51,896 nt of DNA, taken from positions 1 through 51,896 of IMG/VR virus record IMGVR_UViG_3300035494_000021; one strand, written 5' to 3'. The notes under the pieces are model-generated. The model was not told where the DNA came from and did no database searches. It was given only the letters and a program-made list of their open reading frames with translations. How positions within the stretch are numbered: the stretch's first letter is position 1; the number at the start of each line of letters is the position of its first letter. The stretch comes from a virus. Both the position numbers and the translations under genes were made by a program. Below are positions 1 to 51,896 of this stretch, piece by piece.

Positions 1-127
1 GTGAGCCCTAAGCCGTATATTTGTTCAAAGCGAAGCAACTATACGAGGGCCGACGTATCTGGGAACAATGTTGTGATTATAATCCTATAGTAGTTATCAT
101 AACCATCTATAAAGGCTACTCATAAGA
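1..127. repeat. Exact 127-bp copy of the window end (51770-51896): closure overlap of a circular or terminally redundant assembly
   Basis: Both ends read base by base. Positions 1-127 and 51770-51896 are identical, so the unique length is 51769 bp. Confidence 0.95.
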
Positions 128-135
128 ATAGCCTT
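112..135 (-). terminator. Hairpin just downstream of the RNA polymerase gene (weak terminator candidate)
   Basis: AAGGCTA (112-118) pairs with TAGCCTT (129-135): 7-bp stem, 10-nt loop. On the minus strand it is followed by TATAGAT, which is only a weak U tract. Confidence 0.3.
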
Positions 136-156
136 GAAGATAATTATTCTAATGCA

Positions 157-2316
157 TTATTCGAAGTAGTAAGCTTTCTTAGAAGCTAGAATCTCTTCTG
201 TTACCACTTTAGTACGACCTTTAAGTGGGTTGTATGGCATGATAGTTTCACCCAGTTGTTCTTCAATGTGGGCAACCATATCGTTAGCTACGAACATATC
301 ATGGTAAACAGCTGGCAGTACTTCAGCCATCATACGAGGTGCATCTTCTAAACATACACGGAATTGGTCGTGGATAGTTGAGAAACCACGTAGACCAAGC
401 TCTTTACATTTCAGAGCAATCTTACGAGCCATCACAGCATCGATACCTTGTACCAAGTGTACTGGTGCATAGTAAGTGAAGTTCATCTTCTGCAGTTCGC
501 CTACAGTTTGAGATGAGATGCTCCAACCTTTCTGACCACCATTAGACTCCTCAGTAGCACCAAAGATAACACCTTTACCAGCATTACCTAGAGATACGAT
601 GAAGTATTTATCTGTCAGTGATACAGTAGCTTCACCTTTCTTAGTACATAGGAAGCCATCTAGGTGACGGTATGCAAACCAGTCTTTGCCTTCTTTCTCT
701 AGCTTACGACCGAATGCATTACGCAGTTCACTGATGAAGTGCTCAACTTCACGACCTAGTGCATTGTTGATACCTTCAATAACAACATCAGAACAGAACT
801 CATTACGATCAATCTCAGCAATACCAAGATCAGCCATAGTTGGTTCAAACTTCTTATAACGTAGAGATGGTACACCACCACCGTACTGGATTGCCATGAA
901 TGGAGTCTTAATCTCATTACGAGAGATAGTACGATTAGGACGTAGTGCCTCAGCAACACCTTGTGCTACCTTGTTCACTTCTTCCGCAGACATCATGTAT
1001 GGATCCGCAGGACGCTCATCATACTCAGCAATAAGACCACATGCACGAGCAAGTACTGGAGCACCAGCTAGGATAGACAGGATTTGTGCTCCTGAACACT
1101 TAGCATCTGGACCAAAGCCGATACGAACATCAGCTTCACCTTTGTCTTGGTAATCCACGTAGTATTGAGCGAATGTAACGTACATGAACATAGTCTTGCT
1201 CATTGCATTATTCTCAATAAGCTTGCGTAGTGCTTGAGATGGGTTAGCTGCAACCCAACGTAGAGTAGCATCTTCCATGTATACTGAACCAGCACCATCA
1301 ACAATCTCATTCTCTAACTCATTCATGAACATAGTGTACTGAACTGAGTCTTTGTATGTGATGTTTGATACTGTATGGAAACACAAAGCTTTAGCCATAC
1401 CAGATGCTTGTGGGTTTGGACCAGCGTGAGCGAATTGGTACATACGACCACGCAAGTCACCAAAGTATTCTGAGTACAGCTCATCCTCATCCATCAGCTC
1501 TAGTGAACCAGCAATTACGTGAGCATTGTCTTTGAACACTTGAGGTACAACCATATTGTTCTGCTCGTACCAACCAATTGCTTCACCAATTGCCAGTAGT
1601 AGTGGCTTGTTAACTTGTTGTGCTACTGATTCGATGAACTCGAATGCATCACGTACTTCTTTAGATGTACCGTCCTTCTTAGGATTGAAACGTTGTTTAA
1701 CACGCTCTTTACGACGTGTCTCAATCGTGATAGGTGAAGTCTGGTGAGCAATACCTTTACGGCTAATGCAGTTACCAATGAACTTCTGAGTACGAACATA
1801 ACCACCATCTACCACTTCAACAAGGTTAGCCGCTTCTGCTAGCTTAAGACCTGCTACCAATAGTGCATTCCAATGCTCCTTGGTGTCTTGTACGTTGTTG
1901 AAGATAGTGTCATGCAAGTTCTTGTTAGCATGAGCAATATTACGCATGTGTTTCCACAGCATGGTAGATTGAATTGCCTCCAGTGAGTAAGGCTCATCCA
2001 ACAATGCAATAACACGAGTTAGCTGAGTAGCTAGAGTCGCCACATAGAATGGGTTTAGATTACCTAAGTATGTGTAAGTGTAGAAACCAAGAGGACGACC
2101 ATCCTCTGTGCATGGCATAACCTGAGTTAGCTTGTTCTGCTTCTCAAGAGTGTGCATGAACATCTGTGCAATGAAGCCAGCTGATTTCTGCTCGATGTTA
2201 TCAATCTCAATCATTGATGCATCGAATTTCTGTTCTGCTTTGAACTTGAATAGTTCGTTGTTTGCTTTGTTGAATTGAACTGAAGTTGCGATAGTAGTGT
2301 TAGTAGTAGAAGTCAT
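157..2316 (-). CDS. T7-family single-subunit DNA-dependent RNA polymerase (compact, 719 aa)
   Basis: Ordered catalytic motifs: DAKCSGAQILS (cf. T7 motif A DGSCSGIQH), RNEIKTPFMAIQYGGG (motif B R..K...M...YG) and STIHDQF (motif C HDSF). A GGAG lies 7 nt upstream of the ATG. Confidence 0.85.
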   Translation of the reverse strand: MTSTTNTTIATSVQFNKANNELFKFKAEQKFDASMIEIDNIEQKSAGFIAQMFMHTLEKQNKLTQVMPCTEDGRPLGFYTYTYLGNLNPFYVATLATQLTRVIALLDEPYSLEAIQSTMLWKHMRNIAHANKNLHDTIFNNVQDTKEHWNALLVAGLKLAEAANLVEVVDGGYVRTQKFIGNCISRKGIAHQTSPITIETRRKERVKQRFNPKKDGTSKEVRDAFEFIESVAQQVNKPLLLAIGEAIGWYEQNNMVVPQVFKDNAHVIAGSLELMDEDELYSEYFGDLRGRMYQFAHAGPNPQASGMAKALCFHTVSNITYKDSVQYTMFMNELENEIVDGAGSVYMEDATLRWVAANPSQALRKLIENNAMSKTMFMYVTFAQYYVDYQDKGEADVRIGFGPDAKCSGAQILSILAGAPVLARACGLIAEYDERPADPYMMSAEEVNKVAQGVAEALRPNRTISRNEIKTPFMAIQYGGGVPSLRYKKFEPTMADLGIAEIDRNEFCSDVVIEGINNALGREVEHFISELRNAFGRKLEKEGKDWFAYRHLDGFLCTKKGEATVSLTDKYFIVSLGNAGKGVIFGATEESNGGQKGWSISSQTVGELQKMNFTYYAPVHLVQGIDAVMARKIALKCKELGLRGFSTIHDQFRVCLEDAPRMMAEVLPAVYHDMFVANDMVAHIEEQLGETIMPYNPLKGRTKVVTEEILASKKAYYFE

Positions 2317-2363
2317 GATAGTTTCTCCAATAGTTTCGTTCGTTAGTTAGTTAATGTTAATGA

Positions 2364-2705
2364 TTAAAGTGCAGCTAGGATGTTTTGAGCAACTTCTAGT
2401 GAGACAGTCTCAGAGTCAACACAAGAGATTAGCATTTCTTCTAATTGCTCTTTATTAACAGCAGTCTCATTAAGGTACATAGCAACCTCTTGATCAATTG
2501 AGAATGAGTCAACATAAGCAATAAGTAGCATTTCAAGTTGTTCAGTAAACATTTGTAGTTCCTCTTGATTAGATAAGATGTATTGTGCTTCTTCTAGTGG
2601 TGTGGTATCAGAATCCACGTTAGCAATCAACAGCTCCTCTAGATTGTAGTTCATAGAGAAAGCAAGTTTGATAGCACGGATAGAAGCAGTAGTGAAAGTA
2701 GTCAT
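2364..2705 (-). CDS. Acidic hypothetical protein with three internal repeats (L-I-A-x-VDS-D/E-T type)
   Basis: ATG at 2705 is preceded by GGAGATATACC. Repeats are LLIANVDSDTTPLEEAQ, LLIAYVDSFSIDQEVAM and MLISCVDSETVSLEVAQ. Same motif as in the 50334-50660 protein. Confidence 0.7.
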   Translation of the reverse strand: MTTFTTASIRAIKLAFSMNYNLEELLIANVDSDTTPLEEAQYILSNQEELQMFTEQLEMLLIAYVDSFSIDQEVAMYLNETAVNKEQLEEMLISCVDSETVSLEVAQNILAAL

Positions 2706-2814
2706 GGTATATCTCCAATAATAAAGTAACAAGAAAGAATGAATCAGGTAACGGGTCCCATCAGACCAACATCATCCAATAATCCTTCCTCCCCACTATT
2801 TCTGGCCACCAATT

Positions 2815-2826
2815 GAGTGTGTCATA
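2815..2826. repeat. Copy 1 of the short intergenic repeat AGTGTGTCATA
   Basis: gAGTGTGTCATA at 2815-2826. Second copy at 2901-2911. Confidence 0.6.
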
Positions 2827-2900
2827 ACCTCATAAGGAACCTTATTTGGCTTGAATCCTACCTTCTTCCACCTACAAAATTTATCTTATGTCTCGAATCA

Positions 2901-2911
2901 AGTGTGTCATA
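2901..2911. repeat. Copy 2 of the short intergenic repeat AGTGTGTCATA
   Basis: Exact 11-mer shared with 2816-2826. Confidence 0.6.
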
Positions 2912-2924
2912 TCTTAGTTACTGC

Positions 2925-2945
2925 GTCAAGGACGACTGTAATAAG
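2925..2945. repeat. Copy 1 of the 21-nt intergenic repeat GTCRAGGWCGACTGTAAYWAR
   Basis: GTCAAGGACGACTGTAATAAG here versus GTCGAGGTCGACTGTAACTAA at 3089-3109. Confidence 0.6.
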
Positions 2946-2989
2946 AATTTGCATTCAACAATAATCAGCATTATAGCTAACTATAATAC

Positions 2990-3001
2990 GGGCAATTGCC
3001 C
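2990..3001. repeat. Perfect 12-bp palindrome GGGCAATTGCCC
   Basis: Read directly. It sits in the 393-bp non-coding region upstream of the repeat-protein/RNA polymerase genes. Confidence 0.7.
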
Positions 3002-3088
3002 ATAATAAGTAACTAGCCTCCACCTATTTCTTGGGCTTTACTAGTTACCTATTTTCTAGAACCTAATGGATGTTATCAATCTCCCTCT

Positions 3089-3109
3089 GTCGAGGTCGAC
3101 TGTAACTAA
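3089..3109. repeat. Copy 2 of the 21-nt intergenic repeat
   Basis: 16 of 21 positions match 2925-2945. The same relative order with the AGTGTGTCATA repeat is not kept. Confidence 0.6.
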
Positions 3110-3125
3110 ACCTGCATTTCTACAA

Positions 3126-3497
3126 TTAGTAGCCCCACAGTCTCTGCATTGGTCTTTCTGGATCTGCATCTAGGTGAATGATACAGCATCCAGCCACATT
3201 GGATTTCTTGATGCCAATGCCGTAGAAACCCATCTGCATTGCTCGCTGAACCACTTTCCAGCTTTGTTCCGTAGTTACGCGGAAATCAATCGCCGCGCGC
3301 GTGTGAGCACCAGGCTTTGCCTTGGCCGCTTCGATAGAGTGCTGAGGACTACGGTAACCACTTGTTACATAGAATGGAAAACCCATTTCGGTGCGTAGCG
3401 CCTGTACTGCATTCATAAAAGGGATGAATGCTGGGTGATTATTCCACTCGCCGGTTTCCTGACAACGTAGGTCTTTCTCAGTAAAATTTGTCCACAT
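3126..3497 (-). CDS. Peptidase M15-family peptidoglycan peptidase (endolysin candidate)
   Basis: SGYRSPQHS ... GAHTRAAIDF ... CIIHLD matches the H-x-D / H zinc-ligand layout of M15 (VanY/DUF882-like) peptidases. AAGGA RBS before the ATG at 3497. Confidence 0.7.
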   Translation of the reverse strand: MWTNFTEKDLRCQETGEWNNHPAFIPFMNAVQALRTEMGFPFYVTSGYRSPQHSIEAAKAKPGAHTRAAIDFRVTTEQSWKVVQRAMQMGFYGIGIKKSNVAGCCIIHLDADPERPMQRLWGY

Positions 3498-3508
3498 ATT
3501 AATTTTCC

Positions 3509-4081
3509 TTACATGGTGAAGAACCAGTGACCGCCCTGAATATAGAGCGGAGACAATAAGTTTTGCCCATCTACGGACACACACTGTCGCCCTGTGTGGC
3601 GCTCACAGCGCAGCCATTCCGGATACACGCGTTGCCCAGAGGCGTCCAGAGTCAGCCCCTGTGGTGCGACAAAATGGGTGGCAGTAGAGAGGGGATGGCG
3701 AGAGCCGTCTCTGTATGAGAGGACGAGAGAGACGATCTCTGATAGCGCTCGTAAATCATCAGCCGCCTCTGGCGTAGGGATGTCAAAATTTTTAACAGTG
3801 CCTAGAGTCCACGAGAACTGTGCTCTCTGCCAAACGACCTCACAGGCTGATGAAGGGAAGCGCTTGTCTAAAACGCGATTGTATGTGACGTCTATGACGC
3901 CTCTAATACCCATATGCCCTTCACCTCGCGCTTCCCAGTAGGCGTTCTGGATATAGCACTTAGCGTTGTCATCAAGTTTGGCATTAAGCTTCACCAGATT
4001 TGTCTCACCAAGTGCCCAAGTTGGGTAAATTAGCAGCAAAATTATTGCCACTATCATCAAATAGGGTAAGTATTTTTGCAT
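3509..4081 (-). CDS. SleB-like cell-wall hydrolase with N-terminal transmembrane or signal-anchor segment
   Basis: NAYWEARGEGHMGIRGVIDVTYNRV matches the Hydrolase_2 (SleB) signature. Hydrophobic N-terminus LPYLMIVAIILLLIYPTWALG. AGGAG RBS before the ATG at 4081. Confidence 0.7.
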   Translation of the reverse strand: MQKYLPYLMIVAIILLLIYPTWALGETNLVKLNAKLDDNAKCYIQNAYWEARGEGHMGIRGVIDVTYNRVLDKRFPSSACEVVWQRAQFSWTLGTVKNFDIPTPEAADDLRALSEIVSLVLSYRDGSRHPLSTATHFVAPQGLTLDASGQRVYPEWLRCERHTGRQCVSVDGQNLLSPLYIQGGHWFFTM

Positions 4082-4163
4082 AAATTCTCCTAAATATGCC
4101 AATTTTCGATGAAAATTCTTATAAAAATAGCCGATTTTGTGGCCACTTTTGTAAAAATTTTAG

Positions 4164-4188
4164 TAAAAAGGCAACGGATTTTGCTGCC
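4164..4188 (-). terminator. Rho-independent terminator candidate after the small 50-aa gene
   Basis: On the minus strand, GGCAGC-AAAATCC-GTTGCC (6-bp stem including one G-U) is followed by TTTTTAC. Confidence 0.5.
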
Positions 4189-4243
4189 TTTTACTAGTAT
4201 TTGATAGTCATTTTGCTACAACTTAATGCAAAGTGTCTCTATC

Positions 4244-4396
4244 TTATTTTACTTTGCCGACCTTCATAGCTTTCGCTAGGAGTTCAAGACCTTTAACGAA
4301 AGAATCGTCAAGTTCGTTGTCAGTTTGCTTTACGAATTTCTTGGCCAGTGGCAGGACCACAGACTCAAGCAGAGTTAGAGCGATAAAAGTTTTCAT
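4244..4396 (-). CDS. Small hypothetical protein (50 aa, below the ORF-track cutoff)
   Basis: Hand translation gives MKTFIALTLLESVVLPLAKKFVKQTDNELDDSFVKGLELLAKAMKVGKVK. Its ATG overlaps the upstream stop as ATGA, and a terminator follows it. Confidence 0.5.
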   Translation of the reverse strand: MKTFIALTLLESVVLPLAKKFVKQTDNELDDSFVKGLELLAKAMKVGKVK

Positions 4397-4755
4397 TTCT
4401 GAATTCCTTGTGTGTTGGTTGGAACTACTTCGTATGGAATTTTGAGTTTTACACTGCCGTCAAGCGGTGGTGTTTGTACTACAACATAGCTTCCATCCGT
4501 GTAGAGGTGTTTCAGCATTGATTCTTCTTGGTTGCGAATCACAGTGGCATTGAGCACATAGTTCTGGGTAACTTGTTGGCCGATTTGCTGGACTTGGTCT
4601 TGCAAAACGATAAACTGGCTAGCGTAGAACTCACGATCATTAAGACGCTCATCACGAACGTCTTCATAAACCTTAAACCCAAACCACAAAACGAAGGAGA
4701 GTACTGCATATACTCCATATTTTTCAATCTGTTTTGCAGTTGGTACGTAAACCAT
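4393..4755 (-). CDS. Type II membrane protein with coiled-coil ectodomain (single-TM holin or i-spanin-like candidate)
   Basis: ATG at 4755 follows AGGAG. One N-terminal TM segment (VYAVLSFVLWFGF), then a Q-rich helical stretch. Sits next to the lysis genes. Confidence 0.45.
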   Translation of the reverse strand: MVYVPTAKQIEKYGVYAVLSFVLWFGFKVYEDVRDERLNDREFYASQFIVLQDQVQQIGQQVTQNYVLNATVIRNQEESMLKHLYTDGSYVVVQTPPLDGSVKLKIPYEVVPTNTQGIQK

Positions 4756-4771
4756 AAGGTCTCCTAAAGTA

Positions 4772-5425
4772 TTACTGATACTTAAAGGTGATTGTTGCAG
4801 GGAGCGTAGTACCATCGGCGGCCTCCACCAAGGCTGCGAAACCTGTATCGAACTGTTGGAAACCGCCTGACTCTTCGTTACGCGATAGTTCGATAGTAGT
4901 ACCTTCGAAAGTAAGAAGCGCTACAGAGTATGGGACGTTTTCTGCTGGTCGTACGAACAAATAGATCTCACCGTCTGCAGGATTTGCAGTTAGTTCAATC
5001 ATATCGTAGCCACCTGCTGATGCACCACCGTTAAAGCTTGTTGGATCGTAGTCACCAAAATCACCCGTAGGGTCTAGTGGGTCTTTCTTGAATCCGAACT
5101 TGCCTTCCTGTGGCTCGCCTTCAACTCCAGCTGCGATAGTCCACGCACCAATTACTTGGATTGGACCACCGCCAAACAGATCGTATGCCAACGTACGTAG
5201 AGTAATCACACCCAGACGAGTACCTTCAACACCAGAACTGGTGACGTTAGCAGACTCATATGGGAGCATATACTTCGCACATACTGCATACATTGCTTCT
5301 GCTTCTGTATCATCCGTTGGTACAGTGTTGCCAACATATCGTACGAATGTGGCATTTACTGTATATCGCTTTGATGCGATAAGCGCTAGAAACTTCTCAC
5401 GCCATTCAAGCATTTTCTCAAGCAT
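4772..5425 (-). CDS. Hypothetical protein of the tail-fibre region
   Basis: 217-aa ORF with an AGGAG RBS. I recognise no motif. Position is distal to the fibre genes. Confidence 0.6.
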   Translation of the reverse strand: MLEKMLEWREKFLALIASKRYTVNATFVRYVGNTVPTDDTEAEAMYAVCAKYMLPYESANVTSSGVEGTRLGVITLRTLAYDLFGGGPIQVIGAWTIAAGVEGEPQEGKFGFKKDPLDPTGDFGDYDPTSFNGGASAGGYDMIELTANPADGEIYLFVRPAENVPYSVALLTFEGTTIELSRNEESGGFQQFDTGFAALVEAADGTTLPATITFKYQ

Positions 5426-5437
5426 TTAAAGCTCCTG

Positions 5438-5713
5438 TTAGATACCGATTTCTCGGGTATTGATTACGAGGGTTGTGGATCCGTACTTGGATGCCCGTAC
5501 CCAAATACGGTCGGCAGCGTCAACATCATTCAAGATATTGACTGAGCCTGGTGGATACAGAACTCCTGGACCACCATTTGCGATATTCATACCATCATAC
5601 GATGCAATTGCTGCACCACCTGACACCATGATTACCAGTCGGGTATTTGAGGATACCGCCAAATCCTCTAGGATTTCGACGAATTCTTCGCCAACGATTT
5701 TGATTGTAGGCAT
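5438..5713 (-). CDS. Small hypothetical protein (fibre region)
   Basis: 91-aa ORF. Its start overlaps the upstream stop (TAATG). Confidence 0.6.
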   Translation of the reverse strand: MPTIKIVGEEFVEILEDLAVSSNTRLVIMVSGGAAIASYDGMNIANGGPGVLYPPGSVNILNDVDAADRIWVRASKYGSTTLVINTREIGI

Positions 5714-5967
5714 TATACCTCCGCTGTTGAAATTTTCCCACTAGCTGTTGCATTGAACGCAATACGACGACCATGACCAACAACAACAGTAAGGTTCTCA
5801 CCATCGCCTGTTGGCCCAGATACTAATGGGATAAATGTTTCACCAATCAATACACCAACAGTTCCTGCTGCGCCGTTATGTGGAAGGATGTTGACAGTCC
5901 CGTATGGGGAACTGCCAATTTCGTTGATGCCAACTGCTACATCCATATATGGCTTAAACTTTGCCAT
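5713..5967 (-). CDS. Small hypothetical protein (fibre region)
   Basis: 84-aa ORF with a GAGGT RBS. Weakly similar in composition to the next gene (GTVNIL / GSVNIL). Confidence 0.6.
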   Translation of the reverse strand: MAKFKPYMDVAVGINEIGSSPYGTVNILPHNGAAGTVGVLIGETFIPLVSGPTGDGENLTVVVGHGRRIAFNATASGKISTAEV

Positions 5968-5978
5968 TCGTACCTCTA

Positions 5979-6797
5979 TTACGAAATTCGACGCCAGATA
6001 GCGCCACGTAAGTGTGCACCTGTTACATCGATTGTTGGACTCGCCACACCTGCGCTTGCAATAGTAATACTACCAGTCAGGGTGTGAGTGTGTGCTCCAT
6101 TTGATGCGGCTGTACCCGACACAGTGTGGGTATGATCACCATTTGAGCCAGTTGTTCCTGAGATAGTGTGTGAATGGTCGGCTACAGAGTCGATAGTTAC
6201 ATCGTGCGTGTGCGCACCACCACTCGCTGCTGTTCCAGACACGGTGTGTGTATGCGCACCTGAAGCTGCTGTTGACGCAGAGTAACCCAAAGCAGAACCT
6301 CCCGGAGGTGCCCATGTTCTAGCTGCCCCTAGGTTGGTAACAAACGTCCCTGACGGTGGTGTGTGGGTGTGCGAGCCATTTGACGCTGCTGTACCACTAA
6401 CTGTGTGAGTATGGGCACCGTTACTTGCAGCTGTACCTGTGTGGGAGTGTGCACCTGCACTACTTGAAGTTCCAGAGAACGAGTGCGTATGTGCGCCACC
6501 TGACGCTGCTGTGCCAGATACTGTATGCGTATGCGCACCATTAGATGCCACTGCCAGTGTATTGGTTAGCGCGTGGGTATGCTCCGGTAACGGTACTGAT
6601 GGAGCATTACTACCTGCATTTGTACCATCGCCTGCAGCAGAGTCTAGAACAAATCGACCTGTGCCGATTCGCTCCCAGACACCAAGCAGGAAGTTGTTTG
6701 GGTCTACCGATGCTTTTGCCGCATGATAAATAGAATCTACTGGCCACATATTTTCAATATAGGCGACCAATGCATCTAGGGAATAACCTTTTGCCAT
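5979..6797 (-). CDS. Tail fibre / tail-collar-type protein with 11 His-x-His repeats
   Basis: The N-terminal WPVDSIY...NNFLLGVWERIGTGRFVL resembles the phage tail-collar motif. Eleven (A/S/D)H(T/S)H motifs follow, spaced about 13 aa apart (GAHTHTVSGTAAS units). AGGAGG RBS. Confidence 0.75.
   Translation of the reverse strand: MAKGYSLDALVAYIENMWPVDSIYHAAKASVDPNNFLLGVWERIGTGRFVLDSAAGDGTNAGSNAPSVPLPEHTHALTNTLAVASNGAHTHTVSGTAASGGAHTHSFSGTSSSAGAHSHTGTAASNGAHTHTVSGTAASNGSHTHTPPSGTFVTNLGAARTWAPPGGSALGYSASTAASGAHTHTVSGTAASGGAHTHDVTIDSVADHSHTISGTTGSNGDHTHTVSGTAASNGAHTHTLTGSITIASAGVASPTIDVTGAHLRGAIWRRIS
6060..6545 (-). repeat. Imperfect ~39-bp tandem repeats encoding the HxH units
   Basis: Repeated gtgtg(t/a)gtgtgcgc(a/c)cc-type blocks are visible on the plus strand. 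The spurious alternate-frame ORFs 6329-6541 and 6439-6726 arise from this periodicity. Confidence 0.7.
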
Positions 6798-6805
6798 TCA
6801 ACCTC

Positions 6806-8233
6806 CTACAATGTTGATACTTGGTTAGGTGTTAGGGCAGTCGCCCATGTAGCGATTTCACGAATGTCAAATGCGCCTGATGGGCCACCTGCTTGACCGA
6901 TGTAGAATTTATCCCATGCATCTGAAGGAGCAAAGGCCATAAATGCACGTTCGGTCTCTACGCCATCTCGATACGCAACAACTTCGTTGCCATCGATGGT
7001 GAATGCGAAACTAGAGATTTCCTCGTTCGCACCAACTGGGCCAAGATCAAATAGATACTGGGCGCCAAGTGGGTCATTAAGTACTAGCTGCGCGTGACCA
7101 TCGGCAATCCAGATTTTATCATCTCGAAGGCTATTATCCCACCAAATCATCATCCCGTCGGAGGCACCTGCAGTCCACGCGATTTCAAAGAACATCGTTA
7201 CATTTACGAAACCTTGTAGATTCAAATACGCATCGATAGTCAGCTGCTCATTATAATACGCACCATTGAGGCGGAGACCTGTCACATGATGGCGTGGCTC
7301 ATTTGGCGGCGCTGTTTGAGTATTACCAGACTTGTCAATATAGCCACGGTTTCCTGGGCCAGTGAATTCACTCATACCAAAGCCAATTGGAATATGAATA
7401 GATGATAGTGGAATCATCTTGAAGTCAGGTACAGGGACTGCGAAGTGGACTTCATCAGTCTCTCGAACAGCCAAGTACTCTTCTTCATTTAGAAGTAGAT
7501 GTTCTTGACCATCCCCTGTATCGTAGAAGCCTCGTCCATCTGATTCACGAATACCCAGACGCTTGGTGTCGCGTCGTAGGCCTGTCCAGCTCGCAGATGA
7601 GTGAATCGCATGGGATCCTGCTGACGCTGAGTTGATCAACGTCTCTTCTGCATCAAACCCTACTTGGCCAGTAAATCGACCACCAAGTGAAGCTGATACA
7701 CCACCAGCTTGCGCAGCAGTTACGCCGTGTGGGTTGTTGGTGTTATTAGCGTGGGTATCGATTGCGGACTGGAGGTTATTCACCAACAGATAAATCTGCG
7801 CCGACGTCAGCGTACCCGCCTGTGAAGCAGTTACACGGTGTGGGTTAGCAGTATCATCTGCGTGTTCTGAGAATCGAAGATCAGCGTCTTCAAGGTCTTG
7901 TGTTGTAACCTGAATTGCTGACAATCCCCATTGGGTGCGGTTGTTCATTGGGCTTGCAGATGTGGATGGGTTCGCTACAAGCGCAACATAAATTCGACCA
8001 TCCGCATTGTCCCATGCAAGCGCACCGAGACTGTATGGGATATCCGATCCCCACTCCATGACACCACGTTCCGCAAGCGCGTTCAAACATAAGTCAGAGC
8101 GGTATTGCAGATAGTTTAGCACTTCATAGGTTGGGATTTCATCAATCCAGCCTTGTTGGTACTTTGCTACTTCTGGTTCGCGTCGGGCACCAGCTGATGC
8201 CCAGACACGTCCACCAATAAGAGGTCTTAACAT
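6806..8233 (-). CDS. Tail fibre protein with C-terminal LamG/concanavalin-like domain
   Basis: Contains the NPHRVTASQAG and NPHGVTAAQAG fibre repeats. The C-terminal FDIREIATWATALTPNQVSTL resembles the Laminin_G_3 terminal motif. Confidence 0.7.
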   Translation of the reverse strand: MLRPLIGGRVWASAGARREPEVAKYQQGWIDEIPTYEVLNYLQYRSDLCLNALAERGVMEWGSDIPYSLGALAWDNADGRIYVALVANPSTSASPMNNRTQWGLSAIQVTTQDLEDADLRFSEHADDTANPHRVTASQAGTLTSAQIYLLVNNLQSAIDTHANNTNNPHGVTAAQAGGVSASLGGRFTGQVGFDAEETLINSASAGSHAIHSSASWTGLRRDTKRLGIRESDGRGFYDTGDGQEHLLLNEEEYLAVRETDEVHFAVPVPDFKMIPLSSIHIPIGFGMSEFTGPGNRGYIDKSGNTQTAPPNEPRHHVTGLRLNGAYYNEQLTIDAYLNLQGFVNVTMFFEIAWTAGASDGMMIWWDNSLRDDKIWIADGHAQLVLNDPLGAQYLFDLGPVGANEEISSFAFTIDGNEVVAYRDGVETERAFMAFAPSDAWDKFYIGQAGGPSGAFDIREIATWATALTPNQVSTL

Positions 8234-8235
8234 AG

Positions 8236-9486
8236 TTAGATACCTAATCCTGCTAGTTGACGTGACGTAAGGACTTTATTCCAAATCTTCAAGTCACGTA
8301 CTCGTGTTGCTGATGGGGGAAGATAATCCAGAAGATTACTCTCCACGGTTGTTCGGTTGATATACCATGGTACTCCGTCCACATAAGCAAATACAGTACC
8401 GACCGCAGCCATCACGTTGGTTGTTGAAAGCACCTGTGTTACCGCAGCATCAAGGATAAGCCCTTGCGCATCAAACGCAGGTTCATTGATTGCTGCAACT
8501 ACCGCGACACTTGATTTGTTGGTGTAGCTGATTGTATCATCAGAGGTATATTCAAAGTCTGCAAAGCCATTTCCTTGCGCTCGAGAGCTTACAACAGCAG
8601 ATAAGTTCTGATGAAGTGGTAGGTGAATGTCTGTTGGTGCTGATTTGAATTTCTGATTGTGCTTTCTGTGTAGCTTAATCGTGTTTCCATCATGTACGAT
8701 TTCAGACACGACTCCATCGACAGACAGCTCCGCGATAGTACTGATTCGCAATACTCGACCAGCTTGGATACCAATGTAGAATCCATTTGTATCTCGCCAT
8801 ACACGACCTTCAACTCCAAACCCCACTACACCGCCATCAAGTTGGACTTGTTGTTGGAATGTACCACCAGACTTTGGAATCAAATCGGCCTGAGCTGGAG
8901 TCACATTGTGTGGGTTGAGTTTGCCGTCTACGTGGTCTGTCAAGTTACCAGTCAGAGTAGCGAATTCGTCTTCGATGGTTGCTTGTGATAGCCCAGGAAC
9001 AACGAACTTCGACCAATCAGTTTCATGAGGATTTGACTTGTCATTGATGTGTGCATCAATCAATGCTACACGCTCTGCAATCTCTTGCAGGATATCGTCT
9101 TCTTCCGCAACAAGTCGGTTGTTTAGAGACCAGTACGTACCATCATCTGTGGATGGCTGCACATTCAGGCTTGGCTGTTCTGCGATATACGCATTACCAT
9201 CAGCTTCATCAATTACAACAGCTTGTGCTGCGTAGGTGATTTTCGATTCCCATAGGAATGGCTGATAACACCATTGCTTTAAATACGTATCCAGATAATT
9301 GTAGAAGAAGTTTACCCATTGGTGTGGCTGCTTTACAACGTCTTGGCCAGGTACTTCCCAACCATTATCCCAAACAAATGGGAACGCAGGATGCCCTGTA
9401 TCTAGCTCAGGGTCTGCAATATCCTCTGGCGCCCTTGGGATTTCTGCCCATGTATAGAGAAACGTCGGGCGTACATAAATTGCCAT
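8236..9486 (-). CDS. Tail fibre protein, paralogous architecture to 6806-8233
   Basis: ATG at 9486 follows AGGAGG. Contains NPHETDW and NPHNVTPAQAD repeats. C-terminal RVRDLKIWNKVLTSRQLAGL is LamG-like. Confidence 0.7.
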   Translation of the reverse strand: MAIYVRPTFLYTWAEIPRAPEDIADPELDTGHPAFPFVWDNGWEVPGQDVVKQPHQWVNFFYNYLDTYLKQWCYQPFLWESKITYAAQAVVIDEADGNAYIAEQPSLNVQPSTDDGTYWSLNNRLVAEEDDILQEIAERVALIDAHINDKSNPHETDWSKFVVPGLSQATIEDEFATLTGNLTDHVDGKLNPHNVTPAQADLIPKSGGTFQQQVQLDGGVVGFGVEGRVWRDTNGFYIGIQAGRVLRISTIAELSVDGVVSEIVHDGNTIKLHRKHNQKFKSAPTDIHLPLHQNLSAVVSSRAQGNGFADFEYTSDDTISYTNKSSVAVVAAINEPAFDAQGLILDAAVTQVLSTTNVMAAVGTVFAYVDGVPWYINRTTVESNLLDYLPPSATRVRDLKIWNKVLTSRQLAGLGI

Positions 9487-9487
9487 G

Positions 9488-10141
9488 TTAGCCTCCTGTT
9501 CCCACTGGATCAGTACCGATAACTCCGTTAAGATCTTCAACGATCATATCGACTCCTACGGGTTTGATGTGTTGTGCCACGGCTTTAATCAGTGCAATGT
9601 TCTGAACTGATAGTCGGGTGTGTAAAGTTACACGTGCAGTTGCTGGTGCTTCTTGTGTGATCTCCACCATAAGTGTTGGAGTATCTAGAAGCAGACGGTA
9701 GAATGCAATCGTATCTTCCACATTGCACACAGTTCTGTTCTTGATGATTCGTGCATCAATCCAGTTTCTGAATAGTGGATCTGGTAGTGTGATGTCTTGA
9801 ACTTCATCGTCGGAATCACTTCGCAATACACCACCCACTGAAGCATCAGAGTCTTTACCCATACCTAGTGCAGCATCAACTTCGTAGTAACCAAAGTTGC
9901 CTGCAATCTGAATACCACGTAGTACTCGCTCGCATCCGACCAGTTCTCCAATTACGTCCAGCTGTGCACCAACAGCGACATCATAATAGCGATCAGAAAT
10001 GGTTTCCTGAAGCGCTACCTGCACCTCTTCCTGCTCCAAAGTAAATGCACTCAGATACTTAATGAAGTTAGGAGAAGCGCGGTACTGAGTAAGCATAAGC
10101 CCCAGCATACTCGCTGATGGTAGGGGTAGTGTCGCTGCCAT
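9488..10141 (-). CDS. Baseplate / fibre-adaptor protein (DUF2612-like by recollection)
   Basis: 217-aa ORF directly after the baseplate J-like gene. GGAG RBS. Confidence 0.45.
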   Translation of the reverse strand: MAATLPLPSASMLGLMLTQYRASPNFIKYLSAFTLEQEEVQVALQETISDRYYDVAVGAQLDVIGELVGCERVLRGIQIAGNFGYYEVDAALGMGKDSDASVGGVLRSDSDDEVQDITLPDPLFRNWIDARIIKNRTVCNVEDTIAFYRLLLDTPTLMVEITQEAPATARVTLHTRLSVQNIALIKAVAQHIKPVGVDMIVEDLNGVIGTDPVGTGG

Positions 10142-10142
10142 A

Positions 10143-11288
10143 TCAGATCTCCGTTACGGTTACAAGGGTTGCGTTTGTAACTGCTTGCTCGAACGCTTCG
10201 ATTGGAACGTCGGCCACATCCACAGTATCGCCAGATTTGGCGACTTTGATGGTCTTCACAATTACATCACTTGCACCAGTGGCTGGAGCAAATAAGTCAG
10301 CCCAAATTACATCCATACCAATCTGGATAGAGTTGATGTGCTCAACAACTGCATCTCGGATATTTCGGATAGATGATAGCGCAACATTGTCAGGACGTAC
10401 CACTTCGATTTCCACCACGATATCAACTTCCGATGGTCGGGATAAGCCAATCTCATGTGTGTAGCCTTGAGAATCAGTAATAGGTACAATGATGTTCCCG
10501 TATGCCTGAATGCCAATTGGCTTGTTCTCATAGATACGTTGAGCCACTAGTGCTTCAGTACTACCAACCACCACCGTCATAAATGAGTGTGGAGGGAGGC
10601 CTGTTACTGGGTCTGTTGCCGCTGTAGAGTTTTCTACAATGGTGATGAATTCGAGGTCTAGGTCAGCTACCGCCGCATAGATTGCTTCTGCTGTTGCTGT
10701 ACCAGAACGGATAACTGAACGCTCACGACGAGCGCGCAGTTGAGGATCCGTCTCTCGAACTACACCTGTTACACCTGCTTCCGCATTGGTGATTGTTACG
10801 TCGAAACCTAGGGTACTTACTACCGACCACGTTTCGTTTGGCAGAATGGTGATTGCACCAATTTCTGTGCAGGTAGCAAGTGCTTCACCGTCAAGAATCA
10901 CGGAGTTACCAAGGATGAACTGTGTCCCGTTAGATTCAATGATTGTGCCTGCTGGCACTACTTGCCCGATATCGTCTTCATCAACATGAGCAATTTGCAC
11001 TGCTACAGTTGTTGGTCGGTTCTCGATGCGTGAGATACCATTAAGTCGGACCAGGTTATCCAGACCGATACCTGTAATTGCTGATGGATTGTACCCATGG
11101 TATGCAGCCTCAGCTAGTAACCATTGGTCGTAGATAAAGCGTGCCATCATACGGATCAGCATACCGTCTGGACTTTCTGGCGTCGTATCGAACGATTCGC
11201 CAAATTCTTGCTTTAGACGTGTTTCAATATCAGAAACAATATCGTCATAAGACTTAGGAGTGAACCCTAATTCAGAGATCCCCGCCAT
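10143..11288 (-). CDS. Baseplate J-like wedge protein
   Basis: Size, position and N-terminal pattern (ELGFTPKSYDDIVSDIETRLKQEFGESFDT...SPDGMLIRMMA) are typical of the Baseplate_J family. ATG at 11288. Confidence 0.7.
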   Translation of the reverse strand: MAGISELGFTPKSYDDIVSDIETRLKQEFGESFDTTPESPDGMLIRMMARFIYDQWLLAEAAYHGYNPSAITGIGLDNLVRLNGISRIENRPTTVAVQIAHVDEDDIGQVVPAGTIIESNGTQFILGNSVILDGEALATCTEIGAITILPNETWSVVSTLGFDVTITNAEAGVTGVVRETDPQLRARRERSVIRSGTATAEAIYAAVADLDLEFITIVENSTAATDPVTGLPPHSFMTVVVGSTEALVAQRIYENKPIGIQAYGNIIVPITDSQGYTHEIGLSRPSEVDIVVEIEVVRPDNVALSSIRNIRDAVVEHINSIQIGMDVIWADLFAPATGASDVIVKTIKVAKSGDTVDVADVPIEAFEQAVTNATLVTVTEI

Positions 11289-11640
11289 AAACAAACGCCT
11301 CGTCAAGTTGGCCCCAGTCTGAGTTGGCAACGAAATTGATAGTCAGCTTACGTGCTGTCTTATCTGTTACCATCGTCAGCGTCTCGATATTTCGAACATG
11401 AGGCGTGCTAAGAATTACATTTGATACTTGCATACGAAGAGCGCCAATATCTGCATTTCGCTCTAGTACCAAAAGCCATGGTAGCCCGACCGTTGGGTCA
11501 AGCTCCCACTCATTAAGAATAGTGGATAATCGGTTACGAACAAGCTGTGCTGTATATTCCAAGCCACTTGTTCGTCTTGCACCACGACCAATTACAAGGT
11601 CGTTATCCACACTCAGTTTTAAGTTATAAGGTACTGCCAT
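11272..11640 (-). CDS. Small baseplate wedge protein (gp25/W-like position)
   Basis: 122-aa ORF between the PAAR and J-like genes. Called mostly on synteny. Confidence 0.45.
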   Translation of the reverse strand: MAVPYNLKLSVDNDLVIGRGARRTSGLEYTAQLVRNRLSTILNEWELDPTVGLPWLLVLERNADIGALRMQVSNVILSTPHVRNIETLTMVTDKTARKLTINFVANSDWGQLDEAFVYGGDL

Positions 11641-11641
11641 A

Positions 11642-11953
11642 CTAGCCACCTATAAAGACATTAGTTGAGCCCTGGGCAATTGCATCACCGCTACCGCTAG
11701 AACATTCTAGGCTATCGCCGATTCGTCCTGCTTGCTTGCCATTGATAAACACCGAGCCACTACCTGATTCTAGTTCAGGAGAGTGTGGCTCAGGACTGCT
11801 TCCAGGCTTCACATGAATTGCAAAGATTGTACCTGCCATTACCGCTGGTTTCCCATTGATAAAGACGTTCGTCGAGTACCCACTTAAGGATACTGTAGGT
11901 GGCCATGTCTCGTGCCCAGTTGTTGGGGCTGGGTGGTTACTAGCTGCTGGCAT
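11642..11953 (-). CDS. PAAR-repeat spike-tip protein
   Basis: TNVFINGKPAVMAG ... SVFINGKQAGRIGD ... STNVFIGG are typical PAAR motifs. ATG at 11953 follows AGGTGA. Confidence 0.8.
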   Translation of the reverse strand: MPAASNHPAPTTGHETWPPTVSLSGYSTNVFINGKPAVMAGTIFAIHVKPGSSPEPHSPELESGSGSVFINGKQAGRIGDSLECSSGSGDAIAQGSTNVFIGG

Positions 11954-12413
11954 ACTCTTCACCTACTTTCTGTTGAAGGATGAGTTTGTTGGTTGTGTAG
12001 TTCTGATACACAATTACCTGCAACTCTAACGTCGGCATTTGGACCGGAGTCAGTAAAGGGTCAAGAGGGTCAATATAAATACCATCACAAGTGATAGTAA
12101 AGATTCTTGTGTTTTCGCCTACTGGTTTAAACTCCGTCATTCGATAGGAGAATGGAACATCATCCCAGTCGAATACGGTCTGCTCGACATAGTCAGGGTC
12201 TAGGTACTTGATGTACTCTACACCAAAGAGACCGACAAGGTTACTACCAATTGTCGACACATAAATCCCATTCTCATCTGCACTAACTGTAAAGATGGAT
12301 TGATCATGATCAGTTGCAACAGAATACTCAGTTGCGCCCTCACTCCATGTGATTGTCTCGTTCACGGAGCCAGTCTCATCACCTTCATACAATGGAGAAA
12401 CATGTGACCACAT
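11940..12413 (-). CDS. Hypothetical baseplate-region protein
   Basis: 157-aa ORF between the spike and PAAR genes. Confidence 0.6.
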   Translation of the reverse strand: MWSHVSPLYEGDETGSVNETITWSEGATEYSVATDHDQSIFTVSADENGIYVSTIGSNLVGLFGVEYIKYLDPDYVEQTVFDWDDVPFSYRMTEFKPVGENTRIFTITCDGIYIDPLDPLLTPVQMPTLELQVIVYQNYTTNKLILQQKVGEEYASS

Positions 12414-12420
12414 AAGTTAC

Positions 12421-12987
12421 CTATTCATTCAGATGGATTTGTGATGCATTCAGCTTCATTGCGCCACCAGCAGTGAGATTCATATCACCACTAGCAGAGA
12501 TATCGACTGTTGTCGCTGCTATTACAATAGAGCCATCTGCCTTTAACGTAATGTGTTGACTACCATCAGTGCTTCTAATCTGAAAATCTTCAGTATTAAA
12601 TCCTGTAATGGCAGTCTCCAGATTACCTAATGATACTCGACAAGAGGCATCTGAGCGGTCAAAGCGTCTTAATGCTTGCGACTCAGGCTCACCTCCAATT
12701 GTGTTGTATTTTCGTCTGTTCTCGTATAGCCAATGCTCAATACCCGACTGGTAGAATTCAACAATACAGTCATCCCCAGCCTTAACTGGGAATGTCATTG
12801 AGAAGCCTTGGCAGCGTGGGAACTCCACAGGCACATCAACCAAAACACTCTCGCCTTGATTAACATAGTTTGTGTCGTACGTACTGCAGAAGTCAGTGAC
12901 GGCTAGTTGGACTTTAGCCATCTGGGTAGCCGCATCGAACTCAACAATTGTTCCCAATGTTTTTGTTTGAATTTCACCTTGGCGCAT
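12421..12987 (-). CDS. Central baseplate spike protein (gpV / Mu gp45-like)
   Basis: N-terminal OB-like region (GTIVEFDAATQMAKVQL...VPVEFP) and C-terminal beta-helix-like repeats (ITLKADGSIVIAATTVDISASGDMNLTAGGAMKLNAS). Confidence 0.65.
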   Translation of the reverse strand: MRQGEIQTKTLGTIVEFDAATQMAKVQLAVTDFCSTYDTNYVNQGESVLVDVPVEFPRCQGFSMTFPVKAGDDCIVEFYQSGIEHWLYENRRKYNTIGGEPESQALRRFDRSDASCRVSLGNLETAITGFNTEDFQIRSTDGSQHITLKADGSIVIAATTVDISASGDMNLTAGGAMKLNASQIHLNE

Positions 12988-12989
12988 AA

Positions 12990-14102
12990 TTAACCTACAA
13001 AGATTTCATCGAAGTCGACGATAACATACAAGCGCAGATTGGTTGAAACATCTGCATCTTCATTACGCTCATCGATATTTACCGCCACAAGTGACGGAAG
13101 CGGTGTGTTGTATTGCGCAACCAGATTCAGTCCGGCTGTGATTGTGATTGACTCAACATAGCGAGTCACGCCATTTGCAATCCAACGTAGTCGCGTTGTG
13201 TACGCCTCTAGCACCTTGTTGTACTTCAATCGTCCCAGAGTATACTCAGTATTTTGATACACAAATCTGGTATCATACTCAGTCGAATATGGTACTTCGA
13301 TATGCTCATACTCAGAGAAATCCGATGGAATATCTATTGATACTTGCTTTACACTTGATACTGCTGGTGCCAAGGCTCTTGCGCCACTACGGGCTGTTGC
13401 CATATATACACTAGCAGCAGGGGCTGCAAAGCTAGTTAGCTGGTCTGTGATTGCCGCCTCACCATCAGAGTTGTTTGTACTCTGTGGGACGGAGTCTGGG
13501 CGATTTACAGTGACCACATTCAGCTGCTCGAAGGTCAACTGCATGGGAAGGCTGTACGAATCCTGTACAGTGTTCGAGACACTATATTCACGGATTACGC
13601 AGTTCTGCTTAATACCACGCAGCGTTACCACATGTACAAGCATGCCTAGCTGATTGAGTCGGTTGATGATTTCAAATGTGCTGTCAATCTTCTCCATTGA
13701 CACCTGTCCCAACAGCGCCGTAGCGACGGAGTTGGTAACGGGTGAGGAGAAGAATGGTAGCGTCAATGCATCATTATCATACTTAGCACGGCCTTCACGG
13801 ATAGTGGTTTCGTACGCAATGTTTGCAAATCCAACAGCCGCCATTAGCTCATTAAAGGACTCTTTAAAATCCTTTCGTAACGTGCTCACCGACATCGAGA
13901 AATTTGACTGCAGGACGTTGGCAGTAAAGATGCGGTTCAGACGGATTGCATGGTCGGATACCATAAATCCGGAATCGACAGGATACGATGTTACCTGCAC
14001 AGCTCCAGAATGTTGTTCGGATAGTGCAGCATCAAAAGCCAACACGTTCCATTTGTTGTTCTCTTCCCATACAATCAGTAGCTCTCTCAGTTTATTAGCC
14101 AT
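12990..14102 (-). CDS. Baseplate hub-region protein (function unassigned)
   Basis: ORF downstream of the tape-measure-position gene. ATG at 14102 is preferred over the GTG at 14126. Confidence 0.55.
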   Translation of the reverse strand: MANKLRELLIVWEENNKWNVLAFDAALSEQHSGAVQVTSYPVDSGFMVSDHAIRLNRIFTANVLQSNFSMSVSTLRKDFKESFNELMAAVGFANIAYETTIREGRAKYDNDALTLPFFSSPVTNSVATALLGQVSMEKIDSTFEIINRLNQLGMLVHVVTLRGIKQNCVIREYSVSNTVQDSYSLPMQLTFEQLNVVTVNRPDSVPQSTNNSDGEAAITDQLTSFAAPAASVYMATARSGARALAPAVSSVKQVSIDIPSDFSEYEHIEVPYSTEYDTRFVYQNTEYTLGRLKYNKVLEAYTTRLRWIANGVTRYVESITITAGLNLVAQYNTPLPSLVAVNIDERNEDADVSTNLRLYVIVDFDEIFVG

Positions 14103-15159
14103 ATACTTCTGCGTCTCCTGAGTCACCTGCGGTTGGAATTGTACAGATCAAAGTCGATAACCAATCTGGACCATAGTTATCAATTCGATGTACTACACGC
14201 AGCACCATATATACTTGCATAGATGCCCATTCTGCTACATCATCGACATAGAATAGTGGGTTGCCTACAGCAGTCCATTCGGTGATGCCTTGTGCTGGTT
14301 GGCTGGTATCACCACGTGTTCCATCAATCGAGCCTACATCCACAACCCATCCTGGATAGATGGTAGGAGAGAATGTATACGGGATTTCTAGAGAGGCAAG
14401 CCCTGCTACAGGTGTCCCTCGTACAAGAGGCACTTGAATATCAAAGCGGTTGCCGTCATCTTGAAGGACGTTGAATGCAGTAATACCAGAATCAGTGTTG
14501 TTGATTCGAGGGTAGAAGCCGATACCAGCCGCAGTGTGATGATAATCAAATTGATATTGCGTGGCGAGTTTATTCAACGCACCTAGCAGACTATCATCAC
14601 CCATTGATTTAATGGAGCCAGTCCAGCGTTGGTTCAGCTTCTCGGCAGATAGTTTGAACTCCAATCCGCCTTCTGTGTACCCTGCGCTTGTACACATTTC
14701 TGTAAGGACTTTTCTCAATGTGTAGCCATCGTTAATTCCCGCATTGATCTCTTTGAAATCTTGACGCAGGAACGAGCTAGACACTGGCAGAATATATAGA
14801 TGGGTTAATGAGTTTGGTCTTGCTCTGACTGCAGTAGCATTCATTACAATCCCATCGATCAGCAGTGGATACTTACCAGTTGCATCAATCTCATCTTCAT
14901 ACCCAGCAAAGATTCGAATAAACACCTTATTAGGCTCACGAACCTTTGCCGCATTTCGGTCTGTTGATGATTGATGGTCACCAGTAATTAATTGTCGCTG
15001 GTTCTTCCCTGATAGGTTGTAGATGGTCACATGCGCCTGTGACAGCGCTTGTGCCAAACTCATATCCATGCTGACCGTGATCTTCAAATCTGAAATGGTA
15101 AGAAAGGGCTCTTCGGTCAGAGATCGTCTTGCCTCAACTTGAATCACACGTTTATACAT
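14095..15159 (-). CDS. Tail/baseplate hub-region protein (function unassigned)
   Basis: 354-aa ORF. Its start overlaps the upstream stop (TAATG). Confidence 0.55.
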   Translation of the reverse strand: MYKRVIQVEARRSLTEEPFLTISDLKITVSMDMSLAQALSQAHVTIYNLSGKNQRQLITGDHQSSTDRNAAKVREPNKVFIRIFAGYEDEIDATGKYPLLIDGIVMNATAVRARPNSLTHLYILPVSSSFLRQDFKEINAGINDGYTLRKVLTEMCTSAGYTEGGLEFKLSAEKLNQRWTGSIKSMGDDSLLGALNKLATQYQFDYHHTAAGIGFYPRINNTDSGITAFNVLQDDGNRFDIQVPLVRGTPVAGLASLEIPYTFSPTIYPGWVVDVGSIDGTRGDTSQPAQGITEWTAVGNPLFYVDDVAEWASMQVYMVLRVVHRIDNYGPDWLSTLICTIPTAGDSGDAEVYG

Positions 15160-18100
15160 TAGTGGTATCCTCTACCTTGGTTGTATGGCTTGCGGGTTGT
15201 AGTGCGGCCATCACCAGCGTCAGTAACAACCTCAACACCATTAGCATTAAGGTTGACATCAACTTTGATTGGCATTCCTGCGCTATACCCACTTTGCCAT
15301 TTCGATGGTGCACGACCACCATAAGCTGCTTTGTATGCTGCCTCTGCCGTAGAGTTGCCGGATACATCGAAAGCGCTCTTCTCAGCACCTTCACGAGAGT
15401 ACATTACTCGCAATGCTTTAGCAGCTTGCTTGTTGCCACTGACGTCGAATCCTACCTGCTCCATGGCTGGTGCGCCCTCCGTCCCTTTGAGCACCATCAA
15501 GATTTCAGCGATATTACCTGCAATATCGGTCATTACACCTGTCTGCAAGTTCTCAATAGCGGTCTTGACGAGGTTGACACCCTCATTGAGTGTCATCTGG
15601 GATTCGGACGCACCAGTCTTCACTAGTGTCTGGAGGCCAGTTTGTTCTGCAATAGCTGACATTTGCATATCAGAGTATCCACGAGCACGACCACGTTCCA
15701 TCATACGGTCACGTAATTGTGTAGCCGTAATATCGCCGCGGCTCAAAGAGTTGATGTCACCGAAGTTCATCAAGCCACGAGAGCCCACTACCATGTTTAC
15801 AGCATTATCAGTGAAGCCAAGGGTCATTCCACCAGCACTACGTCCCATAGCCATAACATCATTAGACGCCTGCTCACGGGAATAATACTGATTACTGATT
15901 GCATCACGTTGTCGTTGGAAGGAGCTTCTAGAGACACCTGCAACACCTGCCTGATAAGACAAGTTTAGGCCAACAGAGTTTACAGCATCAGCAGTATTAT
16001 ACGCAGCGCCAGCTACACCAGTAACTAGGTTAATCGCTCGCCCAATCGGACCAGCACCTGCCATAGCAGCTCGGAATACACCACCTAATCCTTGTGGAGC
16101 ATCGCGGCCAGAGAGGGCATTGTAGCCGAAATCGTTTCCACGACCTCCACCACCACCACCGCCACGGCCACCGCCACCAGTAGCAGGGGTTGGCATCCCC
16201 ATTTGCTCGGCTAGCATGCCTGAGTTTTCGACACCGTATCGTTGAGACAGCTTCTCGAAGGATTTGATGTTACCTTCTTCTACCGCCTTCGCGAATTTCT
16301 TACGGGTGTCTTCATCCATGTTGGCTAGCTGATTAGCTACACGCCCAGCTTCTTCCCATCGGCCTTTATTTCGATTTACATATTCCTCATCACGATCAAT
16401 TGTTCGGCGACGAATATTCGACTCGTTAACTCCTTTACGTCCTAGTGGCTGTAGTGGGTCAACTGGGTCACGCAAGATTTCAACAAGGTCAGTCTGTGTT
16501 TGCCCCGTCATCCACATCTGGTACTGGGTTTGTTCCCAGTTCTTACGATAGGTCTTTAAGTCTTGCTGGCCCTGAGAAGTAGTTAAATCTAATTTATCAG
16601 GATCGATGAATCGATTTCGAGATTTGACCTCAACAGGTCGGAAGCCTTGATTAGGTGATACCGCATCAAGAGTGGCCGCATTACCAACACGGTTAGGGTC
16701 AGTGACAGTACCTGGTTGGAATGCTTCTTTATCAACATTCTTTCGATACCAATCTACCGCATGCTGCTCTAGGATGTCACCAGACTTTTGCCAGATGTTT
16801 GGCTTCTGTGCTGGTAGTGGGCGATCATGCGTGAGAGCATCACGAATCAGATTCGCATATGCACCTTCCGCTGTATCTGGGTTGGCTAGCATCCCTGCGG
16901 AAGTAGCTGTAATTTTACCCAGACGATCACGACGCCATTTCGAGTTTGCCTCTAGTTTGTCGTCATCACTAAAGCCCATTGTCAGACCAGTCTGAGAGAG
17001 CCATGCTGACATTGCTGCATCTGGAGAACCATATGCTGCCGCCATACGCTGCTCTGTCTTAACTTCCGCTGCTGCCTGAATAACGCTACCTGTAGCTGGT
17101 GCTACCGGAGATGCAGCAGGGTTGACTTTGCGTCGTGCCTTTGGAGTTGCCTTTCGTGGAGGAGTTGGGGTATATTGAACAGCCGTTGGGACTGTGGTCG
17201 TTACACCAGTGTCGAGTGGTACACCAACTTGAGTAACATCAGAGCGCTGATTGATCAAACGTTGGATTGCTTGATCAATATTATCGTCCATTGCCGCAGC
17301 TTCAAATTCGATGGTGTCGCCGCCTTGGAGAGACTGCATTACCACTTCTCGAAGAAGGGAGCGGTTGTTTACTTGATCTCCTTGAAGATCAGCATCAGTG
17401 AATGATAACATCTGCATCCCAGACTTGATTGCTTCTGAGATATCGTTAGTTACTTCAAACTCGTAATTGCCCTTTACTTCAGAGCCATAAAGGGACTTAA
17501 CTGTTTGGGATGGGTCAGCTAAACCCGCAGCAGCTAACTCATCTTGTAGGTAGCGTAGCTCTTTCGAGCTAGTATTGCGTGCCTTAGATAAGCCACCACC
17601 TTCATCCTTATAAGCTTGGCGAAGCTCTCTGAATGATTCTGCATATGGTGATGTGTAAGTACCATCTTCATTTTGTGTCCATGCCTTGTCGATACGCCCC
17701 ACAAGGAATTGTGAGTTCGACGACGCAATCAGTTTCGCTACTTCTGATACTGATGGGAAAGCCTGAGTGATACCTGGGCCCAAGCCTTTTGTTGGGTCTT
17801 TCTGGAACTGTGCCAAGCCGATATTTGCTAGACGGGCAGGTAATAGTTTATTAAGAGCGCCAGACACTTGTCCGACCATATCACTATACCCAGCACTCAG
17901 CTCACCACCTTCAAACGCTTCAGAGTCAATATACGCTCTGGCGATTGCTCCAAGGTGGTTACTCTGCTCACGCAATCGACCTACCCATTTATCACCAGAG
18001 TCTGGTGTGATTAGGTCTGGCGCATCTAGCTGTTGCTTGTATCCTTCTCGCGACAAAGTCATTGCCCCGACCACATCTAGTGCGCGGTCAATAGGGGACT

Positions 18101-18791
18101 TCTTCGCGTTATACGAGCGGCGTTGTGCAGACGACATCTTGTCACCCCAGTCCCTTTCTAGCGAACCCTCTTCACGTGGGCTGCCGTAATTGGTATCGGC
18201 TTGTGCCAATGCTTGTCGGAAGTGGATTGGGTTAAGTCCTGCTTCTCCCAACATATAATACAGCTGTTCGGATGGCACTGTACTATTTGCGAAACCACTG
18301 TGGGAAATGCCGAAGTACTGACTTAGTTGCTTGGAAAGAGTTAGAGCCGCACCAGCAGCTTCTGGACCAGACTCGATTAGACGACCTGCCAGAATTTGTT
18401 CTGATGATGTACGCTCTTGCAGATAACTCGCGGAGTGTACTGATTCTGTATGGCCTGCCAAAGAGGACAGGATATCATCATCAGCCCAGAAGCCTAGTCT
18501 ACCGCTTGCACTCGCTGTTTCCAGCGCATAATCCGGATCGTGCTCGATCAGATCATTTCGTCTTGCCTCGTGGTATTGACGTGTCTTCCAGCTTTGATTG
18601 CTCGACGTGATACCGTTGTTTGACTGCTGTTGCCCGAAGGGATTATTAACATTGGCATATGTTGCCATTGTCGGCTTCGGCTCTGCACCTCGACGTGCTT
18701 TGTTGACGACAGAAGTGCCGCCAAGCAGTTGTCGATTACGCTCACCTTTGCCACGAGGTTTACCAAGCGATAACGTAGGACGTTTAGCCAT
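15159..18791 (-). CDS. Tape-measure-position protein (1210 aa) with embedded YqaJ/lambda-exonuclease-like PD-(D/E)XK domain
   Basis: Lies between the frameshifted chaperone pair and the baseplate genes. The C-terminal ~330 aa are Gly/Ala-rich and tape-measure-like. Residues ~612-800 carry WRRDRLGKITATS, GDILEQHAVDWY, ATLDAV...VEVKSR and YQMWMTGQTQTDLVEI in the YqaJ order. A GGGGRGGGGGGGRG run sits at aa 872-885. AAAGGAG RBS. Confidence 0.7.
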   Translation of the reverse strand: MAKRPTLSLGKPRGKGERNRQLLGGTSVVNKARRGAEPKPTMATYANVNNPFGQQQSNNGITSSNQSWKTRQYHEARRNDLIEHDPDYALETASASGRLGFWADDDILSSLAGHTESVHSASYLQERTSSEQILAGRLIESGPEAAGAALTLSKQLSQYFGISHSGFANSTVPSEQLYYMLGEAGLNPIHFRQALAQADTNYGSPREEGSLERDWGDKMSSAQRRSYNAKKSPIDRALDVVGAMTLSREGYKQQLDAPDLITPDSGDKWVGRLREQSNHLGAIARAYIDSEAFEGGELSAGYSDMVGQVSGALNKLLPARLANIGLAQFQKDPTKGLGPGITQAFPSVSEVAKLIASSNSQFLVGRIDKAWTQNEDGTYTSPYAESFRELRQAYKDEGGGLSKARNTSSKELRYLQDELAAAGLADPSQTVKSLYGSEVKGNYEFEVTNDISEAIKSGMQMLSFTDADLQGDQVNNRSLLREVVMQSLQGGDTIEFEAAAMDDNIDQAIQRLINQRSDVTQVGVPLDTGVTTTVPTAVQYTPTPPRKATPKARRKVNPAASPVAPATGSVIQAAAEVKTEQRMAAAYGSPDAAMSAWLSQTGLTMGFSDDDKLEANSKWRRDRLGKITATSAGMLANPDTAEGAYANLIRDALTHDRPLPAQKPNIWQKSGDILEQHAVDWYRKNVDKEAFQPGTVTDPNRVGNAATLDAVSPNQGFRPVEVKSRNRFIDPDKLDLTTSQGQQDLKTYRKNWEQTQYQMWMTGQTQTDLVEILRDPVDPLQPLGRKGVNESNIRRRTIDRDEEYVNRNKGRWEEAGRVANQLANMDEDTRKKFAKAVEEGNIKSFEKLSQRYGVENSGMLAEQMGMPTPATGGGGRGGGGGGGRGNDFGYNALSGRDAPQGLGGVFRAAMAGAGPIGRAINLVTGVAGAAYNTADAVNSVGLNLSYQAGVAGVSRSSFQRQRDAISNQYYSREQASNDVMAMGRSAGGMTLGFTDNAVNMVVGSRGLMNFGDINSLSRGDITATQLRDRMMERGRARGYSDMQMSAIAEQTGLQTLVKTGASESQMTLNEGVNLVKTAIENLQTGVMTDIAGNIAEILMVLKGTEGAPAMEQVGFDVSGNKQAAKALRVMYSREGAEKSAFDVSGNSTAEAAYKAAYGGRAPSKWQSGYSAGMPIKVDVNLNANGVEVVTDAGDGRTTTRKPYNQGRGYH
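16392..16958 (-). other. YqaJ-like nuclease domain segment of the 1210-aa protein
   Basis: Coordinates computed from aa ~612-800 of the 15159-18791 ORF. Putative catalytic residues are D709, E721 and K723. Confidence 0.55.
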
Positions 18792-19409
18792 TTGGCTCTC
18801 CTTTGTACAGTTCAGTTCTTACATCCATCAGCTCGTGCATCAGATGTAGATCAAATAAAGAGTAAGAGCCATCAGACAAATCACGCATCTGACACATCGG
18901 AGGGTTAGACAAGACGCCACGGTAAAGGTAGAAATCGACATCGGGAAATAATTCATCGATAGTCTTTGGTCGTACCTCTAAGGGATCGTATTGGGGTTCT
19001 TCTCCGGCTCTTTTGATTGCTGTAAGATCTCGGCTAATCGGGCGTTGAGTTCTAGCCCTTGCTCGAAAAAATCTTTATAGTTTACCTCGCATACAAATGC
19101 TAGGATTTTAAAGACCTTCATCAGGTCTCCTGAGAAAGCTACGTTGAATGTACCTTCCTGAATTTCTTTGCCATCAACACGAGCGGCACTTACGAATCGC
19201 TTCATAAGAGATACCAGCTCAGTTTTGTTAGCACCTGCCATTACTGACACTAGATCATTAAGACCATAACGGTTCTCAACGAATGAACCGAAGGCTGGCC
19301 CAAGAACTTGGACCGCCTCCGTCATATTTTCTAGTGCAACAGAAGCAGGCCATTGGCGGACATATACCGGAATATCATCGATAATACGGTTCATATCTTT
19401 ACAGGCCAT
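18784..19409 (-). CDS. Tail assembly chaperone, predicted -1 frameshift fusion (gpGT-like, ~208 aa)
   Basis: The -1 frame is open from the slippery site through 93 codons to TAA at 18784-18786, filling the otherwise empty 186-bp gap. Hand-translated extension ends ...TIDELFPDVDFYLYRGVLSNPP...TELYKGEPNG. Confidence 0.55.
18978..19409 (-). CDS. Tail assembly chaperone (gpG-like, frame 0 product)
   Basis: 143-aa ORF immediately upstream of the tape-measure-position gene and downstream of the tube gene. Confidence 0.65.
   Translation of the reverse strand: MACKDMNRIIDDIPVYVRQWPASVALENMTEAVQVLGPAFGSFVENRYGLNDLVSVMAGANKTELVSLMKRFVSAARVDGKEIQEGTFNVAFSGDLMKVFKILAFVCEVNYKDFFEQGLELNARLAEILQQSKEPEKNPNTIP
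19065..19071 (-). other. Candidate -1 slippery heptanucleotide T_TTT_TTC
   Basis: In frame 0 it reads GAT TTT TTC (D113 F114 F115), which fits X_XXY_YYZ. Confidence 0.5.
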
Positions 19410-19428
19410 TGGATTCTCCTATTGTTGA

Positions 19429-19884
19429 TTAGACGCCAACGTCTTGGTAAGTACCACGTACAAACCATACTTGTTCGAATTGGATCGCCCAAGTTACAGT
19501 CGACAAACCAGTACCACGAACAACAGCTGGCTGCTGCACAATGATACCGTTTACACCAGTTGCTACGGTGTTGCCCATCTTGTCGTTCAACAGCATCTGC
19601 ACTGGCGGGAACACATCTGCACTACCAGAGGTACCGAGATCGTGAGTTGCCAGAGCCAGAGCTTGAAGCACTGCGTTGGAGTCTGAAGTTTGCAGCAGGT
19701 CAAATACACATGTACCTGATTTATCCGCTGAAGTTACCACAGCCATTTTGCCGCGTGCATCCATTACTTTACCATGTTGCGGCGCATCACGCGTCACGGT
19801 AATGATGCTGTTAGAGTCAGAAAAGCCTTCGATTGGAATACCATCAATCAAAAGGTCAACGGAGTAAAAGCTGTACTGTTTCAT
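19429..19884 (-). CDS. Tail tube protein
   Basis: 151-aa ORF between the sheath and chaperone genes. Size and position are typical. Confidence 0.65.
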   Translation of the reverse strand: MKQYSFYSVDLLIDGIPIEGFSDSNSIITVTRDAPQHGKVMDARGKMAVVTSADKSGTCVFDLLQTSDSNAVLQALALATHDLGTSGSADVFPPVQMLLNDKMGNTVATGVNGIIVQQPAVVRGTGLSTVTWAIQFEQVWFVRGTYQDVGV

Positions 19885-19893
19885 TTATTGTCC

Positions 19894-21342
19894 TTATTCG
19901 TTGAATTGGCCAGAGATGGTGATGCTGTGCAGAGCGCCTGCACCAACCAGTTTGAAGGACATGCCCGCATAGTGGCGGTTGCCTTTATCCGCTTGTGATA
20001 CCTGAGATACAGGTACGTAGCTAATTGAATAGCCCAGTGGCAAATACTCACCTTCCGCTGTAGTACCTGGGGCACCCAGACCGTTGGTGATTGCCTGTCG
20101 TAGCGCACCTTCCAACGCTTGGTAGATCATTGATACACCAGTGTCGCTGTAAGGAACTTTAGTCGTAGTTGTGTACAGGCGGTTAAACACGTCAGTCTCG
20201 ATTCGGTTTTGCAACCAGTCGATACCGTGGATAGTATCGAACCAAGTACCATCAGCCATACGAGAATCAGAGTAAACATTGTTACCGCCGATCTCCACAA
20301 CCGCGTTACCGTTCTTCGCTTCAAGGTTCTGCTTCTGAGTCAGGGTTAGTGTCTCAGTGCTGATACCTGGAAGTGTCTTCAGGAACAACGTGATGGTAGT
20401 GTTAACGCCTTCGAAGTTAACGATGAATGCGCGACCTGCAACTGCTGCCGATGGATACTCGTCCGCATGCTCCTCAGAGGAGTAGTTAGATAGAGTACGG
20501 CTGTAGTTACCTGCTTTCAGTGCAGTCAGGATATCACCTGTTGCAGTTGTCAACGATGCTGAGTCGTTGGTTGTGTTAAAGAACACACGTTGCGAACCTT
20601 GGGCGAAATCAGCAACGCCGATAATGACGCTAAGGTTATCACGCCATTGACGATCCAGCACAATGCCGTAATACGTTGGGTTGATGTTGGTGATTACTGC
20701 CAGAGCATCAGCCGGAGTTTCTGCTACCTGTGCTAGCGTCTGAGTTGCACCTGCTGGTTCAGTCAAGCCTAGCTCAAGAGCCAAGCCACCGATATCAGCA
20801 GCAGCGAAAGATACTTCAGAACCAGCACCAACAGTACCAGAGGTAACTACAAAGACACCACCAACCACATCAATAGATGCTGTTGACGCACCAAGACCTT
20901 GAAGGACTTGTTCTACTTCTAGCGCTACTTCATCTAGGTCAGCGGCACCAGACAGGTCAATACCTGCAAGCTGATATGCTGTACCATCAATAGTGATAGT
21001 GAAGCCACCAGCAGTGATTGCTTGAAGGTCTACAAGTGCACCAGCTGGTCCACCAGTCAGACTAGCAGCTGTTTCTGTTGCAGAGGCACGACCAACCATA
21101 AAGTTAGTAGCGCGAGGAGTGAAGTATGGAACCGCAGCTTTATATACTTCGGACGATACATCCCAGTCTTCCAGAACAGCATCTAGGTTCGGATAAGTAC
21201 GAACACGCTCTTCCAGAGTAAAGGTTTCATCTGTTGGCTCGGCATCAGTTACAAACAGCAACTTACCAAAACCACGGAGCGGTGTTGGTGTTGGTGAAAT
21301 GGTAATACCGACAGCAACGATATTAGATAATGGGATACTCAT
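19894..21342 (-). CDS. Contractile tail sheath protein
   Basis: 482-aa ORF directly upstream of the tube gene. The N-terminus (SIPLSNIVAVGITISPTP..RGFGKLLFVTD) is as recalled for DUF3383-type sheaths. Confidence 0.7.
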   Translation of the reverse strand: MSIPLSNIVAVGITISPTPTPLRGFGKLLFVTDAEPTDETFTLEERVRTYPNLDAVLEDWDVSSEVYKAAVPYFTPRATNFMVGRASATETAASLTGGPAGALVDLQAITAGGFTITIDGTAYQLAGIDLSGAADLDEVALEVEQVLQGLGASTASIDVVGGVFVVTSGTVGAGSEVSFAAADIGGLALELGLTEPAGATQTLAQVAETPADALAVITNINPTYYGIVLDRQWRDNLSVIIGVADFAQGSQRVFFNTTNDSASLTTATGDILTALKAGNYSRTLSNYSSEEHADEYPSAAVAGRAFIVNFEGVNTTITLFLKTLPGISTETLTLTQKQNLEAKNGNAVVEIGGNNVYSDSRMADGTWFDTIHGIDWLQNRIETDVFNRLYTTTTKVPYSDTGVSMIYQALEGALRQAITNGLGAPGTTAEGEYLPLGYSISYVPVSQVSQADKGNRHYAGMSFKLVGAGALHSITISGQFNE

Positions 21343-21347
21343 TAATG

Positions 21348-21875
21348 TTATTCCTTGCTTACATTGACTGTGAAGTCAAATTCTTTTAGTGCTTCGTTTA
21401 CTACGCCATCAATATCTACAGATTCAATCTGATCGATATCTTGTGCATATTCCCATGCTCTGCGAACCATACACAGCACTTCACAGCCGTGCCTGATTTC
21501 CCAGTTGGTTTCGAGAGTCAGTGATTCGTTTTGGATAGGTCTGGCATGCATGATTGCTACGCCACCCGCCACCATCTGGTCTAGCATATCTGGTCGACGG
21601 AAGCTGCCCATGAACTTAGAGGCATCTTCATCCCCTTCAGTGAACAAGACATGAAAGACAAGATATCGGACGCCAGTCACTCGCTCAATAAGAACTCCCT
21701 CTCGCTCAATGATTTCTACCTTGTCGACACCTGGATTCTGCTCCCTTACCAGCTTAACAGCGGCAAATGGTGGAGCAGGCTTTTTCCCGTTCGTAAGCAT
21801 AGGATAGGAATACTTGGGAGTTCGGAGCCCTCTATCGACCAAACGCTGCATCTCAATAACGTCTTGACTTGACAT
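21348..21875 (-). CDS. Hypothetical neck / tail-completion region protein
   Basis: 175-aa ORF between the head-tail connector genes and the sheath. Confidence 0.5.
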   Translation of the reverse strand: MSSQDVIEMQRLVDRGLRTPKYSYPMLTNGKKPAPPFAAVKLVREQNPGVDKVEIIEREGVLIERVTGVRYLVFHVLFTEGDEDASKFMGSFRRPDMLDQMVAGGVAIMHARPIQNESLTLETNWEIRHGCEVLCMVRRAWEYAQDIDQIESVDIDGVVNEALKEFDFTVNVSKE

Positions 21876-22407
21876 ATTCCTGCGCCTTTAGTAGTTGGGA
21901 CAAAGGTACTTGACGAGCACCTTGATAAATGAGAACTGAATCATACTGCTCCAATGAATTGTCTAGCGTAATTGGTTGCCCATTACTATCCATTATTAGA
22001 GTCACACCTTCAGTAATCTCGTAACCCGCAGGATTGATATCTTGCAGATCAAAGTTTGGGATTGTTTGACCAACCGCTTGCCAATAGCCAGCAGTATGGT
22101 AATCACCACGACGGGTGATTTTATATGGGATTGATCCATGGATGATAAGGCTATTCAGTAGCATTTCAGTTCTACCTGTGAATCGCATCATCGCAGGAAA
22201 TCGCTCACCATAAGGATCAGGAGATAGGGATTGACCATGAGTTCCCGATACGTCGCCAATTGGAATTGGAGTCGCTTTAATCTCTAGGGCTGGCGCATAA
22301 CCACCAGCAACCCATTGATTATCATTATCCCAATAGCCATCAATGACTACGTACATTTGGACAGGCGAAGTAGTTTCTCTGCCAAATGCTTCTCGCACTG
22401 AGATCAT
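21853..22407 (-). CDS. Hypothetical neck / tail-completion region protein
   Basis: 184-aa ORF, contiguous with its neighbours. Confidence 0.5.
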   Translation of the reverse strand: MISVREAFGRETTSPVQMYVVIDGYWDNDNQWVAGGYAPALEIKATPIPIGDVSGTHGQSLSPDPYGERFPAMMRFTGRTEMLLNSLIIHGSIPYKITRRGDYHTAGYWQAVGQTIPNFDLQDINPAGYEITEGVTLIMDSNGQPITLDNSLEQYDSVLIYQGARQVPLSQLLKAQEYVKSRRY

Positions 22408-22845
22408 TTAACCTCCTTGTCGGTAGCGACGAACAGGATACGTAGGTTCTGCAATAAGTGCATCTGCTACGTTGCCAGCCATTCGTGGGCCAGCAAACAC
22501 CATTCGACGCCATTTGACATATTGTTGCCCATACACAGTAGATAGGTATGGGTCGAAGTTATTCTGCATATCGCGGCTTACAGCGTATTCCACCATAACG
22601 TCATCCACTTCTTTCGAGCGAAGTGGTTGCAGAGTTGTATGATCTCCACCAGACCATGATTCATCCATGGCTGATAGATGTGCGATAAGGTATCCCATGG
22701 CAATATCATAAGTCGGCTCACCAGACCATCGCTCTGGGAATTCACCCATCTCGATAGTGGCTTCTACTTTGAACGCATCGAATACCGTGCTTGGTACACC
22801 TGCGAACTGTGGAAACTTAGTAAGCCAAAGTTCGTGTGTTAGCAT
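22408..22845 (-). CDS. Head-tail connector-type protein (DUF4054-like by recollection)
   Basis: 145-aa ORF downstream of the capsid genes. Confidence 0.45.
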   Translation of the reverse strand: MLTHELWLTKFPQFAGVPSTVFDAFKVEATIEMGEFPERWSGEPTYDIAMGYLIAHLSAMDESWSGGDHTTLQPLRSKEVDDVMVEYAVSRDMQNNFDPYLSTVYGQQYVKWRRMVFAGPRMAGNVADALIAEPTYPVRRYRQGG

Positions 22846-22850
22846 TTAGA

Positions 22851-23342
22851 TTACCCAAATAGTTTGTGGTAATGCGCAAGCAGCTTATCTGCATCTACTT
22901 CTTTCGGTAGAGCGAAGCCTTGCTCGTTCTCGATTGCTGCACGCATTTCTTCCAGAGTTAGTTTCAACTCAGGCTTGATAGTGACTTCAAGTACACCTTG
23001 TTTCACCATCTCGCGGATTGGATAGAACGTCTTCCATACACCGTCACCCACTGGAGTCTGCATGAAGTACTTCTGGTCAGGAGCTTTGTGCTCATTACCG
23101 ACCTGCACTTCGTCCAGATGGATAGTGATTTGTTGGCGCTTAGAACGGACTTGCAGAGCCATTTCCCAAATATCATCAGCGATTTCTACTTCAGCCAATG
23201 GTGGAATGCGGATTGCATGAAGCTTAATTGGAGCTTCTTTTGTAATCAGATTACCATGAGCATCTTTACCAGAAATAGTCTCACCTGGATTTAGACGAAC
23301 TGTGAAGCCTTGGTAACGGTCGGTTTTATTGCGTAGGCGCAT
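22851..23342 (-). CDS. Hypothetical virion-module protein
   Basis: 163-aa ORF. TAGGAG RBS after the capsid terminator. Confidence 0.6.
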   Translation of the reverse strand: MRLRNKTDRYQGFTVRLNPGETISGKDAHGNLITKEAPIKLHAIRIPPLAEVEIADDIWEMALQVRSKRQQITIHLDEVQVGNEHKAPDQKYFMQTPVGDGVWKTFYPIREMVKQGVLEVTIKPELKLTLEEMRAAIENEQGFALPKEVDADKLLAHYHKLFG

Positions 23343-23365
23343 TTTGATTCTCCTAGGAATGATTT

Positions 23366-23390
23366 AAAAAGGGAGAGCCGCAGCCCTCCC
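23366..23390 (-). terminator. Rho-independent terminator after the major capsid gene
   Basis: On the minus strand, GGGAGGGC-TGCG-GCTCTCCC (8-bp stem with one G-U, tetraloop) is followed by TTTTT. Confidence 0.75.
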
Positions 23391-23412
23391 TAGTGGGTGT
23401 TACTTACGTAAC

Positions 23413-24447
23413 TTAGATACCGTAGTAGATATCCATTGCGCGAGGGTAAGTCACTTCCAGACCAGCGAAACGACCACGACCTGGGACTTCGTACACAAGA
23501 CCGTGTAGCTGTACAGGTAGGAATTGCAGTGGCAGAGTTTCACGGATACGAACAGTCTCTTGACCTTCTGGAGTTGTGTGGTTGATGATCACGAATAGGT
23601 GAGCACCTTCACCGCCCAGAGCGTCGCCTAGATCAGGGATGCCTTCTTCGAACTCGTTCAGCGCTTTGAAATCAGCTTTGGTAATACCGAACTGGTTATT
23701 CGAACAGAAGTAGTCACCGATAGTGGTGTCGCTCATTGGAGAGCGTGGAGTAGAGAACAGGTAGTTCCAGTTCAGTACGCTTAGCCACACTTCTTTTGGC
23801 GAGTGGATTTTCTTGGTTTGCGCATACATAGTACCACAAGCGTTGGTCAAGTCCGCAATGACTTCATCAGGAGTCTTGTCTGCGAACAGAGTAGAGCCTG
23901 ATGCACCAGCTGCTACTGGGATACGTTGGATGCTTGCGTTGGTGAAGAAGCCAGGCAGGTTAGATGCCTTGTCACCGCGCCATACAACAGAGTTGATGAA
24001 CTCTTCGTAGCCACGACGAGACGCCATAGCTTTACGCGCTTCCAGTGGCATACCAGCCATCTGTGCTGCAGCGATTTCGTCGATGTCGTAGTCGTAAGCA
24101 CAACCTACAGACAGGACTTTGATTGAATACTCTTTGCCAGAGATATCAGACTTAGGCAGGTCAGTAGCACGAGCGTTGATAACTTGCGCTTTACCCACAC
24201 GGTCGAACGAGCGGTAAGTCAGAGTAGTTGCACCAGCACCACCGAATGTGTTGGTCTTGAAGCACTCACGGCCTTCTAGGTCAGGGTACAGAACGTCATA
24301 AGTCTGAGACTCAATCGCTTCTAGCTGACGTTGGAAGAAGATACCATCAGAGTCGGTCATACGGCCTGATTGCACTTCACGAGCGATTGTATCGCACAGA
24401 CGGATTTCTTGTTCTTGGCCAGCAGCGTCTTTGAATTTAATGATCAT
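23413..24447 (-). CDS. Major capsid protein
   Basis: 344-aa ORF downstream of portal and scaffold, followed by a strong terminator. The sequence resembles the DUF2184-type capsid family as I recall it. Confidence 0.7.
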   Translation of the reverse strand: MIIKFKDAAGQEQEIRLCDTIAREVQSGRMTDSDGIFFQRQLEAIESQTYDVLYPDLEGRECFKTNTFGGAGATTLTYRSFDRVGKAQVINARATDLPKSDISGKEYSIKVLSVGCAYDYDIDEIAAAQMAGMPLEARKAMASRRGYEEFINSVVWRGDKASNLPGFFTNASIQRIPVAAGASGSTLFADKTPDEVIADLTNACGTMYAQTKKIHSPKEVWLSVLNWNYLFSTPRSPMSDTTIGDYFCSNNQFGITKADFKALNEFEEGIPDLGDALGGEGAHLFVIINHTTPEGQETVRIRETLPLQFLPVQLHGLVYEVPGRGRFAGLEVTYPRAMDIYYGI

Positions 24448-24461
24448 GTAGTGTTCCCCCC

Positions 24462-24932
24462 TTATTCAGTTACTACAACAGCGTACAGGTGGTTAGCAGC
24501 GTCAACCACAACATCAAGACGAACGTTGGTCGTCGCGTTAGCAGGTGTGCCAGAGTCTACTTGGAAGACACCAGCAGTACAGTGCAGCAAAGCACCTTTA
24601 TCGCCAGCAGCACCATCTTCTACATGTACAATGATACGACCGTCGAATAGTGCAGGAAGAGCTTCACCAGCTTTGAAAGATACGTTGCCATCACCAGGAC
24701 GTGTATCCTGCTCACGGTTGATTTGACGTACAGATACTGCTACCTTACCACCAGTGGCAAGGGAGACGCTACGAGAATCAGTTGCAGCTGCATCAACGAT
24801 ACCTAGCCCGAAACCAATTGAAGCCGCGGCGATACGAGTTTGGATATCGGCACGAGTTTGTTGAAGACCATATAGTTGACCAGCAACGGCGTTGCGGGTA
24901 TTAATGTTGTAATCTTGTACAGGCATTTTCAA
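24462..24932 (-). CDS. Head-associated structural protein (decoration/cement-like position)
   Basis: 156-aa ORF between the scaffold/protease and capsid genes. Confidence 0.45.
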   Translation of the reverse strand: MKMPVQDYNINTRNAVAGQLYGLQQTRADIQTRIAAASIGFGLGIVDAAATDSRSVSLATGGKVAVSVRQINREQDTRPGDGNVSFKAGEALPALFDGRIIVHVEDGAAGDKGALLHCTAGVFQVDSGTPANATTNVRLDVVVDAANHLYAVVVTE

Positions 24933-24939
24933 TTCCTTG

Positions 24940-26226
24940 TTACTTAGAGGAGTTACGAGCGATCATACGATCACGCGCAGCAGATGCATCAGATGGAGCA
25001 TCTTTAATAGTTTCTACGACGAATGCCAGCTTACCAGCCCCTGCATTGTCACGTAGTGCTTGCGAGATACCAGTCTGAATACTGTTGGCGCTGTCTTCCA
25101 GAAGGATTTCATAGCGCATACGTACTTTAGTTTCTGATACGTCGCTGAAGTCTTTGCCATATTGGTCTTTTAGAACCAGACGCATGGCTTCTACTTCGGA
25201 CAGATCGACCAAGTCTTCATCGGTGAACTGCGCCGCTTTGCTTAGGAAGTCTAAGCGTTGCTGTACACGTTCAGTGATGTAGGCTTCATCAGCTAGCTTG
25301 CTTTCCGCATCAGCTAACTTCTGAGTGGTGATATCTAGTTGATCTGTTTTCGCGTCTAATTGAGCCTGTAAGCTATCGACGAAAGCTTGATCAAACATCT
25401 TGACGCCTTGGTCCACAGACTGGCCATCTTTGAATTCGCCTTCCATTGCACCTAGAGCGGTGTAGTAGGTTGGAGATTCTTTCAGATGGTCAAGAGCAAT
25501 TTCTTCCGCAACAGCGCGGTCTGTGCTGTGTTCCAGTTCGACTTCAGTGCCTTTTGCAAGCTGTTCTTGAATCACACTAACTTCAACTTCATGAAGTTTT
25601 GCAATTTCTTCCACCGTCAGTGTTGGTACGTCTAGCGCTGCATCGGCAATACTTGCTGTTGCTGCACGACCACGACGAACAATGGCGATATGGTTTGCAC
25701 GGATCTTGGTCTTCTTGGCATCCCATTCGTCTGTGCCATCACTAAGTACCAGAGTACAAGTGTGGCCAGATGATAGTTGAGATACACCAGTTTCGACTAG
25801 GTCGATTGCTTCACCATCGTTCAATACGATAGTACCTGCTAGGTGGACACCATCTGCATCAGCAAATGGCATACCCTCTAAGTGGCCTTTCATAAGCTCT
25901 TTAGAGTTCTCAACATCAACATCTACAGATGGATGCTCAATAGTGATTGGTGCAGAACGATATGATGCTAATGATTCTGCATCAAATAGATCTGCTGCTT
26001 CAGTCATGATCTTCACAATAGAGTTAGGATCACGGTCTGCGAATGCTGCACCACACTCACCCGCACGGTATTGCATAATACCAGTACGTGCAATTGTTGC
26101 AGGTGCAATCATCTGACCAGAGTCTTTGAACTGGCGCTGAGTAGGCAGCTCTAGACAAAAGTCATTTAGAGTTACTGGCTCGATTGTTGCTTCGTCGCTG
26201 AATCGAACGCGTACTTCTTTAACCAT
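24940..26226 (-). CDS. Prohead scaffold / protease-like protein (DUF2213-type position)
   Basis: 428-aa ORF after the portal gene. The C-terminal half is helical and acidic, typical of scaffolds. Confidence 0.55.
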   Translation of the reverse strand: MVKEVRVRFSDEATIEPVTLNDFCLELPTQRQFKDSGQMIAPATIARTGIMQYRAGECGAAFADRDPNSIVKIMTEAADLFDAESLASYRSAPITIEHPSVDVDVENSKELMKGHLEGMPFADADGVHLAGTIVLNDGEAIDLVETGVSQLSSGHTCTLVLSDGTDEWDAKKTKIRANHIAIVRRGRAATASIADAALDVPTLTVEEIAKLHEVEVSVIQEQLAKGTEVELEHSTDRAVAEEIALDHLKESPTYYTALGAMEGEFKDGQSVDQGVKMFDQAFVDSLQAQLDAKTDQLDITTQKLADAESKLADEAYITERVQQRLDFLSKAAQFTDEDLVDLSEVEAMRLVLKDQYGKDFSDVSETKVRMRYEILLEDSANSIQTGISQALRDNAGAGKLAFVVETIKDAPSDASAARDRMIARNSSK

Positions 26227-27526
26227 CGGTATTCGCTCCTTGGCTAGGTTTTGGTGGAGGTGGAGGTGAACCTAAATTCACTTCGCCAAATGTGTGCTGA
26301 TCAGCCAGAATGTTTAGAATCGTTTGTGGCGACAAAGATTGCGCATCAAACAAGTTCTTTAGCGCTTCAGACAGCGTCTTAATACGAGTAGCTTTCTGTA
26401 GTGCTGATTCTGGGAAGATACAGTTCCATTTGTAGTCCCATGGCTGGAGGCCAAAGTGCGCTTGTAGCACCGTATCAATTACGTCTAGTCGAGGGCAGAA
26501 GATAGCTTCTTGCAATCCACGAACGTTGTCGATATAGTTACTCAAGTCTGATTCGCCTGTAGCATTCATACCATCAGGAGAGGCACTCAGGAATCGAGTT
26601 GCTGGAACACCAACTGCGGCTGCGATTACACGGAGGTACTCCCAGATCAAGTCCTTCACACCATTCAGTGCGATTGTCTTTGTACTATAATCCTCAGTTT
26701 GATCAAGGAGAATAATATTATGATTGGACTTCATTTGCTTCATTAGTCTGAAGCGTTTCAGCATTGCAGCTTCACCAGCTGGATGAGTCAGGAGGTTCTG
26801 TAGCCCCTCTACCGTGACGACATCTGCATTCGCTTCCATGGTTAAGGCCGCTGCGGATTGCGCTGCCGTATGGAAGTTATCGATGACTTCAAATAGTGGG
26901 ATTAGAACTGAATCACTGTACCATTGGTTGTTCCAGTGTTCATACTTCGGTAATTCCGTACCTTCGAATCTTAGTACACGACTAGCGTGAATCTTTTGAG
27001 TGGAGCCACCAAGCTGATAGTGGGTTGGGTTGCCATACAATGGATCAAGAGGATCCATAATAATCTCACCCATCGGCAGTAGTCGTGTTCTGTCAACTAC
27101 CTGCAAACTGTTGATGCATCCAGGACGGAGGCGTTTCAGATTCAAAGGGCGTGACGGGTCGCCAGTGCCTTTCAAATCCAACAGAATACAGGATGTGCCG
27201 TATACACGAGCCCACTTATATGCTTCGCGGAATAGGTCACGAATGCGGAATTTCTTATCCGCCTTGATTCCTTCTTCCGAGTCGATTAGACGCCATTCAC
27301 GCGTCATATCTTGTGGCAAGATAGTACAGATTTTCTGTGCTACCCAGTCCTCTCGAAAGCGAGCCGTAAGCTGACGGTGGTCTAGGTTCTTGTACGTGTT
27401 CTGCCATGAGTTGTACTGGGTCTTGTCCATAGACGTTCCCAGTCCAGTCATTACGTTCTGCAGACCATCTTGGAACATAAGTTCACGGTCGGCAAAGCTT
27501 AGCTCCACCTCTTTCTTTTCAGACAT
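26219..27526 (-). CDS. Portal protein
   Basis: 435-aa ORF after the terminase gene. The N-terminal LQNVMTGLGTSMDKT pattern is as recalled for DUF1073 portals. AGGAG RBS. Confidence 0.7.
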   Translation of the reverse strand: MSEKKEVELSFADRELMFQDGLQNVMTGLGTSMDKTQYNSWQNTYKNLDHRQLTARFREDWVAQKICTILPQDMTREWRLIDSEEGIKADKKFRIRDLFREAYKWARVYGTSCILLDLKGTGDPSRPLNLKRLRPGCINSLQVVDRTRLLPMGEIIMDPLDPLYGNPTHYQLGGSTQKIHASRVLRFEGTELPKYEHWNNQWYSDSVLIPLFEVIDNFHTAAQSAAALTMEANADVVTVEGLQNLLTHPAGEAAMLKRFRLMKQMKSNHNIILLDQTEDYSTKTIALNGVKDLIWEYLRVIAAAVGVPATRFLSASPDGMNATGESDLSNYIDNVRGLQEAIFCPRLDVIDTVLQAHFGLQPWDYKWNCIFPESALQKATRIKTLSEALKNLFDAQSLSPQTILNILADQHTFGEVNLGSPPPPPKPSQGANTDG

Positions 27527-27544
27527 ACGTGCTCCTAAAGAGGG

Positions 27545-27727
27545 TTATCGTTTGCTGACGAACCCATTAGGTTTTTCTACATGGGTGCCAGGCTTTGTAG
27601 AGATTTCCAGCTCTACGTTGTTTGAACAGGCTGTGACCATTGCGATCATTTCGCCTGTTTCTGAATCGACAATAGCGAAACGGTTGTTATCGCTTGCACG
27701 TCGATCAATGCGGGTTTTAAGTGCCAT
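27545..27727 (-). CDS. Small hypothetical protein
   Basis: 60-aa ORF with an AGGAG RBS, between the terminase and portal genes. Confidence 0.6.
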   Translation of the reverse strand: MALKTRIDRRASDNNRFAIVDSETGEMIAMVTACSNNVELEISTKPGTHVEKPNGFVSKR

Positions 27728-27736
27728 ATGTTTCTC

Positions 27737-29761
27737 CTACATCCAAGCATCATAATTAGCGCTTGGAGAGCTGAATGCTACAACAACTGCATCTGATACG
27801 TTATCAGTGAAGTCGTCGTGACCTGTACCACTACCCTCGCCAGTCATGTTTAGAACTTCGCGTTGACAGTGAGGCAGGTGTTTATGTTCACTCGGCATCT
27901 TAATCCTTCCCTGAGACCAATAAGGAATTGTGTTTAGGAAGCGAGCCACTTTATCATTAGAGCTTTTATCACGAGGGATTGGCAAGACACGGACACTACC
28001 ATCACGAACGAACTGCTGGTTCAAATATTGACCAGAAGACTTGTCTTCCATATACAGTGCGACGGGCAGCATTTGCGGATATCGTAAATCCAACTGTGTC
28101 TTTTCTTTCCAAAAAGCTTCAATAACTCTCTTGAGCTCTGGGGTCTCCCACTTCCCTAGTTCGACATCAAGCAGGTACAGGTTATTGCTTCTGCAAATTC
28201 CCCAGTAACAGATTACACTATAGTCAGAGTAATCTTGCTTAGTCGAAGCCGTATCCGCAGTCATAAATGTCTTACGGATAATTCCTTTGTCAAAGTTGTG
28301 TACATCATATTCACCTTCTACCCACCACTCATCAGATACAAGACCCACGCCTTTGGCTGTTGGATCTCCTAGGTATTGAGAGTTGAAGGTATATGGAGCC
28401 GCTTCTCGCATATTCTGAAGAGATTCTAATGACTTACGAGATGGCCAAAGTGCCGACTCGCCTTCGCCTCTCTTCAGGTCGTACAAGTATGGTACTGCAT
28501 GCGTATACGCTTGCTTCTGGATAAGAGTATTATACCATCTTGTTGTGCCACACTCAGGTGTGATGATTCCTGGGATGTTGAGATAAACGTATTTATCTGC
28601 TGATCCACCACGAAGAATGTAACCTACTAGGTCTTCTGCGTGCACTCGCTGCATGATTATAATCATCGGAGTGCGTGGACAAGGAATCTCATTGCCTTCT
28701 GCGTCTTGAATAACACCATCGTTCGCTAGGCGCGACATAAACGTGTTATCAAAACGGTCATTGATTTCTGAGCGAACTGTATTGGAATATGCATCTTTTG
28801 GTTTGATAGCATCGTCCACTACGAAGCATCCAGAATAAATTGCCGACAGTGAGCCAGCCCCTTTACCAGTCATTTTACCACCCGTAGGGACGGCGTGCAT
28901 TACACCTGACTTGGTTGTGCCCCATCGCTCCAGTGAGCGCTTGGAAGGGTCGATTCGAACAGCTGGAAAGATTTTCTGGAATAGCTCATCGGTCATAATC
29001 TGACGAATGTAGCCACTTGATTCTGCCACAACGTCATCCGCATAAGACGTAATGATATTGTGACTTGTTGGATTGTGACAGAATGAATACAAAGGAAGGA
29101 AGATACTAAGTATTTGTGTTTTTGAATGTCGTGGAGGAATACATACGATACCTCGGTCTATTTCGCCATTAACCACTTTCTGACAGAACTCGAAAATAAT
29201 CTTGTGGAAGTCCTGCTCTTGGAACGGGAAGCCCATCTGGATTTGGAAGCACCACTTGGAGAAGATTTCAAAACCATCTTCTTTATTAAGTAGAATCTCT
29301 CGAACTCTGTTAGCATCTTCAGTTGTAATCTTTGAGATATCAACCAGCAGAGGGAAATGAATAATATCCTCTACTAGCGACGACACGTCAGCTTCACCAG
29401 AGATTGCTTCTGCAACAGCAGCTTCTACTGATCTGGATTGACTGCCTTCTGTGATCGCCTTCTTAATCTCTTCAGAATACATTTTGTTATTCTTATGATC
29501 GCCTTCAGCATATGAATTTAGCTGAGCCTTGACCAATGAGAGTAACACCGCATTGTCGTCGACACCCTGACCGACCATTTCGTCTTTCAAGGCTTCGTGG
29601 TACTTGTCTCGTACATACGGATTTGTTGTGAGATACGTTCGTAACTCAGGTAGTGGCATCATGATACCGCGAGCACGAGATACTTTCAATAAGTCCCCGT
29701 AGTGCTGCATCATAACTGCAACTAGGAAATTGTCGAATTGCTGATCAACAGGTTCAGCCAT
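27737..29761 (-). CDS. terL: Terminase large subunit with ~190-aa N-terminal extension
   Basis: Walker A-like IVCIPPRHSKTQ, followed by ATPase and nuclease halves (FMTADTASTKQDYSDYSV). 674 aa. Sits directly upstream of the portal gene. Confidence 0.8.
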   Translation of the reverse strand: MAEPVDQQFDNFLVAVMMQHYGDLLKVSRARGIMMPLPELRTYLTTNPYVRDKYHEALKDEMVGQGVDDNAVLLSLVKAQLNSYAEGDHKNNKMYSEEIKKAITEGSQSRSVEAAVAEAISGEADVSSLVEDIIHFPLLVDISKITTEDANRVREILLNKEDGFEIFSKWCFQIQMGFPFQEQDFHKIIFEFCQKVVNGEIDRGIVCIPPRHSKTQILSIFLPLYSFCHNPTSHNIITSYADDVVAESSGYIRQIMTDELFQKIFPAVRIDPSKRSLERWGTTKSGVMHAVPTGGKMTGKGAGSLSAIYSGCFVVDDAIKPKDAYSNTVRSEINDRFDNTFMSRLANDGVIQDAEGNEIPCPRTPMIIIMQRVHAEDLVGYILRGGSADKYVYLNIPGIITPECGTTRWYNTLIQKQAYTHAVPYLYDLKRGEGESALWPSRKSLESLQNMREAAPYTFNSQYLGDPTAKGVGLVSDEWWVEGEYDVHNFDKGIIRKTFMTADTASTKQDYSDYSVICYWGICRSNNLYLLDVELGKWETPELKRVIEAFWKEKTQLDLRYPQMLPVALYMEDKSSGQYLNQQFVRDGSVRVLPIPRDKSSNDKVARFLNTIPYWSQGRIKMPSEHKHLPHCQREVLNMTGEGSGTGHDDFTDNVSDAVVVAFSSPSANYDAWM

Positions 29762-29891
29762 CGTCCTCTACCTCCTCATCATAGTCTTCCCACAATGTAG
29801 GGTCTTGTGTAGAAGCGTGGATGTTCGCAGCTTCTGCTGTTGGCCAAACATTGTAGAGATTGATTGGAGGGAATTTTAATTCAGCCCACAT
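29754..29891 (-). CDS. Small acidic hypothetical protein (45 aa, below the ORF-track cutoff)
   Basis: Hand translation gives MWAELKFPPINLYNVWPTAEAANIHASTQDPTLWEDYDEEVEDDG. GGAG lies 6 nt upstream. Its stop overlaps the terminase start. Confidence 0.4.
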   Translation of the reverse strand: MWAELKFPPINLYNVWPTAEAANIHASTQDPTLWEDYDEEVEDDG

Positions 29892-29905
29892 TCTATCTCC
29901 AGTGC

Positions 29906-30148
29906 CTAGATTTTGCAGCCATCACAATCATCAGTAGCCGACAGCTTATACTGAATGATCTTTGGTGGAATATACTTTCCGCCAGTAATCAGCCGCTTTA
30001 TTTCTTTACGCAGCAGCATAATATCATACATGATGCGCAGAATATCCTTGGCCACACATGTCTGTATCTCTTGCTTGAGCCTAATCAGCTGCTTGCGGTA
30101 GTATCGAAGTCGAGTCCATTTCCATCGATATTCGAAATCAGATTTCAC
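29906..30148 (-). CDS. Small basic hypothetical protein (possible small-terminase-position gene)
   Basis: ORF of ~80 aa. A GTG start at 30148 follows GGAGGTG. The start is uncertain. Basic, coiled-coil-like sequence. Confidence 0.35.
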   Translation of the reverse strand: MKSDFEYRWKWTRLRYYRKQLIRLKQEIQTCVAKDILRIMYDIMLLRKEIKRLITGGKYIPPKIIQYKLSATDDCDGCKI

Positions 30149-32039
30149 AACCACCACCTCCACAAGCTACTTCGCCTGCGAGGTCTGTATTGTCGCCTTC
30201 TTCGCGCACCAACGTCAGGTCTAACGATTTGAAATCATTCAGCATTGCATTGAACTGCTCTTCTGTGATGTCTTCAAATGGAGCCTGTTGATATGTACCG
30301 CCGTTGTATGGAAGTACTGAGATACCGTTATAGTCATTACGGTTATCCCACATCCATTGTGAAACCTCTGGCCACTCGTGGTCTTTAACAGAGATAGTGC
30401 AAGACACGTTGTGTGTGTTGTCACCATCACGATGCCCTTCACGAACCCATTCAAGGTTGAAGCGGCGTACACGAGCTAACAAATCAGCAGGAGTTTCATG
30501 GCGTAGAATTGCGGTTTTAGGTGCGCGTTGAGGGAATGATGCTACTAGACCGTTAGGTACAAATACATCTTGCTCAATCATCGCTGGGAGGTTTTGCTGT
30601 AGGTATTGCGCTAGTGCTTCGTCTTTACCCATACGCATACGACGTACATAGAAGTCATTATGCCATGCATGGATACCAGAAGATGAACCAACAACCAAAG
30701 AGCTTGTACCCGACGGCTTAACCGTGGTAGTACGAGCAGCAGCATTGATGCCCATTAGCTTGGCCGCACGTTCATTCTCATGACGTACATGCAGAGCTGC
30801 TTCAGAGAGGTCGAATGGCAGTACAGCGCCAGAGCCGATGCCAGTCATACCCACGCCGATCAGTGCATCACTCTCAGTGGTCTCGCGCCAAATAGGACGC
30901 AGGTAGTGGAAGTTTGTGTAGGAAGCTTGTAGTGTGCCAATAAATGACGCAGCACGAGCACGAGCATTAAGATCTTCTTGAGAGACGATATTAGATGCAT
31001 TCACTTCACAAAGGTTACAGAATTGGAATGGGCGTAAGCCGATTTCACAACATGGGTTTGTGCCCCAGTCTGTGTTCGAAGTCCAGTAGACTCCTGGTTC
31101 GCCAGCACCAGACGCTTCAACGATTTGCATTAGCGCCATGAACTCTTCATAGCTTACTTCACCACGAGGCAGAGTAGCAGAGTTGTTTGCACGGCCACGG
31201 TATGGAGCATCGTTCCACCATTCACCAGATTTACAAGTCAACATCTCTTCATCGTAGCGATCAAACAAAGAGATTAGTGCTGCACGACGAATACCGCCAG
31301 CAAGAACAGCATCAGCAATGATACATACCATATCATGCGCTTCAATCGGACGTAGCTTACGACCAACTGCTGCCAACAGCTTAGCTTCAAGAAGTGCTGC
31401 ACAAGCCTTCAAAGGCTCTGGGCCTGGTGCTTTGCCGCCAGTGGTTACTAGGGCTGCACCCTTCTCACGGATATCGGAGAAGTCAAATACAGGGCGGTGT
31501 TTACCAAGGAAATAGGCTTCCACCAATACCTTGATACAGTCCGCCCAACCTTCAATAGAGTCACCCACTACAAAACGGCGTGATTCGCCGTTGGTACCTT
31601 GGACTAGTGGTAGCTGTTCAACATGCTGCATTTGCACAGAGAAGCCGCCACCAGTACCACCCAACAGGAGGAACATCAATTCAGAGAAAGCGTCAGGATG
31701 ATCGATCGGGAGATATGCACAGTTGTAGATACGGTTGTGGGCTACTTCGATTGGACGACCACCAAACTGTAAGGAGCGCATGGATGGCAAGACTTTCTTC
31801 TCGTATACGAATTTGTACGCTGCACGGATTTCTGCTTCTAGAGCAGGGTGCTTGCGGATATGCATCATCATATTACGAGTTACTAGTTCATGCCATGTTT
31901 CACGGCGACCAAGTTCGGATTGGAATTTGGCATACTTGTTGTACACAGTGATATCACTCAACATAATATTGGTGATATCAATGGTACTATCAGCTGCCTC
32001 TTTCTCTGGTTCAATAAGGAAAGTGGATAAAAGATCCAT
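30138..32039 (-). CDS. nrdJ: Ribonucleotide reductase, class II (B12-dependent)-like
   Basis: NPCCEIGL (cf. the RNR active-site NPCGE), a C-terminal CGGGGCEI cysteine pair, and no ATP-cone. AGGAG RBS. Confidence 0.65.
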   Translation of the reverse strand: MDLLSTFLIEPEKEAADSTIDITNIMLSDITVYNKYAKFQSELGRRETWHELVTRNMMMHIRKHPALEAEIRAAYKFVYEKKVLPSMRSLQFGGRPIEVAHNRIYNCAYLPIDHPDAFSELMFLLLGGTGGGFSVQMQHVEQLPLVQGTNGESRRFVVGDSIEGWADCIKVLVEAYFLGKHRPVFDFSDIREKGAALVTTGGKAPGPEPLKACAALLEAKLLAAVGRKLRPIEAHDMVCIIADAVLAGGIRRAALISLFDRYDEEMLTCKSGEWWNDAPYRGRANNSATLPRGEVSYEEFMALMQIVEASGAGEPGVYWTSNTDWGTNPCCEIGLRPFQFCNLCEVNASNIVSQEDLNARARAASFIGTLQASYTNFHYLRPIWRETTESDALIGVGMTGIGSGAVLPFDLSEAALHVRHENERAAKLMGINAAARTTTVKPSGTSSLVVGSSSGIHAWHNDFYVRRMRMGKDEALAQYLQQNLPAMIEQDVFVPNGLVASFPQRAPKTAILRHETPADLLARVRRFNLEWVREGHRDGDNTHNVSCTISVKDHEWPEVSQWMWDNRNDYNGISVLPYNGGTYQQAPFEDITEEQFNAMLNDFKSLDLTLVREEGDNTDLAGEVACGGGGCEI

Positions 32040-32047
32040 TGGGTCTC

Positions 32048-32641
32048 CTAGCGGAAATACGACTCAACTCCACTGAGAATTTTCTCAAGGACTAGGGAAG
32101 CTTCTTGTTCGGGATCCTCTCGCTTTGTGTGATGTTTAATGGTGATCACATTAGGCGCATCAGAAGTGATATACTGACGAGAGTCATTTTCGAAGTTGAA
32201 GTCTGGGTGATGAAGCTGTACAATGACAACAAGATCCATTGCATCAGCCAACGCATCGACTTCTACTTGGAAACCAAGGTCAGTCATTAGCGTGTCTTTA
32301 TGTGCCGCACAACTGTCGGCGAATTGTTTTGCGAAGTAGTCTTGCCCGAACTTGGGCTTAACAACCTCTTCCGAGAAGTGGATTAGAGCTTCACGTGGTG
32401 TGGAAAATCCAGGGTCCAGGCCTTCTTGATACGAGTCTTTCCAGCCTTGAATATCCCAATGCGTTTGAAAGCGTGTGTCTTGATAATAATTGGCACACAT
32501 AGCACGAATCATATGAGCTAGTGTTTTAGAAACTACTTTGCCACGCTTCATTTCAATCAGGATTCTTGCAAGGGTGTCCTTGCCGATTTGTGGTGGCCCA
32601 TTCATTGCCACACAAATCTTTGGTGCTTTGTTAGTTCTCAT
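32048..32641 (-). CDS. P-loop deoxynucleoside monophosphate kinase-like protein
   Basis: GPPQIGKDT P-loop at the N-terminus. ATG at 32641 follows GGAG. Confidence 0.5.
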   Translation of the reverse strand: MRTNKAPKICVAMNGPPQIGKDTLARILIEMKRGKVVSKTLAHMIRAMCANYYQDTRFQTHWDIQGWKDSYQEGLDPGFSTPREALIHFSEEVVKPKFGQDYFAKQFADSCAAHKDTLMTDLGFQVEVDALADAMDLVVIVQLHHPDFNFENDSRQYITSDAPNVITIKHHTKREDPEQEASLVLEKILSGVESYFR

Positions 32642-32846
32642 TAGATTTCTCCAGGTCGTCGACCGCAGCTTTCGCTGTTTTGCCATTTCCGAAATACTGA
32701 ATCGGGGCTACAGAGGAATACGCTTGATAACTTGCAATTGTATTGCTGTAGTCACCACAATTAGAGTGGAGTTCGAATCGTAAGGCGACGTACTCATTTG
32801 GGTACATCGCTTGCAGTCGTTTAAATTGTTTCTTCAATTGTCTCAT
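32631..32846 (-). CDS. Small hypothetical protein
   Basis: ATG at 32846 follows AAGGTG. It is the first gene downstream of motif copy a. Confidence 0.6.
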   Translation of the reverse strand: MRQLKKQFKRLQAMYPNEYVALRFELHSNCGDYSNTIASYQAYSSVAPIQYFGNGKTAKAAVDDLEKSNEN

Positions 32847-32858
32847 AACTGACACCTT

Positions 32859-32881
32859 CTAGTGGGCGAGGGACGAGCCCT
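32859..32881 (-). promoter_or_regulatory. Promoter-like motif copy a (AGGGCTC-N12-CTAG)
   Basis: Minus strand reads AGGGCTCGTCCCTCGCCCACTAG, followed by AAGGTGTCAGTTATG. It fills the 36-bp gap between ligase and the next gene. Confidence 0.5.
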
Positions 32882-32891
32882 CACTCACAGG

Positions 32892-33797
32892 TTAGATATA
32901 GTCTGCGATTGCATCAATATCTGTTTCTTGCTTATCCCAACGAACTGCCTTGAATCGGCCTTCACGTAGGGAACCGTTTGGTAGTGCTTTCATTGCCTTA
33001 GTTTCGACAACAGCACCGATGATTGATTCTGGAGCTGCCCACCACTCGTCGCGCTCTGCATCAGACATGCCAGAGATTGCGTTCTTAATGCCGTTCTTGT
33101 CTTGGACAATCAGGCGACCGAGAGTGTGAGAGTACTTGCCTTCACCGCGTTCTACATCAATCACCATCAGGTCAAGCGTTAGTTCACACTTGATCTTCAT
33201 CAGGTCGTGGTTGCGAGCATCAGCAGTATACTTACCGTTCATGCGTTTTAGGATGAGGCCTTCGCCATTTGGCTTAGAGGTTATTTCATCATAATACTGC
33301 ATCCAGATTTCTTTCTGAGAAGATACGGCAAGGATTGGCACAGCTGTGACCAGACCTTCAAGCTCACAATGGTCAATCACTGCAATCAGGTTTGAATAGC
33401 GAGCGCTAAAGATCTTGTGTGGGTATTTTGCAACCAACACATCATGAGCATTAAGCTCTACACCTTCTAGTGCAACTTGCTTCTGGTTGAAGCGGCCATT
33501 CAAATCCTTGAAGATCATTCCAGGAATCGTTGCTTCGAAGATTAAGCGGCAGTCAAGTGAGGTACCTTTCTTAGCCTGAAACGCAGCAGTGTAATTACGC
33601 ATCGATGGAAGAATACGCCCTGTCTTAGATCGGATTGAGTCCCACTTGCCGTTGATACAATCAATATACATGTACCAGCCATCAAGCTTTTCCATCACAG
33701 CATAATCTTCACCGATATGCTTAGGATTCTTCAAGGCTTCTTCTAGGTGAAGATGTTTAGCCTTTTGTGGTTTGCCGAATAGACCAAAGATGTCCAT
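32892..33797 (-). CDS. ATP-dependent DNA ligase
   Basis: Adenylation motif KxDG within AVMEKLDGWYMY. 301 aa. Confidence 0.8.
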   Translation of the reverse strand: MDIFGLFGKPQKAKHLHLEEALKNPKHIGEDYAVMEKLDGWYMYIDCINGKWDSIRSKTGRILPSMRNYTAAFQAKKGTSLDCRLIFEATIPGMIFKDLNGRFNQKQVALEGVELNAHDVLVAKYPHKIFSARYSNLIAVIDHCELEGLVTAVPILAVSSQKEIWMQYYDEITSKPNGEGLILKRMNGKYTADARNHDLMKIKCELTLDLMVIDVERGEGKYSHTLGRLIVQDKNGIKNAISGMSDAERDEWWAAPESIIGAVVETKAMKALPNGSLREGRFKAVRWDKQETDIDAIADYI

Positions 33798-34324
33798 TAC
33801 TTTTCTCCTACAAGGATTTTGGTTTGAGCCGCGATGTATGCTACCATCTCAGCGGTTTGTGGAGCCGAATAATTAGATAAGTATTCCGCCCATTTGAGTC
33901 CCACTTCAACGGCAAATTTGTTGCCAGTCATGACACACTCTGCACAGTAGCGCAGCCCTTCAATCATATCGCACAGCTTAACGCGCTGTTGCCACTCTCT
34001 GGGCACAGAGTCGCCCACTGTGGAGACATTCACGCCAGTCTGATACACGGTATCGAAATGGTCTTCGATGGCAGAGAGCGCACCCTTGAGGCCAGATGAG
34101 ATACGCTTAGTGGGCGCAGGGATATCCCCTGTGTCGAGTTCCGCGCAGTCATGGGTAAGGGCATACATGAGTACAACAGATGGCACCTCGCCATAAAAGT
34201 GTTGCAGCATGATAGCCACTCGCCACTGGTGTTGCGATAGGTCTTGGGACGGCATATGTGGTTGCGCGTGAAAACGCTTGACATAACCTGACTCAAGGAT
34301 TGTTTCTAAACGATAAGTTTCCAT
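33797..34324 (-). CDS. HD-domain phosphohydrolase (YfbR-like 5'-deoxynucleotidase)
   Basis: RFHAQPH ... HQWRV ... ALTHDCAELDTGDIP gives the H...HD...D metal-ligand pattern. Confidence 0.65.
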   Translation of the reverse strand: METYRLETILESGYVKRFHAQPHMPSQDLSQHQWRVAIMLQHFYGEVPSVVLMYALTHDCAELDTGDIPAPTKRISSGLKGALSAIEDHFDTVYQTGVNVSTVGDSVPREWQQRVKLCDMIEGLRYCAECVMTGNKFAVEVGLKWAEYLSNYSAPQTAEMVAYIAAQTKILVGEK

Positions 34325-34343
34325 AGGTTTCTCCTAGTGGTTT

Positions 34344-34550
34344 CTACGATTCGCGGATGGTGAACTTCTTGAAGTCGTCTGGCTCTCGAGCGTAGACGTC
34401 ATCATGGTCTGTGAACTGAATGTACATAACCCATTCACCATCAATTTTCACTTTGATTGGGCCGAGAAGTTCATACTCAACTTCTGGTCTCTTCGGATGT
34501 GATATCTTCCAGCCTTTTCTCAAGGCTTTCCAAACTAGATTACTTTCCAC
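34344..34550 (-). CDS. Small hypothetical protein
   Basis: 68-aa ORF, tightly packed with its neighbours. Confidence 0.6.
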   Translation of the reverse strand: MESNLVWKALRKGWKISHPKRPEVEYELLGPIKVKIDGEWVMYIQFTDHDDVYAREPDDFKKFTIRES

Positions 34551-35055
34551 GTAAATGATTCCTTAGCTGCGCTCTTCTAAGCGCTACGGTTTTAGCGGGT
34601 TCCAGTCCTGCCAGTTCAAAACGTCTCTTCTGTTCCTTAGCGTCATACTTCTTAAAGAAAGCAATAATCTTCTTCTCGATAGCTGAATCTTCAATGGACA
34701 TGCCTGAGCGCTCTGAATACGTAATAATTCCGTGACAGGCGGTACAACATTTCTCTAGCCTTTTGGTATCAACAATGGCAAGCCGTGCTACATGTTCAGC
34801 AACGTTTTCCAGAGTGAGTGTCCCGACAGTGTCGAGATGGTTCACTTCAATCTCTGCTTCCGGCTTCCATTGTTTACACCTGTTGCATTGATGATGGAAA
34901 GACATCCTACCAGTCTTCGGATTATGCATACGCTTTCGCCCATGTTTCATAATCTCCAGTCTGACAGGATGCTTTTTCCAAAAGGAGTTGCGCAGTTGGC
35001 TTCTCAACCACTCAATGAATTTTCTTTCGGTCTTACACCAACCAAAATCGTTCAT
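34540..35055 (-). CDS. HNH endonuclease
   Basis: HHQCNRCKQW ... EVNHLD ... CCTACHGI gives the CxxC ... H-N-H ... CxxCH layout. Confidence 0.7.
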   Translation of the reverse strand: MNDFGWCKTERKFIEWLRSQLRNSFWKKHPVRLEIMKHGRKRMHNPKTGRMSFHHQCNRCKQWKPEAEIEVNHLDTVGTLTLENVAEHVARLAIVDTKRLEKCCTACHGIITYSERSGMSIEDSAIEKKIIAFFKKYDAKEQKRRFELAGLEPAKTVALRRAQLRNHLRGK

Positions 35056-35069
35056 GCGCTTCCTTTTTA

Positions 35070-35345
35070 TTACAAACTTAACTCGTAATACTCTTCGAGT
35101 TCTTTAGCAAGTGCATCTGCTTTCTCTCGTAGTTCAAGTACTACGTATGCTTTCTGGGCAGCAAGCCACTCATCATAGGGTGAGTAAATGCCAAGCGCCG
35201 CCTTGTCTTGCAATATAGCATCACAAGACGGACATAGCTCGCCCTCTTTTCCCCAATGGTCGTGGTCTGCACACCAGTGAGACTTCAGCTCATCTGGCGC
35301 TTCTGTGCCATACAAAGCGTAAATCTCGCGTACAGTTAAGTGCAT
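35070..35345 (-). CDS. Small hypothetical protein with Cys/His cluster
   Basis: 91-aa ORF containing CADHDHW...CPSC. Confidence 0.6.
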   Translation of the reverse strand: MHLTVREIYALYGTEAPDELKSHWCADHDHWGKEGELCPSCDAILQDKAALGIYSPYDEWLAAQKAYVVLELREKADALAKELEEYYELSL

Positions 35346-35347
35346 CG

Positions 35348-36262
35348 TTAGCCTCTCATGCTAATGACTTCCTGCTTATGAGGATCAAACCAAGAGTTTT
35401 GAAACTCTTCAGATTTAAAGTGCCACAATTGGAACGAACCATCATCATTCAATCGGTTCGTCATAAACAAACAACGGCCATATTGAAGGAGCTTTTCTTC
35501 CCATGCGTCACCAAAGCGTTTCTTGTACTCATGCTGCACGATACCCATAAGTTTCGGATATGTGATCGCATGCTCAAGAAGTTCGTATGCTTTCACTGGG
35601 CCAATGCCTTCGCGAGCAACATATGCCTGACCTGCTTTCACACCAGACTTGTAGACTTTCTCAATCATCTCGCCACAGCCGATGATACCATCAGTCGGGT
35701 CGCCAATCAGAAGCTGGTAGCAGAAGAATCGGATACCGTTACCAGTGATCTTTGTCTTCGAGCCCTTCACCTCTTTGATCAGCTTACCCATGCCAGTCAC
35801 TTCGAAGATCTCTTCACCTTTGTGTTGAGTCTCCCAACGGTAATGCATACCACGGACTTGCGGGATATCTTTATCGATTGTAGCAATGATGGTTGTGCCA
35901 TCTGTTTTCTGGTTGATTGCTAGCAGGTCATCAGCTTCCAGACCTGGCTCCATTTCACCTTGGAACACAGTCATCACATGAGCTTTAGCATTAGCCAAGT
36001 TCTCAGGGATGTACGCACCTTTACGGTTCGCTTTGTATTCAGGCAAGACCACGTAACGGAAGTTGTCTTTCGAACTGAAGAAGATACGCACTTTACGTGC
36101 TTTCAGTCGCTTCTTCATTGCCATGATGCGGCCTTCGATGTTGTTCGCGATTTGGGCGAAATCATATTCTTCCGCCTCACGACCATATTCGATGGCTGCA
36201 CACGAACTGAACACCAGCAAGTCGCCGTCGATCAGTAGTTCTTCGTAATCATACTCAGCCAT
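35348..36262 (-). CDS. 5'-3' exonuclease / flap endonuclease (PIN-like FEN family)
   Basis: The N-terminal LLIDGDLLVFS and later acidic clusters (EADDLL, TIDKD) are typical of 53EXO/FEN enzymes. ATG at 36262 follows AGGTGA. Confidence 0.7.
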   Translation of the reverse strand: MAEYDYEELLIDGDLLVFSSCAAIEYGREAEEYDFAQIANNIEGRIMAMKKRLKARKVRIFFSSKDNFRYVVLPEYKANRKGAYIPENLANAKAHVMTVFQGEMEPGLEADDLLAINQKTDGTTIIATIDKDIPQVRGMHYRWETQHKGEEIFEVTGMGKLIKEVKGSKTKITGNGIRFFCYQLLIGDPTDGIIGCGEMIEKVYKSGVKAGQAYVAREGIGPVKAYELLEHAITYPKLMGIVQHEYKKRFGDAWEEKLLQYGRCLFMTNRLNDDGSFQLWHFKSEEFQNSWFDPHKQEVISMRG

Positions 36263-36455
36263 GGTTATCACCTGTGATGGTTACGTTGCCACAGAAGTGG
36301 CTACGAATGTTACCAAGGCTGTATGTTACGACGCCTTCTTTTGTTTCCAAGACTAGTCGCCAGTCATTCTCGATTACGACTTTGACTTCGTCCTCTGGAT
36401 AGAATACTGTCGAGCCATCGACATGTTGAATCAAGATACCTTTCGCTGTGCTCAT
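36255..36455 (-). CDS. Small hypothetical protein
   Basis: ATG at 36455 follows GGAG. 66 aa. Confidence 0.55.
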   Translation of the reverse strand: MSTAKGILIQHVDGSTVFYPEDEVKVVIENDWRLVLETKEGVVTYSLGNIRSHFCGNVTITGDNHG

Positions 36456-36468
36456 TGGACGGATCTCC

Positions 36469-37251
36469 TTATGCGAATGGATCGTCACCAGCTTCCGCTG
36501 TACCGCCAGCCATAGCTGATTCTGCTTCAGCATTTGCTGTGTCTAGGTCGTAGCCATCACCAGCTTCATCATCTTGGTCATGGTTGGCACCATGGTCCAT
36601 TACTTCTGGTTTGGTCAGGCCAAGAGCAAGAGCAAGCGCTTCGTTCTTAGTCCACAGCTCCAGACTAGCTTTGATCTTTTCTTGGTGAGAGTATTGACCG
36701 CCGCGCTTAGACTGCTTTTCGAACTCCTCTTTAGAAGGATTCTTAGACAGTGAGAATAGCCACATTTCGGAGATAGCTTTCTCATCAGCATACTTGGCCG
36801 CGTCTTTAGCACGCATTGTGCCGACACCAGTGATCTTGTTGTATTTCTTCGCAGCATCACCACGAGTAGCTTTCTCGATCAGGTTGATGTTACAAATCTT
36901 GCCAAGCAAATCAGCCAAAGGCATTTCAAAGCCTTCTAGCGCGTCCATTACTTTGTAGATGTTAGAGCGATCGCCCATGAAACCATCTGGGTTGTACGAC
37001 ACTTCGTAATCAAAGATACGTGGTTGATCAGTCAGCTCTTTGCCATCTTCACCTACCATGAATTCATCCAGACACTCGAAGACAAACGCCATCTTGTACT
37101 GTGGTTCAGGGTATTGTGCAGAGCCTGGTTGAAGACCTAAGTCTACCAAGCGAATCAGGCGCGCTGGATAACCGCCCGCCTCTAGTAGAGGTGCTTCCAT
37201 CTTTTGGCCGCCAGCATTGCCAGCGGATTGTTTCGTTGCTTGTTCAAACAT
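36469..37251 (-). CDS. Single-stranded DNA-binding protein candidate
   Basis: Lies between the DNA polymerase and exonuclease genes. The acidic C-terminal tail ends GDDPFA, resembling SSB / T7 gp2.5-type tails. Confidence 0.5.
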   Translation of the reverse strand: MFEQATKQSAGNAGGQKMEAPLLEAGGYPARLIRLVDLGLQPGSAQYPEPQYKMAFVFECLDEFMVGEDGKELTDQPRIFDYEVSYNPDGFMGDRSNIYKVMDALEGFEMPLADLLGKICNINLIEKATRGDAAKKYNKITGVGTMRAKDAAKYADEKAISEMWLFSLSKNPSKEEFEKQSKRGGQYSHQEKIKASLELWTKNEALALALGLTKPEVMDHGANHDQDDEAGDGYDLDTANAEAESAMAGGTAEAGDDPFA

Positions 37252-37269
37252 AGTTGTTTCCTATTGCTC

Positions 37270-39324
37270 TTAGTGGATTCCAGCGTAGTTGATGTCGAAT
37301 TGGATATCACATGCCATATCTCTACGCATTTTGATGTATGCATTGGTACGAGCCATTGCGGTTAACAATATCTCTTTCCACAGTGCTTCTGTACCGCTCT
37401 TGCATTGGATAATTACTTCATCGTGGAACTGACCGGATACTAGTGGTTCGCGGTTGTAGCGTTCACGACATACATGGTGAATCATCTCCACCCATGTATC
37501 GAATACCCAAGCACCTGTACCTTGACAGAGTGTTGAGAAACGGTCTTTCTCGTGCTTGAGGTAATACCAGAAGCCGTTGGCAGGGTTACGTTGCCATTTG
37601 ACACCGATAGCCTGTTTGACTTCCATTGATTCTGCGATTTCATTGATAGACCAGTTAAGATCCCAATAAGCATCGAACAGACGTTGTGCGATCGGCATCT
37701 CGATTTTCGCATCACGAGCAAGTCGTGGTGGTCGAGCGCCATACTGACAGCCGTAGTTGGTACGTTTGCCTAGTGCACGGATTGGTTTGATTTCTTTGAT
37801 GCGAGCCTTCTGCTCCTCGGTTGGAACTATGCGCTCTAGGTCTACATCAACATACAAATCATAATCAGCTTGAGTGATAAACGAGCCGAGTACTGCGATC
37901 GTCAAGTGCGGGTCAAAGCCTTCTGTCTGCTGAGATTTAACATACTCAGGGTCTAGTGGCATTTGATAGTGGTGCTTACAGCGGTCTTCTAGAGAAGATA
38001 AGTCACTTCCCAAAGAGACGTATCCATCTGGTGCGACAAGTAGAGAGCGCAGTTCTTTACCGCCCCAAACTCGATCGCTAGGAACGTTAACGATTTCGGC
38101 ATGTCGTAGACGTAGCGTGTTAGTAAATCCAGCAGCTCGTGCTTCGAGCCAACCATCTTTATGGTCTCTGAGCCATCCGTTGACAATTCCCAATCGATGC
38201 TTAACAATCGATAGTCCTTTGAGACGTTCCAGAGTTGGGTGTTCTTCGATGAGTCGCTCAACACCAGGGTCAAGTTCGCCACCTGAGTTTTTGACGTTAA
38301 TCTGTGGAATTGCTCGCTCAGAGCCATCATCATTCCGTTTATACTCGAATGTCTCTGGAACCCATCCCAGACTGAACAACCACGATTTAAGCTGCTGAGG
38401 AGAGTTTGGATTTCCGAGGGCGTTGCCATCATGATATAGGTATCCTTCTGGGTCAGCATCATCGAAGTCTACATCATAATTCAAGCAGAACATAGCCCAC
38501 TTGATTCCTAATGATGGTTTGCCTGTACGGGTATCTACCCATGTACCAGACAATTGGCCATTCATCTTGAACGGCTTCTTCGGACGACGGATTTCTTTGA
38601 ACTCAGGCACTAGTGGCATTACTTCAATCAGAGCTTCAGTTCGCTCTTCTTTCGTCTTTGTCCACTCTGCTGAGTACTCTTGCGCTTTAGGAACATCAAG
38701 TTTCCACTTGGTTTCTTGTGCATTGCGTAGATGACGGCCTTTCATATTTAAATGAGCAATCATCTTCTTCGCCATCTCTTCATTATCATCATAAAGATCA
38801 AGCATACGTTTCCACAAACGTTCCCACAGCTTCTTCTGAATACGACAGTCTTGCATTACGCGTCGACCATACTCAGACATACTCAGACCAACCCAGTCTT
38901 CGATTGGTGGTTTAGGTACACCGAACATTTCGCCATAGTCCGCAAGACCGTAGCGGTGACGTTCAGGTTCCAAATACCATGCCATATACAGAGTATCGAT
39001 GATGTAGCACTCAGCTAATTCGAATCCGAAATACTTGGCAAGGGCGACACCATCATATGTTAGGCCGTTATGCATTACCAAGTTCCAGCCCTGATTCAGC
39101 CACTCTTGTAGGTCAGAGATTGGGCGGATATCTTTACAGACTTTGGAATCGACTGTGTTGTGCGCAGTTGAGAATAGTATCTCTGTACCATCCTCAAACT
39201 TTGCGCCGAAGTTGTGCAGCTGGCGGTCATCACCTTGGCGCTCTAGGTCATGCAGAAGACCAGTAGTCTCAATATCCGCAAAAACCAGCGGCGCGTCCAG
39301 TGGCATTAGGTAGAAGTTTTCCAT
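37270..39324 (-). CDS. Family A DNA polymerase with 3'-5' exonuclease domain
   Basis: FADIETTGL (Exo I), HNGLTYD (Exo II), SLGSDLSSLEDR (motif A), RALGKRTNYGCQYG (motif B) and SGQFHDEVII (motif C). Confidence 0.9.
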   Translation of the reverse strand: MENFYLMPLDAPLVFADIETTGLLHDLERQGDDRQLHNFGAKFEDGTEILFSTAHNTVDSKVCKDIRPISDLQEWLNQGWNLVMHNGLTYDGVALAKYFGFELAECYIIDTLYMAWYLEPERHRYGLADYGEMFGVPKPPIEDWVGLSMSEYGRRVMQDCRIQKKLWERLWKRMLDLYDDNEEMAKKMIAHLNMKGRHLRNAQETKWKLDVPKAQEYSAEWTKTKEERTEALIEVMPLVPEFKEIRRPKKPFKMNGQLSGTWVDTRTGKPSLGIKWAMFCLNYDVDFDDADPEGYLYHDGNALGNPNSPQQLKSWLFSLGWVPETFEYKRNDDGSERAIPQINVKNSGGELDPGVERLIEEHPTLERLKGLSIVKHRLGIVNGWLRDHKDGWLEARAAGFTNTLRLRHAEIVNVPSDRVWGGKELRSLLVAPDGYVSLGSDLSSLEDRCKHHYQMPLDPEYVKSQQTEGFDPHLTIAVLGSFITQADYDLYVDVDLERIVPTEEQKARIKEIKPIRALGKRTNYGCQYGARPPRLARDAKIEMPIAQRLFDAYWDLNWSINEIAESMEVKQAIGVKWQRNPANGFWYYLKHEKDRFSTLCQGTGAWVFDTWVEMIHHVCRERYNREPLVSGQFHDEVIIQCKSGTEALWKEILLTAMARTNAYIKMRRDMACDIQFDINYAGIH

Positions 39325-39539
39325 TAGTAATTACTTCTCCCGCCAGTGTTTCTGCTAGATAGCGCATGCGCAGCTTTCCACGCACGTAGCTCTTTCAGAA
39401 CTGCACGTTGCAGATTGGCTAGTTCACGGTTAGTCAACTTGCCGCTCTTATTCTTTTCTTTTAACTGTTCAAATCGAAAGTGTATGGCTTCAGCTTCACT
39501 ATCCACACGCTGTGCGATTTGGTGATTGGTTAGACTCAT
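39324..39539 (-). CDS. Small hypothetical protein
   Basis: 71-aa helical, basic ORF. Its stop overlaps the polymerase start. Confidence 0.6.
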   Translation of the reverse strand: MSLTNHQIAQRVDSEAEAIHFRFEQLKEKNKSGKLTNRELANLQRAVLKELRAWKAAHALSSRNTGGRSNY

Positions 39540-39540
39540 A

Positions 39541-39756
39541 CTACACCTTCTTAAAGAACATGCCTTTCATAGCGACATCAGTACCATCAACAGTTTCACC
39601 TGCCAGCAGCTTCTTCTTCGCATCAAAGACTTTGTATGGGCGCGTAAGATTACGCTTAAGAGCTACTTCATAGAATTGCTCTGAGGAAATAATCGTTTTC
39701 GACATATCAGGCTTGGTAAGCTCGATGTCAAAGCGATTGATTGTTTTCGTCTGCAT
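39541..39756 (-). CDS. Small hypothetical protein
   Basis: 71-aa ORF. Confidence 0.6.
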   Translation of the reverse strand: MQTKTINRFDIELTKPDMSKTIISSEQFYEVALKRNLTRPYKVFDAKKKLLAGETVDGTDVAMKGMFFKKV

Positions 39757-39764
39757 GGCTACTC

Positions 39765-40274
39765 CTAATATGTAATGATTCGAAAACGATCGTCGAGGAT
39801 GCCTTCAAGGACAGGTTTAACATCTGCCCAATCTAGTTCACCCGCTCCACAACCTGGACGCGGAATAACTACACGAGTCCAGCCAAATTTATTTGCCATC
39901 TCCACAAGTTGTAATGCGGACTTTTCGATAGTGTCAAGGTCTGCAATCGCATGAAATCCCGGCACTACGTTACCAGCTACGTATTTAGCAGCTGCATGGC
40001 TAACAACATTTGTACCATCATTGATCACTGATACAGGTTTTACAGGGAATGATACCACACGATACTGTGGAGTCTTTCCAACAATCATTGGGCGGTTTCC
40101 GTATTTGCGGATTAGGCCACCAAGTTGGCGACGTAGTCCCGGCCAACGCTCAGCAGCTGCTTTCGCACAGCCCATACCCATTACAGCTTCGCCACGAGTG
40201 GTGACAAAGCCGTTTGTTGTGATGCAGATAACATCCGCATGACAATCAAATAAATTTCCACGTATCTCTTTCAT
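39765..40274 (-). CDS. Macrodomain protein (ADP-ribose binding/hydrolase fold)
   Basis: GNLFDCHADVICITTNG ... AVMGMGCAKAAAERWP ... IPRPGCGAGELDW follows the macro-domain motif order. Confidence 0.65.
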   Translation of the reverse strand: MKEIRGNLFDCHADVICITTNGFVTTRGEAVMGMGCAKAAAERWPGLRRQLGGLIRKYGNRPMIVGKTPQYRVVSFPVKPVSVINDGTNVVSHAAAKYVAGNVVPGFHAIADLDTIEKSALQLVEMANKFGWTRVVIPRPGCGAGELDWADVKPVLEGILDDRFRIITY

Positions 40275-40656
40275 AGTTGAATTTCTCCAGCATAATTGAA
40301 GACACGAAAGGCTTCTTCAGCTTGACCATATAGCCAATCATGTGGCGCGTCCCTGGAGAACCCTCCCAGAAAGCAACCAATGCATCTGCATAATTACCCA
40401 TTTCTTCATTACGTAGGTATCCAGCACGCTTGCCATATCTATCCCAATCGGCACGCATACTAATTACTTGGTGTCCACGAGTGTTTGCCCACAGTTTGCC
40501 AAAAGCGTCTCCACCTCTCGCTTCGCCACAGACAACTTCAATCACAAAACCTTCTGCCATCTTACGGGATACTAGATTGTCTAGAATCTCCCATGAGCGT
40601 TGGTTTGGAACGAAGTCGCGACCACCAGCCACGATAACTTTAAATGTCTTCTTCAT
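40246..40656 (-). CDS. SLOG-superfamily protein (DUF2493-like)
   Basis: KVIVAGGRDF ... VVCGEARGGDAFGKLWA ... ADWDRYGKRAGYLRNEEM ... AFWEGSPGTRHMI matches the DUF2493 pattern as I recall it. ATG at 40656. Confidence 0.65.
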   Translation of the reverse strand: MKKTFKVIVAGGRDFVPNQRSWEILDNLVSRKMAEGFVIEVVCGEARGGDAFGKLWANTRGHQVISMRADWDRYGKRAGYLRNEEMGNYADALVAFWEGSPGTRHMIGYMVKLKKPFVSSIMLEKFNYERDTWKFI

Positions 40657-40842
40657 ATCAGTTTCTCTTCTCTGAATTGTTGAGTACATATTTGTACAGG
40701 GATCTGGCACGTTACCACCAGCTTGTTATGCCTCCACGCCAAAGCAATGCACAATGAGTTCCACGTATCAACGCTCGTCTCGTCGGCTTCTTTGACTCGG
40801 CAGTGCGAACTCTTCGTCTAATCCCTGTCAGATATAGACTCG

Positions 40843-40880
40843 AAAAAATAGCCCTTACTCGTAATAAGTAAGGGCTTTTA
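40843..40880 (-). terminator. Strong bidirectional rho-independent terminator
   Basis: Perfect 10-bp stem: AGCCCTTACT (40850-40859) pairs with AGTAAGGGCT (40867-40876), 7-nt loop. The minus strand follows it with ATTTTTT, the plus strand with TTTTATT. Confidence 0.8.
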
Positions 40881-40999
40881 TTACCAGCATTTGAACAGCG
40901 CTTAGTGCCAACTGGAGCTATCGTTCTCAAGCTTTTCGTCCTTCAGTATCGAGTCTGGAGTAGAGAATCTGCAGTTCCTCTAGTCTACCGTGACGACTT

Positions 41000-41013
41000 A
41001 AAAGTATACTTTT
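41000..41013. repeat. Perfect 14-bp palindrome AAAAGTATACTTTT
   Basis: Read directly. The core AAGTATACTT recurs at 41106-41115. Confidence 0.7.
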
Positions 41014-41103
41014 TTGTGTAACGCCCTCTGCATCTCTGATAAGTACCAGAGTTCATAGCATTCCCACGAGACCTTGGGATAGGTAGCCGTCGCTGACGAA
41101 ACC

Positions 41104-41117
41104 AAAAGTATACTTAA
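41104..41117. repeat. Second copy of the AAGTATACTT palindrome
   Basis: AAAAGTATACTTAA. The two cores are 104 bp apart centre to centre. Confidence 0.7.
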
Positions 41118-41202
41118 GAAAGGACGGGCAGTTGTGCATCATCCTCATCGCCCAACGGTAGGTCGGGTAATAGAAGGGAGAGGCTGTCCCGTCGTTTATT
41201 GC

Positions 41203-41397
41203 TTATCTGCCACCACGAGTATCTACCACATCGATTGATGCGAGTAGTGTCATGGCCAATTGGTACGCCTGATGATTATCCAGCATGATTGACGCACTTT
41301 TATCATCATCGACATTATCAATCCAGATTAATGGATTGCCATTGTGCGTCTCTGGATCAACAGAGATTGTACCATTTGGTGTCTTGAAGGTCTTCAT
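41203..41397 (-). CDS. Small hypothetical protein
   Basis: 64-aa ORF. GGAG lies 6 nt upstream of the ATG. Confidence 0.6.
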   Translation of the reverse strand: MKTFKTPNGTISVDPETHNGNPLIWIDNVDDDKSASIMLDNHQAYQLAMTLLASIDVVDTRGGR

Positions 41398-41456
41398 GAG
41401 TTCTCCATATGACTAAATTTGTTGGCTTTTGATGCCCAGAGCCGCAACTGGGTTTT

Positions 41457-41468
41457 GATCACCTCCTT
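41457..41468 (-). promoter_or_regulatory. Orphan 12-nt perfect Shine-Dalgarno (AAGGAGGTGATC on the minus strand)
   Basis: The plus strand reads GATCACCTCCTT, identical to the E. coli-type 16S rRNA 3' tail. No ATG or GTG lies at normal spacing. A CCCAG/CTGGG hairpin (41435-41452) follows on the transcript. Confidence 0.3.
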
Positions 41469-41579
41469 CGAGGAAATCGTGCTATTTGGCCAGCCTCAAC
41501 ACTACCAGCCCTGCCACGCCTACCGATGCATCAGTCCGTGTTTAATCTCTCTATAGCTAGAGCACCCTTGTCGGGAGTA

Positions 41580-43289
41580 TTACGTAGACTTACCGACTTG
41601 CTTATCTTTGTACAAATCGTCTTCCCAGTTCTTCTGTTGAAGTCTGCCCGTACGTTGGGTATAATAGGTCTTAATGTAACCTGTCTTACCATACTTACGG
41701 TTCTTCAGCACTCGGAATAGAGAGCAATCTGGATCAACAGCCATCTTATTACGCTCAAAGCCAAACATCATGTGCGAGTAACGTTGTAATGCACGAGAGC
41801 CTGTGAATTGAGACTCAAGCACTTTACCACCATTTTCGTGAGACTTTTGTCCTTTAGGTGGAGCGTTTAAGTGGCTAAAGATAATCGCGGTGAAGTCAAA
41901 TTTTACAGCAAGCTTAGAGAACTCATCAGCAACTTTGCCGATAAATTCGTTGCGCTCAGAGGTGTTTAAACCTTCCGACAATGTTGTTGCGTTATCAATC
42001 ATCACTCGGTCAAACAAATGACCTTGTGCACGAATAACGCTTTTTATCTGAGACCAAGTGGTTTCAGGGTCTTCGATTGTAGTAATATCCCAGACTGTAA
42101 TATAGTCTGAGAGGAATTCCACAGTGGTGCGTAGCTGGTCTTTGTTGTACGGCTCTTGTCCATCCTCAAGAGGGACGTGATACGGTACGTTGTCCAGCTT
42201 ACCTGCAACAGACTTAAACGTCTCTGCACCTGTTTCTTCCATCATAATCATTAGCGTTCGCTTCTGATTATACTTAGCATCATGAGCAGCTAACTCATGA
42301 CCTAGTAGTGTTTTACCACAACCAGTACCGCCACCGATTGACCACAATTCCTTTGTGCGGATACCATAGGTGATCTTGTTTATGCCTGACCATGGAGTAG
42401 GGTCGCCCCACTCAGGATCGGACAAGATATCATCCATGATATCGGATGCGCAAAGGGTGTTAGTTGATTTGGGCTTAGCGGCCTGGAATACGCAGGCATC
42501 TCGAGTTGCTTTGAGTCGCCCTGCCTGAAGACACAGGTTTGCGTCTTTCTCAGGAAGGATAGCGACTTGCGCATCTGGCAAGATTTTACGCGTTTCTTTC
42601 GCTGCATCACGCCCCGCTTGGTCGTCGTCATAAACTAGTACCACCTGCTTGAATCGGGATTGTATCTCTCCGGCCATACGTCCAATAGCCATTGCTACTG
42701 AGTTTACACCAGCAGGCAATGAGACAACTGCATAATCATAATGAGCTGCAGTGGACATCATACGGAGAATTTTGCGTAACGCAATAGCGTCTTCCTCACC
42801 CTCAGTGATGAATAGTGTTCCACCACTTACGCGTTTGGCACGCTCCCAACCATACAGGTCGGCACCCTTCACATCACCAACGTTCCACATGACTTTGGTG
42901 TGCAAGAGTTTGATCTTGTAACCAGTAATTACACCACCCTTAGTGTACGGGTGGGCTAATGCATATGGAGTCTTGCCATCATACTCAGAGAATATTAGAC
43001 GCACACCAAAGTGCTTCCAGTCTTCTGGGTCGATGCTACGATGTTTCACGGCGAATGGTGGACATTCACGAATTTCATCAACTTCTGCTTGGATTTCTTC
43101 AGGAGTCTTGCGGTGGATCTCTCCCGGTTTTGGAGGATTGTCACCGTAAGGGTTCTTGTCGACATGCTTACAGCAGAAGCAAAATCCACTAAACGAATCA
43201 TCATCGTTCAGAAAGATTTGAAAGGATTTGGATTGGCTTTTACACTTTGGTTGCGTACATTTACGACGCTCTACACATTGTCCAGCCAT
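41580..43289 (-). CDS. Bifunctional primase-helicase (T7 gp4-like)
   Basis: N-terminal Cys-rich zinc motif (CTQPKC...CFCCKH), TOPRIM motifs FITEGEEDAIAL and VYDDDQAGRDAA, and a DnaB-type Walker A GGGTGCGKT. Confidence 0.9.
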   Translation of the reverse strand: MAGQCVERRKCTQPKCKSQSKSFQIFLNDDDSFSGFCFCCKHVDKNPYGDNPPKPGEIHRKTPEEIQAEVDEIRECPPFAVKHRSIDPEDWKHFGVRLIFSEYDGKTPYALAHPYTKGGVITGYKIKLLHTKVMWNVGDVKGADLYGWERAKRVSGGTLFITEGEEDAIALRKILRMMSTAAHYDYAVVSLPAGVNSVAMAIGRMAGEIQSRFKQVVLVYDDDQAGRDAAKETRKILPDAQVAILPEKDANLCLQAGRLKATRDACVFQAAKPKSTNTLCASDIMDDILSDPEWGDPTPWSGINKITYGIRTKELWSIGGGTGCGKTLLGHELAAHDAKYNQKRTLMIMMEETGAETFKSVAGKLDNVPYHVPLEDGQEPYNKDQLRTTVEFLSDYITVWDITTIEDPETTWSQIKSVIRAQGHLFDRVMIDNATTLSEGLNTSERNEFIGKVADEFSKLAVKFDFTAIIFSHLNAPPKGQKSHENGGKVLESQFTGSRALQRYSHMMFGFERNKMAVDPDCSLFRVLKNRKYGKTGYIKTYYTQRTGRLQQKNWEDDLYKDKQVGKST

Positions 43290-43296
43290 GCATCAC

Positions 43297-43713
43297 CTAC
43301 TTCGTTTCGGTGTCGATTGCTTCTTTTGTAGTTGCCATTTCCGCAGAGGCTTCTTGAACTAGAGCCATCTTTTGGTTGTAGCTTTCCATAGCGGTTGGAG
43401 ACTTGTATTTAAAAGTCTCAGCATGGTCTAAAAGACTGATGCCATTCACAGCCATGATACCGCGTACGGTACGGCCAAGTTCCCAGAATACTGAGTTTTG
43501 CAGCGCCATGTATTTGCGAGTCAGTTCAGCTGTAATTGCAGCAGCTTGAATTGGATCTTGCACATTATCACGGACAACTTGCAACATGGCTTCAAAGCCT
43601 TCATCAGGGCTTTCTGCTTTCGGGAATAGGTCGATCACAGATTGATCAAGAACTACCAATGCATCAGATAGTGATAACATTGCAGCCTTGTTAGTACAGG
43701 TTGCTTTACACAT
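43297..43713 (-). CDS. Hypothetical protein
   Basis: ATG at 43713 follows GGAGAG. 138 aa. Confidence 0.6.
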   Translation of the reverse strand: MCKATCTNKAAMLSLSDALVVLDQSVIDLFPKAESPDEGFEAMLQVVRDNVQDPIQAAAITAELTRKYMALQNSVFWELGRTVRGIMAVNGISLLDHAETFKYKSPTAMESYNQKMALVQEASAEMATTKEAIDTETK

Positions 43714-43808
43714 GGTTTCTCTCCGGTTAATTGATAAACACAGTGAAACGCCCTCATCACAAGGGCGTTTGCTTTGCTCACCTATAACAGGTTTGCGCAC
43801 CGGACCGA

Positions 43809-44234
43809 TTAAGCGAATAGATCAGCTGACGCTTCAGCGTCTTCTGCTACTGGCTCTTCAGTTTTGGCTTCAGTCTTCTCATTCTTCTTCGCAGCTTTCT
43901 CAGCTTCTTTAGCCGCTTCAGCGTCAAGACGTGCTTGCAGTGCTTCAGATGGCTTGATCGCTGCGAATTGCTCTAGCGCTTCTTCGTTCACCAGACCTTG
44001 AGCGATCATGAATGAAACAGTTGCAGCTGCAACGTTGCTGTTGAATGCACGAGTACGGCCAACAAGACCTACTTCTTTGCTACCTGGCGCAGATGTTACG
44101 TTAACGAAAGATGATGCTACTGCTTCAACAACTTCAGCGTTGTCCAGAGCGGTTTGGTGGCTTAGTGCCGCTGCTTCGTCTTCGAATTGTTTGCCGTCAG
44201 TAGTTACGAATACTTGTAGAGATTTAAGTGACAT
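43809..44234 (-). CDS. Hypothetical protein with Lys/Glu/Ala-rich acidic C-terminal tail (...ADLFA)
   Basis: 141-aa ORF. Confidence 0.6.
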   Translation of the reverse strand: MSLKSLQVFVTTDGKQFEDEAAALSHQTALDNAEVVEAVASSFVNVTSAPGSKEVGLVGRTRAFNSNVAAATVSFMIAQGLVNEEALEQFAAIKPSEALQARLDAEAAKEAEKAAKKNEKTEAKTEEPVAEDAEASADLFA

Positions 44235-44277
44235 AGTCTTTTCCTATAGAAATTAGGTTCTCTTAGAACCATAGAGT

Positions 44278-44979
44278 TTAACGGTTAAGTACTTTAACCG
44301 CACGCAGTACGACTTCGCGCATTAATGGCTTAGTCCAGTCCTCTTTCACCTTTTGGCGATGAGGTAGTTTAATGCAAATTACTTGACGTAGTTTGCCGTT
44401 TTCTCGAAACGTGTAACGACCATTATAAGTTTTGGAGTTACGCTTTTCGACAAATTCAGAGCCATTCAAGCCATATCGGATGAACTTGTTACGCTGAATT
44501 GAGTTTGGAACTTGCAATTTACAATACTTTAGTGCTTGCTCATAAAGGTAAGCCAAGTCAGTCCAAAGTATATTCTCTTGCAATGCTTCCAGTTCAGAGA
44601 TAAGCGAGATAGCTAGCTTATGCTCTGGTAATTCGGAGATGGCGCCGATGCGACTTTTCTGGTTATAGTTGAAATAACCTTTTGCCGCTTCACCCAGTAT
44701 CGCACAGCCTGCAATATAGGTACGCCCTTCTTCTTGAGCCGCTGCTCGGAACATGTCTTCCGTACAGTGCTTCATGATGCCAACTGGTACTTTAGTTGAA
44801 CGAACAATATTTGCTGCTTCTTTCAGCTTCAGTTTCACCCAATCTTTCTTTCGGATATCGCCATCGACAGCATCCCAATAGACGATCAGCTCTTCTTTGG
44901 CTAAGAATGCTGCATCATGATCGTCCAACCAAGATTTAATGATATCCAGTACGATCTCTTGATCTTGGTTGAACTCCAT
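44278..44979 (-). CDS. Hypothetical protein
   Basis: 233-aa ORF. Confidence 0.6.
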   Translation of the reverse strand: MEFNQDQEIVLDIIKSWLDDHDAAFLAKEELIVYWDAVDGDIRKKDWVKLKLKEAANIVRSTKVPVGIMKHCTEDMFRAAAQEEGRTYIAGCAILGEAAKGYFNYNQKSRIGAISELPEHKLAISLISELEALQENILWTDLAYLYEQALKYCKLQVPNSIQRNKFIRYGLNGSEFVEKRNSKTYNGRYTFRENGKLRQVICIKLPHRQKVKEDWTKPLMREVVLRAVKVLNR

Positions 44980-44987
44980 GTTGTTCC

Positions 44988-45236
44988 TTACACTAGGTGT
45001 TTGTTTGGTACTTTGATTGTAATTCCACGAATCACAACCGCAGATGTTTTAAAGCCACACTTGTCAACGCGTGCCAAGCAGCCACGACCAACATTGATCG
45101 CACCCACTGGGAGCATGCCTGCGTTTACAAGTTTGCTATGAAGGGTTTGTGTCTCCAACATTACGTTGACGACACGGCCTTCAGTTGGGATAGACGCGCC
45201 AAAGCGGCGCGCCAGTGCTAAAAATAGTTTCTTCAT
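44988..45236 (-). CDS. Small hypothetical protein
   Basis: 82-aa ORF. Confidence 0.55.
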   Translation of the reverse strand: MKKLFLALARRFGASIPTEGRVVNVMLETQTLHSKLVNAGMLPVGAINVGRGCLARVDKCGFKTSAVVIRGITIKVPNKHLV

Positions 45237-45247
45237 CAGAGACTCTC

Positions 45248-45742
45248 TTAGAATGGGGTGTAGTTAGGGTGACGCGGATCAGTCTTCGGAATTGGTTTTC
45301 CATGCTCATCCAGTACAAGGACTTCAGCTTGTGCCTGAGGCATTACTTGAGCCATTGAGGTCGGGGCTTGAGACTGCGCATCTCCTTGCGGATAAGCTTG
45401 TTGAACAGTTGCTCCACCTGCTTGTCCGTTAACTTGTCCACCATTCGAGCGGCTTTGAAAGGAGCGCTCACGCTCTTCATGCTTCGCAGCTTGCTCTGGA
45501 GTTGATGGAGTAATTGAGTTCGAAAGGAACTGCTCACCAGTGCCACGTGCATATTGAATCCACGTTGCAACTTCGTGCCATACGCCGTTAAGCTTCACTG
45601 CACCAAAGTAGTGCGGAGCGCGGTCATTGCGTCGGTTACGTGCGGTCAGTAGGTTGAACTGAGCGACAGGTTGTTGGAACTGTTGACCACCTTGTGCAGG
45701 GTTTTGTTGCATATCTGGGTGGTTAAGTGCTGGAGTTGTCAT
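45248..45742 (-). CDS. Gln-rich hypothetical protein ending ...NYTPF
   Basis: 164-aa ORF. AAGGAA RBS. It is the first gene downstream of motif copy b. Confidence 0.6.
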   Translation of the reverse strand: MTTPALNHPDMQQNPAQGGQQFQQPVAQFNLLTARNRRNDRAPHYFGAVKLNGVWHEVATWIQYARGTGEQFLSNSITPSTPEQAAKHEERERSFQSRSNGGQVNGQAGGATVQQAYPQGDAQSQAPTSMAQVMPQAQAEVLVLDEHGKPIPKTDPRHPNYTPF

Positions 45743-45815
45743 GATATTTTCCTTCTCTTGACTTTGTCTTCTTTAAAATGACAGAACATTTGCGTGACGG
45801 GATTGTCACAACCAG

Positions 45816-45842
45816 TTGATAAATGAACCATTCATCTATCAA
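45816..45842. promoter_or_regulatory. 27-bp near-perfect palindrome abutting motif copy b (operator or 5' RNA hairpin)
   Basis: TTGATAAATGAA-cca-TTCATCTATCAA: 12-nt arms with one mismatch. It begins 3 nt downstream of the CTAG of copy b. Confidence 0.5.
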
Positions 45843-45845
45843 TAT

Positions 45846-45870
45846 CTAGTGGGCAAGCGTAGCGAGCCCT
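45846..45870 (-). promoter_or_regulatory. Promoter-like motif copy b (AGGGCTC-N14-CTAG)
   Basis: Minus strand reads AGGGCTCGCTACGCTTGCCCACTAG followed by ATATTGATAG. It overlaps the stop of the 47-aa ORF. Confidence 0.55.
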
Positions 45871-46013
45871 TATTGCGGTAGAACTGATGCGATTACGATA
45901 ACAACGAACACGATCAAGATACCTTTCCAGATAGTTAGAAAGATACCGTCGCCTTCGTCTTTGTAATAAGTATTACCATTCGAATCACGCCAGCGGTCAG
46001 GGTTATTTGACAT
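45870..46013 (-). CDS. Small membrane protein (47 aa, below the ORF-track cutoff)
   Basis: Hand translation gives MSNNPDRWRDSNGNTYYKDEGDGIFLTIWKGILIVFVVIVIASVLPQ, with a C-terminal TM helix and an AGGAA RBS. An alternative ATG lies 6 nt upstream. Confidence 0.5.
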   Translation of the reverse strand: MSNNPDRWRDSNGNTYYKDEGDGIFLTIWKGILIVFVVIVIASVLPQ

Positions 46014-46025
46014 TTGCATTTCCTT

Positions 46026-46074
46026 CTAGTAAATACAATCAAGAGCCCTCCGCAATGGAAGTGAGAGGACTCTT
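46026..46074 (-). promoter_or_regulatory. Hairpin plus degenerate promoter-like motif (GAGGGCTCTTGATTGTATTTACTAG)
   Basis: 10-bp stem, 46041-46050 with 46065-46074 (a G-U pair only on the minus strand). The 3' arm carries AGGGCTC, and a CTAG lies 13 nt further on at 46026-46029. Confidence 0.35.
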
Positions 46075-46082
46075 TGTTTTAT

Positions 46083-46697
46083 TTACTTCACACTGATGAC
46101 ACGAACCACTTGTGGAATGTCTTCAATAGTTAGCGTAGTGATTTGCGCAAAGACTTCGTAGCTTCCCGGTGGTAGGCCAGCTAGGTCGTCTTGTGAATGC
46201 GCAAAACGTTGAATGCCTTTCGATGCATCACGCAGGTAGCATGGGAACATCATAGCCATTTGTAAATCTGCAATTGGCAGTTCTGGGTCAGGCATTTGTA
46301 GTTTTGGAGCAACCGCGATTAGTGTATCAACCATCTTCTTCATCGATGCATGGTTTGGTACACCACCTGATTGGCGGTATGATACGTTTACAGCTTGGAT
46401 ATCCATCGCATACGCTTCATACTTCTTCAGGTAGCCTTTGTGGTTGAATGACGGTGTTGTATTTCGTGCGTACGAATCCACAGAGATGTAGATTGAGTTG
46501 CGACAGAATTCCGCCGAGTATTCAGAACCAGATAGGCCATCATTCCAGCGAATTGAGACCTTACCATTTTCTTTGGTGCCACGGACTTCGGTTACTTTAC
46601 CAAGGCGGCCACGTTGGTTTTGGTTGTTGCCAACATGCATAACATGGTCGCCAACACGAGCCATGCGTTGTGGGTGCATTGGAAGATACATAGGCAT
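46083..46697 (-). CDS. Hypothetical protein
   Basis: 204-aa ORF. TAATG overlap with the upstream gene. Confidence 0.6.
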   Translation of the reverse strand: MPMYLPMHPQRMARVGDHVMHVGNNQNQRGRLGKVTEVRGTKENGKVSIRWNDGLSGSEYSAEFCRNSIYISVDSYARNTTPSFNHKGYLKKYEAYAMDIQAVNVSYRQSGGVPNHASMKKMVDTLIAVAPKLQMPDPELPIADLQMAMMFPCYLRDASKGIQRFAHSQDDLAGLPPGSYEVFAQITTLTIEDIPQVVRVISVK

Positions 46698-46879
46698 TAT
46701 GCTAGTACCTCTTTAACATTTTCGCGCAAGAATACTTTCTGTGCACGAGTGTATTTGACGTGCTTGAACACCGCATCCAGTTTACGGGTCGAGCTGAAGA
46801 TCACTTTGCCGTTACGAACTAGTTCATACGTAGTGACCAGAAGTTTTACGCGTTTGCGAGGAGTACGTGGAGCTGACAT
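46697..46879 (-). CDS. Small basic hypothetical protein
   Basis: 60-aa ORF with a GGAGGTG RBS. Confidence 0.65.
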   Translation of the reverse strand: MSAPRTPRKRVKLLVTTYELVRNGKVIFSSTRKLDAVFKHVKYTRAQKVFLRENVKEVLA

Positions 46880-47016
46880 TATTTCACCTCCACACGGTTG
46901 TTGCGTTTGATTGCACGGCCAAGCAACAGGCCAAGTTTTAGAGCACCGCGTTCTGCAGCCATGATTTGATTGGTACGCTTTTGCACGTTACGTGCGAACT
47001 TAGATGATTTACGCAT
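46879..47016 (-). CDS. Small highly basic protein (45 aa, below the ORF-track cutoff)
   Basis: Hand translation gives MRKSSKFARNVQKRTNQIMAAERGALKLGLLLGRAIKRNNRVEVK. GAGGA RBS. TAATG overlap with the next gene. Confidence 0.45.
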   Translation of the reverse strand: MRKSSKFARNVQKRTNQIMAAERGALKLGLLLGRAIKRNNRVEVK

Positions 47017-47087
47017 AATGATTATCCTCTAGCTATGCGTTGTACTTACGGGTTATGTAAAGCTACTCAATGAATAGATTTACATAA

Positions 47088-47111
47088 GCGCCCTACCATA
47101 GTGTAAGGCGC
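47088..47111 (-). terminator. Hairpin (weak terminator candidate)
   Basis: On the minus strand, GCGCCTTAC-ACTATG-GTAGGGCGC (9-bp stem with one G-U) is followed by TTATGTAAAT, a poor U tract. Confidence 0.3.
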
Positions 47112-47194
47112 AGGTTGTGGTCACCACCCGAAATTACGGCATCCGCTTCCAAGTGAGTTTGCGGATGACGAATCGAGGATGACGAGGGTTTAAA

Positions 47195-47398
47195 TTACAC
47201 GAAAGCGTGGTGAGTCTCTCGCGTGTAAAGCGGTGGAGCTTTGACAGCCTTAGCGTTATTACGAGCAATAAGACCTGCCATGCCACGGGATTTCTTAGGG
47301 TCTTTACGATCAATGTCAGTTGAAACCACGCCAACATAATCAGATGTACTAGATAAGCCACGTGAACGACTCCCTGTTGTTGAGTTTTCTGCATACAT
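47195..47398 (-). CDS. Small hypothetical protein (frame choice uncertain)
   Basis: 67-aa hydrophilic ORF. It overlaps an alternative 86-aa ORF (47134-47394) in another frame. Confidence 0.4.
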   Translation of the reverse strand: MYAENSTTGSRSRGLSSTSDYVGVVSTDIDRKDPKKSRGMAGLIARNNAKAVKAPPLYTRETHHAFV

Positions 47399-47402
47399 AG
47401 TT

Positions 47403-47726
47403 TTAGTATCCTAAAGCTAATGAATCACAAGCACCGCAATACATATCGTGTATCACAGTGCCACAAGATTTACATGTTGGTTCGCTAGGAACCTTCTCTG
47501 ATTCAAGTTGAGTATAGTCGTGAGTCAATTCGTAATCAGGCATATCTAATTCCCACGGGTGGGTTGGCTGATATGAAGCCAAGTAGGTATCTGTAACAGC
47601 ACCTACAAATTCCTTAGTTGGAATTTCGTAATGGGCAATGCTGTTAGAGATACTCACCTCTACAAGAACAAAGTCCTCGTATTTGTGAGCGTAGATACGT
47701 CTAACAGCAGCAAGGTTATTAAACAT
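47403..47726 (-). CDS. Hypothetical protein with C-terminal CxxC...CxxC zinc ribbon
   Basis: ATG at 47726 follows AGGAG. C-terminus CKSCGTVIHDMYCGAC. Confidence 0.6.
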   Translation of the reverse strand: MFNNLAAVRRIYAHKYEDFVLVEVSISNSIAHYEIPTKEFVGAVTDTYLASYQPTHPWELDMPDYELTHDYTQLESEKVPSEPTCKSCGTVIHDMYCGACDSLALGY

Positions 47727-47743
47727 AAATACGCTCCTGTTAC

Positions 47744-47998
47744 TTACCAAGCCATGCCAGTCAGGAATAGCTCACGGTCGTCAGCATTCAGCATGTACAT
47801 ACAGTTTTGAATGCTTTCGCCGTTCAACCACTGCGAATACTGGTCAACAGATACAGGCAGTTGTTTACGAGTTTCTTCACCCAATGGGCTACGGAAGGTA
47901 AATAGAATGCCACTGCGTCTAACAATGGCATGAATTACGGCTTTGTGGGTACCAAGTTCAGTACCCACAGCTACACCGCATGTAAATTGGTCTGACAT
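47744..47998 (-). CDS. Small hypothetical protein
   Basis: ATG at 47998 follows GGAGGA. 84 aa. Confidence 0.6.
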   Translation of the reverse strand: MSDQFTCGVAVGTELGTHKAVIHAIVRRSGILFTFRSPLGEETRKQLPVSVDQYSQWLNGESIQNCMYMLNADDRELFLTGMAW

Positions 47999-48020
47999 GT
48001 TAATGTCCTCCAATCAGTGC

Positions 48021-49043
48021 TCAGATTACACGGATGTCTAGATCACTCAACTCAATAGGTTGTAACATCACCTTCTTACCAGTACGGTTTAGGATGTCTT
48101 TATCCATGATTTGAGCACGTTTCTTGTTGTGATCAGCCAGAGCCATCAGAACGTCACCATTGGCAACAGCTTCTAGGATGGTGGCTTGATCACTTTTGTC
48201 TGTCGCCACATCTTTGATGACTAGCACTACAGACTCTTTTGCGTCGAGACCTTTATCGGCATCAACAAATTGGATATCCACGATACGACGTGACATAGAT
48301 TTCTCTCCAGAATTGGTTTCAATGAATGCATCAACAGGGATTTCTGTGATGCTTGGTTTCACCTCTACTTGCAGATCGACATCCAGCTCGTCTTGATTGA
48401 GTTGAACTTTAGGTTCTGCAAGCATGTGCGGGTAACGCACTTCCCATTGCTTCACAACGCCGTGAATAATGGATTTGATTCGGTCTTGAGATACTCGCCC
48501 ATCTGACAGATGCAAGCATACGGCACTTGTCAAACTGTCGCGTAGCTCTTGAATAGCACCCTCTTTCGAAGTGCAGATTGGATGGCTGCGGGTACGCTTT
48601 CTTGCTGCGCGAGCTCGGAACTGTTCGCACGTTTCACCGCGTCGGCGGCTAAGACCTATCAGACTAGCTAATTGGTCTAGCTCCGCACCAGTTGCACCCA
48701 TCGGTGTAATCACATGAGAATGATCACTTGGTAGCTGTGCAGGACTGGCAGGCTTAATTGGCGCATGCGAGTGTGGTGTATTATCGCTAAGGTTGCGGTA
48801 TTGCTTCAGCAACTCTCCCTTTGCAATCTGTCTTGCAGCAATGCCAGAACACAAAGTTTTGGAGTACCACTCAATCAGTCCTTCAGGAGAATCAAATTTA
48901 TACTCTCCTTGGCAGTGTGTGCTGGTGTATACAGTTTGATACCCCCCCAACCAAGGGCTGAAAGGATTCTCGATTTGTTCAGCATAGCCACCACACACCT
49001 CTTTCAGCCATTTCAGTTGGTCTTGGTTAGGTGTTGTTGACAT
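48021..49043 (-). CDS. Hypothetical protein
   Basis: ATG at 49043 follows GGAGG. 340 aa. No motif recognised. Confidence 0.6.
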   Translation of the reverse strand: MSTTPNQDQLKWLKEVCGGYAEQIENPFSPWLGGYQTVYTSTHCQGEYKFDSPEGLIEWYSKTLCSGIAARQIAKGELLKQYRNLSDNTPHSHAPIKPASPAQLPSDHSHVITPMGATGAELDQLASLIGLSRRRGETCEQFRARAARKRTRSHPICTSKEGAIQELRDSLTSAVCLHLSDGRVSQDRIKSIIHGVVKQWEVRYPHMLAEPKVQLNQDELDVDLQVEVKPSITEIPVDAFIETNSGEKSMSRRIVDIQFVDADKGLDAKESVVLVIKDVATDKSDQATILEAVANGDVLMALADHNKKRAQIMDKDILNRTGKKVMLQPIELSDLDIRVI

Positions 49044-49044
49044 A

Positions 49045-49713
49045 TTAGCCTCCAAATCGTGCCAAGATACGGTCGCCGATGTCATCTTCCATCAGGCCTT
49101 TGGTGAAGAAATCTTGCACCAGATTGTGACGCATCAGTGCTTTAGCTTTACGCTTTTCAGCACCGTGTTCATCTTCACGAGTCTTCTCGTAGTGGAATGG
49201 CTTACGCCAATCATACAGAGAATGAATGCCGCCGAATTCATCGAACCAGAATTTGTTGATATCTGCGTCGAATGAATTAACTACATCAGTAATCGTTTGA
49301 TGCTCTTCTGTGTAGAAGATCAGATCAAATTCTTGCTTGTATAGTTTCAGCTTCATCACACAAACCAGACGGCCATCACCGTAGTCTGGGTGCTGTTCAA
49401 AGATTTCTGGTGGATTGCCAGCAGCACCTAGGCCATACTCTTCATCAAAGTAGTTGCGCAAGTCCCACGCTGCACTAAGCGCTTCGCCACGATCGTTGAA
49501 GCCAAAGAGGTTGATGTCGACATCACCTTTGCCTTTTACGTCCAAACCTTGTGATGCAAAGTGCAGATCACGTACTAGGCCACCAGCAATAGCAGCATCA
49601 GCATGAAGATCCATAGCTTTCAAACACAACTTGATTTCAGACAATAGCTCTTTACCAGCAAGAGCTGCTGTGGTTAGTGTGCCAGTTAGTACTACAATAT
49701 TCAGTTTACTCAC
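49045..49713 (-). CDS. Pol-beta-superfamily nucleotidyltransferase, CCA-adding/poly(A) polymerase head-domain-like
   Basis: AGGLVRDLHF-x10-GKGDVDINLFG resembles the GG.VRD ... DxD signature of class II tRNA nucleotidyltransferases. GTG start follows GGAG. Only 222 aa. Confidence 0.5.
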   Translation of the reverse strand: MSKLNIVVLTGTLTTAALAGKELLSEIKLCLKAMDLHADAAIAGGLVRDLHFASQGLDVKGKGDVDINLFGFNDRGEALSAAWDLRNYFDEEYGLGAAGNPPEIFEQHPDYGDGRLVCVMKLKLYKQEFDLIFYTEEHQTITDVVNSFDADINKFWFDEFGGIHSLYDWRKPFHYEKTREDEHGAEKRKAKALMRHNLVQDFFTKGLMEDDIGDRILARFGG

Positions 49714-49746
49714 GGTATTTCTCCATGTTGTTTGTTAATCACAATC

Positions 49747-49770
49747 AGGAGCCCTCTTTCGAAGACTCCT
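49747..49770 (-). promoter_or_regulatory. Bulged hairpin carrying GAGGGCTCCTGATTGTGATT
   Basis: AGGAG (49747-49751) pairs with CTCCT (49766-49770), and TCTT with AAGA around a TCG loop. The 3' flank resembles the element at 46026-46050. Confidence 0.3.
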
Positions 49771-49781
49771 TGTTGTGACCG

Positions 49782-50099
49782 CTATTTCTCTGGGAGTTGA
49801 GATAGATACGAATCAAGATATTTCTTAATTGTATCTCCATGGCATCGTTTAGGAGCACACCAGCATTGCAAGTTAACATCACCTGTTCTTGCCAGCGTGT
49901 ATATACGACGCAGTTCCTTCATAAAGACTGGATTCTTATTCGCAACTTGTTGATTGAAATACTCTTCATATTTCTCACAAACCTCATCACGTTGAGATTC
50001 AGTCTCCATTTTGAATGGATTGCCCAGAACACTTGTACGATCAATTTTCACATTGATTGCATCTGATTTGTTTCGCCAGACTCTTCCTACGGTAATCAT
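49782..50099 (-). CDS. DUF4326-like protein
   Basis: VLGNPF ... LQCWCAPKRCHGD matches the DUF4326 pattern as I recall it. ATG at 50099. Confidence 0.55.
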   Translation of the reverse strand: MITVGRVWRNKSDAINVKIDRTSVLGNPFKMETESQRDEVCEKYEEYFNQQVANKNPVFMKELRRIYTLARTGDVNLQCWCAPKRCHGDTIKKYLDSYLSQLPEK

Positions 50100-50344
50100 A
50101 CGCCCACCAACAAGCAAAGACCATCAGCGATAGATTCAGCAGCACAAGTTACAAAGATAAGTGCCGCCGCAATTAGCATGTGTTTTACAGTCATGATACC
50201 CATACCAGTCTCAAGGCCACTACAGCCAATGATACGACCGCCACTGCTTGGCAGACGTCTTTTCGAACACCCGCGATTAGCAGTAGCATGATTGCCCCAG
50301 TTAGACTTAGAGCCATTATTCCTAGGGCTGCTGTCATAAAGCAT
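50096..50344 (-). CDS. Small hypothetical protein with C-terminal hydrophobic segment (start uncertain)
   Basis: 82-aa ORF. Internal starts at MGIM or MTVKH would give a ~35-aa membrane peptide (HMLIAAALIFVTCAAES). Confidence 0.35.
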   Translation of the reverse strand: MLYDSSPRNNGSKSNWGNHATANRGCSKRRLPSSGGRIIGCSGLETGMGIMTVKHMLIAAALIFVTCAAESIADGLCLLVGV

Positions 50345-50660
50345 TTCTTACAGATTTGATAATCTGATCAGCATATCCTTTATCACACGCACCCGAATGG
50401 ACAGCATCGCCCAGTACAGGAATTAGTTTCTCGCCACCACGAACACGTTCTAGGAGACGATCAGCAAACGCCATAGTCATGGTGTCTGAGTCAACCATAG
50501 CGATACAAACAGACTCAATAGCAGTGATGTTAGTTAGGTTCGACATATCTCGGTTCTCCTGAATGATTTCTCGTAAGCGAGCTAATGAAGATTTAGGCCA
50601 TGAGTTAAGCATGTTGTTCTCCATCAGAATGAATAAAAAGTACTCTACTATCAACGGCAT
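50334..50660 (-). CDS. Hypothetical protein with one VDSDT-type repeat (paralogous to 2364-2705)
   Basis: ATG at 50660 lies 8 nt after GGAGG. An alternative ATG is at 50612. Contains CIAMVDSDTMTMAFADRLL. It is the first gene after the long control region. Confidence 0.6.
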   Translation of the reverse strand: MPLIVEYFLFILMENNMLNSWPKSSLARLREIIQENRDMSNLTNITAIESVCIAMVDSDTMTMAFADRLLERVRGGEKLIPVLGDAVHSGACDKGYADQIIKSVRNAL

Positions 50661-50811
50661 CGGAGTCACCTCCAGTAGAGCGAAAGGGAGTAAGGGAGTT
50701 TAGGCGTTGTGTCATCTAGGTGCCTTGACCACTATCACATTCTCTTAGCGTTAGGAATGAGTACGGAACAATTTACAGAGTTATCGGTTGTTCAGTCGAT
50801 ATTACCAAAAT

Positions 50812-50835
50812 CTAGTGGGCGAGCGTAGCGAGCCT
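50812..50835 (-). promoter_or_regulatory. Promoter-like motif copy c (AAGGCTC-N14-CTAG)
   Basis: Minus strand reads AAGGCTCGCTACGCTCGCCCACTAG followed by ATTTTGGTAA. It lies ~150 nt upstream of the first early gene. Confidence 0.55.
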
Positions 50836-50899
50836 TTGGCTTTTAGCTTTCCCTCTAGGGCTAGGTTCTGTTGGAAATCACGAGTGACATAAGTCATTC

Positions 50900-50960
50900 A
50901 TAGATTACTCATAATTATAATGTTAACTAATATTATAATCATAATTATGAATAATAGACA
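50900..50960. other. AT-rich block with repeated TCATAATTAT
   Basis: Reads ctcataattataatgttaactaatattataatcataattatgaataataga. TCATAATTAT occurs twice, 30 nt apart. Confidence 0.6.
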
Positions 50961-51014
50961 TCTTGTTGTAGACAGTGTCTGTGACACATATTCATACAAC
51001 ACTAGTTACAATTG

Positions 51015-51436
51015 GGTCGATACGACCATATTATAGAGCGAAGCTCATTATGACAGTTACGGACATCTTCATACCTATTATGGCCTTTATGTTGACCGTT
51101 ACGGTCTTATGTAGGTGAACGACGTATCATACCTATTGTCTGTGCCTGACGTTCTGTACCTTGCGGTGTGAAGTCGTAGAGTCACTCCACAGTCACTTAC
51201 AAACTCATACCACAAAGGCATAAGCAGTTAAGGACATACGACCGAAGCGGTCATAGTCACTCACACACCCAGAGCGGATTCAGCTCAACAAGGACAGACA
51301 TCGGGTACACCATAATCATACTACATAGTCATACAATAATAGGGTCGTTCCGACCATAATACTGAGGCGATGCAGGTTATGTTTCAGCAGATGCTGATGA
51401 TGTAGTAGAACCTGAGGTCTATGGCTCGTCTCGAGC
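51015..51436. repeat. Array of five 13-nt hairpins (5-bp GC-rich stem, 3-nt loop)
   Basis: The five are GGTCG-ATA-CGACC (51015-51027), GACCG-TTA-CGGTC (51094-51106), GACCG-AAG-CGGTC (51240-51252), GGTCG-TTC-CGACC (51343-51355) and GCTCG-TCT-CGAGC (51424-51436). The first and fourth share ~55 nt of flanks (TCATACAA ... CGACCATAWTAYWGAG.CGAWGC). Confidence 0.75.
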
Positions 51437-51592
51437 TTATTAGTCATACTCATAATCAGCCAGCTTGATATATGGGCGACTTTCAAAGTCCGAGACGTCT
51501 GGCAACCATTGCTGGCGACCTTAGGTTCCTTTGGTGCGTACTAGCGTGAGTTTCCAAAGCGGAGAACATTACGGCATATACACTACCAATAT

Positions 51593-51615
51593 CTAGCGGG
51601 CGAGGTACGAGCCCT
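51593..51615 (-). promoter_or_regulatory. Promoter-like motif copy d (AGGGCTC-N12-CTAG)
   Basis: Minus strand reads AGGGCTCGTACCTCGCCCGCTAG followed by ATATTGGTAG. Confidence 0.55.
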
Positions 51616-51720
51616 TTCCCTTATGGTTACTTTGTTACTTATGATATAATCAGCATTTGGAGTAAATACAACCGGAGCATCTTATACCTATGTTGCTTGA
51701 TGGGTTCTCCACTCCTGCCC

Positions 51721-51743
51721 CTAGTGGGCGACAACGGAGCCCT
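51721..51743 (-). promoter_or_regulatory. Promoter-like motif copy e (AGGGCTC-N12-CTAG)
   Basis: Minus strand reads AGGGCTCCGTTGTCGCCCACTAG followed by GGGCAGGAG. Confidence 0.5.
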
Positions 51744-51753
51744 AGTGCTGTTC

Positions 51754-51778
51754 CTAGCGGGCGAACGTAGTGAGCCCT
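51754..51778 (-). promoter_or_regulatory. Promoter-like motif copy f (AGGGCTC-N14-CTAG)
   Basis: Minus strand reads AGGGCTCACTACGTTCGCCCGCTAG followed by GAACAGC. It is 10 nt from copy e, and its upstream half is also present at 1-9. Confidence 0.5.
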
Positions 51779-51896
51779 AAGCCGTATATTTGTTCAAAGC
51801 GAAGCAACTATACGAGGGCCGACGTATCTGGGAACAATGTTGTGATTATAATCCTATAGTAGTTATCATAACCATCTATAAAGGCTACTCATAAGA
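51770..51896. repeat. Second copy of the 127-bp terminal overlap
   Basis: Identical to 1-127. It starts inside a copy of the promoter-like motif at 51754-51778. Confidence 0.95.

Follow-up and report, generated by a model that had tools for sequence, protein, structure and literature searches.

Our analysis of the window, the whole stretch of 51,896 nucleotides, identified what is apparently an active enzyme of the lambda exonuclease type as the central domain of a 1210-residue protein encoded in the tape measure position of a myophage. We suggest, tentatively and at a likelihood somewhat short of even, that this open reading frame (ORF) is a tape measure protein with an ancestral inserted nuclease, and that it provides a virion-delivered 5'->3' exonuclease which resects the phage's own terminal repeats of about 3 kb.

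The genome is complete and that of a Chaseviridae-like myophage of about 51.8 kb, or 51,769 bp once an assembly overlap of 127 nt is removed. Its size was in keeping with the 52-56 kb of the Chaseviridae, and the myophage structural module, together with a single-subunit, T7-like RNA polymerase encoded at 157-2316, placed the phage in this family as a Nefertitivirinae-like member. Its best relatives are Chaseviridae of Vibrio, Aeromonas and Shewanella. The tail genes are arranged in the order tail completion, sheath, tube, tail assembly chaperone, 1210-aa ORF, baseplate hub, Dit-like (12990-14126), spike-like, PAAR and wedge, with the following features around the ORF:

Positions 18978-19409, minus strand: tail assembly chaperone (Phage_TAC_15; Pfam 72.8 bits, phrog_11820)
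Positions 18784-19071, minus strand: slippery heptamer T_TTT_TTC at 19065-19071 and -1 extension (DUF6889; sequence and translation of the -1 frame)
Positions 15159-18791, minus strand: 1210-aa ORF, putative virion protein in the tape measure position, PHROG 149 (ORF list, translation, synteny with tail genes)
Positions 14095-15159, minus strand: baseplate hub, directly downstream of the 1210-aa ORF (phrog_196; weak E217_GP41 match)

Translation confirmed that the ORF at 15159-18791 is real and lies on the minus strand, with which the range of 16392-16958 given for its nuclease domain in an earlier sequence-only reading is consistent. That reading had placed the ORF in the tape measure slot, and synteny, with the chaperone upstream and the hub downstream, bore this out; homologues in the equivalent slot are 1150-1400 aa long. 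It had also described the chaperone as frameshifted, and a programmed frameshift is plausible here, given the T_TTT_TTC heptamer, a -1 frame that stays open from the heptamer to 18784 and reaches 8 nt into the tape measure ORF, and the match of this frame to DUF6889 (Pfam, 28.7 bits against a cut-off of 23.9). The same small ORF was found upstream of a distant tape measure protein bearing a YqaJ-type nuclease domain (L012). Genome-wide PHROG annotation of the ORFs yielded no second tape measure candidate, and the tail fibres have three genes of their own in other parts of the genome. No Pfam tape measure family matched the 1210-aa protein at E ≤ 1, which is weak counter-evidence, tape measure proteins being notoriously diverse. 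The sole PHROG match of the protein was to phrog_149 (E 2e-111), labelled 'exonuclease', which it shares with GJ1 gp62, 4HA13 gp67, Y2 gp76, ZPAH14 gp34 and VPs20 UYD72124. From its N-terminus, the protein comprises:

Positions 17352-18509, minus strand: N-terminal conserved region, aa 95-480 (about 40% identity to distant homologues)
Positions 17040-17351, minus strand: variable Pro/Thr/Ala/Val-rich linker, aa 481-584, including TPTPPRKATPKARRK (composition, conservation)
Positions 16347-16958, minus strand: core of predicted lambda-exonuclease/YqaJ fold, aa 612-815 (Pfam, PDB profile, AlphaFold2, Foldseek)
Positions 16923-16925, minus strand: codon of R623, counterpart of lambda exonuclease R28 in the 5'-phosphate pocket (hhalign)
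Positions 16623-16667, minus strand: PD-(D/E)XK motif, D709 ... E721-V-K723 (translation gives DAVSPNQGFRPVEVK)
Positions 16197-16346, minus strand: most conserved segment, aa 816-865, FAKAVEEGNIKSFEKL (51.1% identity to distant homologues)
Positions 16137-16178, minus strand: Gly/Arg run, aa 872-885, GGGGRGGGGGGGRG (translation)
Positions 15162-16091, minus strand: Gly/Ala-rich C-terminal region, aa 901-1210 (BLASTP to GJ1 gp62, composition)

An AlphaFold2 model of aa 585-830 (16302-17039) reached a pLDDT of 90.6 and a pTM of 0.87, and its top Foldseek matches in the PDB were lambda exonuclease (3sm4/1avq), LHK-Exo and 3k93 (E 3e-8 to 3e-7, probability 1.00), with TM scores of 0.57-0.71 against lambda exonuclease/YqaJ structures and of 0.70 against LHK-Exo. 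The profile of the domain matched the LHK-Exo exonuclease 3syy when compared with the PDB (E 1.5e-4). Pfam YqaJ (PF09588) scored 16.8 bits on aa 618-764 of the window protein (E 0.0084), below the cut-off of 22, and this sub-threshold match spans positions 1-149 of the 150 in the profile; the homologues P0003 (46.8 bits), P0013 (38.4), GJ1 (43.9), 4HA13 (39.7) and PM1 (43.6) all exceeded the cut-off. Searching the PDB with the whole protein by phmmer returned Gly-linker artefacts only, and a word-indexed homologue search with aa 585-830 alone returned nothing, the parent protein likewise being missed. The PD-(D/E)XK nuclease domain proposed by the sequence-only reading is upheld by profile, by structure and by hhalign alignment to lambda exonuclease, and the motifs it quoted were all found (KWRRDRLGKITATS, GDILEQHAVDWY, ATLD(709)AV...VE(721)VK(723) and YQMWMTGQTQTDLVEI). 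The resemblance goes beyond chance.

In the hhalign alignment, R623, D709, E721 and K723 correspond to R28, D119, E129 and K131 of lambda exonuclease, in which Arg-28 has a role in binding the 5'-phosphate (PMC11611040), and the QxQxQM helix aligns with QVQYSM of that enzyme. The W..R.G..T(A/G)S motif is represented by W619, R623, G625 and T628, and the QxQxxM helix by Q754, Q756 and M759. None of R623, D709, E721 and K723 varied in the 18 closest homologues, which answers the earlier call to check the three catalytic residues in the affirmative, and their D/E/K equivalents were present in the GJ1-type proteins. D709, E721 and K723 were retained even in relatives detected only at E of about 1e-9; the catalytic and 5'-phosphate residues were kept in relatives P0001 to P0031, those of P0032-P0038 being judged by eye. 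GJ1, 4HA13, PM1 and Y2 carry the equivalent motifs SPDG, WEHK and DQxQxGM, and equivalent motifs were seen in every tape-measure-type relative examined. Identity to distant homologues was 47.7% in the nuclease domain compared to 35-40% in the flanking regions, and the one segment to surpass the domain in conservation is aa 816-865, which adjoins it. These alignments show that the predicted catalytic triad is intact and is accompanied by a putative 5'-phosphate-binding arginine.

In the remainder of the protein, Pfam and PDB profile searches gave no match for aa 95-480, to which we assign no fold. The sequence-only reading had considered only the last ~330 residues to be tape-measure-like, a restriction that is not well supported, since AlphaFold2 predicted aa 95-480 to be mostly helical as well, at low confidence (pLDDT 58.6, pTM 0.35), and collinearity with GJ1-type proteins covers roughly aa 266-1050. 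Among internal stretches, conservation is lowest in the linker at aa 481-584 (20.7% identity, 21% gaps), and the segment at aa 816-865, found in all tape-measure-type relatives, has no enzymatic signature. The 14-residue Gly/Arg run described before is indeed present at aa 872-885, with Gly-rich runs at the equivalent place in homologues and GJ1-type proteins, and probably serves as a flexible linker from the nuclease module to the C-terminal region. The latter contains 13% Gly and 13% Ala, has stretches that are no more than moderately hydrophobic (top Kyte-Doolittle 19-residue mean 1.09), matched residues 914-972 of GJ1 gp62 by BLASTP over aa 997-1058 (E 5e-8), and is presumed to be the baseplate-proximal end of the tape measure. 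Tape measure proteins set tail length at about 0.15 nm per residue, at which rate the ~1000 non-nuclease residues would correspond to ~150 nm and all 1210 residues to ~180 nm in this phage; tails in the family measure 110-166 nm.

We also examined how widely the fusion occurs. No relatives of the ORF were found in the phage collection by megablast and tblastn was required, giving identities of 65% to VPs20 (UYD72124) and about 37% to Aeromonas and Shewanella phages, and more than 100 records of the collection matched the protein of the tape measure slot. The 16 closest clusters, among 1.84 billion representatives, were 802-1398 aa in length with the nuclease domain internal in all, and distant members occupy the same sheath-tube-chaperone-X-hub slot; for the distant relatives P0032 and P0025, short contigs gave no informative gene context. 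Pfam YqaJ was located at the equivalent position in GJ1 gp62, 4HA13 gp67 (aa 453-589) and PM1_051. In Cleopatravirinae relatives (GJ1 gp62, 4HA13, Y2, PM1) it occurs together with an SLT domain, which is absent from the window protein, a divergent Nefertitivirinae-like member. When full-length profiles of the window-type and GJ1-type proteins were compared by hhalign, they aligned collinearly over 686 columns (probability 98.6%, E 6e-16), which points to an ancestral origin of the fusion, a trait found throughout the Chaseviridae. Direct comparison of the window-type domain profile with the GJ1-type domain gave an E of 0.34, below significance, which raised the possibility of two independent insertions; this was rejected because the full-length profiles are collinear through the domain. 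A selfish insertion of the homing endonuclease or intein type was likewise rejected, the domain being fixed family-wide, and YqaJ is not a homing nuclease.

Database labels for these proteins include 'exonuclease' and 'YqaJ' (PHROGs, RefSeq, UniProt), 'tail fiber' and 'hypothetical', annotations of orthologues conflict (tail fiber, tail tube initiator, endonuclease, tape measure protein), and this type of ORF was called a tail fibre in several GenBank records and in PMC8762354. Our search of the literature on tape measure proteins, YqaJ, nuclease domains, Chaseviridae and GJ1 found no discussion of the fusion, in agreement with the earlier impression that it is undescribed; that impression needs qualifying in so far as the proteins already bear the automatic labels 'exonuclease' or 'YqaJ' in the three databases.

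Evidence from virions is available for 4HA13, where the orthologue, a 'tail tape measure protein' of 128,217 Da, was recovered with 64-67% coverage from CsCl-purified virions (PMC9699118 Table S2). The sheath gave equal coverage, and a non-structural SSB was also present in the preparation (PMC9699118). In addition, annotation lists GJ1 gp62 and Y2 gp76 among the structural proteins of the virion. The presence in virions that the sequence-only reading had asked to see confirmed was observed for the 4HA13 orthologue at the level of the protein, and each refuting outcome named by that reading that we examined turned out in its favour; the virion data do not resolve the nuclease segment, since such coverage is attainable without any peptide from the ~200-aa domain. 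As the orthologue was found in purified virions, we take the window protein to be a virion component, which is supported indirectly.

We propose that a complete YqaJ-type domain was inserted into the tape measure protein in the common ancestor of the Chaseviridae, with a variable Pro-rich linker upstream and a Gly-rich linker downstream. The domain would be carried inside the tail lumen, inactive and not yet assembled, and leave the tail before the DNA, and the three copies provided by the tape measure trimer could then form a ring like that of lambda exonuclease. A folded ring of this kind is wider than the lumen of the tail tube, so that the model requires an unfolded or staggered state. Once assembled, the ring would resect 5'-phosphorylated double-stranded ends in the 5'->3' direction, its most likely substrate being the linear genome of the phage itself as it enters. 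Lambda exonuclease works processively as a ring-shaped homotrimer and requires a 5'-phosphate (PMC11611040), and direct terminal repeats of about 3 kb are known in the Chaseviridae (PMC12842549, PMC9699118); they are not visible in the assembly of the window genome. Resection at the two genome ends would uncover 3' single strands complementary to each other. By annealing, these could circularise or concatemerise the genome, and they offer RecBCD poor entry points, all without any new gene expression. What counts against end resection is that myophage tape measure proteins may not reach the cytoplasm at all, and that YqaJ nucleases are usually paired with a single-strand annealing protein, of which none was detected: RecT, Red-beta, Erf and Sak had no match when ORFs of 100 aa or more were scanned with PHROGs, and the neighbours of the nuclease-bearing ORF are tail genes, with no annealing partner adjoining. 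The genome also encodes a separate FEN/T7 gp6-like exonuclease (35348-36271), which could be an alternative for terminal-repeat recombination. In a bolder version, which we regard as rather improbable, the tape measure trimer brings a preassembled or self-assembling ring to the cytoplasmic exit of the injection channel, the leading genome end threads through it and the 5' strand is digested during injection, making it an end-processing device and possibly an electrostatic ratchet that assists DNA uptake. If true, circularisation via the ~3-kb repeats and evasion of RecBCD would be independent of gene expression, and a DNA-processing enzyme would for the first time be known as part of a phage tape measure protein.

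Compared to known systems, the window domain has in common with the lambda exonuclease/YqaJ family (lambda Exo, LHK-Exo 3syy, Bacillus YqaJ) the predicted fold, the motifs W..R.G..T.S, G..E, D...ExK and QxQxxM, and the 5'-phosphate arginine. Unlike the known members, which are stand-alone proteins of ~200-350 aa encoded in the early or recombination region and usually beside an annealing protein, it lies in the middle of a late tail protein. Enzymatic tape measure proteins, such as those of mycobacteriophage TM4 (Rpf motif) and T5 (Pb2 peptidase), are likewise long lumen proteins encoded in the chaperone-to-hub slot, with a catalytic module delivered on infection. These act on the peptidoglycan of the envelope, which contains no substrate for a DNA exonuclease, whose role would therefore lie at or past the cytoplasmic membrane. 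Contractile injection systems deliver Tde/Rhs nuclease effectors (T6SS) and lumen-loaded toxins (eCIS), and the DNA-end proteins T4 gp2 and Mu N are injected too; all are likewise delivered by a contractile tail-like machine and act on DNA or its ends, but as separate cargo or tip proteins outside the tape measure, and we know of none that is of the lambda exonuclease type. T7 gp6 and the herpesvirus UL12 alkaline nuclease resect redundant linear genomes 5'->3' into concatemers or circles; they are synthesised after infection, whereas the window enzyme would arrive pre-made with the virion. UL12 falls within the PD-(D/E)XK superfamily (PMC11611040).

Alternatively, a delivered nuclease could attack foreign DNA in the manner of the effectors of type VI secretion and other contractile injection systems, its targets being the chromosome (for early host shut-off or nucleotide supply), plasmids or prophages, a competitor phage, or the DNA or nucleic-acid signals of a defence system. 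A conserved, intact predicted nuclease in a virion-type protein would suit such a role, the lack of a detected annealing partner fits destruction better than recombination, and the genome encodes an RNA polymerase and enzymes of nucleotide metabolism, as is typical of lytic phages that shut down the host. We nonetheless consider it unlikely. Tape measure proteins are present in few copies per virion, which is not much enzyme for degrading DNA in bulk. The linear ends of the phage genome would also be without protection from the same enzyme, and a free 5'-phosphorylated double-stranded end is needed (PMC11611040), which an intact circular chromosome or plasmid does not offer. It is also quite doubtful that the nuclease works in the producing cell, as a replication or recombination exonuclease that is free or cleaved at a linker, with the virion containing a trimmed protein or an inert passenger. 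The Pro-rich linker and Gly-rich run beside the domain would be accessible to proteases, and some phage tape measure proteins are proteolytically processed, lambda gpH providing a precedent. The virion coverage of 4HA13, not being resolved to the nuclease segment, would leave room for such trimming; the gene is, moreover, divided into two or three annotated ORFs in the 2014 records of pAh6-C and Spp001, but the breakpoints differ and the splits could be sequencing errors. The coverage of the 128-kDa 4HA13 protein matches that of the sheath, a late structural gene is an unusual home for a replication enzyme, and two independent functions would hardly be expected to stay together in a single ORF in nearly all genomes over deep divergence.

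That the domain was co-opted structurally, with catalysis absent or irrelevant, seems to us highly improbable; in this reading it would be a plug, a ring for trimerisation, or a clamp that either grips the DNA end at the top of the tail or guides DNA along the channel that the tape measure protein forms. Tape measure proteins are trimeric, a stoichiometry equal to that of the ring trimer. The trimer ring of lambda exonuclease encircles DNA (PMC11611040), and the even more conserved aa 816-865 would agree with an architectural function; under it, one would not expect both subfamilies and every deep-branching relative to retain the catalytic and 5'-phosphate residues, as they do. We give hardly any credence to a spurious similarity, in which there is no nuclease domain or the ORF encodes a tail fibre, say, instead of a tape measure protein. 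The sub-threshold YqaJ score of the window protein alone, the miss in the Pfam tape measure families and the disagreement among orthologue annotations would favour it, but profile, structure and residue evidence agree on a nuclease, and the ORF lies between the frameshifted chaperone and the hub in a genome that has its tail-fibre genes elsewhere and no rival tape measure gene.

A conserved, apparently active DNA exonuclease in a tape measure protein, as opposed to the known modules that degrade the cell wall, would imply one of two things: a portion of the protein gets to the DNA side of the membrane, or phage DNA is processed during entry. Recognition of the fusion would correct the widespread misannotation of the gene as 'tail fiber', 'exonuclease' or 'hypothetical', and since the Chaseviridae are an ICTV family that includes culturable phages of E. 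coli, Erwinia, Aeromonas and Vibrio considered for biocontrol, the question is directly testable. It touches on the early-infection survival and circularisation of linear, terminally redundant genomes, on the fate of tape measure proteins after ejection, and on the delivery of nucleic-acid-active cargo by phage tails, as by T6SS and eCIS.

The first and last 127 nt of the window (1-127 and 51770-51896) form an exact direct repeat, a signature of circular closure, and the window is therefore a complete, circularly assembled phage genome with a unique length of 51,769 bp. In a circularly closed assembly the direct terminal repeat of about 3 kb typical of Chaseviridae would be collapsed, so that its position is not locatable in the window. 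All window ORFs with a protein-family match lie on the minus strand. The gene complement and the features discussed below are as follows.

Replication and metabolism: T7-like RNA polymerase, primase/helicase, DNA polymerase, FEN-like exonuclease, ligase, ribonucleotide reductase and an SSB-like protein
Head and packaging: terminase, portal and major head protein
Tail: contractile-tail module and three tail-fibre genes
18791 down to 15159, minus strand: single ORF of 1210 aa with an ATG start (the large ORF)
19065-19071, minus strand: canonical slippery heptamer T_TTT_TTC within the tail assembly chaperone (TAC) gene
18784-19074, minus strand: -1 frame of the TAC gene, with 93 further open codons past the heptamer, ending 8 nt into the large ORF

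The ORF list and translation returned the large ORF at the coordinates proposed in the sequence-only reading, with every motif quoted there at its given residue numbers, including DAVSPNQGFRPVEVK at aa 709-723 and the Gly/Arg run at aa 872-885. Cysteine is absent from the 1210-aa protein. Its tblastn matches place it among Chaseviridae: it shares 65% identity with vB_VpaM_VPs20, a Vibrio phage of the Nefertitivirinae, and 35-39% with Aeromonas and Shewanella phages of the family; megablast against the phage collection gave no nucleotide-level match.

Gene order around the large ORF runs from tail completion, sheath (PF11863), tube (PF11681) and TAC, through the large ORF itself, to baseplate hub, Dit-like, spike-like, PAAR and wedge genes. 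The TAC matches Pfam Phage_TAC_15 (72.8 bits), its -1 frame extension matches Pfam DUF6889 above threshold, and the G/GT-type product predicted from the frameshift is about 208 aa long. On another contig, a distant relative of the large ORF is likewise preceded by this small ORF. With a frameshifted TAC upstream, the hub downstream and no other gene in the genome qualifying as a tape measure protein, the large ORF therefore sits in the tape-measure slot, as had been proposed from the sequence.

The earlier suggestion that this protein carries a YqaJ-type PD-(D/E)XK nuclease was borne out by both profile and structure. Scanned alone, the large ORF matches Pfam YqaJ below threshold (16.8 bits, E 0.0084), in an alignment that spans the entire profile; it is a member of PHROG 149, labelled 'exonuclease' (E 2e-111). 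Most of the 18 homologues retrieved (1183-1340 aa) have a precomputed PF09588 match, and rescanning two of them gave 46.8 and 38.4 bits for Pfam YqaJ. A profile of aa 585-830 built from 11 sequences matched the LHK-Exo alkaline exonuclease (PDB 3syy) at E 1.5e-4. The AlphaFold2 model of the same segment is confident (pLDDT 90.6, pTM 0.87), and the solved structures closest to it are those of lambda exonuclease (3sm4, 1avq), LHK-Exo (3syy, 3sz4) and a prophage exonuclease from Haemophilus (3k93), with TM 0.5-0.7, E 3e-8 to 3e-7 and a probability of 1.00.

When the profile was aligned with lambda exonuclease (sequence from the lambda genome record), R623 fell opposite R28, D709 opposite D119, E721 opposite E129 and K723 opposite K131, and QTQYQMW opposite QVQYSMW. 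Lambda exonuclease is a ring-shaped homotrimer that degrades processively at 5-40 nt per second, requires a 5'-phosphate bound by Arg-28, and holds two Mg2+ ions through acidic active-site residues (PMC11611040). Judged from sequence, an intact lambda-exonuclease-type active site in the large ORF is established. The predicted catalytic residues D709, E721 and K723 proved invariant in the 18 close homologues, as did W619, R623, E675, Q754, Q756 and M759. Every tape-measure-type relative found by scanning 1.84 billion representative proteins keeps this set of nine residues; in four of them (P0032, P0034, P0035 and P0038) the ExK motif is shifted out of register by an insertion, with E-F-K visible in the sequence.

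Regional identity between the large ORF protein and its 16 more distant homologues
aa 101-480, N-terminal region: 39.8%
aa 481-584, upstream linker: 20.7%
aa 612-815, nuclease domain: 47.7%
aa 816-865, segment after the nuclease domain: 51.1%
aa 901-1075, C-terminal Gly/Ala-rich region: 34.8%

At 47.7% identity the nuclease domain thus ranks with the regions of the protein under the strongest constraint, which argues for a selected catalytic function. The top-conserved stretch is the adjoining aa 816-865 (window 16197-16346, …FAKAVEEGNIKSFEKL…), which is recognisable in all tape-measure-type relatives and has no family match. Further upstream, aa 95-480 are conserved, give a low-confidence, mostly helical AlphaFold2 model and have no family match in Pfam or a PDB profile search. 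The C-terminal 310 aa are Gly/Ala-rich and only moderately hydrophobic, and contain the sole stretch that BLASTP aligns with gp62 of phage GJ1. Tape measure proteins usually span about 0.15 nm per residue; at this value the roughly 1000 non-nuclease residues would reach about 150 nm and all 1210 about 180 nm. Reported Chaseviridae tails measure 110-130 nm (PMC8472413) or 116-166 nm (PMC12842549), so the arithmetic allows, without proving it, that the nuclease module adds nothing to ruler length.

In each of the 16 representative clusters nearest the nuclease domain (E < 1e-10) the protein is 802-1398 aa long with the domain in mid-protein, and stand-alone YqaJ proteins (200-350 aa) first appear at an E of about 5e-9 in the scan of 1.84 billion representatives. 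Both distant members that we located on contigs are flanked by a Phage_TAC_15 chaperone on one side and hub/Dit-like genes on the other, in the same kind of structural module. The nuclease domain also occurs in the other Chaseviridae subfamily: in GJ1 gp62 (1239 aa; L003 18232-21951), YqaJ at aa 459-591 (43.9 bits) is joined by an SLT lytic transglycosylase domain at aa 1045-1149; the pair recurs in 4HA13 gp67, with YqaJ at aa 453-589, and in PM1_051, and Y2 gp76 keeps the motifs, although YqaJ is not listed for it by Pfam. The window-type nuclease-domain profile gave no direct match to GJ1, the domains of the two subfamilies being too diverged. A full-length profile-profile comparison of these subfamilies was nevertheless collinear over 686 columns (probability 98.6%, E 6e-16), running through the N-terminal region, nuclease, conserved helix, Gly-rich run and C-terminal region, and the simplest reading is that a single ancestral fusion would have brought the nuclease into the tape-measure protein. 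SLT near the C-terminus is present in Cleopatravirinae orthologues (L003-L006) and absent from the large ORF and Nefertitivirinae-type homologues; in the window lineage, peptidoglycan degradation for entry is therefore supplied elsewhere, or not at all. In the 2014 GenBank records of Aeromonas phage pAh6-C (L014 1114-4708) and Shewanella phage Spp001 (L015 1312-4772), the orthologue is annotated as two or three ORFs, with breaks that differ in position between the two phages and one pAh6-C break just ahead of the nuclease domain; these could be sequencing errors or may be real gene splits.

We identified the YqaJ-bearing orthologue of 4HA13 as its 'tail tape measure protein' (128,217 Da), which was recovered by LC-MS/MS of CsCl-purified particles at 64% and 67% coverage, equal to that of the sheath (PMC9699118 Table S2). 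This indirectly supports the family protein as a virion component, the 64-67% being a whole-protein figure not specific to the nuclease segment. A 13-kDa single-stranded DNA-binding protein was also present in these particles at 62% coverage (PMC9699118 Table S2); it could have been packaged or have contaminated the preparation, and packaging would be relevant if an exonuclease is co-delivered.

What the domain does there we can only propose. Tape measure proteins are trimers, and RecBCD needs blunt DNA ends. The nuclease would have to be inactive inside the tail lumen, because it lies near the DNA end and the folded ring is too big to fit. It would leave the tail ahead of the DNA, whereupon the three copies from the trimer could build the ring typical of the lambda-exonuclease family. 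The phage's own ends would then be resected 5'->3', baring complementary 3' strands from which circles or concatemers could form, and also taking away the blunt ends that RecBCD requires. With all steps beyond virion presence inferred, own-end resection is the most economical role, because the linear genomes of Chaseviridae end in direct repeats of about 3 kb (PMC12842549, PMC9699118). Against it, the scanned window ORFs yielded no annealing protein of the RecT, Red-beta or Erf type, a separate FEN/T7 gp6-like 5'-3' exonuclease (phrog_107; 35348-36271, minus strand) is encoded in the replication module, and tape measure proteins may not get as far as the cytoplasm. Rival explanations are that the domain attacks host or competitor DNA, that it acts intracellularly after proteolytic release, or that it is a purely structural ring.

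More than 100 phage records disagree on what to call the orthologue (tail fiber, tail tube initiator, putative endonuclease, tape measure, virion structural, hypothetical), and at least one study called it the 'large main tail fiber protein' and treated it as the main tail fibre in discussing host range (PMC8762354). The sequence-only reading knew of no description of this fusion, and our full-text literature search likewise found no paper on a tape measure protein with a nuclease inside it; the combination is, however, already visible in automated labels, for example 'exonuclease' for PHROG 149, 'exonuclease'/yqaJ in RefSeq for ZPAH14 and 'YqaJ viral recombinase domain-containing protein' in UniProt for a pAh6-C fragment.

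Taken together, our results show that the tape measure-nuclease fusion is real and family-wide and, to the extent of our search, undescribed, and that strong constraint on the nuclease domain and its family-wide tape-measure position are established. The enzymatic modules known in tape measure proteins degrade peptidoglycan, and YqaJ nucleases are known as stand-alone recombination enzymes. In contrast, the module of the large ORF is predicted to be of the DNA exonuclease type and is fused into a tape measure protein.

Follow-up and report, generated by a model that had tools for sequence, protein, structure and literature searches.

Small hairpins, GTATGA boxes and an AT-rich block at a predicted terminal-repeat boundary of a Chaseviridae phage: a possible packaging junction

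Introduction

What does a phage do with about 1.26 kb of gene-free DNA (1,256 nt, or 1,265 nt by public gene calls), set with small hairpins and lying directly downstream of the gene for its T7-like RNA polymerase? The question is raised by IMGVR_UViG_3300035494_000021. The whole record of 51,896 nt (the window) is the complete, circularly assembled genome of a Chaseviridae (Nefertitivirinae) phage with all of its genes on the - strand. For the Chaseviridae no description exists of the polymerase promoters or of any cis-acting site (PMC12842549). A first-pass annotation proposed that the region is laid out like the primary replication origin of T7, or that its hairpins resemble the promoters of phage N4. 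What it missed is that the region probably straddles the right boundary of a long direct terminal repeat, which is predicted by homology and gives the same elements a better-anchored setting.

We read the hairpins, the GTATGA boxes and the AT-rich block as cis-acting elements of a non-coding control region, which extends from the RNA polymerase gene to the early genes in every Chaseviridae relative examined. Our tentative answer to the question is that they make up a terminal-repeat junction region for end recognition and processing. However, the same elements could instead serve replication, transcription or DNA entry, and each of these alternatives is considered below.

The gene-free region and its surroundings

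The last 127 nt of the record (window positions 51770-51896) duplicate positions 1-127. The gene-free region therefore runs on through 1-156, right up to the RNA polymerase gene (157-2316), which encodes 719 aa and is the sole polymerase of its kind in the phage. Other landmarks are the genes for the large terminase subunit (27737-29761), a PolA-type DNA polymerase (37270-39324) and a gp4-like (T7-type) primase-helicase (41580-43289). The region had been described as free of ORFs. This holds in the sense that there are no public gene calls in it and that its longest ORFs are at most 56 aa. Reading these small ORFs as genes was rejected: no relative has a gene call there, and the alignment with Vibrio phage VPs20 is broken by indels of 64, 13 and 1 nt.

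A polymerase gene followed by a gene-free gap of 1.1-1.3 kb is found in all relatives examined (VPs20, pAh6-C, Spp001, pAh6.2TG, ZPAH14, Mangalitsa and Myduc). Closer relatives were sought in IMG/VR, in JGI metagenomes and in a collection of 5.8 billion proteins. VPs20 is the only one with an RNA polymerase more than 53% identical, the others being at or below 53%, so true ortholog covariation rests on the single pair formed by this phage and VPs20. The two assemblies of this phage in public databases are the same circle opened at different points, and end information is absent from both.

Are there signals of familiar kinds in the region? Searches with Rfam (gathering thresholds for the whole window, permissive thresholds for the region) and a tRNA scan returned nothing meaningful. 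There are five sigma-70 promoter-like sites against 4.3 in shuffles, each with only 9/12 matches, so strong host promoters are not assignable to the AT-rich block or to the GTATGA boxes. No initiator-type iterons were found in the region, and no DnaA box (TTWTNCACA) except one match with a single mismatch inside the AT-rich block. Cumulative GC skew is monotonic and gives no origin signal, because all genes are on one strand.

Hairpins, boxes and promoter-like motifs

What the region does hold is collected in Table 1. All five of the 13-nt hairpins listed in the first-pass annotation (H1-H5) are confirmed, each with an exact stem of 5 bp and a loop of 3 nt, and ATA or TTA follows each of them on the + strand, as had been claimed. 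The suggestion that they are functional rather than accidental is borne out insofar as they are not random. Only eight such hairpins (at least four GC pairs) occur in the 51.8 kb of the genome, five of them within 420 bp here, and other 561-nt stretches never contain more than one each. When 50880-51440 is shuffled 5000 times with dinucleotides preserved, the count averages 0.013 and never exceeds 2, so that 0/5000 reach five, and the Poisson P of the cluster at the rate of the rest of the genome is 3e-10. A further claim, that two hairpins (51015 and 51343) lie in repeats of ~55 nt, stands in part: a 29-nt segment with 79% identity and a 20-nt segment with 85% identity are there, but a 9-nt indel separates them.

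Among the 12 related hairpins compared, there is no variation at stem positions 1, 4 and 5; three pair types occur at position 2 and two at position 3. All that the flanks have in common is TA(W), found 5' of most sites on the - strand. It may be observed separately that the invariant G..CG/CG..C positions equally fit a sequence-specific dimeric protein on duplex DNA.

GTATGA boxes occur seven times on the - strand of the region against 0.63 expected, and a position matrix found no comparable score elsewhere in the genome. One of them (51444-51449) precedes H5 on that strand. These boxes, and the hairpins at 50975, 51036 and 51384, are additional to the elements first listed. The AT-rich block of ~60 bp with internal repeats is nearly palindromic and the most AT-rich 60-mer of the genome, with TCATAATTAT at both 50909 and 50939.

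The promoter-like motif is a 23-nt sequence with a T7-like CACTAG core, present in six copies that all face the gene direction. Copies c, d, e and f begin at 50812, 51593, 51721 and 51754 in window coordinates, and two further copies (32859 and 45846) share their orientation. Three of the six form a cluster behind the polymerase gene, and in VPs20 each of the six is conserved at the orthologous place. The motif stands before gene clusters elsewhere in the genome, unlike hairpins of the H1-H5 type. Copies b, c and f carry C-GTA-G on the template strand.

Table 1. Features of the gene-free region and of the predicted terminal repeat, in window coordinates. A slash marks the predicted boundary; an empty strand cell means that no strand applies or none was given.
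Feature	Position	Strand	Remarks
Predicted repeat, proximal part	1-2770	-	Carries the RNA polymerase gene (157-2316) and, at 2367-2705, a gene of 113 aa
Predicted repeat, distal part	51179-51896	-	Of a ~3.36-kb repeat
Motif f	51754-51776	-	GGGCTC-ACTACGT-TCGCCC-GCTAG on the - strand; VPs20 ortholog
Motif e	51721-51743	-	VPs20 ortholog
Motif d	51593-51615	-	Followed by ATATTGGTAG; VPs20 ortholog
GTATGA box	51444-51449	-	
H5, GCTCG-TCT-CGAGC	51424-51436		245-257 nt inside the predicted terminal repeat
Palindrome/hairpin, TCAGCA-GA-TGCTGA	51384-51397		TCAGC-TTAT-GCTGA in VPs20 (stem kept, loop changed)
H4, GGTCG-TTC-CGACC	51343-51355		AT-rich flanks extend the stem
GTATGA boxes, tandem pair	51329-51334 and 51316-51321	-	
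H3, GACCG-AAG-CGGTC	51240-51252		61-73 nt before the predicted terminus
GTATGA box	51205-51210	-	
Predicted right end of repeat	51178-51188	-	Reads GGAGTGACTC/T; 747 nt past the RNA polymerase stop codon
GTATGA box	51127-51132	-	47 nt past the predicted terminus
H2, GACCG-TTA-CGGTC	51094-51106		73-85 nt past the predicted terminus
GTATGA box	51069-51074	-	
Hairpin, GAGC-GAA-GCTC	51036-51046		GAGTC-GAA-GACTC in VPs20
H1, GGTCG-ATA-CGACC	51015-51027		Identical in VPs20
GTATGA box	50992-50997	-	
Hairpin, GTGTC-TGT-GACAC	50975-50987		GTGTC-GATA-GACAC in VPs20
AT-rich, nearly palindromic block	~50897-50957		87% A+T; inverted repeat
Imperfect hairpin, GTGAC-ATAA-GTCAT	50884-50897		Adjoins the AT-rich block
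Motif c	50812-50834	-	VPs20 ortholog
First early gene (ORF)	50334-50669		Motif c lies ~145-190 nt upstream

Conservation in relatives

The hairpin and box elements are real: they occur far beyond chance, are specific to this region of the genome and are conserved with compensatory change. Conservation and covariation of the stems in relatives had been named as a check on the hairpins, and VPs20, the only close relative, keeps 4/5 of them with compensatory change. H2 becomes GATCG-TTA-CGATC, a C:G to T:A change made on both arms. In H4 the loop is replaced (by AAT) while the stem is retained, and the outer stem CAGTA/TATTG becomes CCCTA/TAG(A)GG with pairing retained. H5 is identical, within a stretch that is 97% identical. 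The site of the imperfect hairpin beside the AT-rich block forms a perfect 5-bp stem in VPs20, and its 17-nt core is identical in both phages. VPs20 also has an AT-rich block, with indels. However, H3 sits in a 64-nt segment that is missing from VPs20, which means that at least one hairpin is dispensable.

Related elements appear in another genus. The GGTATGATAC box that follows the predicted terminus here follows the terminus in ZPAH14 and BUCT696 as well, and GTATGAGAC boxes stand on both sides of the terminus in ZPAH14, pAh6.2TG and BUCT696. Aeromonas phage BUCT696 has GGTC-GAA-GACC beside tandem GTATGA boxes, ~100 nt before the end of its record. A GAGTC-N3-GACTC hairpin lies 520-800 nt after the polymerase gene in pAh6-C, pAh6.2TG, L010, L012 and L015; it is found after the terminus in BUCT696 and before it in ZPAH14 (559 nt past the polymerase stop). 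In the Aeromonas-phage clade ~560 nt before and ~120 nt after the terminus are almost invariant and the flanks diverge, and this near-invariant zone includes a 5-bp stem with a compensatory G:C to A:T change. The AT-rich blocks of ZPAH14 are at different positions.

How far does this extend in the family? The equivalent region of the Cleopatravirinae has 0-1 GC-rich triloop hairpins and a different repeated box, GCATGT, so that not all members of the family need such hairpins to make the terminal repeat. JL1 and Mangalitsa of that subfamily have an inverted repeat of 8 bp (CTTCTTTC...GAAAGAAG) whose end is ~10 nt short of the terminus.

Where the terminal repeat ends

Terminal repeats of the Chaseviridae measure ~3 kbp according to the ICTV profile (PMC12842549). 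Where would the repeat of this phage end? The evidence consists of record ends chosen by other authors or assemblers and of one PhageTerm annotation. The ZPAH14 record has identical ends of 3373 bp, with a right boundary at ...GCGTGACTC/TGACC, that is GTGACTC/T, 757 nt after the polymerase stop. The linear record of BUCT696 breaks at the homologous GTGACC/ (...GCGTGACC/). The PhageTerm boundary of Myduc is ...CAGGTGAC/GGAC, that is GTGAC/GGAC. In these three relatives, then, the right end of a ~3-kb repeat is at a conserved GTGAC(T)C motif, and the record ends of JL1 give ...AAGTC/GGAC.

The GTGACTCT motif is kept in both the window and VPs20, at a distance from the polymerase stop close to that in ZPAH14 (747 vs 757 nt). 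The motif was found at +687 to +911 in seven lineages, a cross-genus comparison that consists of pattern matches, the MAFFT alignment of the right-boundary motif being poor. On this basis the right end of the direct terminal repeat is predicted between 51179 and 51178, between H3 and H2. The left boundary is predicted between 2771 and 2770, at a place that aligns well with the start of the ZPAH14 repeat and gives a predicted repeat of 3361 bp against 3373 bp there. No GTATGA box was found at the predicted left boundary with the position matrix.

With the right boundary so placed, the repeat would hold 747 nt of the gene-free stretch and leave ~510 nt outside, and all seven GTATGA boxes and eight small hairpins lie within ~260 nt either side of it. 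H4/H1 and H3/H2 also make up inverted-repeat pairs, one nested in the other, whose centres are within ~6 nt of the predicted terminus. This pattern is given no weight because palindromic stems and TATG-rich flanks can be read as direct or inverted, and because VPs20 lacks H3.

A possible terminal-repeat junction

What might these elements do at such a place? Since the hairpins and the AT-rich block flank the predicted repeat end, genome-end formation and packaging is a likelier role than that of a proven replication origin. H5, H4 and H3 would lie in the last 260 bp of the repeat, at the right-hand tip of the packaged chromosome, and H2, H1 and the AT-rich block would lie in the first 280 bp of unique DNA beyond the left-hand repeat copy. 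In a concatemer the region would be the junction that has to be recognised and cut by the packaging machinery, with the repeat duplicated across it. The GTATGA boxes may be where a multimeric protein binds, for which the small terminase subunit is the most plausible candidate. The GC-rich hairpins with their AT-rich flanks could be extrudable structures that mark the boundary or assist its cutting, nicking or priming. Phage polymerase transcription from motifs f, e and d would run into the junction. It is by analogy with other phages that we infer the packaging role and the binding protein of these elements.

What if there are two classes of hairpin? In this hypothetical scenario for the Nefertitivirinae, N4-type template-strand hairpins (C-GNA-G loops, tandem G.A pairs and an inner stem of variable length) would be the promoters of the T7-like polymerase, and the CG-closed triloops at the boundary would be nicking or priming sites for duplicating the 3.4-kb repeat during packaging, driven by transcription from the hairpin promoters. 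As a whole this is quite unlikely. Promoters that contain template-strand hairpins would explain why sequence searches have missed those of this family.

Alternative roles

The leading alternative to a packaging junction is a T7-type transcription-activated origin. Transcripts from f, e and d (or c) would open the DNA, the AT-rich block would melt and the gp4-like primase-helicase would load or prime, possibly at GTC sites in the stems. The T7 primary origin lies directly downstream of the RNA polymerase gene. The region studied here is likewise directly downstream of such a gene and follows clustered promoter-like motifs, and the phage encodes both a T7-type primase-helicase and a PolA-type polymerase. 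The extreme AT content and near-palindromic form of the block fit as well. GTC is twice as frequent in the region as in the genome (29 vs 14), and T7-type primase pentamers occur in H1 and H4 (GGGTC on the + strand and TGGTC on the - strand, respectively), although the specificity of the primase of this phage may differ. The T7-like layout proposed in the first-pass annotation is thus partly sound: the polymerase gene upstream, the promoter-like motifs and the replication genes are there. What does not fit is that the AT-rich segment does not directly follow the promoters. Between motif d and the block, which is downstream of it, there are 638 nt, and motif c comes after the block instead of before it; f and e are followed only by a weaker AT-rich patch (51625-51665). 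In addition, the AT-rich blocks of ZPAH14 sit elsewhere, and the region is devoid of initiator-type iterons and DnaA boxes. An origin of this type is considered unlikely.

Perhaps the hairpins act as RNA, or at least in connection with transcription. In the f/e/d transcript or the non-template strand they might pause or attenuate phage or host polymerase, or they might shape a long structured leader that times the early genes. If f, e and d are promoters, transcription would cross the region in the direction of the genes. The fold of the - strand RNA is better than that of shuffled sequences (z = -5.4), and the extended stems of H1, H3 and H4 use - strand G.U pairs that are C.A mismatches on the + strand. 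However, H2 and H5 extend better on the + strand (three hairpins for - versus two for +), and the + strand folds well too (z = -4.6). There is no Rfam match, a U-rich tail follows H4 only, and 5-bp stems make weak terminators. Moreover, on the right-hand copy of the repeat transcripts would run off the end of the DNA 61 nt after H3. A role in transcription or at the RNA level is judged unlikely. Two narrower ideas were tried and discarded. Intrinsic terminators were rejected as H4 alone among the hairpins has a T-rich tail, and strand assignment by G.T wobbles in the extended stems failed because three hairpins favour - and two favour +.

The DNA might also be read as a control point for its own entry into the cell, like the injection stop signal of T5. 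The repeat with the polymerase gene would enter first and pause at the structured region, and the phage polymerase acting from f, e and d would then pull in or transcribe the rest. The layout does match T5 Repeat Region 3, which is mostly within a long terminal repeat and overruns it by ~270 bp into unique DNA (bioRxiv 10.1101/866236). Here 747 nt of the region are inside the predicted repeat and ~510 nt outside. The repeat has the polymerase gene as its main gene, and three promoter-like motifs come directly after that gene. However, paired DnaA boxes, which are central to the T5 proposal, are absent from the region, and two-step DNA transfer is not known in the Chaseviridae. Furthermore, the sole sigma-70-like site scored upstream of the polymerase gene (2910-2883; 9/12 matches, no better than shuffles) is just outside the predicted left boundary, which counts against simple left-end-first expression. 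Entry control is improbable on this evidence.

A role as operators seems improbable too. In this case a dimeric protein of the phage or of the host (for instance an end-binding protein or an early regulator) would bind the 13-bp sequence G-N-N-C-G-N3-C-G-N-N-C as duplex, with no extrusion involved. This accords with the invariance of stem positions 1, 4 and 5 and their partners in 12/12 sites, with the TA(W) that precedes most sites on the - strand, and with the spacerless GGTCGACC palindromes that have the same half-sites and lie upstream of the ZPAH14 left boundary. Nevertheless, positions 2 and 3 vary freely yet always complementarily, and H2 has changed on both arms between orthologs. The AT-rich flanks extend the stems and covary at H4, which points to structure, and the half-sites are 8 bp apart centre to centre, a spacing unusual for helix-turn-helix dimers.

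Lastly, DNA-hairpin promoters of the N4 type, read by the phage polymerase, are highly improbable. The geometry (a 5-bp stem with a 3-nt loop), a polymerase of the T7 family and the fact that no promoter has yet been identified in this phage family (PMC12842549) speak for the link. N4 virion-polymerase promoters, however, need on the template strand a 5'-GNA-3' loop with C:G as its closing pair. These features are required for extrusion and stability of the hairpin, and bases of the loop are among the polymerase contacts (PMC4496689). Here G:C is the closing pair of all five hairpins on either strand, and a single one of the five loops is GNA (GAA, - strand, H4), the loops of H1-H5 being ATA, TTA, AAG, TTC and TCT on the + strand and TAT, TAA, CTT, GAA and AGA on the - strand. 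With closing pair and loops both wrong, promoters of this type are not supported. The flanks, sharing only TA(W), have no conserved -17 to +1 or start region, hairpins of the H1-H5 type precede no gene cluster elsewhere in the genome, and the phage has no giant virion polymerase (its largest ORF, in the tail region, is 1210 aa).

Comparison with known systems

How exact direct terminal repeats are recognised, cut and duplicated is understood far less well than packaging of the cos or headful type (PMC13595956). For one clade there is now a map, comprising a conserved GTGAC(T)C boundary motif, arrays of boxes on either side of it, hairpins that evolve by compensatory change and a six-copy candidate promoter kept in two phages. 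A more general point is that an origin-like pattern in raw sequence can instead mark a genome end, which is relevant to the annotation and re-orientation of circularly assembled phage genomes.

Among the systems compared, the N4 early promoters resemble the region in having small hairpins with 3-nt loops (5-7-bp stems) in a leader upstream of early genes, and in the T7-family polymerase (PMC4496689). The closing pair and loops are wrong here, a conserved start region is lacking and so is a virion polymerase. In fact, the 23-nt promoter-like motifs (copies b, c and f with C-GTA-G) are nearer to N4 than the hairpins are. With the T7 primary origin, where tandem promoters after gene 1 are followed by an AT-rich segment, the region shares its position just downstream of the polymerase gene, a cluster of promoter-like motifs, a block very rich in A+T and replication proteins of the T7 type. 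However, the block of this phage is 638 nt from the upstream motifs and comes before the nearest motif, and the array of hairpins and boxes has no T7 counterpart.

By analogy, the closest systems would be T5 Repeat Region 3 and the T7 concatemer junction. The former is, like the region described here, a conserved untranslated stretch of ~1.2 kb in which repeats and palindromes abound, and it likewise sits at the inner end of a terminal repeat that is long (with the boundary predicted in our case). Both overrun the repeat by a few hundred bp into unique DNA and both are conserved more than the neighbouring genes. They differ in that there are no DnaA boxes here, that the repeat is 3.4 kb rather than ~10 kb and that its main gene encodes an RNA polymerase instead of A1/A2/dmp.

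The T7 junction has pac sequences, arrays of short repeats next to the terminal repeat and a phage promoter near the right end, and Chung, Nardone and Hinkle reportedly proposed, in 1990, a hairpin intermediate for it (cited in PMC4925675). Some differences from the present phage are plain. The T7 repeat is 160 bp and non-coding, whereas this one would be ~3.4 kb and contain the polymerase gene; this phage is a myovirus, with promoter-like motifs inside the predicted repeat; and its GC-rich triloop hairpins and GTATGA boxes have no sequence likeness to T7. Nevertheless, both phages combine a T7-family polymerase with a non-permuted genome that has direct terminal repeats, predicted here by homology. 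Arrays of short repeats and inverted repeats stand beside the repeat boundary in both, phage promoters or promoter-like motifs are read towards it, and in both one copy of the repeat would have to be duplicated for each genome that is packaged.

The genome and its gene-free region

Positions 51770-51896 are identical to positions 1-127. This 127-nt overlap marks the window as an assembly closed into a circle, with 51,769 bp of unique sequence. Features near either end run on across the circular join. Every long ORF is on the - strand. The nearest database record, that of Vibrio phage vB_VpaM_VPs20 (Chaseviridae, Nefertitivirinae), shares 71% identity with the window in the hairpin region and 79% in the replication genes. 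The gene for the T7-like RNA polymerase (157-2316, below simply the polymerase gene) adjoins the hairpin region across the join, immediately upstream in the direction of transcription. The gene-free stretch itself comprises 156 to 1 and, beyond the join, 51769 to 50670, together 1,256 nt (public gene calls for the same contig leave 1,265 nt without any gene). This arrangement recurs in every relative examined: the lysis genes are followed by a short gap and the polymerase gene, and 1.1-1.3 kb of gene-free DNA separates the latter from many small early genes. In VPs20 an AP2-domain gene (VPs20 record 3202-3522) stands between the AT-rich block and the first early gene. This is probably a homing-endonuclease-type insertion, and it has no counterpart at the matching place in the window. 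Hidden genes in the region are disfavoured by indels of 64, 13 and 1 nt between the window and VPs20.

Features of the window and their positions
Feature	Position	Strand	Remarks
Large terminase subunit	27737-29761	-	PHROG profiles
PolA-type DNA polymerase	37270-39324	-	PHROG profiles
gp4-like primase-helicase	41580-43289	-	PHROG profiles
113-aa gene	2367-2705	-	just upstream of polymerase gene; LE-x-LLI-x-x-VDS-x-T repeats
Promoter-like motif, six copies (last four: c, d, e, f)	32859-32881, 45846-45868, 50812-50834, 51593-51615, 51721-51743, 51754-51776	-	23 nt
Hairpins H1, H2, H3, H4, H5	51015-51027, 51094-51106, 51240-51252, 51343-51355, 51424-51436		5-bp stem, 3-nt loop
AT block	50897-50957

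The product of the 113-aa gene is homologous to Spp001_60 (E = 5e-20), and repeats like its own make up the first ~66 residues of the polymerase of Aeromonas phage pAh6-C, which is longer (843 aa). This repeat module is thus separate in some phages and polymerase-fused in others, and may be an accessory domain of the polymerase.

Hairpins, boxes and their conservation

The five triloop hairpins reported in the first-pass annotation are all present exactly as described, and the four promoter-like motif copies nearby are where it placed them, with two more elsewhere in the genome. Genome-wide, eight exact hairpins have this geometry (5-bp stem, 3-nt loop) and four or more G:C pairs. Five of these are here, and any other 561-nt window of the genome holds at most one. 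None of 5000 dinucleotide-preserving shuffles of 50880-51440 reached five hairpins (mean 0.013). In contrast to the promoter-like motif, hairpins of the type of these five are confined to this region of the genome. The AT block is the genome's most AT-rich 60-mer (87%) and contains TCATAATTAT twice. Missed in the first reading were three further small hairpins (50975, 51036 and 51384) and a hexamer, GTATGA, whose seven - strand copies (0.63 expected in the region) alternate with the hairpins.

Among the relatives only VPs20 is near enough for alignment. H1 and H5 have the same sequence in both phages. Both arms of H2 have changed with pairing kept (GACCG/CGGTC to GATCG/CGATC). H4 keeps its stem with all three loop bases changed, and its AT-rich outer stem has gone from CAGTA/TATTG to CCCTA/TAG(A)GG, again still paired. 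The hairpin GAGC-GAA-GCTC is GAGTC-GAA-GACTC in VPs20, the 51384 palindrome has the same stem and a new loop, and H3 lies within a 64-nt segment absent from VPs20. Twelve hairpins of the H1-H5 type, taken from three Aeromonas phages as well as VPs20 and the window, were aligned. Positions 1, 4 and 5 of the stem are invariant in all twelve, whereas position 2 takes three pair types and position 3 two, always complementary. Since the rows were picked as perfect hairpins, their complete pairing is built in, and what they tell is where variation occurs. Overall the region is conserved to the same degree as the coding DNA of both phages, with 90-97% identity around H4-H5. The elements are non-random, conserved and confined to the hairpin region, and by the usual comparative criteria they qualify as functional.

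Two compositional features should be mentioned. GGGTC, a T7 primase recognition site, occurs 38 times on the + strand of the whole window and once on the - strand, a bias that may stem from asymmetry in coding or in replication. Within the hairpin region, GTC reaches twice the frequency that it has elsewhere.

The promoter-like motif

On the - strand the motif reads GGGCTC-(5 or 7 nt)-TCGCCC-R-CTAG, often followed by ANWTTGGTAR, and all six copies have VPs20 orthologs. Its CACTAG part resembles the -5 to +1 part of T7-group promoters. The variable middle nearly always forms one or two base pairs around a 3-nt loop. Read on the + strand, from which the genes are transcribed, the motif becomes GGGC-GA-stem-GTA-stem-GA-GCCC, giving tandem G.A pairs, and copies b, c and f (three of six) carry a C-GTA-G loop there, a stable C-GNA-G loop of the N4 type. 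Aeromonas and Shewanella relatives have GGCTC-TAC/TTC-GAGCC hairpins at comparable places, with GTA or GAA on the template strand. An N4-like hairpin within the putative promoter is a lead, not a result. The ICTV profile gives the promoters of Chaseviridae polymerases as unidentified (PMC12842549).

The predicted terminal repeat boundary

Chaseviridae genomes are linear and non-permuted, with terminal repeats of ~3 kbp (ICTV profile, PMC12842549), and a 2.3-kb repeat was demonstrated experimentally in PYps23T (PMC8762354). The PhageTerm-annotated repeats of Mangalitsa and Myduc start ~210 nt before the polymerase gene and end within the gene-free region, 909 and 1053 nt past that gene, respectively. 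The record of Aeromonas phage ZPAH14, whose RNAP is 52% identical to the window's, has identical 3373-bp sequences at both ends. Its right boundary (slash) is ...GGAGCGTGACTC/TGACCGTCACC, 757 nt after the polymerase stop. The linear BUCT696 record, independent of ZPAH14, ends ...GCGAGCGTGACC and starts CTGGCTCTCACACC at the homologous position. Myduc's annotated boundary is ...CAGGTGAC/GGAC, and the ends of the JL1 record give ...AAGTC/GGAC. A GTGACTCT-like motif lies 687-911 nt past the polymerase gene in seven lineages; outside it, their non-coding regions do not align.

The - strand of the window reads GGAGTGACTC/TACGACTTCACACC, which is kept in VPs20. By homology, the right boundary would fall at 51179/51178, which is 747 nt past the stop codon of the polymerase gene. 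For the left boundary the alignment with ZPAH14 is good (...GATGAT/GTTGGTCTGATGGGACCCGTT) and predicts 2771/2770. Together these positions predict a repeat of 3361 bp, against 3373 bp in ZPAH14. Two public assemblies of the phage are identical circular permutations and are silent on its ends. The terminus probably lies between H3 and H2, a placement that we hold considerably more firmly than the packaging role proposed below.

With this placement, H5, H4 and H3 would occupy the final 260 bp of the repeat, at the right-hand tip of the chromosome as packaged, and H2, the GAGC hairpin, H1, a GTGTC hairpin and the AT block would fall in the first 280 bp of unique DNA. Relative to the predicted boundary the GTATGA boxes lie at -155, -142, -31, +47, +105 and +182, with the seventh by H5 at about -270. 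A box of the same kind (GTATGAGAC) occurs on both sides of the terminus in ZPAH14, pAh6.2TG and BUCT696, and BUCT696 has a GGTC-GAA-GACC hairpin beside tandem boxes ~100 nt before its end. In five Aeromonas phages (L020 2950-3500, L028, L006, L029 and L030; alignment A6) ~560 nt before and ~120 nt after the terminus are nearly invariant, whereas the flanks diverge and the neighbouring promoter region is only ~70% identical. A 5-bp stem near the terminus shows a compensatory G:C to A:T double change (GCTGC/GCAGC to GCTAC/GTAGC). The near-invariant ~560 nt could also hold an RNA or a platform for protein binding that has escaped recognition. In the other subfamily the repeated box is GCATGT, and JL1 and Mangalitsa have an 8-bp inverted repeat whose end lies ~10 nt short of the terminus. 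The Mangalitsa gene-free region (L002 2826-3958) has ~14 copies of GCATGT, each followed by AT-rich sequence, on both sides of the repeat boundary; GC-rich triloop hairpins are nearly absent from it.

On the left side, a palindrome, GGGCAATTGCCC (2990-3001), lies between TTATTAT and GTATTAT ~220 nt before the predicted boundary and has the same form as H1 and H4. The corresponding gap holds GGGCA-TGT-TGCCC in pAh6-C and two GTGTC-GAA-GACAC hairpins in Spp001. Upstream of the polymerase gene a single sigma-70-like site was scored, ATGACA-16-TAAGAT (2910-2883, 9 of 12 matches). This site and the conserved element TATGACACAC are both in 2771-3126 (- strand), beyond the predicted repeat. The polymerase gene would therefore have them upstream only in its right-hand copy or in concatemeric DNA.

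What might the region do?

The best-anchored context for the elements is the boundary of the long terminal repeat. Of the readings considered, the most likely, though we advance it tentatively, is that by analogy with other phages this is a terminal-repeat junction region serving packaging. The concatemer would be recognised and cut at the GTGACTC/T boundary, with the 3.4-kb repeat duplicated once per packaged genome. Periodic boxes on both sides of the cut would fit a multimeric DNA-binding protein, for example the small terminase subunit. The GC-rich hairpins, with AT-rich flanks that extend their stems, could be extrudable structures marking or assisting cutting, nicking or priming. Starting from motifs f, e and d, the phage polymerase would run into the junction.

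A T7-like replication origin would suit the promoter-like motifs, a place next after the polymerase gene, a replisome of T7 type and the extremely AT-rich block. However, that block stands 638 nt away from motif d and is upstream of motif c; AT blocks shift position among relatives, and skew is uninformative. We consider an origin here rather unlikely. Still somewhat less likely are roles in RNA or in pausing. Both strands of the region fold well, so strand preference does not decide the matter, and the wobble pairs are divided, three hairpins favouring the - strand and two the + strand. What if the region controls DNA entry, as in T5? The layout fits, but DnaA boxes are absent from the region, and we think this improbable. 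Just as doubtful are operators bound as duplex, which fit the invariant positions of the twelve aligned hairpins but not the complementary variation at the others. The earlier suggestion of N4-type hairpin promoters is unsupported and very improbable, as the closing pair and loop sequence are wrong, a conserved start region is missing and the phage has no virion polymerase.

Comparison with known systems

For a junction acting in packaging there are two closest precedents, the T7 junction and T5 Repeat Region 3. Transcription has a role in T7 packaging. A hairpin intermediate has been proposed for the T7 junction (Chung et al., 1990, as cited in PMC4925675). Repeat Region 3 of T5 is a conserved untranslated stretch of ~1.2 kb, rich in repeats and palindromes, that lies mostly within the long terminal repeat and overruns into unique DNA by 270 bp (10.1101/866236).

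Follow-up and report, generated by a model that had tools for sequence, protein, structure and literature searches.

Candidate hairpin promoters for the T7-like RNA polymerase of a chasevirus related to Vibrio phage VPs20

Which DNA sequences does the single-subunit RNA polymerase of a chasevirus read? The profile of the family states that chaseviruses encode a T7-like polymerase and that their promoters "have not yet been identified" (ICTV, 2022), and we found no transcriptome or promoter study of the Nefertitivirinae or of Vibrio phage VPs20 in the literature. The only earlier promoter proposal is a rigid motif, CATTAGTTGSATGTGA, from a sister subfamily, the Cleopatravirinae. Here we analysed IMG/VR record IMGVR_UViG_3300035494_000021 over its 51,896 nt (the window), a circularly assembled chasevirus genome of 51,769 bp whose positions 1–127 are identical to 51770–51896, indicating a circular-assembly overlap. 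Its closest relative is VPs20. Our analysis leans towards the view that six intergenic elements in this genome are promoters for the phage polymerase, with their upstream part recognised as a small hairpin.

The phage polymerase and six co-oriented intergenic elements

The presumed reader of the elements is a single-subunit RNA polymerase of 719 aa encoded at 157..2316 on the minus strand. This protein matched the Pfam family RNA_pol with 29.1 bits (cut-off 22) and showed 86% identity to its VPs20 homolog. The profile of the polymerase family matched T7 RNA polymerase (E-value 4e-13), with the DxRGRxY motif, the motif A aspartate and the motif C HD aligned; it matched N4 RNAPII weakly and gave no match to the N4 virion polymerase. 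In relatives, which were drawn from GenBank phages and a protein collection, the long terminal repeat has the polymerase gene as its first gene. The idea that a 122-aa ORF upstream of the polymerase gene represents a split-off N-terminal domain was rejected. Many relatives naturally lack the N-terminal extension of about 140 aa, and the sole Pfam match of this ORF, to an unrelated family, was weak and did not reach the family cut-off.

The element, with the consensus AGGGCTC-N7-9-GCCCRCTAG, occurs in six copies (a to f), all of them located between ORFs and on the gene (minus) strand. The positions given by the initial annotation were all recovered, copy c being listed here as 50812–50836. Copies f and e form a tandem pair. 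Copy f (51754–51778; gene strand AGGGCTCACTACGTTCGCCCGCTAG; template (+) strand CTAGC-GGGC-GA-AC-GTA-GT-GA-GCCC-T; 37.1 bits in the covariance model described below) comes first, about 150 nt past the polymerase stop codon, and copy e (51721–51743; gene strand AGGGCTCCGTTGTCGCCCACTAG; template GGGC-GA-C-AAC-G-GA-GCCC; 31.3 bits) starts 35 nt after the start of copy f. Copy f spans the circular junction, and its last 9 nt are also window positions 1–9. Given this junction and the terminal overlap, the initial description of the elements as lying just downstream of the RNA polymerase gene is therefore true only through the circular wrap.

Copy d (51593–51615; AGGGCTCGTACCTCGCCCGCTAG; 41.2 bits) is followed by a conserved downstream box, ATATTGGTAG, at 51583–51592. 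Upstream of it stands a conserved CATAAGTAACC...ATAAGGG block, which is also found ahead of the syntenic element in one relative (L131). Downstream of copies f, e and d, no ORF occurs for about 900 nt. Copy c (50812–50836; AAGGCTCGCTACGCTCGCCCACTAG; 41.7 bits) has AAGGCTC instead of AGGGCTC as its first half and, with its downstream box ATTTTGGTAA, makes up a feature at 50802..50836, which lies 143 nt upstream of the first ORF past the non-coding region (ORF start 50669). This region of 1.2 kb holds four copies, together with an AT-rich block and other repeats. Copy b (45846–45870; AGGGCTCGCTACGCTTGCCCACTAG; 41.9 bits), which with its downstream box ATATTGATAG covers 45836..45870, is located 104 nt upstream of a 164-aa ORF (start 45742) that opens the block of primase/helicase and DNA polymerase genes. 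The extension AGATWTTGRTA ascribed to copies b, c and d was found to be real. Finally, copy a (32859–32881; AGGGCTCGTCCCTCGCCCACTAG; 38.8 bits) lies between the DNA ligase gene and a block that comprises the genes for dNMP kinase, recombinase and terminase as well as structural genes. The copy precedes an SD-ATG by 13 nt; the whole feature (32844..32881) includes the SD-like AAGGTG, which directly follows the copy, and the ATG at 32846–32844. It is the only copy that precedes the approximately 30 kb of late genes.

Enrichment and strand bias of the motif were both evident. The pattern CTAG-N10-16-GAGCCCT matched six times against 0.15 expected, always in a single orientation, and none of 100 shuffles reached six. 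Whole-genome word counts with coding DNA unmasked were dominated by codon bias, and the counts were therefore restricted to intergenic DNA, where CCCACTAG was the most over-represented 8-mer (five copies on the gene strand and none on the opposite strand). In a covariance model built from 20 copies, the six window copies scored 31–42 bits, a match that follows by construction from their presence in the training set; the next match in the window, with both strands searched, scored 9 bits. A further site at 46026–46049, initially listed as a degenerate copy, fits a loose pattern and was not recovered by the covariance model. What lies there is the 3′ arm of a terminator-like hairpin (46031–46073) with its tail, and the site is not a member of the set. 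The structural region was correctly described as lacking a full copy and contains solely a lone CCCACTAG at 23390–23397, directly ahead of the post-capsid terminator.

Several wider searches gave little. A scan of IMG/VR for GGGCTC-N5-11-GCCCRCTAG hit 116 contigs, with a single match in every one of the 80 listed; these matches are background noise, with no multi-copy relative among those listed. A back-translated polymerase search of IMG/VR returned no match, and an Rfam search of 45000–51896 returned nothing relevant. Scans for sigma-70-like promoters gave counts at or below shuffle expectation everywhere and are therefore uninformative on host promoters.

Conservation and base pairing of the elements

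On the gene strand, the elements consist of GGGC, TC, 1–2 nt, a 3-nt loop, 1–2 nt, TC, GCCC, a 4-nt RCTA and a G. The template (+) strand correspondingly has the form GGGC-GA-(G, GC or AC)-GNA-(C, GC or GT)-GA-GCCC, which can be read as a fold with a 4-bp G-C stem, two tandem G·A mismatches and 1–2 inner pairs. This layout, with GGGC/GCCC and the inner pairs placed around a 3-nt loop and a 2x2 internal loop, is present in all six copies. The template triloop is of the GNA type in five of them (GTA in f, d, c and b; GGA in a) and AAC in e. It is closed by C-G in f, c and b and by G-C in d and a. The template strand of copies b and c includes GCGTAGC. The elements occur in 23-, 24- and 25-nt versions, in which the two halves are 7, 8 or 9 nt apart; when the 23- and 25-nt forms are compared, the loop-to-CTAG distance changes by 1 nt.

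VPs20 carries copies at all six homologous places and one extra copy. The orthologues of f, c, b and a are found at 2305–2329, around 3544, at 8225–8249 and at 20986–21008 (ending in CTAA), respectively, and that of e at 2340–2363, with a spacer 1 nt longer and the inner pair exchanged from C-G to A-T. When window and VPs20 copies were aligned, both halves were invariant, and the spacer varied in sequence as well as in length (7, 8 or 9 nt). At the orthologous copies f and e, the two genomes differ by double substitutions that keep the inner pair.

Base pairing was quantified for 20 copies from five genomes. Of all cells, 96% were paired, and two of the five pairs showed compensatory change (G-C in 16, A-T in 3 and T-A in 1 copies; G-C in 17, A-T in 2 and C-G in 1). 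The covariation score was 0.253 against 0.082 in shuffles, none of 500 shuffles reached it, and slid controls gave 0.04–0.12. Within the window-type elements, the co-variation is limited to 7 cells in 2 pairs. The initial annotation had added, as a caveat, that the element might be recognised as a structure; since the halves and the inner pair co-vary as base pairs, this version is now the better supported one. Predicted DNA folding energies of the six copies were no better than those of shuffles on either strand (z from -1.4 to +0.8). The energy model does not cover the non-canonical motifs, and the stability argument rests on these motifs. DNA mini-hairpins of the GCGNAGC/GCGNNAGC kind are exceptionally stable in a way that standard thermodynamic models miss, and their RNA counterparts are much weaker (PMC13037366).

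Related elements were found at the same positions in every relative examined. Phages with polymerases about 50% identical carry tandem arrays of 5-bp hairpins at the syntenic place. Further copies of these hairpins lie in intergenic gaps of the early region, ahead of many individual small genes and in several cases 15–30 nt before an SD-ATG, with all elements falling in roughly the first 12 kb past the polymerase gene. Under identical criteria, 55 matches were on the gene strand and 8 on the opposite strand. The relatives' hairpin is clean, with a 5-bp stem and a 3–4-nt loop followed by four bases and then G. Its stem takes at least six different complementary sequences at orthologous positions, so that substitutions compensate each other (GGCTC/GAGCC, GGCAC/GTGCC, GGCCA/TGGCC, GGCCC/GGGCC, GGCGC/GCGCC and GGTTC/GAACC). 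These orthologues were compared by eye; pair counts on a MAFFT alignment of the whole non-coding regions were dropped because 3- and 4-nt loops put some rows out of register. Mixed forms also occur: some relatives pair their own hairpin with a window-type tail (GCGCC-GCTAG-G in Spp001), and L136 pairs a window-type hairpin with the relatives' tail. In pAh6-C, at position 4032 of the locus, the relatives' hairpin is followed by TTTTG.

Among 41 copies from relatives, collected with the loop unconstrained, the first loop base was T in all 41, the last was C in 37, and the closing pair was C-G in 39; the template strand accordingly reads C-[GNA/GNNA]-G in 35 of 41. A scan for the hairpin only, ignoring the tail, gave 51 loops of the T..C type versus 10 of the G..A type, and the fifth base past the hairpin was G in 46 of the 51. 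This base is G in all six window copies and G or A in VPs20. The sole stem mismatch in the family affects the outermost pair, which is A·C on the gene strand (G·T on the template) in 13 copies and T·C in 2. As a possible protein counterpart of the tail, we considered the conserved arginine of LQRxNF in the specificity-loop region, supposed to track the relatives' AMAAG tail. This proposal was rejected, as two relatives (L134 and L137) combine an AAAAG tail with Q or L; window-type genomes carry K, A or E at this position in the specificity-loop region.

Promoter function and competing explanations

A promoter role fits the placement of the elements at the heads of gene blocks, as a tandem pair after the polymerase gene and, for copy a, near an SD-ATG. 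We infer this function, the folding strand and the start site from anatomy and conservation. In the proposed mechanism, the inverted repeat would be extruded or opened, the polymerase would bind the template-strand hairpin, and the RNA start would be set at a constant distance of four bases from the foot of the hairpin, on the G that ends CTAG, where initiation probably takes place; this is the geometry used by the N4 virion RNA polymerase. The 23-, 24- and 25-nt versions would be tolerated because the extra bases lie at the hairpin tip and the conserved halves stay adjacent. Transcription of the polymerase gene itself would fall to the host enzyme. Just downstream of this gene, copies f, e and d would fire, copy c would drive the small early genes, copy b the replication genes, and copy a the virion genes together with those for dNMP kinase, recombinase and terminase. 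Hairpin elements are scarce ahead of the late genes, which would have to be reached by very long read-through or served by another signal.

To our knowledge, the hairpin promoter design has so far been found only in the unrelated phage N4. In that system, the template-strand hairpin is used, the loop requires a 5′ G and a 3′ A with a closing G:C pair, the stem foot is at -5, and a C is recognised at template +1 (PMC4496689); the N4 mini-vRNAP binds a GCGNAGC-type hairpin in its own promoter (PMC13037366). The elements described here resemble the N4 early promoters in several respects. First, the inverted repeat can fold into a small G+C-rich hairpin whose loop has 3 nt. Second, its non-conserved stem bases are free provided that pairing is kept. 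Third, the template loop is 5′-G-N-A-3′ in five of the six copies, of the GCGNAGC mini-hairpin kind (PMC13037366). Finally, a 4-nt spacer separates the hairpin foot (-5) from +1, with C on the template and an RNA starting with G (PMC4496689), the start being a predicted one in our case. The differences are also clear. The N4 enzyme, also T7-like, is carried in the virion, has 3,500 aa and depends on gyrase and host SSB, whereas the predicted reader here has 719 aa. The hairpin here has a 4-bp outer stem and is broken by a conserved TC/TC internal loop (GA/GA on the template), its loop can deviate from GNA, two of the six copies have G-C as the closing pair, and its spacer is RCTA, while that of N4 is four identical bases in a row. 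The likeness to N4 would be one of mechanism and not of descent.

More tentatively, and with less than even confidence, we propose that the T7-like polymerases of this branch of the Chaseviridae read template-strand DNA mini-hairpins (stem, tandem G·A, GNA loop, four bases, +1) and would constitute a second lineage of this kind, independent of N4. The window elements and the hairpin family of the relatives provide concrete, testable promoter candidates for the whole branch. If they are indeed read as hairpins, DNA-hairpin promoters would not be a peculiarity of N4-like phages but a recurring solution of single-subunit polymerases, and the reader would be a polymerase of ordinary size made after infection rather than an injected giant. 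In that case, these phages would need DNA supercoiling or strand opening for transcription. Recognition modes would form a series from the rigid duplex of the Cleopatravirinae through the clean hairpin of Aeromonas and Shewanella phages to the interrupted hairpin of the window, the duplex motif of the sister subfamily marking the other end of a transition. Promoters that are short, orthogonal and dependent on structure also hold practical interest, together with small polymerases, for synthetic circuits and in vitro transcription.

A promoter of the T7 type is a duplex sequence of 23 contiguous bp whose register is fixed. The initial annotation had proposed promoters of the T7/T3 type. The part of this claim that concerns a promoter for the phage polymerase still gives the best explanation, given the strand, intergenic position and conservation of the copies and their places at block heads; the rigid duplex does not stand, as solely the two halves are conserved and the 7–9 nt between them are free, orthologues included. 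An ordinary duplex promoter would require that the polymerase reads TCGCCCRCTAG and the next bases in double-stranded DNA, with AGGGCTC as a second contact or an accessory-factor site. The system does share features with the class II and III promoters of T7, T3 and SP6: the genome encodes a cognate single-subunit polymerase that is T7-like by profile, all six copies are co-oriented and intergenic, standing at block heads (one of them serving the late region), tandem copies follow the polymerase gene immediately, and a CACTA core near the presumed start resembles positions -7 to -3 of those promoters. The folding energies without significance would also agree with a duplex. However, the six copies do not form a contiguous block of about 20–23 bp in fixed register, their flanks co-vary so that GGGC/GCCC and the inner pair stay complementary through two-sided changes, and late copies are far fewer than in T7-like phages. 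The stem sequence in the relatives is free if paired, which is unexpected for a duplex sequence contact, and the lone CCCACTAG directly before the post-capsid terminator would hardly be a working promoter. We therefore regard a plain duplex promoter as unlikely.

A rigid, hairpin-free candidate does exist in the sister subfamily, which belongs to the same family and has an orthologous polymerase, and this speaks for a duplex. The putative promoters of the Cleopatravirinae (GJ1 annotation; PP101 paper, PMC6989608), which are predictions as well, form a recurrent gene-strand intergenic motif with its first copies just after the polymerase gene. The GenBank record of GJ1 annotates "putative phage promoters" nnnCATTAGTTG[GC]ATGTGA[AG]. 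These share CAYTAG...TTGG with the CACTAGATATTGGTAG of copies b, c and d (CATTAGTTGGATGTGA vs CACTAGATATTGGTAG), a link that also counts towards the promoter reading of the window elements. The consensus CATTAGTTGSATGTGA itself has no copy in the window, where three extra bases stand between CAYTAG and TTGG. Unlike the window elements, the motif of the Cleopatravirinae is rigid and about 17 nt long, with invariable spacing and no consistent upstream hairpin (a GTC-..-GAC is present only at the first copy in Mangalitsa and GJ1). One copy there precedes the polymerase gene itself, a place where the window has none.

The primary replication origin of T7 is a tandem pair of phage promoters beside an AT-rich stretch just after gene 1, and replication and promoter roles could therefore coincide for copies f and e. 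The elements might even be replication signals in the first place, with template-strand hairpins serving as priming, single-strand initiation or origin sites for the primase-helicase and DNA polymerase and not, or not only, as promoters. Mini-hairpins of the GCGNAGC type are frequent at phage replication initiation sites (PMC13037366), and the clustering of four copies in the 1.2-kb region with its AT-rich block and other repeats would suit such a role. However, copies a and b lie far from this region at gene-block heads, copy a just ahead of an SD-ATG, every copy is co-oriented with transcription, and the elements of the relatives precede many individual small genes. Such a role appears improbable.

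To a similar degree we doubt that the hairpin acts in the mRNA, whether by marking a site of processing, by stabilising the transcript or as the operator of an RNA-binding regulator of translation, with promoters elsewhere. Conservation by compensatory change and the position of several copies just ahead of ribosome-binding sites would be compatible with it. The copies listed for the family, however, show no inner pair of the G·U type on the gene strand, the sole mismatch being A·C (13) or T·C (2) at the outermost pair. The TNC loop and TC/TC are unremarkable as RNA, while their complements GNA and GA/GA are classic stable DNA motifs. Moreover, there is no ORF for copies f, e and d to act on, no relevant Rfam family was matched in 45000–51896, and the intergenic DNA yielded no other recurrent motif fit to be a promoter.

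That the elements are terminators or pause sites, or bind a DNA-binding regulator unrelated to initiation, is very improbable: they are short G+C-rich inverted repeats between genes, and ATTTTGG follows copy c as TTTTG follows the pAh6-C hairpin, but none of the six combines a G+C-rich stem of at least 5 bp with a T/U run or was called terminator-like on the gene strand, the genuine terminator-like hairpins (49737–49770, 46031–46073 and 23366–23391) look different, and the stem co-variation argues against a sequence-reading duplex binder. The stems are 4 bp long, and the reported lack of a U tract is essentially true, in spite of the bases after copy c.

Features around the elements

Between the polymerase gene and copy f, two further features were noted on the minus strand. 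Immediately after the polymerase gene, a hairpin with a T-rich tail is located at 107..135 (AAGGCTAttcttatgagTAGCCTT-TATAG; AGCCAYT...AGTGGCT in relatives). It is likely the terminator of the upstream transcript, possibly one made by the host polymerase, and the strict terminator scan does not call it. Partial terminators are proposed to stand behind copy a. A conserved box, TAGWTGCTWCGC, resembles the TAGTTG of the Cleopatravirinae and was rejected as a real, general promoter because it occurs exactly once per genome.

One intergenic element of the relatives' type is present in the window at 46978..46995 on the minus strand (GCACG-TAA-CGTGC-AAAAG), about 20 nt before an ATG. As a single instance, it could be a chance occurrence. 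The second feature ahead of copy f is a conserved box at 30..41 (TAGTTGCTTCGC), which lies between the terminator and copy f, outside the repeated element, and is found once per genome at the same place in all the relatives examined.

Six copies of a putative interrupted hairpin element

All long ORFs of the window lie on its minus strand (hereafter, the gene strand). Bases 1-127 and 51770-51896 are identical (100% over 127 nt). Therefore, the window is a circularly assembled genome with 51,769 bp of unique sequence, and the end identity is an assembly overlap. Neither the physical ends nor the roughly 3-kb terminal repeat expected for the family can be read from the window. The element AGGGCTC-N7-9-GCCCRCTAG was found on the gene strand at 32859-32881 (copy a), 45846-45870 (b), 50812-50836 (c), 51593-51615 (d), 51721-51743 (e) and 51754-51778 (f). 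The initial annotation had placed six copies here, all in gene orientation, and both points were confirmed: six of six exact-pattern matches are so oriented (0.15 expected). Its first half-consensus, AGGGCTC, does not hold for copy c, which starts AAGGCTC. The top over-represented 8-mer of the intergenic DNA is CCCACTAG. A covariance model trained on 20 copies from five genomes, the six window copies among them, scored these six at 31-42 bits and the rest of the window, on both strands, at 9 bits or less. The recurrence of the element is real and far beyond chance. The model did not recover the seventh, degenerate copy proposed at 46026-46049, a sequence that belongs to a terminator-like hairpin (46031-46073, minus strand) as its 3′ arm and tail. 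This hairpin has its tail, TGATTGTRWTT, in common with another at 49737-49770 (minus strand), and each closes a run of small early genes. Counted past the polymerase stop codon through the circular junction, copies f, d and c lie at about 150, 310 and 1,090 nt, and the first ORF starts 143 nt after copy c.

The sole close GenBank relative of the window, Vibrio phage vB_VpaM_VPs20 (Chaseviridae, Nefertitivirinae), has copies at all six homologous places and an extra one at 5097. A pairwise alignment of the post-polymerase region, 81% identical overall, shows AGGGCTC and GCCCRCTAG unchanged, while the bases between them mostly differ, in copy e also in number; the spacer lengths seen are 7, 8 and 9 nt. 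Because the halves are invariant while the spacer differs in sequence and length, the pattern appears to be that of an evolving hairpin tip, unlike a contiguous T7-type promoter. The same element was found in three metagenomic relatives whose polymerases are 45-51% identical to that of the window over the aligned core: L131 (AGGGCTCGCTTCGCTCGCCCGCTTGG and GGGACTCGTTCCTCGTCCGCTTGG), L132 (four tandem copies of GG(G/A)CTCGTTCCTCG(C/T)CC, followed by TGTTG, TGCTG or TTTTG) and L136 (GACTCGCAAGCTCGTC).

Pairing was counted on 20 aligned copies as four outer pairs, a TC/TC internal loop and one inner pair, and 96% of the cells were paired. The third outer pair is G-C in 16 copies, A-T in three and T-A in one, with zero mismatches, and the inner pair is G-C in 17, A-T in two and C-G in one. 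The covariation score was 0.253 versus 0.082 in column shuffles, with none of 500 shuffles reaching 0.253, and sliding the partner by 1-3 columns gave 0.04-0.12. In the orthologous copies f and e, double changes between the window and VPs20 preserve the inner pair (A-T vs G-C; C-G vs A-T). Coming from a small sample of related sequences (7 compensatory cells), this covariation is supportive of pairing rather than proof of it. Nearest-neighbour folding of the six copies was no better than that of shuffles on either strand.

The initial annotation had read the copies as candidate promoters for the phage RNA polymerase, with a 3′ half resembling T3/T7 promoters, and had allowed for recognition as a structure. 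A plain duplex promoter would suit the polymerase family but is at odds with the variable spacing and with the pairing, both of which favour a hairpin. Judged from sequence, a promoter is still the best available interpretation of the six elements, and one that is better described as hairpin-type than as T7-type.

Hairpins of the relatives and the probable folding strand

Other relatives (Aeromonas phages pAh6-C and ZPAH14, Shewanella phage Spp001 and the metagenomic L126-L130, L133, L134 and L137) carry clean hairpins. In these genomes, the polymerase gene is followed by an intrinsic terminator, a single-copy box TAG(A/T)TGCT(T/A)CGC and a tandem array of hairpins with a clean 5-bp stem and a period of about 30 nt, each followed by A(A/C)AAG and often by CACTAG. 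The intergenic DNA of the following 10 kb or so contains more copies, many of which precede an SD-ATG by 15-30 nt. Under identical criteria, 55 matches fell on the gene strand and eight on the other. Stems at syntenic positions read GGCTC/GAGCC, GGCAC/GTGCC, GGCCA/TGGCC, GGCCC/GGGCC, GGCGC/GCGCC and GGTTC/GAACC; the stem sequence is free provided that pairing is kept. The box occurs once per genome, flanked by the post-polymerase terminator on one side and the first hairpin element on the other, at the same spot in VPs20, pAh6-C, Spp001, ZPAH14, L126-L128, L131, L132 and L136; in the window it is TAGTTGCTTCGC (30-41, also 51799-51810, minus strand). A single element of this clean type, GCACG-TAA-CGTGC-AAAAG, is also present between genes of the window (46978-46995, minus strand), where an ATG follows it after about 20 nt. 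Another in VPs20, GTTCC-TACG-GGAAC-ACAAG at 2547, is deleted in the window.

Three asymmetries, in loop shape, mismatches and the internal loop, point to the template strand (the plus strand of the window) as the one that folds. First, in 41 copies of the relatives with the loop left unconstrained, the loop starts with T in all 41 and ends with C in 37, and the closing pair is C-G in 39. On the complementary strand these loops read C-[GNA or GNNA]-G, most commonly CGAAG, and a GGCGC stem yields GCGAAGC; a hairpin-only scan of the gene strand found 51 T..C loops versus 10 G..A loops. Second, stem mismatches in family members are confined to the outermost pair (gene-strand A·C in 13 copies, T·C in two). 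On the template strand, this A·C becomes a G·T wobble, and no gene-strand G·T was found in the inner pairs of family copies. Finally, the conserved TC/TC internal loop of the interrupted type is tandem GA/GA on the template strand, where the loops of the window copies are GTA (f, d, c and b) and GGA (a), with e (AAC) as the exception. GCGTAGC lies within copies b and c, and GCGAAGC within VPs20 copy c and L131. DNA hairpins of the GCGNAGC and GCGNNAGC types contain a sheared G·A pair and have an extraordinary stability that conventional thermodynamic models do not explain, whereas their RNA versions are far less stable. These hairpins are found repeatedly in regions where phage replication and transcription start, and GCGGAGC in the N4 promoter is bound by N4 mini-vRNAP (PMC13037366). 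Such unconventional stability may be the reason for the shuffle-level folding energies of the six copies, and the stability ascribed to them here is drawn from this outside knowledge, not from computed energies.

Predicted start site and the phage polymerase

Downstream of the 51 hairpins from the hairpin-only scan, the sequence is under strong constraint: A at positions 3 and 4 (44-45 copies), G at position 5 (46), T at position 10 (37) and a purine at position 11 (43). All six window copies have R-C-T-A and then G after the hairpin, and VPs20 copies a and b have A in place of this G. L131 has GCTT-G, and L132 has TGTT-G, TGCT-G and TTTT-G. Mixed forms exist as well: a clean hairpin with (G)CTAG-G in Spp001 and L127, and an interrupted hairpin with GAAAAG in L136. 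The layout common to these forms is a hairpin, four bases and a G. In the promoter of coliphage N4, the stem foot lies at -5, a four-base ruler follows and the template strand has C at +1 (PMC4496689). By this analogy, transcription would start at the G of CTAG, and the predicted mRNA from copy a would begin GAAGGUGUCAGUUAUG, with a Shine-Dalgarno sequence at +2 to +7. Since its positions, predicted start base and discriminating mutations can all be stated exactly, the element is worth testing.

The ICTV (2022) writes of the promoters of chaseviruses that they "have not yet been identified". In the GenBank entry for phiEcoM-GJ1, of the sister subfamily, three "putative phage promoters" are annotated, each of them nnnCATTAGTTG[GC]ATGTGA[AG]; Mangalitsa, of the same subfamily, has about nine copies, one of them upstream of the polymerase gene. 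This motif has CAYTAG and TTGG in common with copies b, c and d (CACTAGATATTGGTAG) but is rigid and lacks a regular hairpin. Eight consensus promoters were proposed for PP101, the sequence being absent from the text of the paper (PMC6989608), and we found no literature on promoters of Nefertitivirinae or VPs20. In Mangalitsa (2863-2893) and GJ1 (about 2880-2916), GTC(T/C)C-GATAT-TCGAC precedes the first annotated "phage promoter" after the polymerase gene. The Mangalitsa template strand there, GTC-GA-ATATC-GA-GAC, has the stem-plus-tandem-GA layout of the window element, whereas GJ1 has GG for the second GA; other copies of the motif lack this layout.

The candidate polymerase is a 719-aa ORF (157-2316, minus strand) encoding a very divergent T7-like single-subunit RNA polymerase, 84% (DNA) and 86% (protein) identical to that of VPs20. 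It scored 29 bits against Pfam RNA_pol (cut-off 22) and, as a lone query, had no match among solved structures. A profile of 15 relatives' polymerases matched T7 RNA polymerase (E = 4e-13), with DxRGRxY, motif A and motif C residues aligned, and weakly matched N4 RNAPII. The annotated genomes of the sister subfamily begin with the polymerase gene, which lies within a terminal repeat of about 3 kb (Mangalitsa; ICTV profile; 4HA13). In every relative examined, about 1.0-1.7 kb of non-coding sequence separates it from the next ordinary gene, in some holding a small ORF or an inserted endonuclease gene. Family polymerases are either long (about 840-870 aa, of which about 140 aa are an N-terminal extension) or short (about 710-760 aa, including that of the window), and every genome with the interrupted hairpin has the short form. 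In a rough polymerase tree, genomes with window-type or variant hairpins fall in one clade of short polymerases, and those with clean hairpins in others. This split equally follows overall phage relatedness, and therefore the tree does not discriminate between the explanations.

Alternative roles and other features

The mini-hairpins are also compatible with replication priming or origin signals, and the copy cluster adjoins an AT-rich, repeat-rich stretch (50,900-51,320), although such signals leave unexplained copies a and b at the heads of gene blocks and the many relatives' copies before single genes. Promoter and replication roles might coincide for copies f and e, as they do in T7. The strand asymmetries, together with the lack of ORFs behind f, e and d, speak against an element acting at the RNA level, and terminators are excluded by the anatomy of the element.

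Under the promoter interpretation, the late genes (about 30 kb) are preceded by copy a only, which is followed by a strong terminator (hairpin and T5; 23366-23391, minus strand) after the major capsid gene, a position like that of T7 T-phi. No hairpin elements were found before the late genes of the relatives. Either very long read-through or a late signal yet to be found is implied. Immediately before this terminator (within 23366-23397, minus strand) lies a lone CCCACTAG without the upstream half, probably by chance, because about one such 8-mer is expected per strand.

Between copies d and c, the non-coding stretch holds, on the minus strand, an AT-rich block (50908-50949), two ATAGGTATGA repeats (51069-78 and 51127-36) and small GGTCG-N4-CGACC hairpins. 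Other repeat families occupy the same place in ZPAH14 and pAh6-C (GTATGAGAC), L129/L133/L136 (AGTATGTCATGGGGTTAC, many times) and L134/L137 (GACATACAC and GGTGGATAAACTG). All these repeats may be origin iterons or host early promoters. In VPs20, an AP2-domain gene, probably a homing endonuclease, is inserted between its copies d and c (3202-3522); this insert is absent from the window. Elsewhere, a 272-aa ORF (5979-6797, minus strand) contains four 71-nt repeats (6084-6553, plus-strand coordinates) at alternating spacings of 120 and 159 nt, with 69-75% identity to the reference copy. This pattern suggests a product that is internally repetitive and probably tail-fibre-like.
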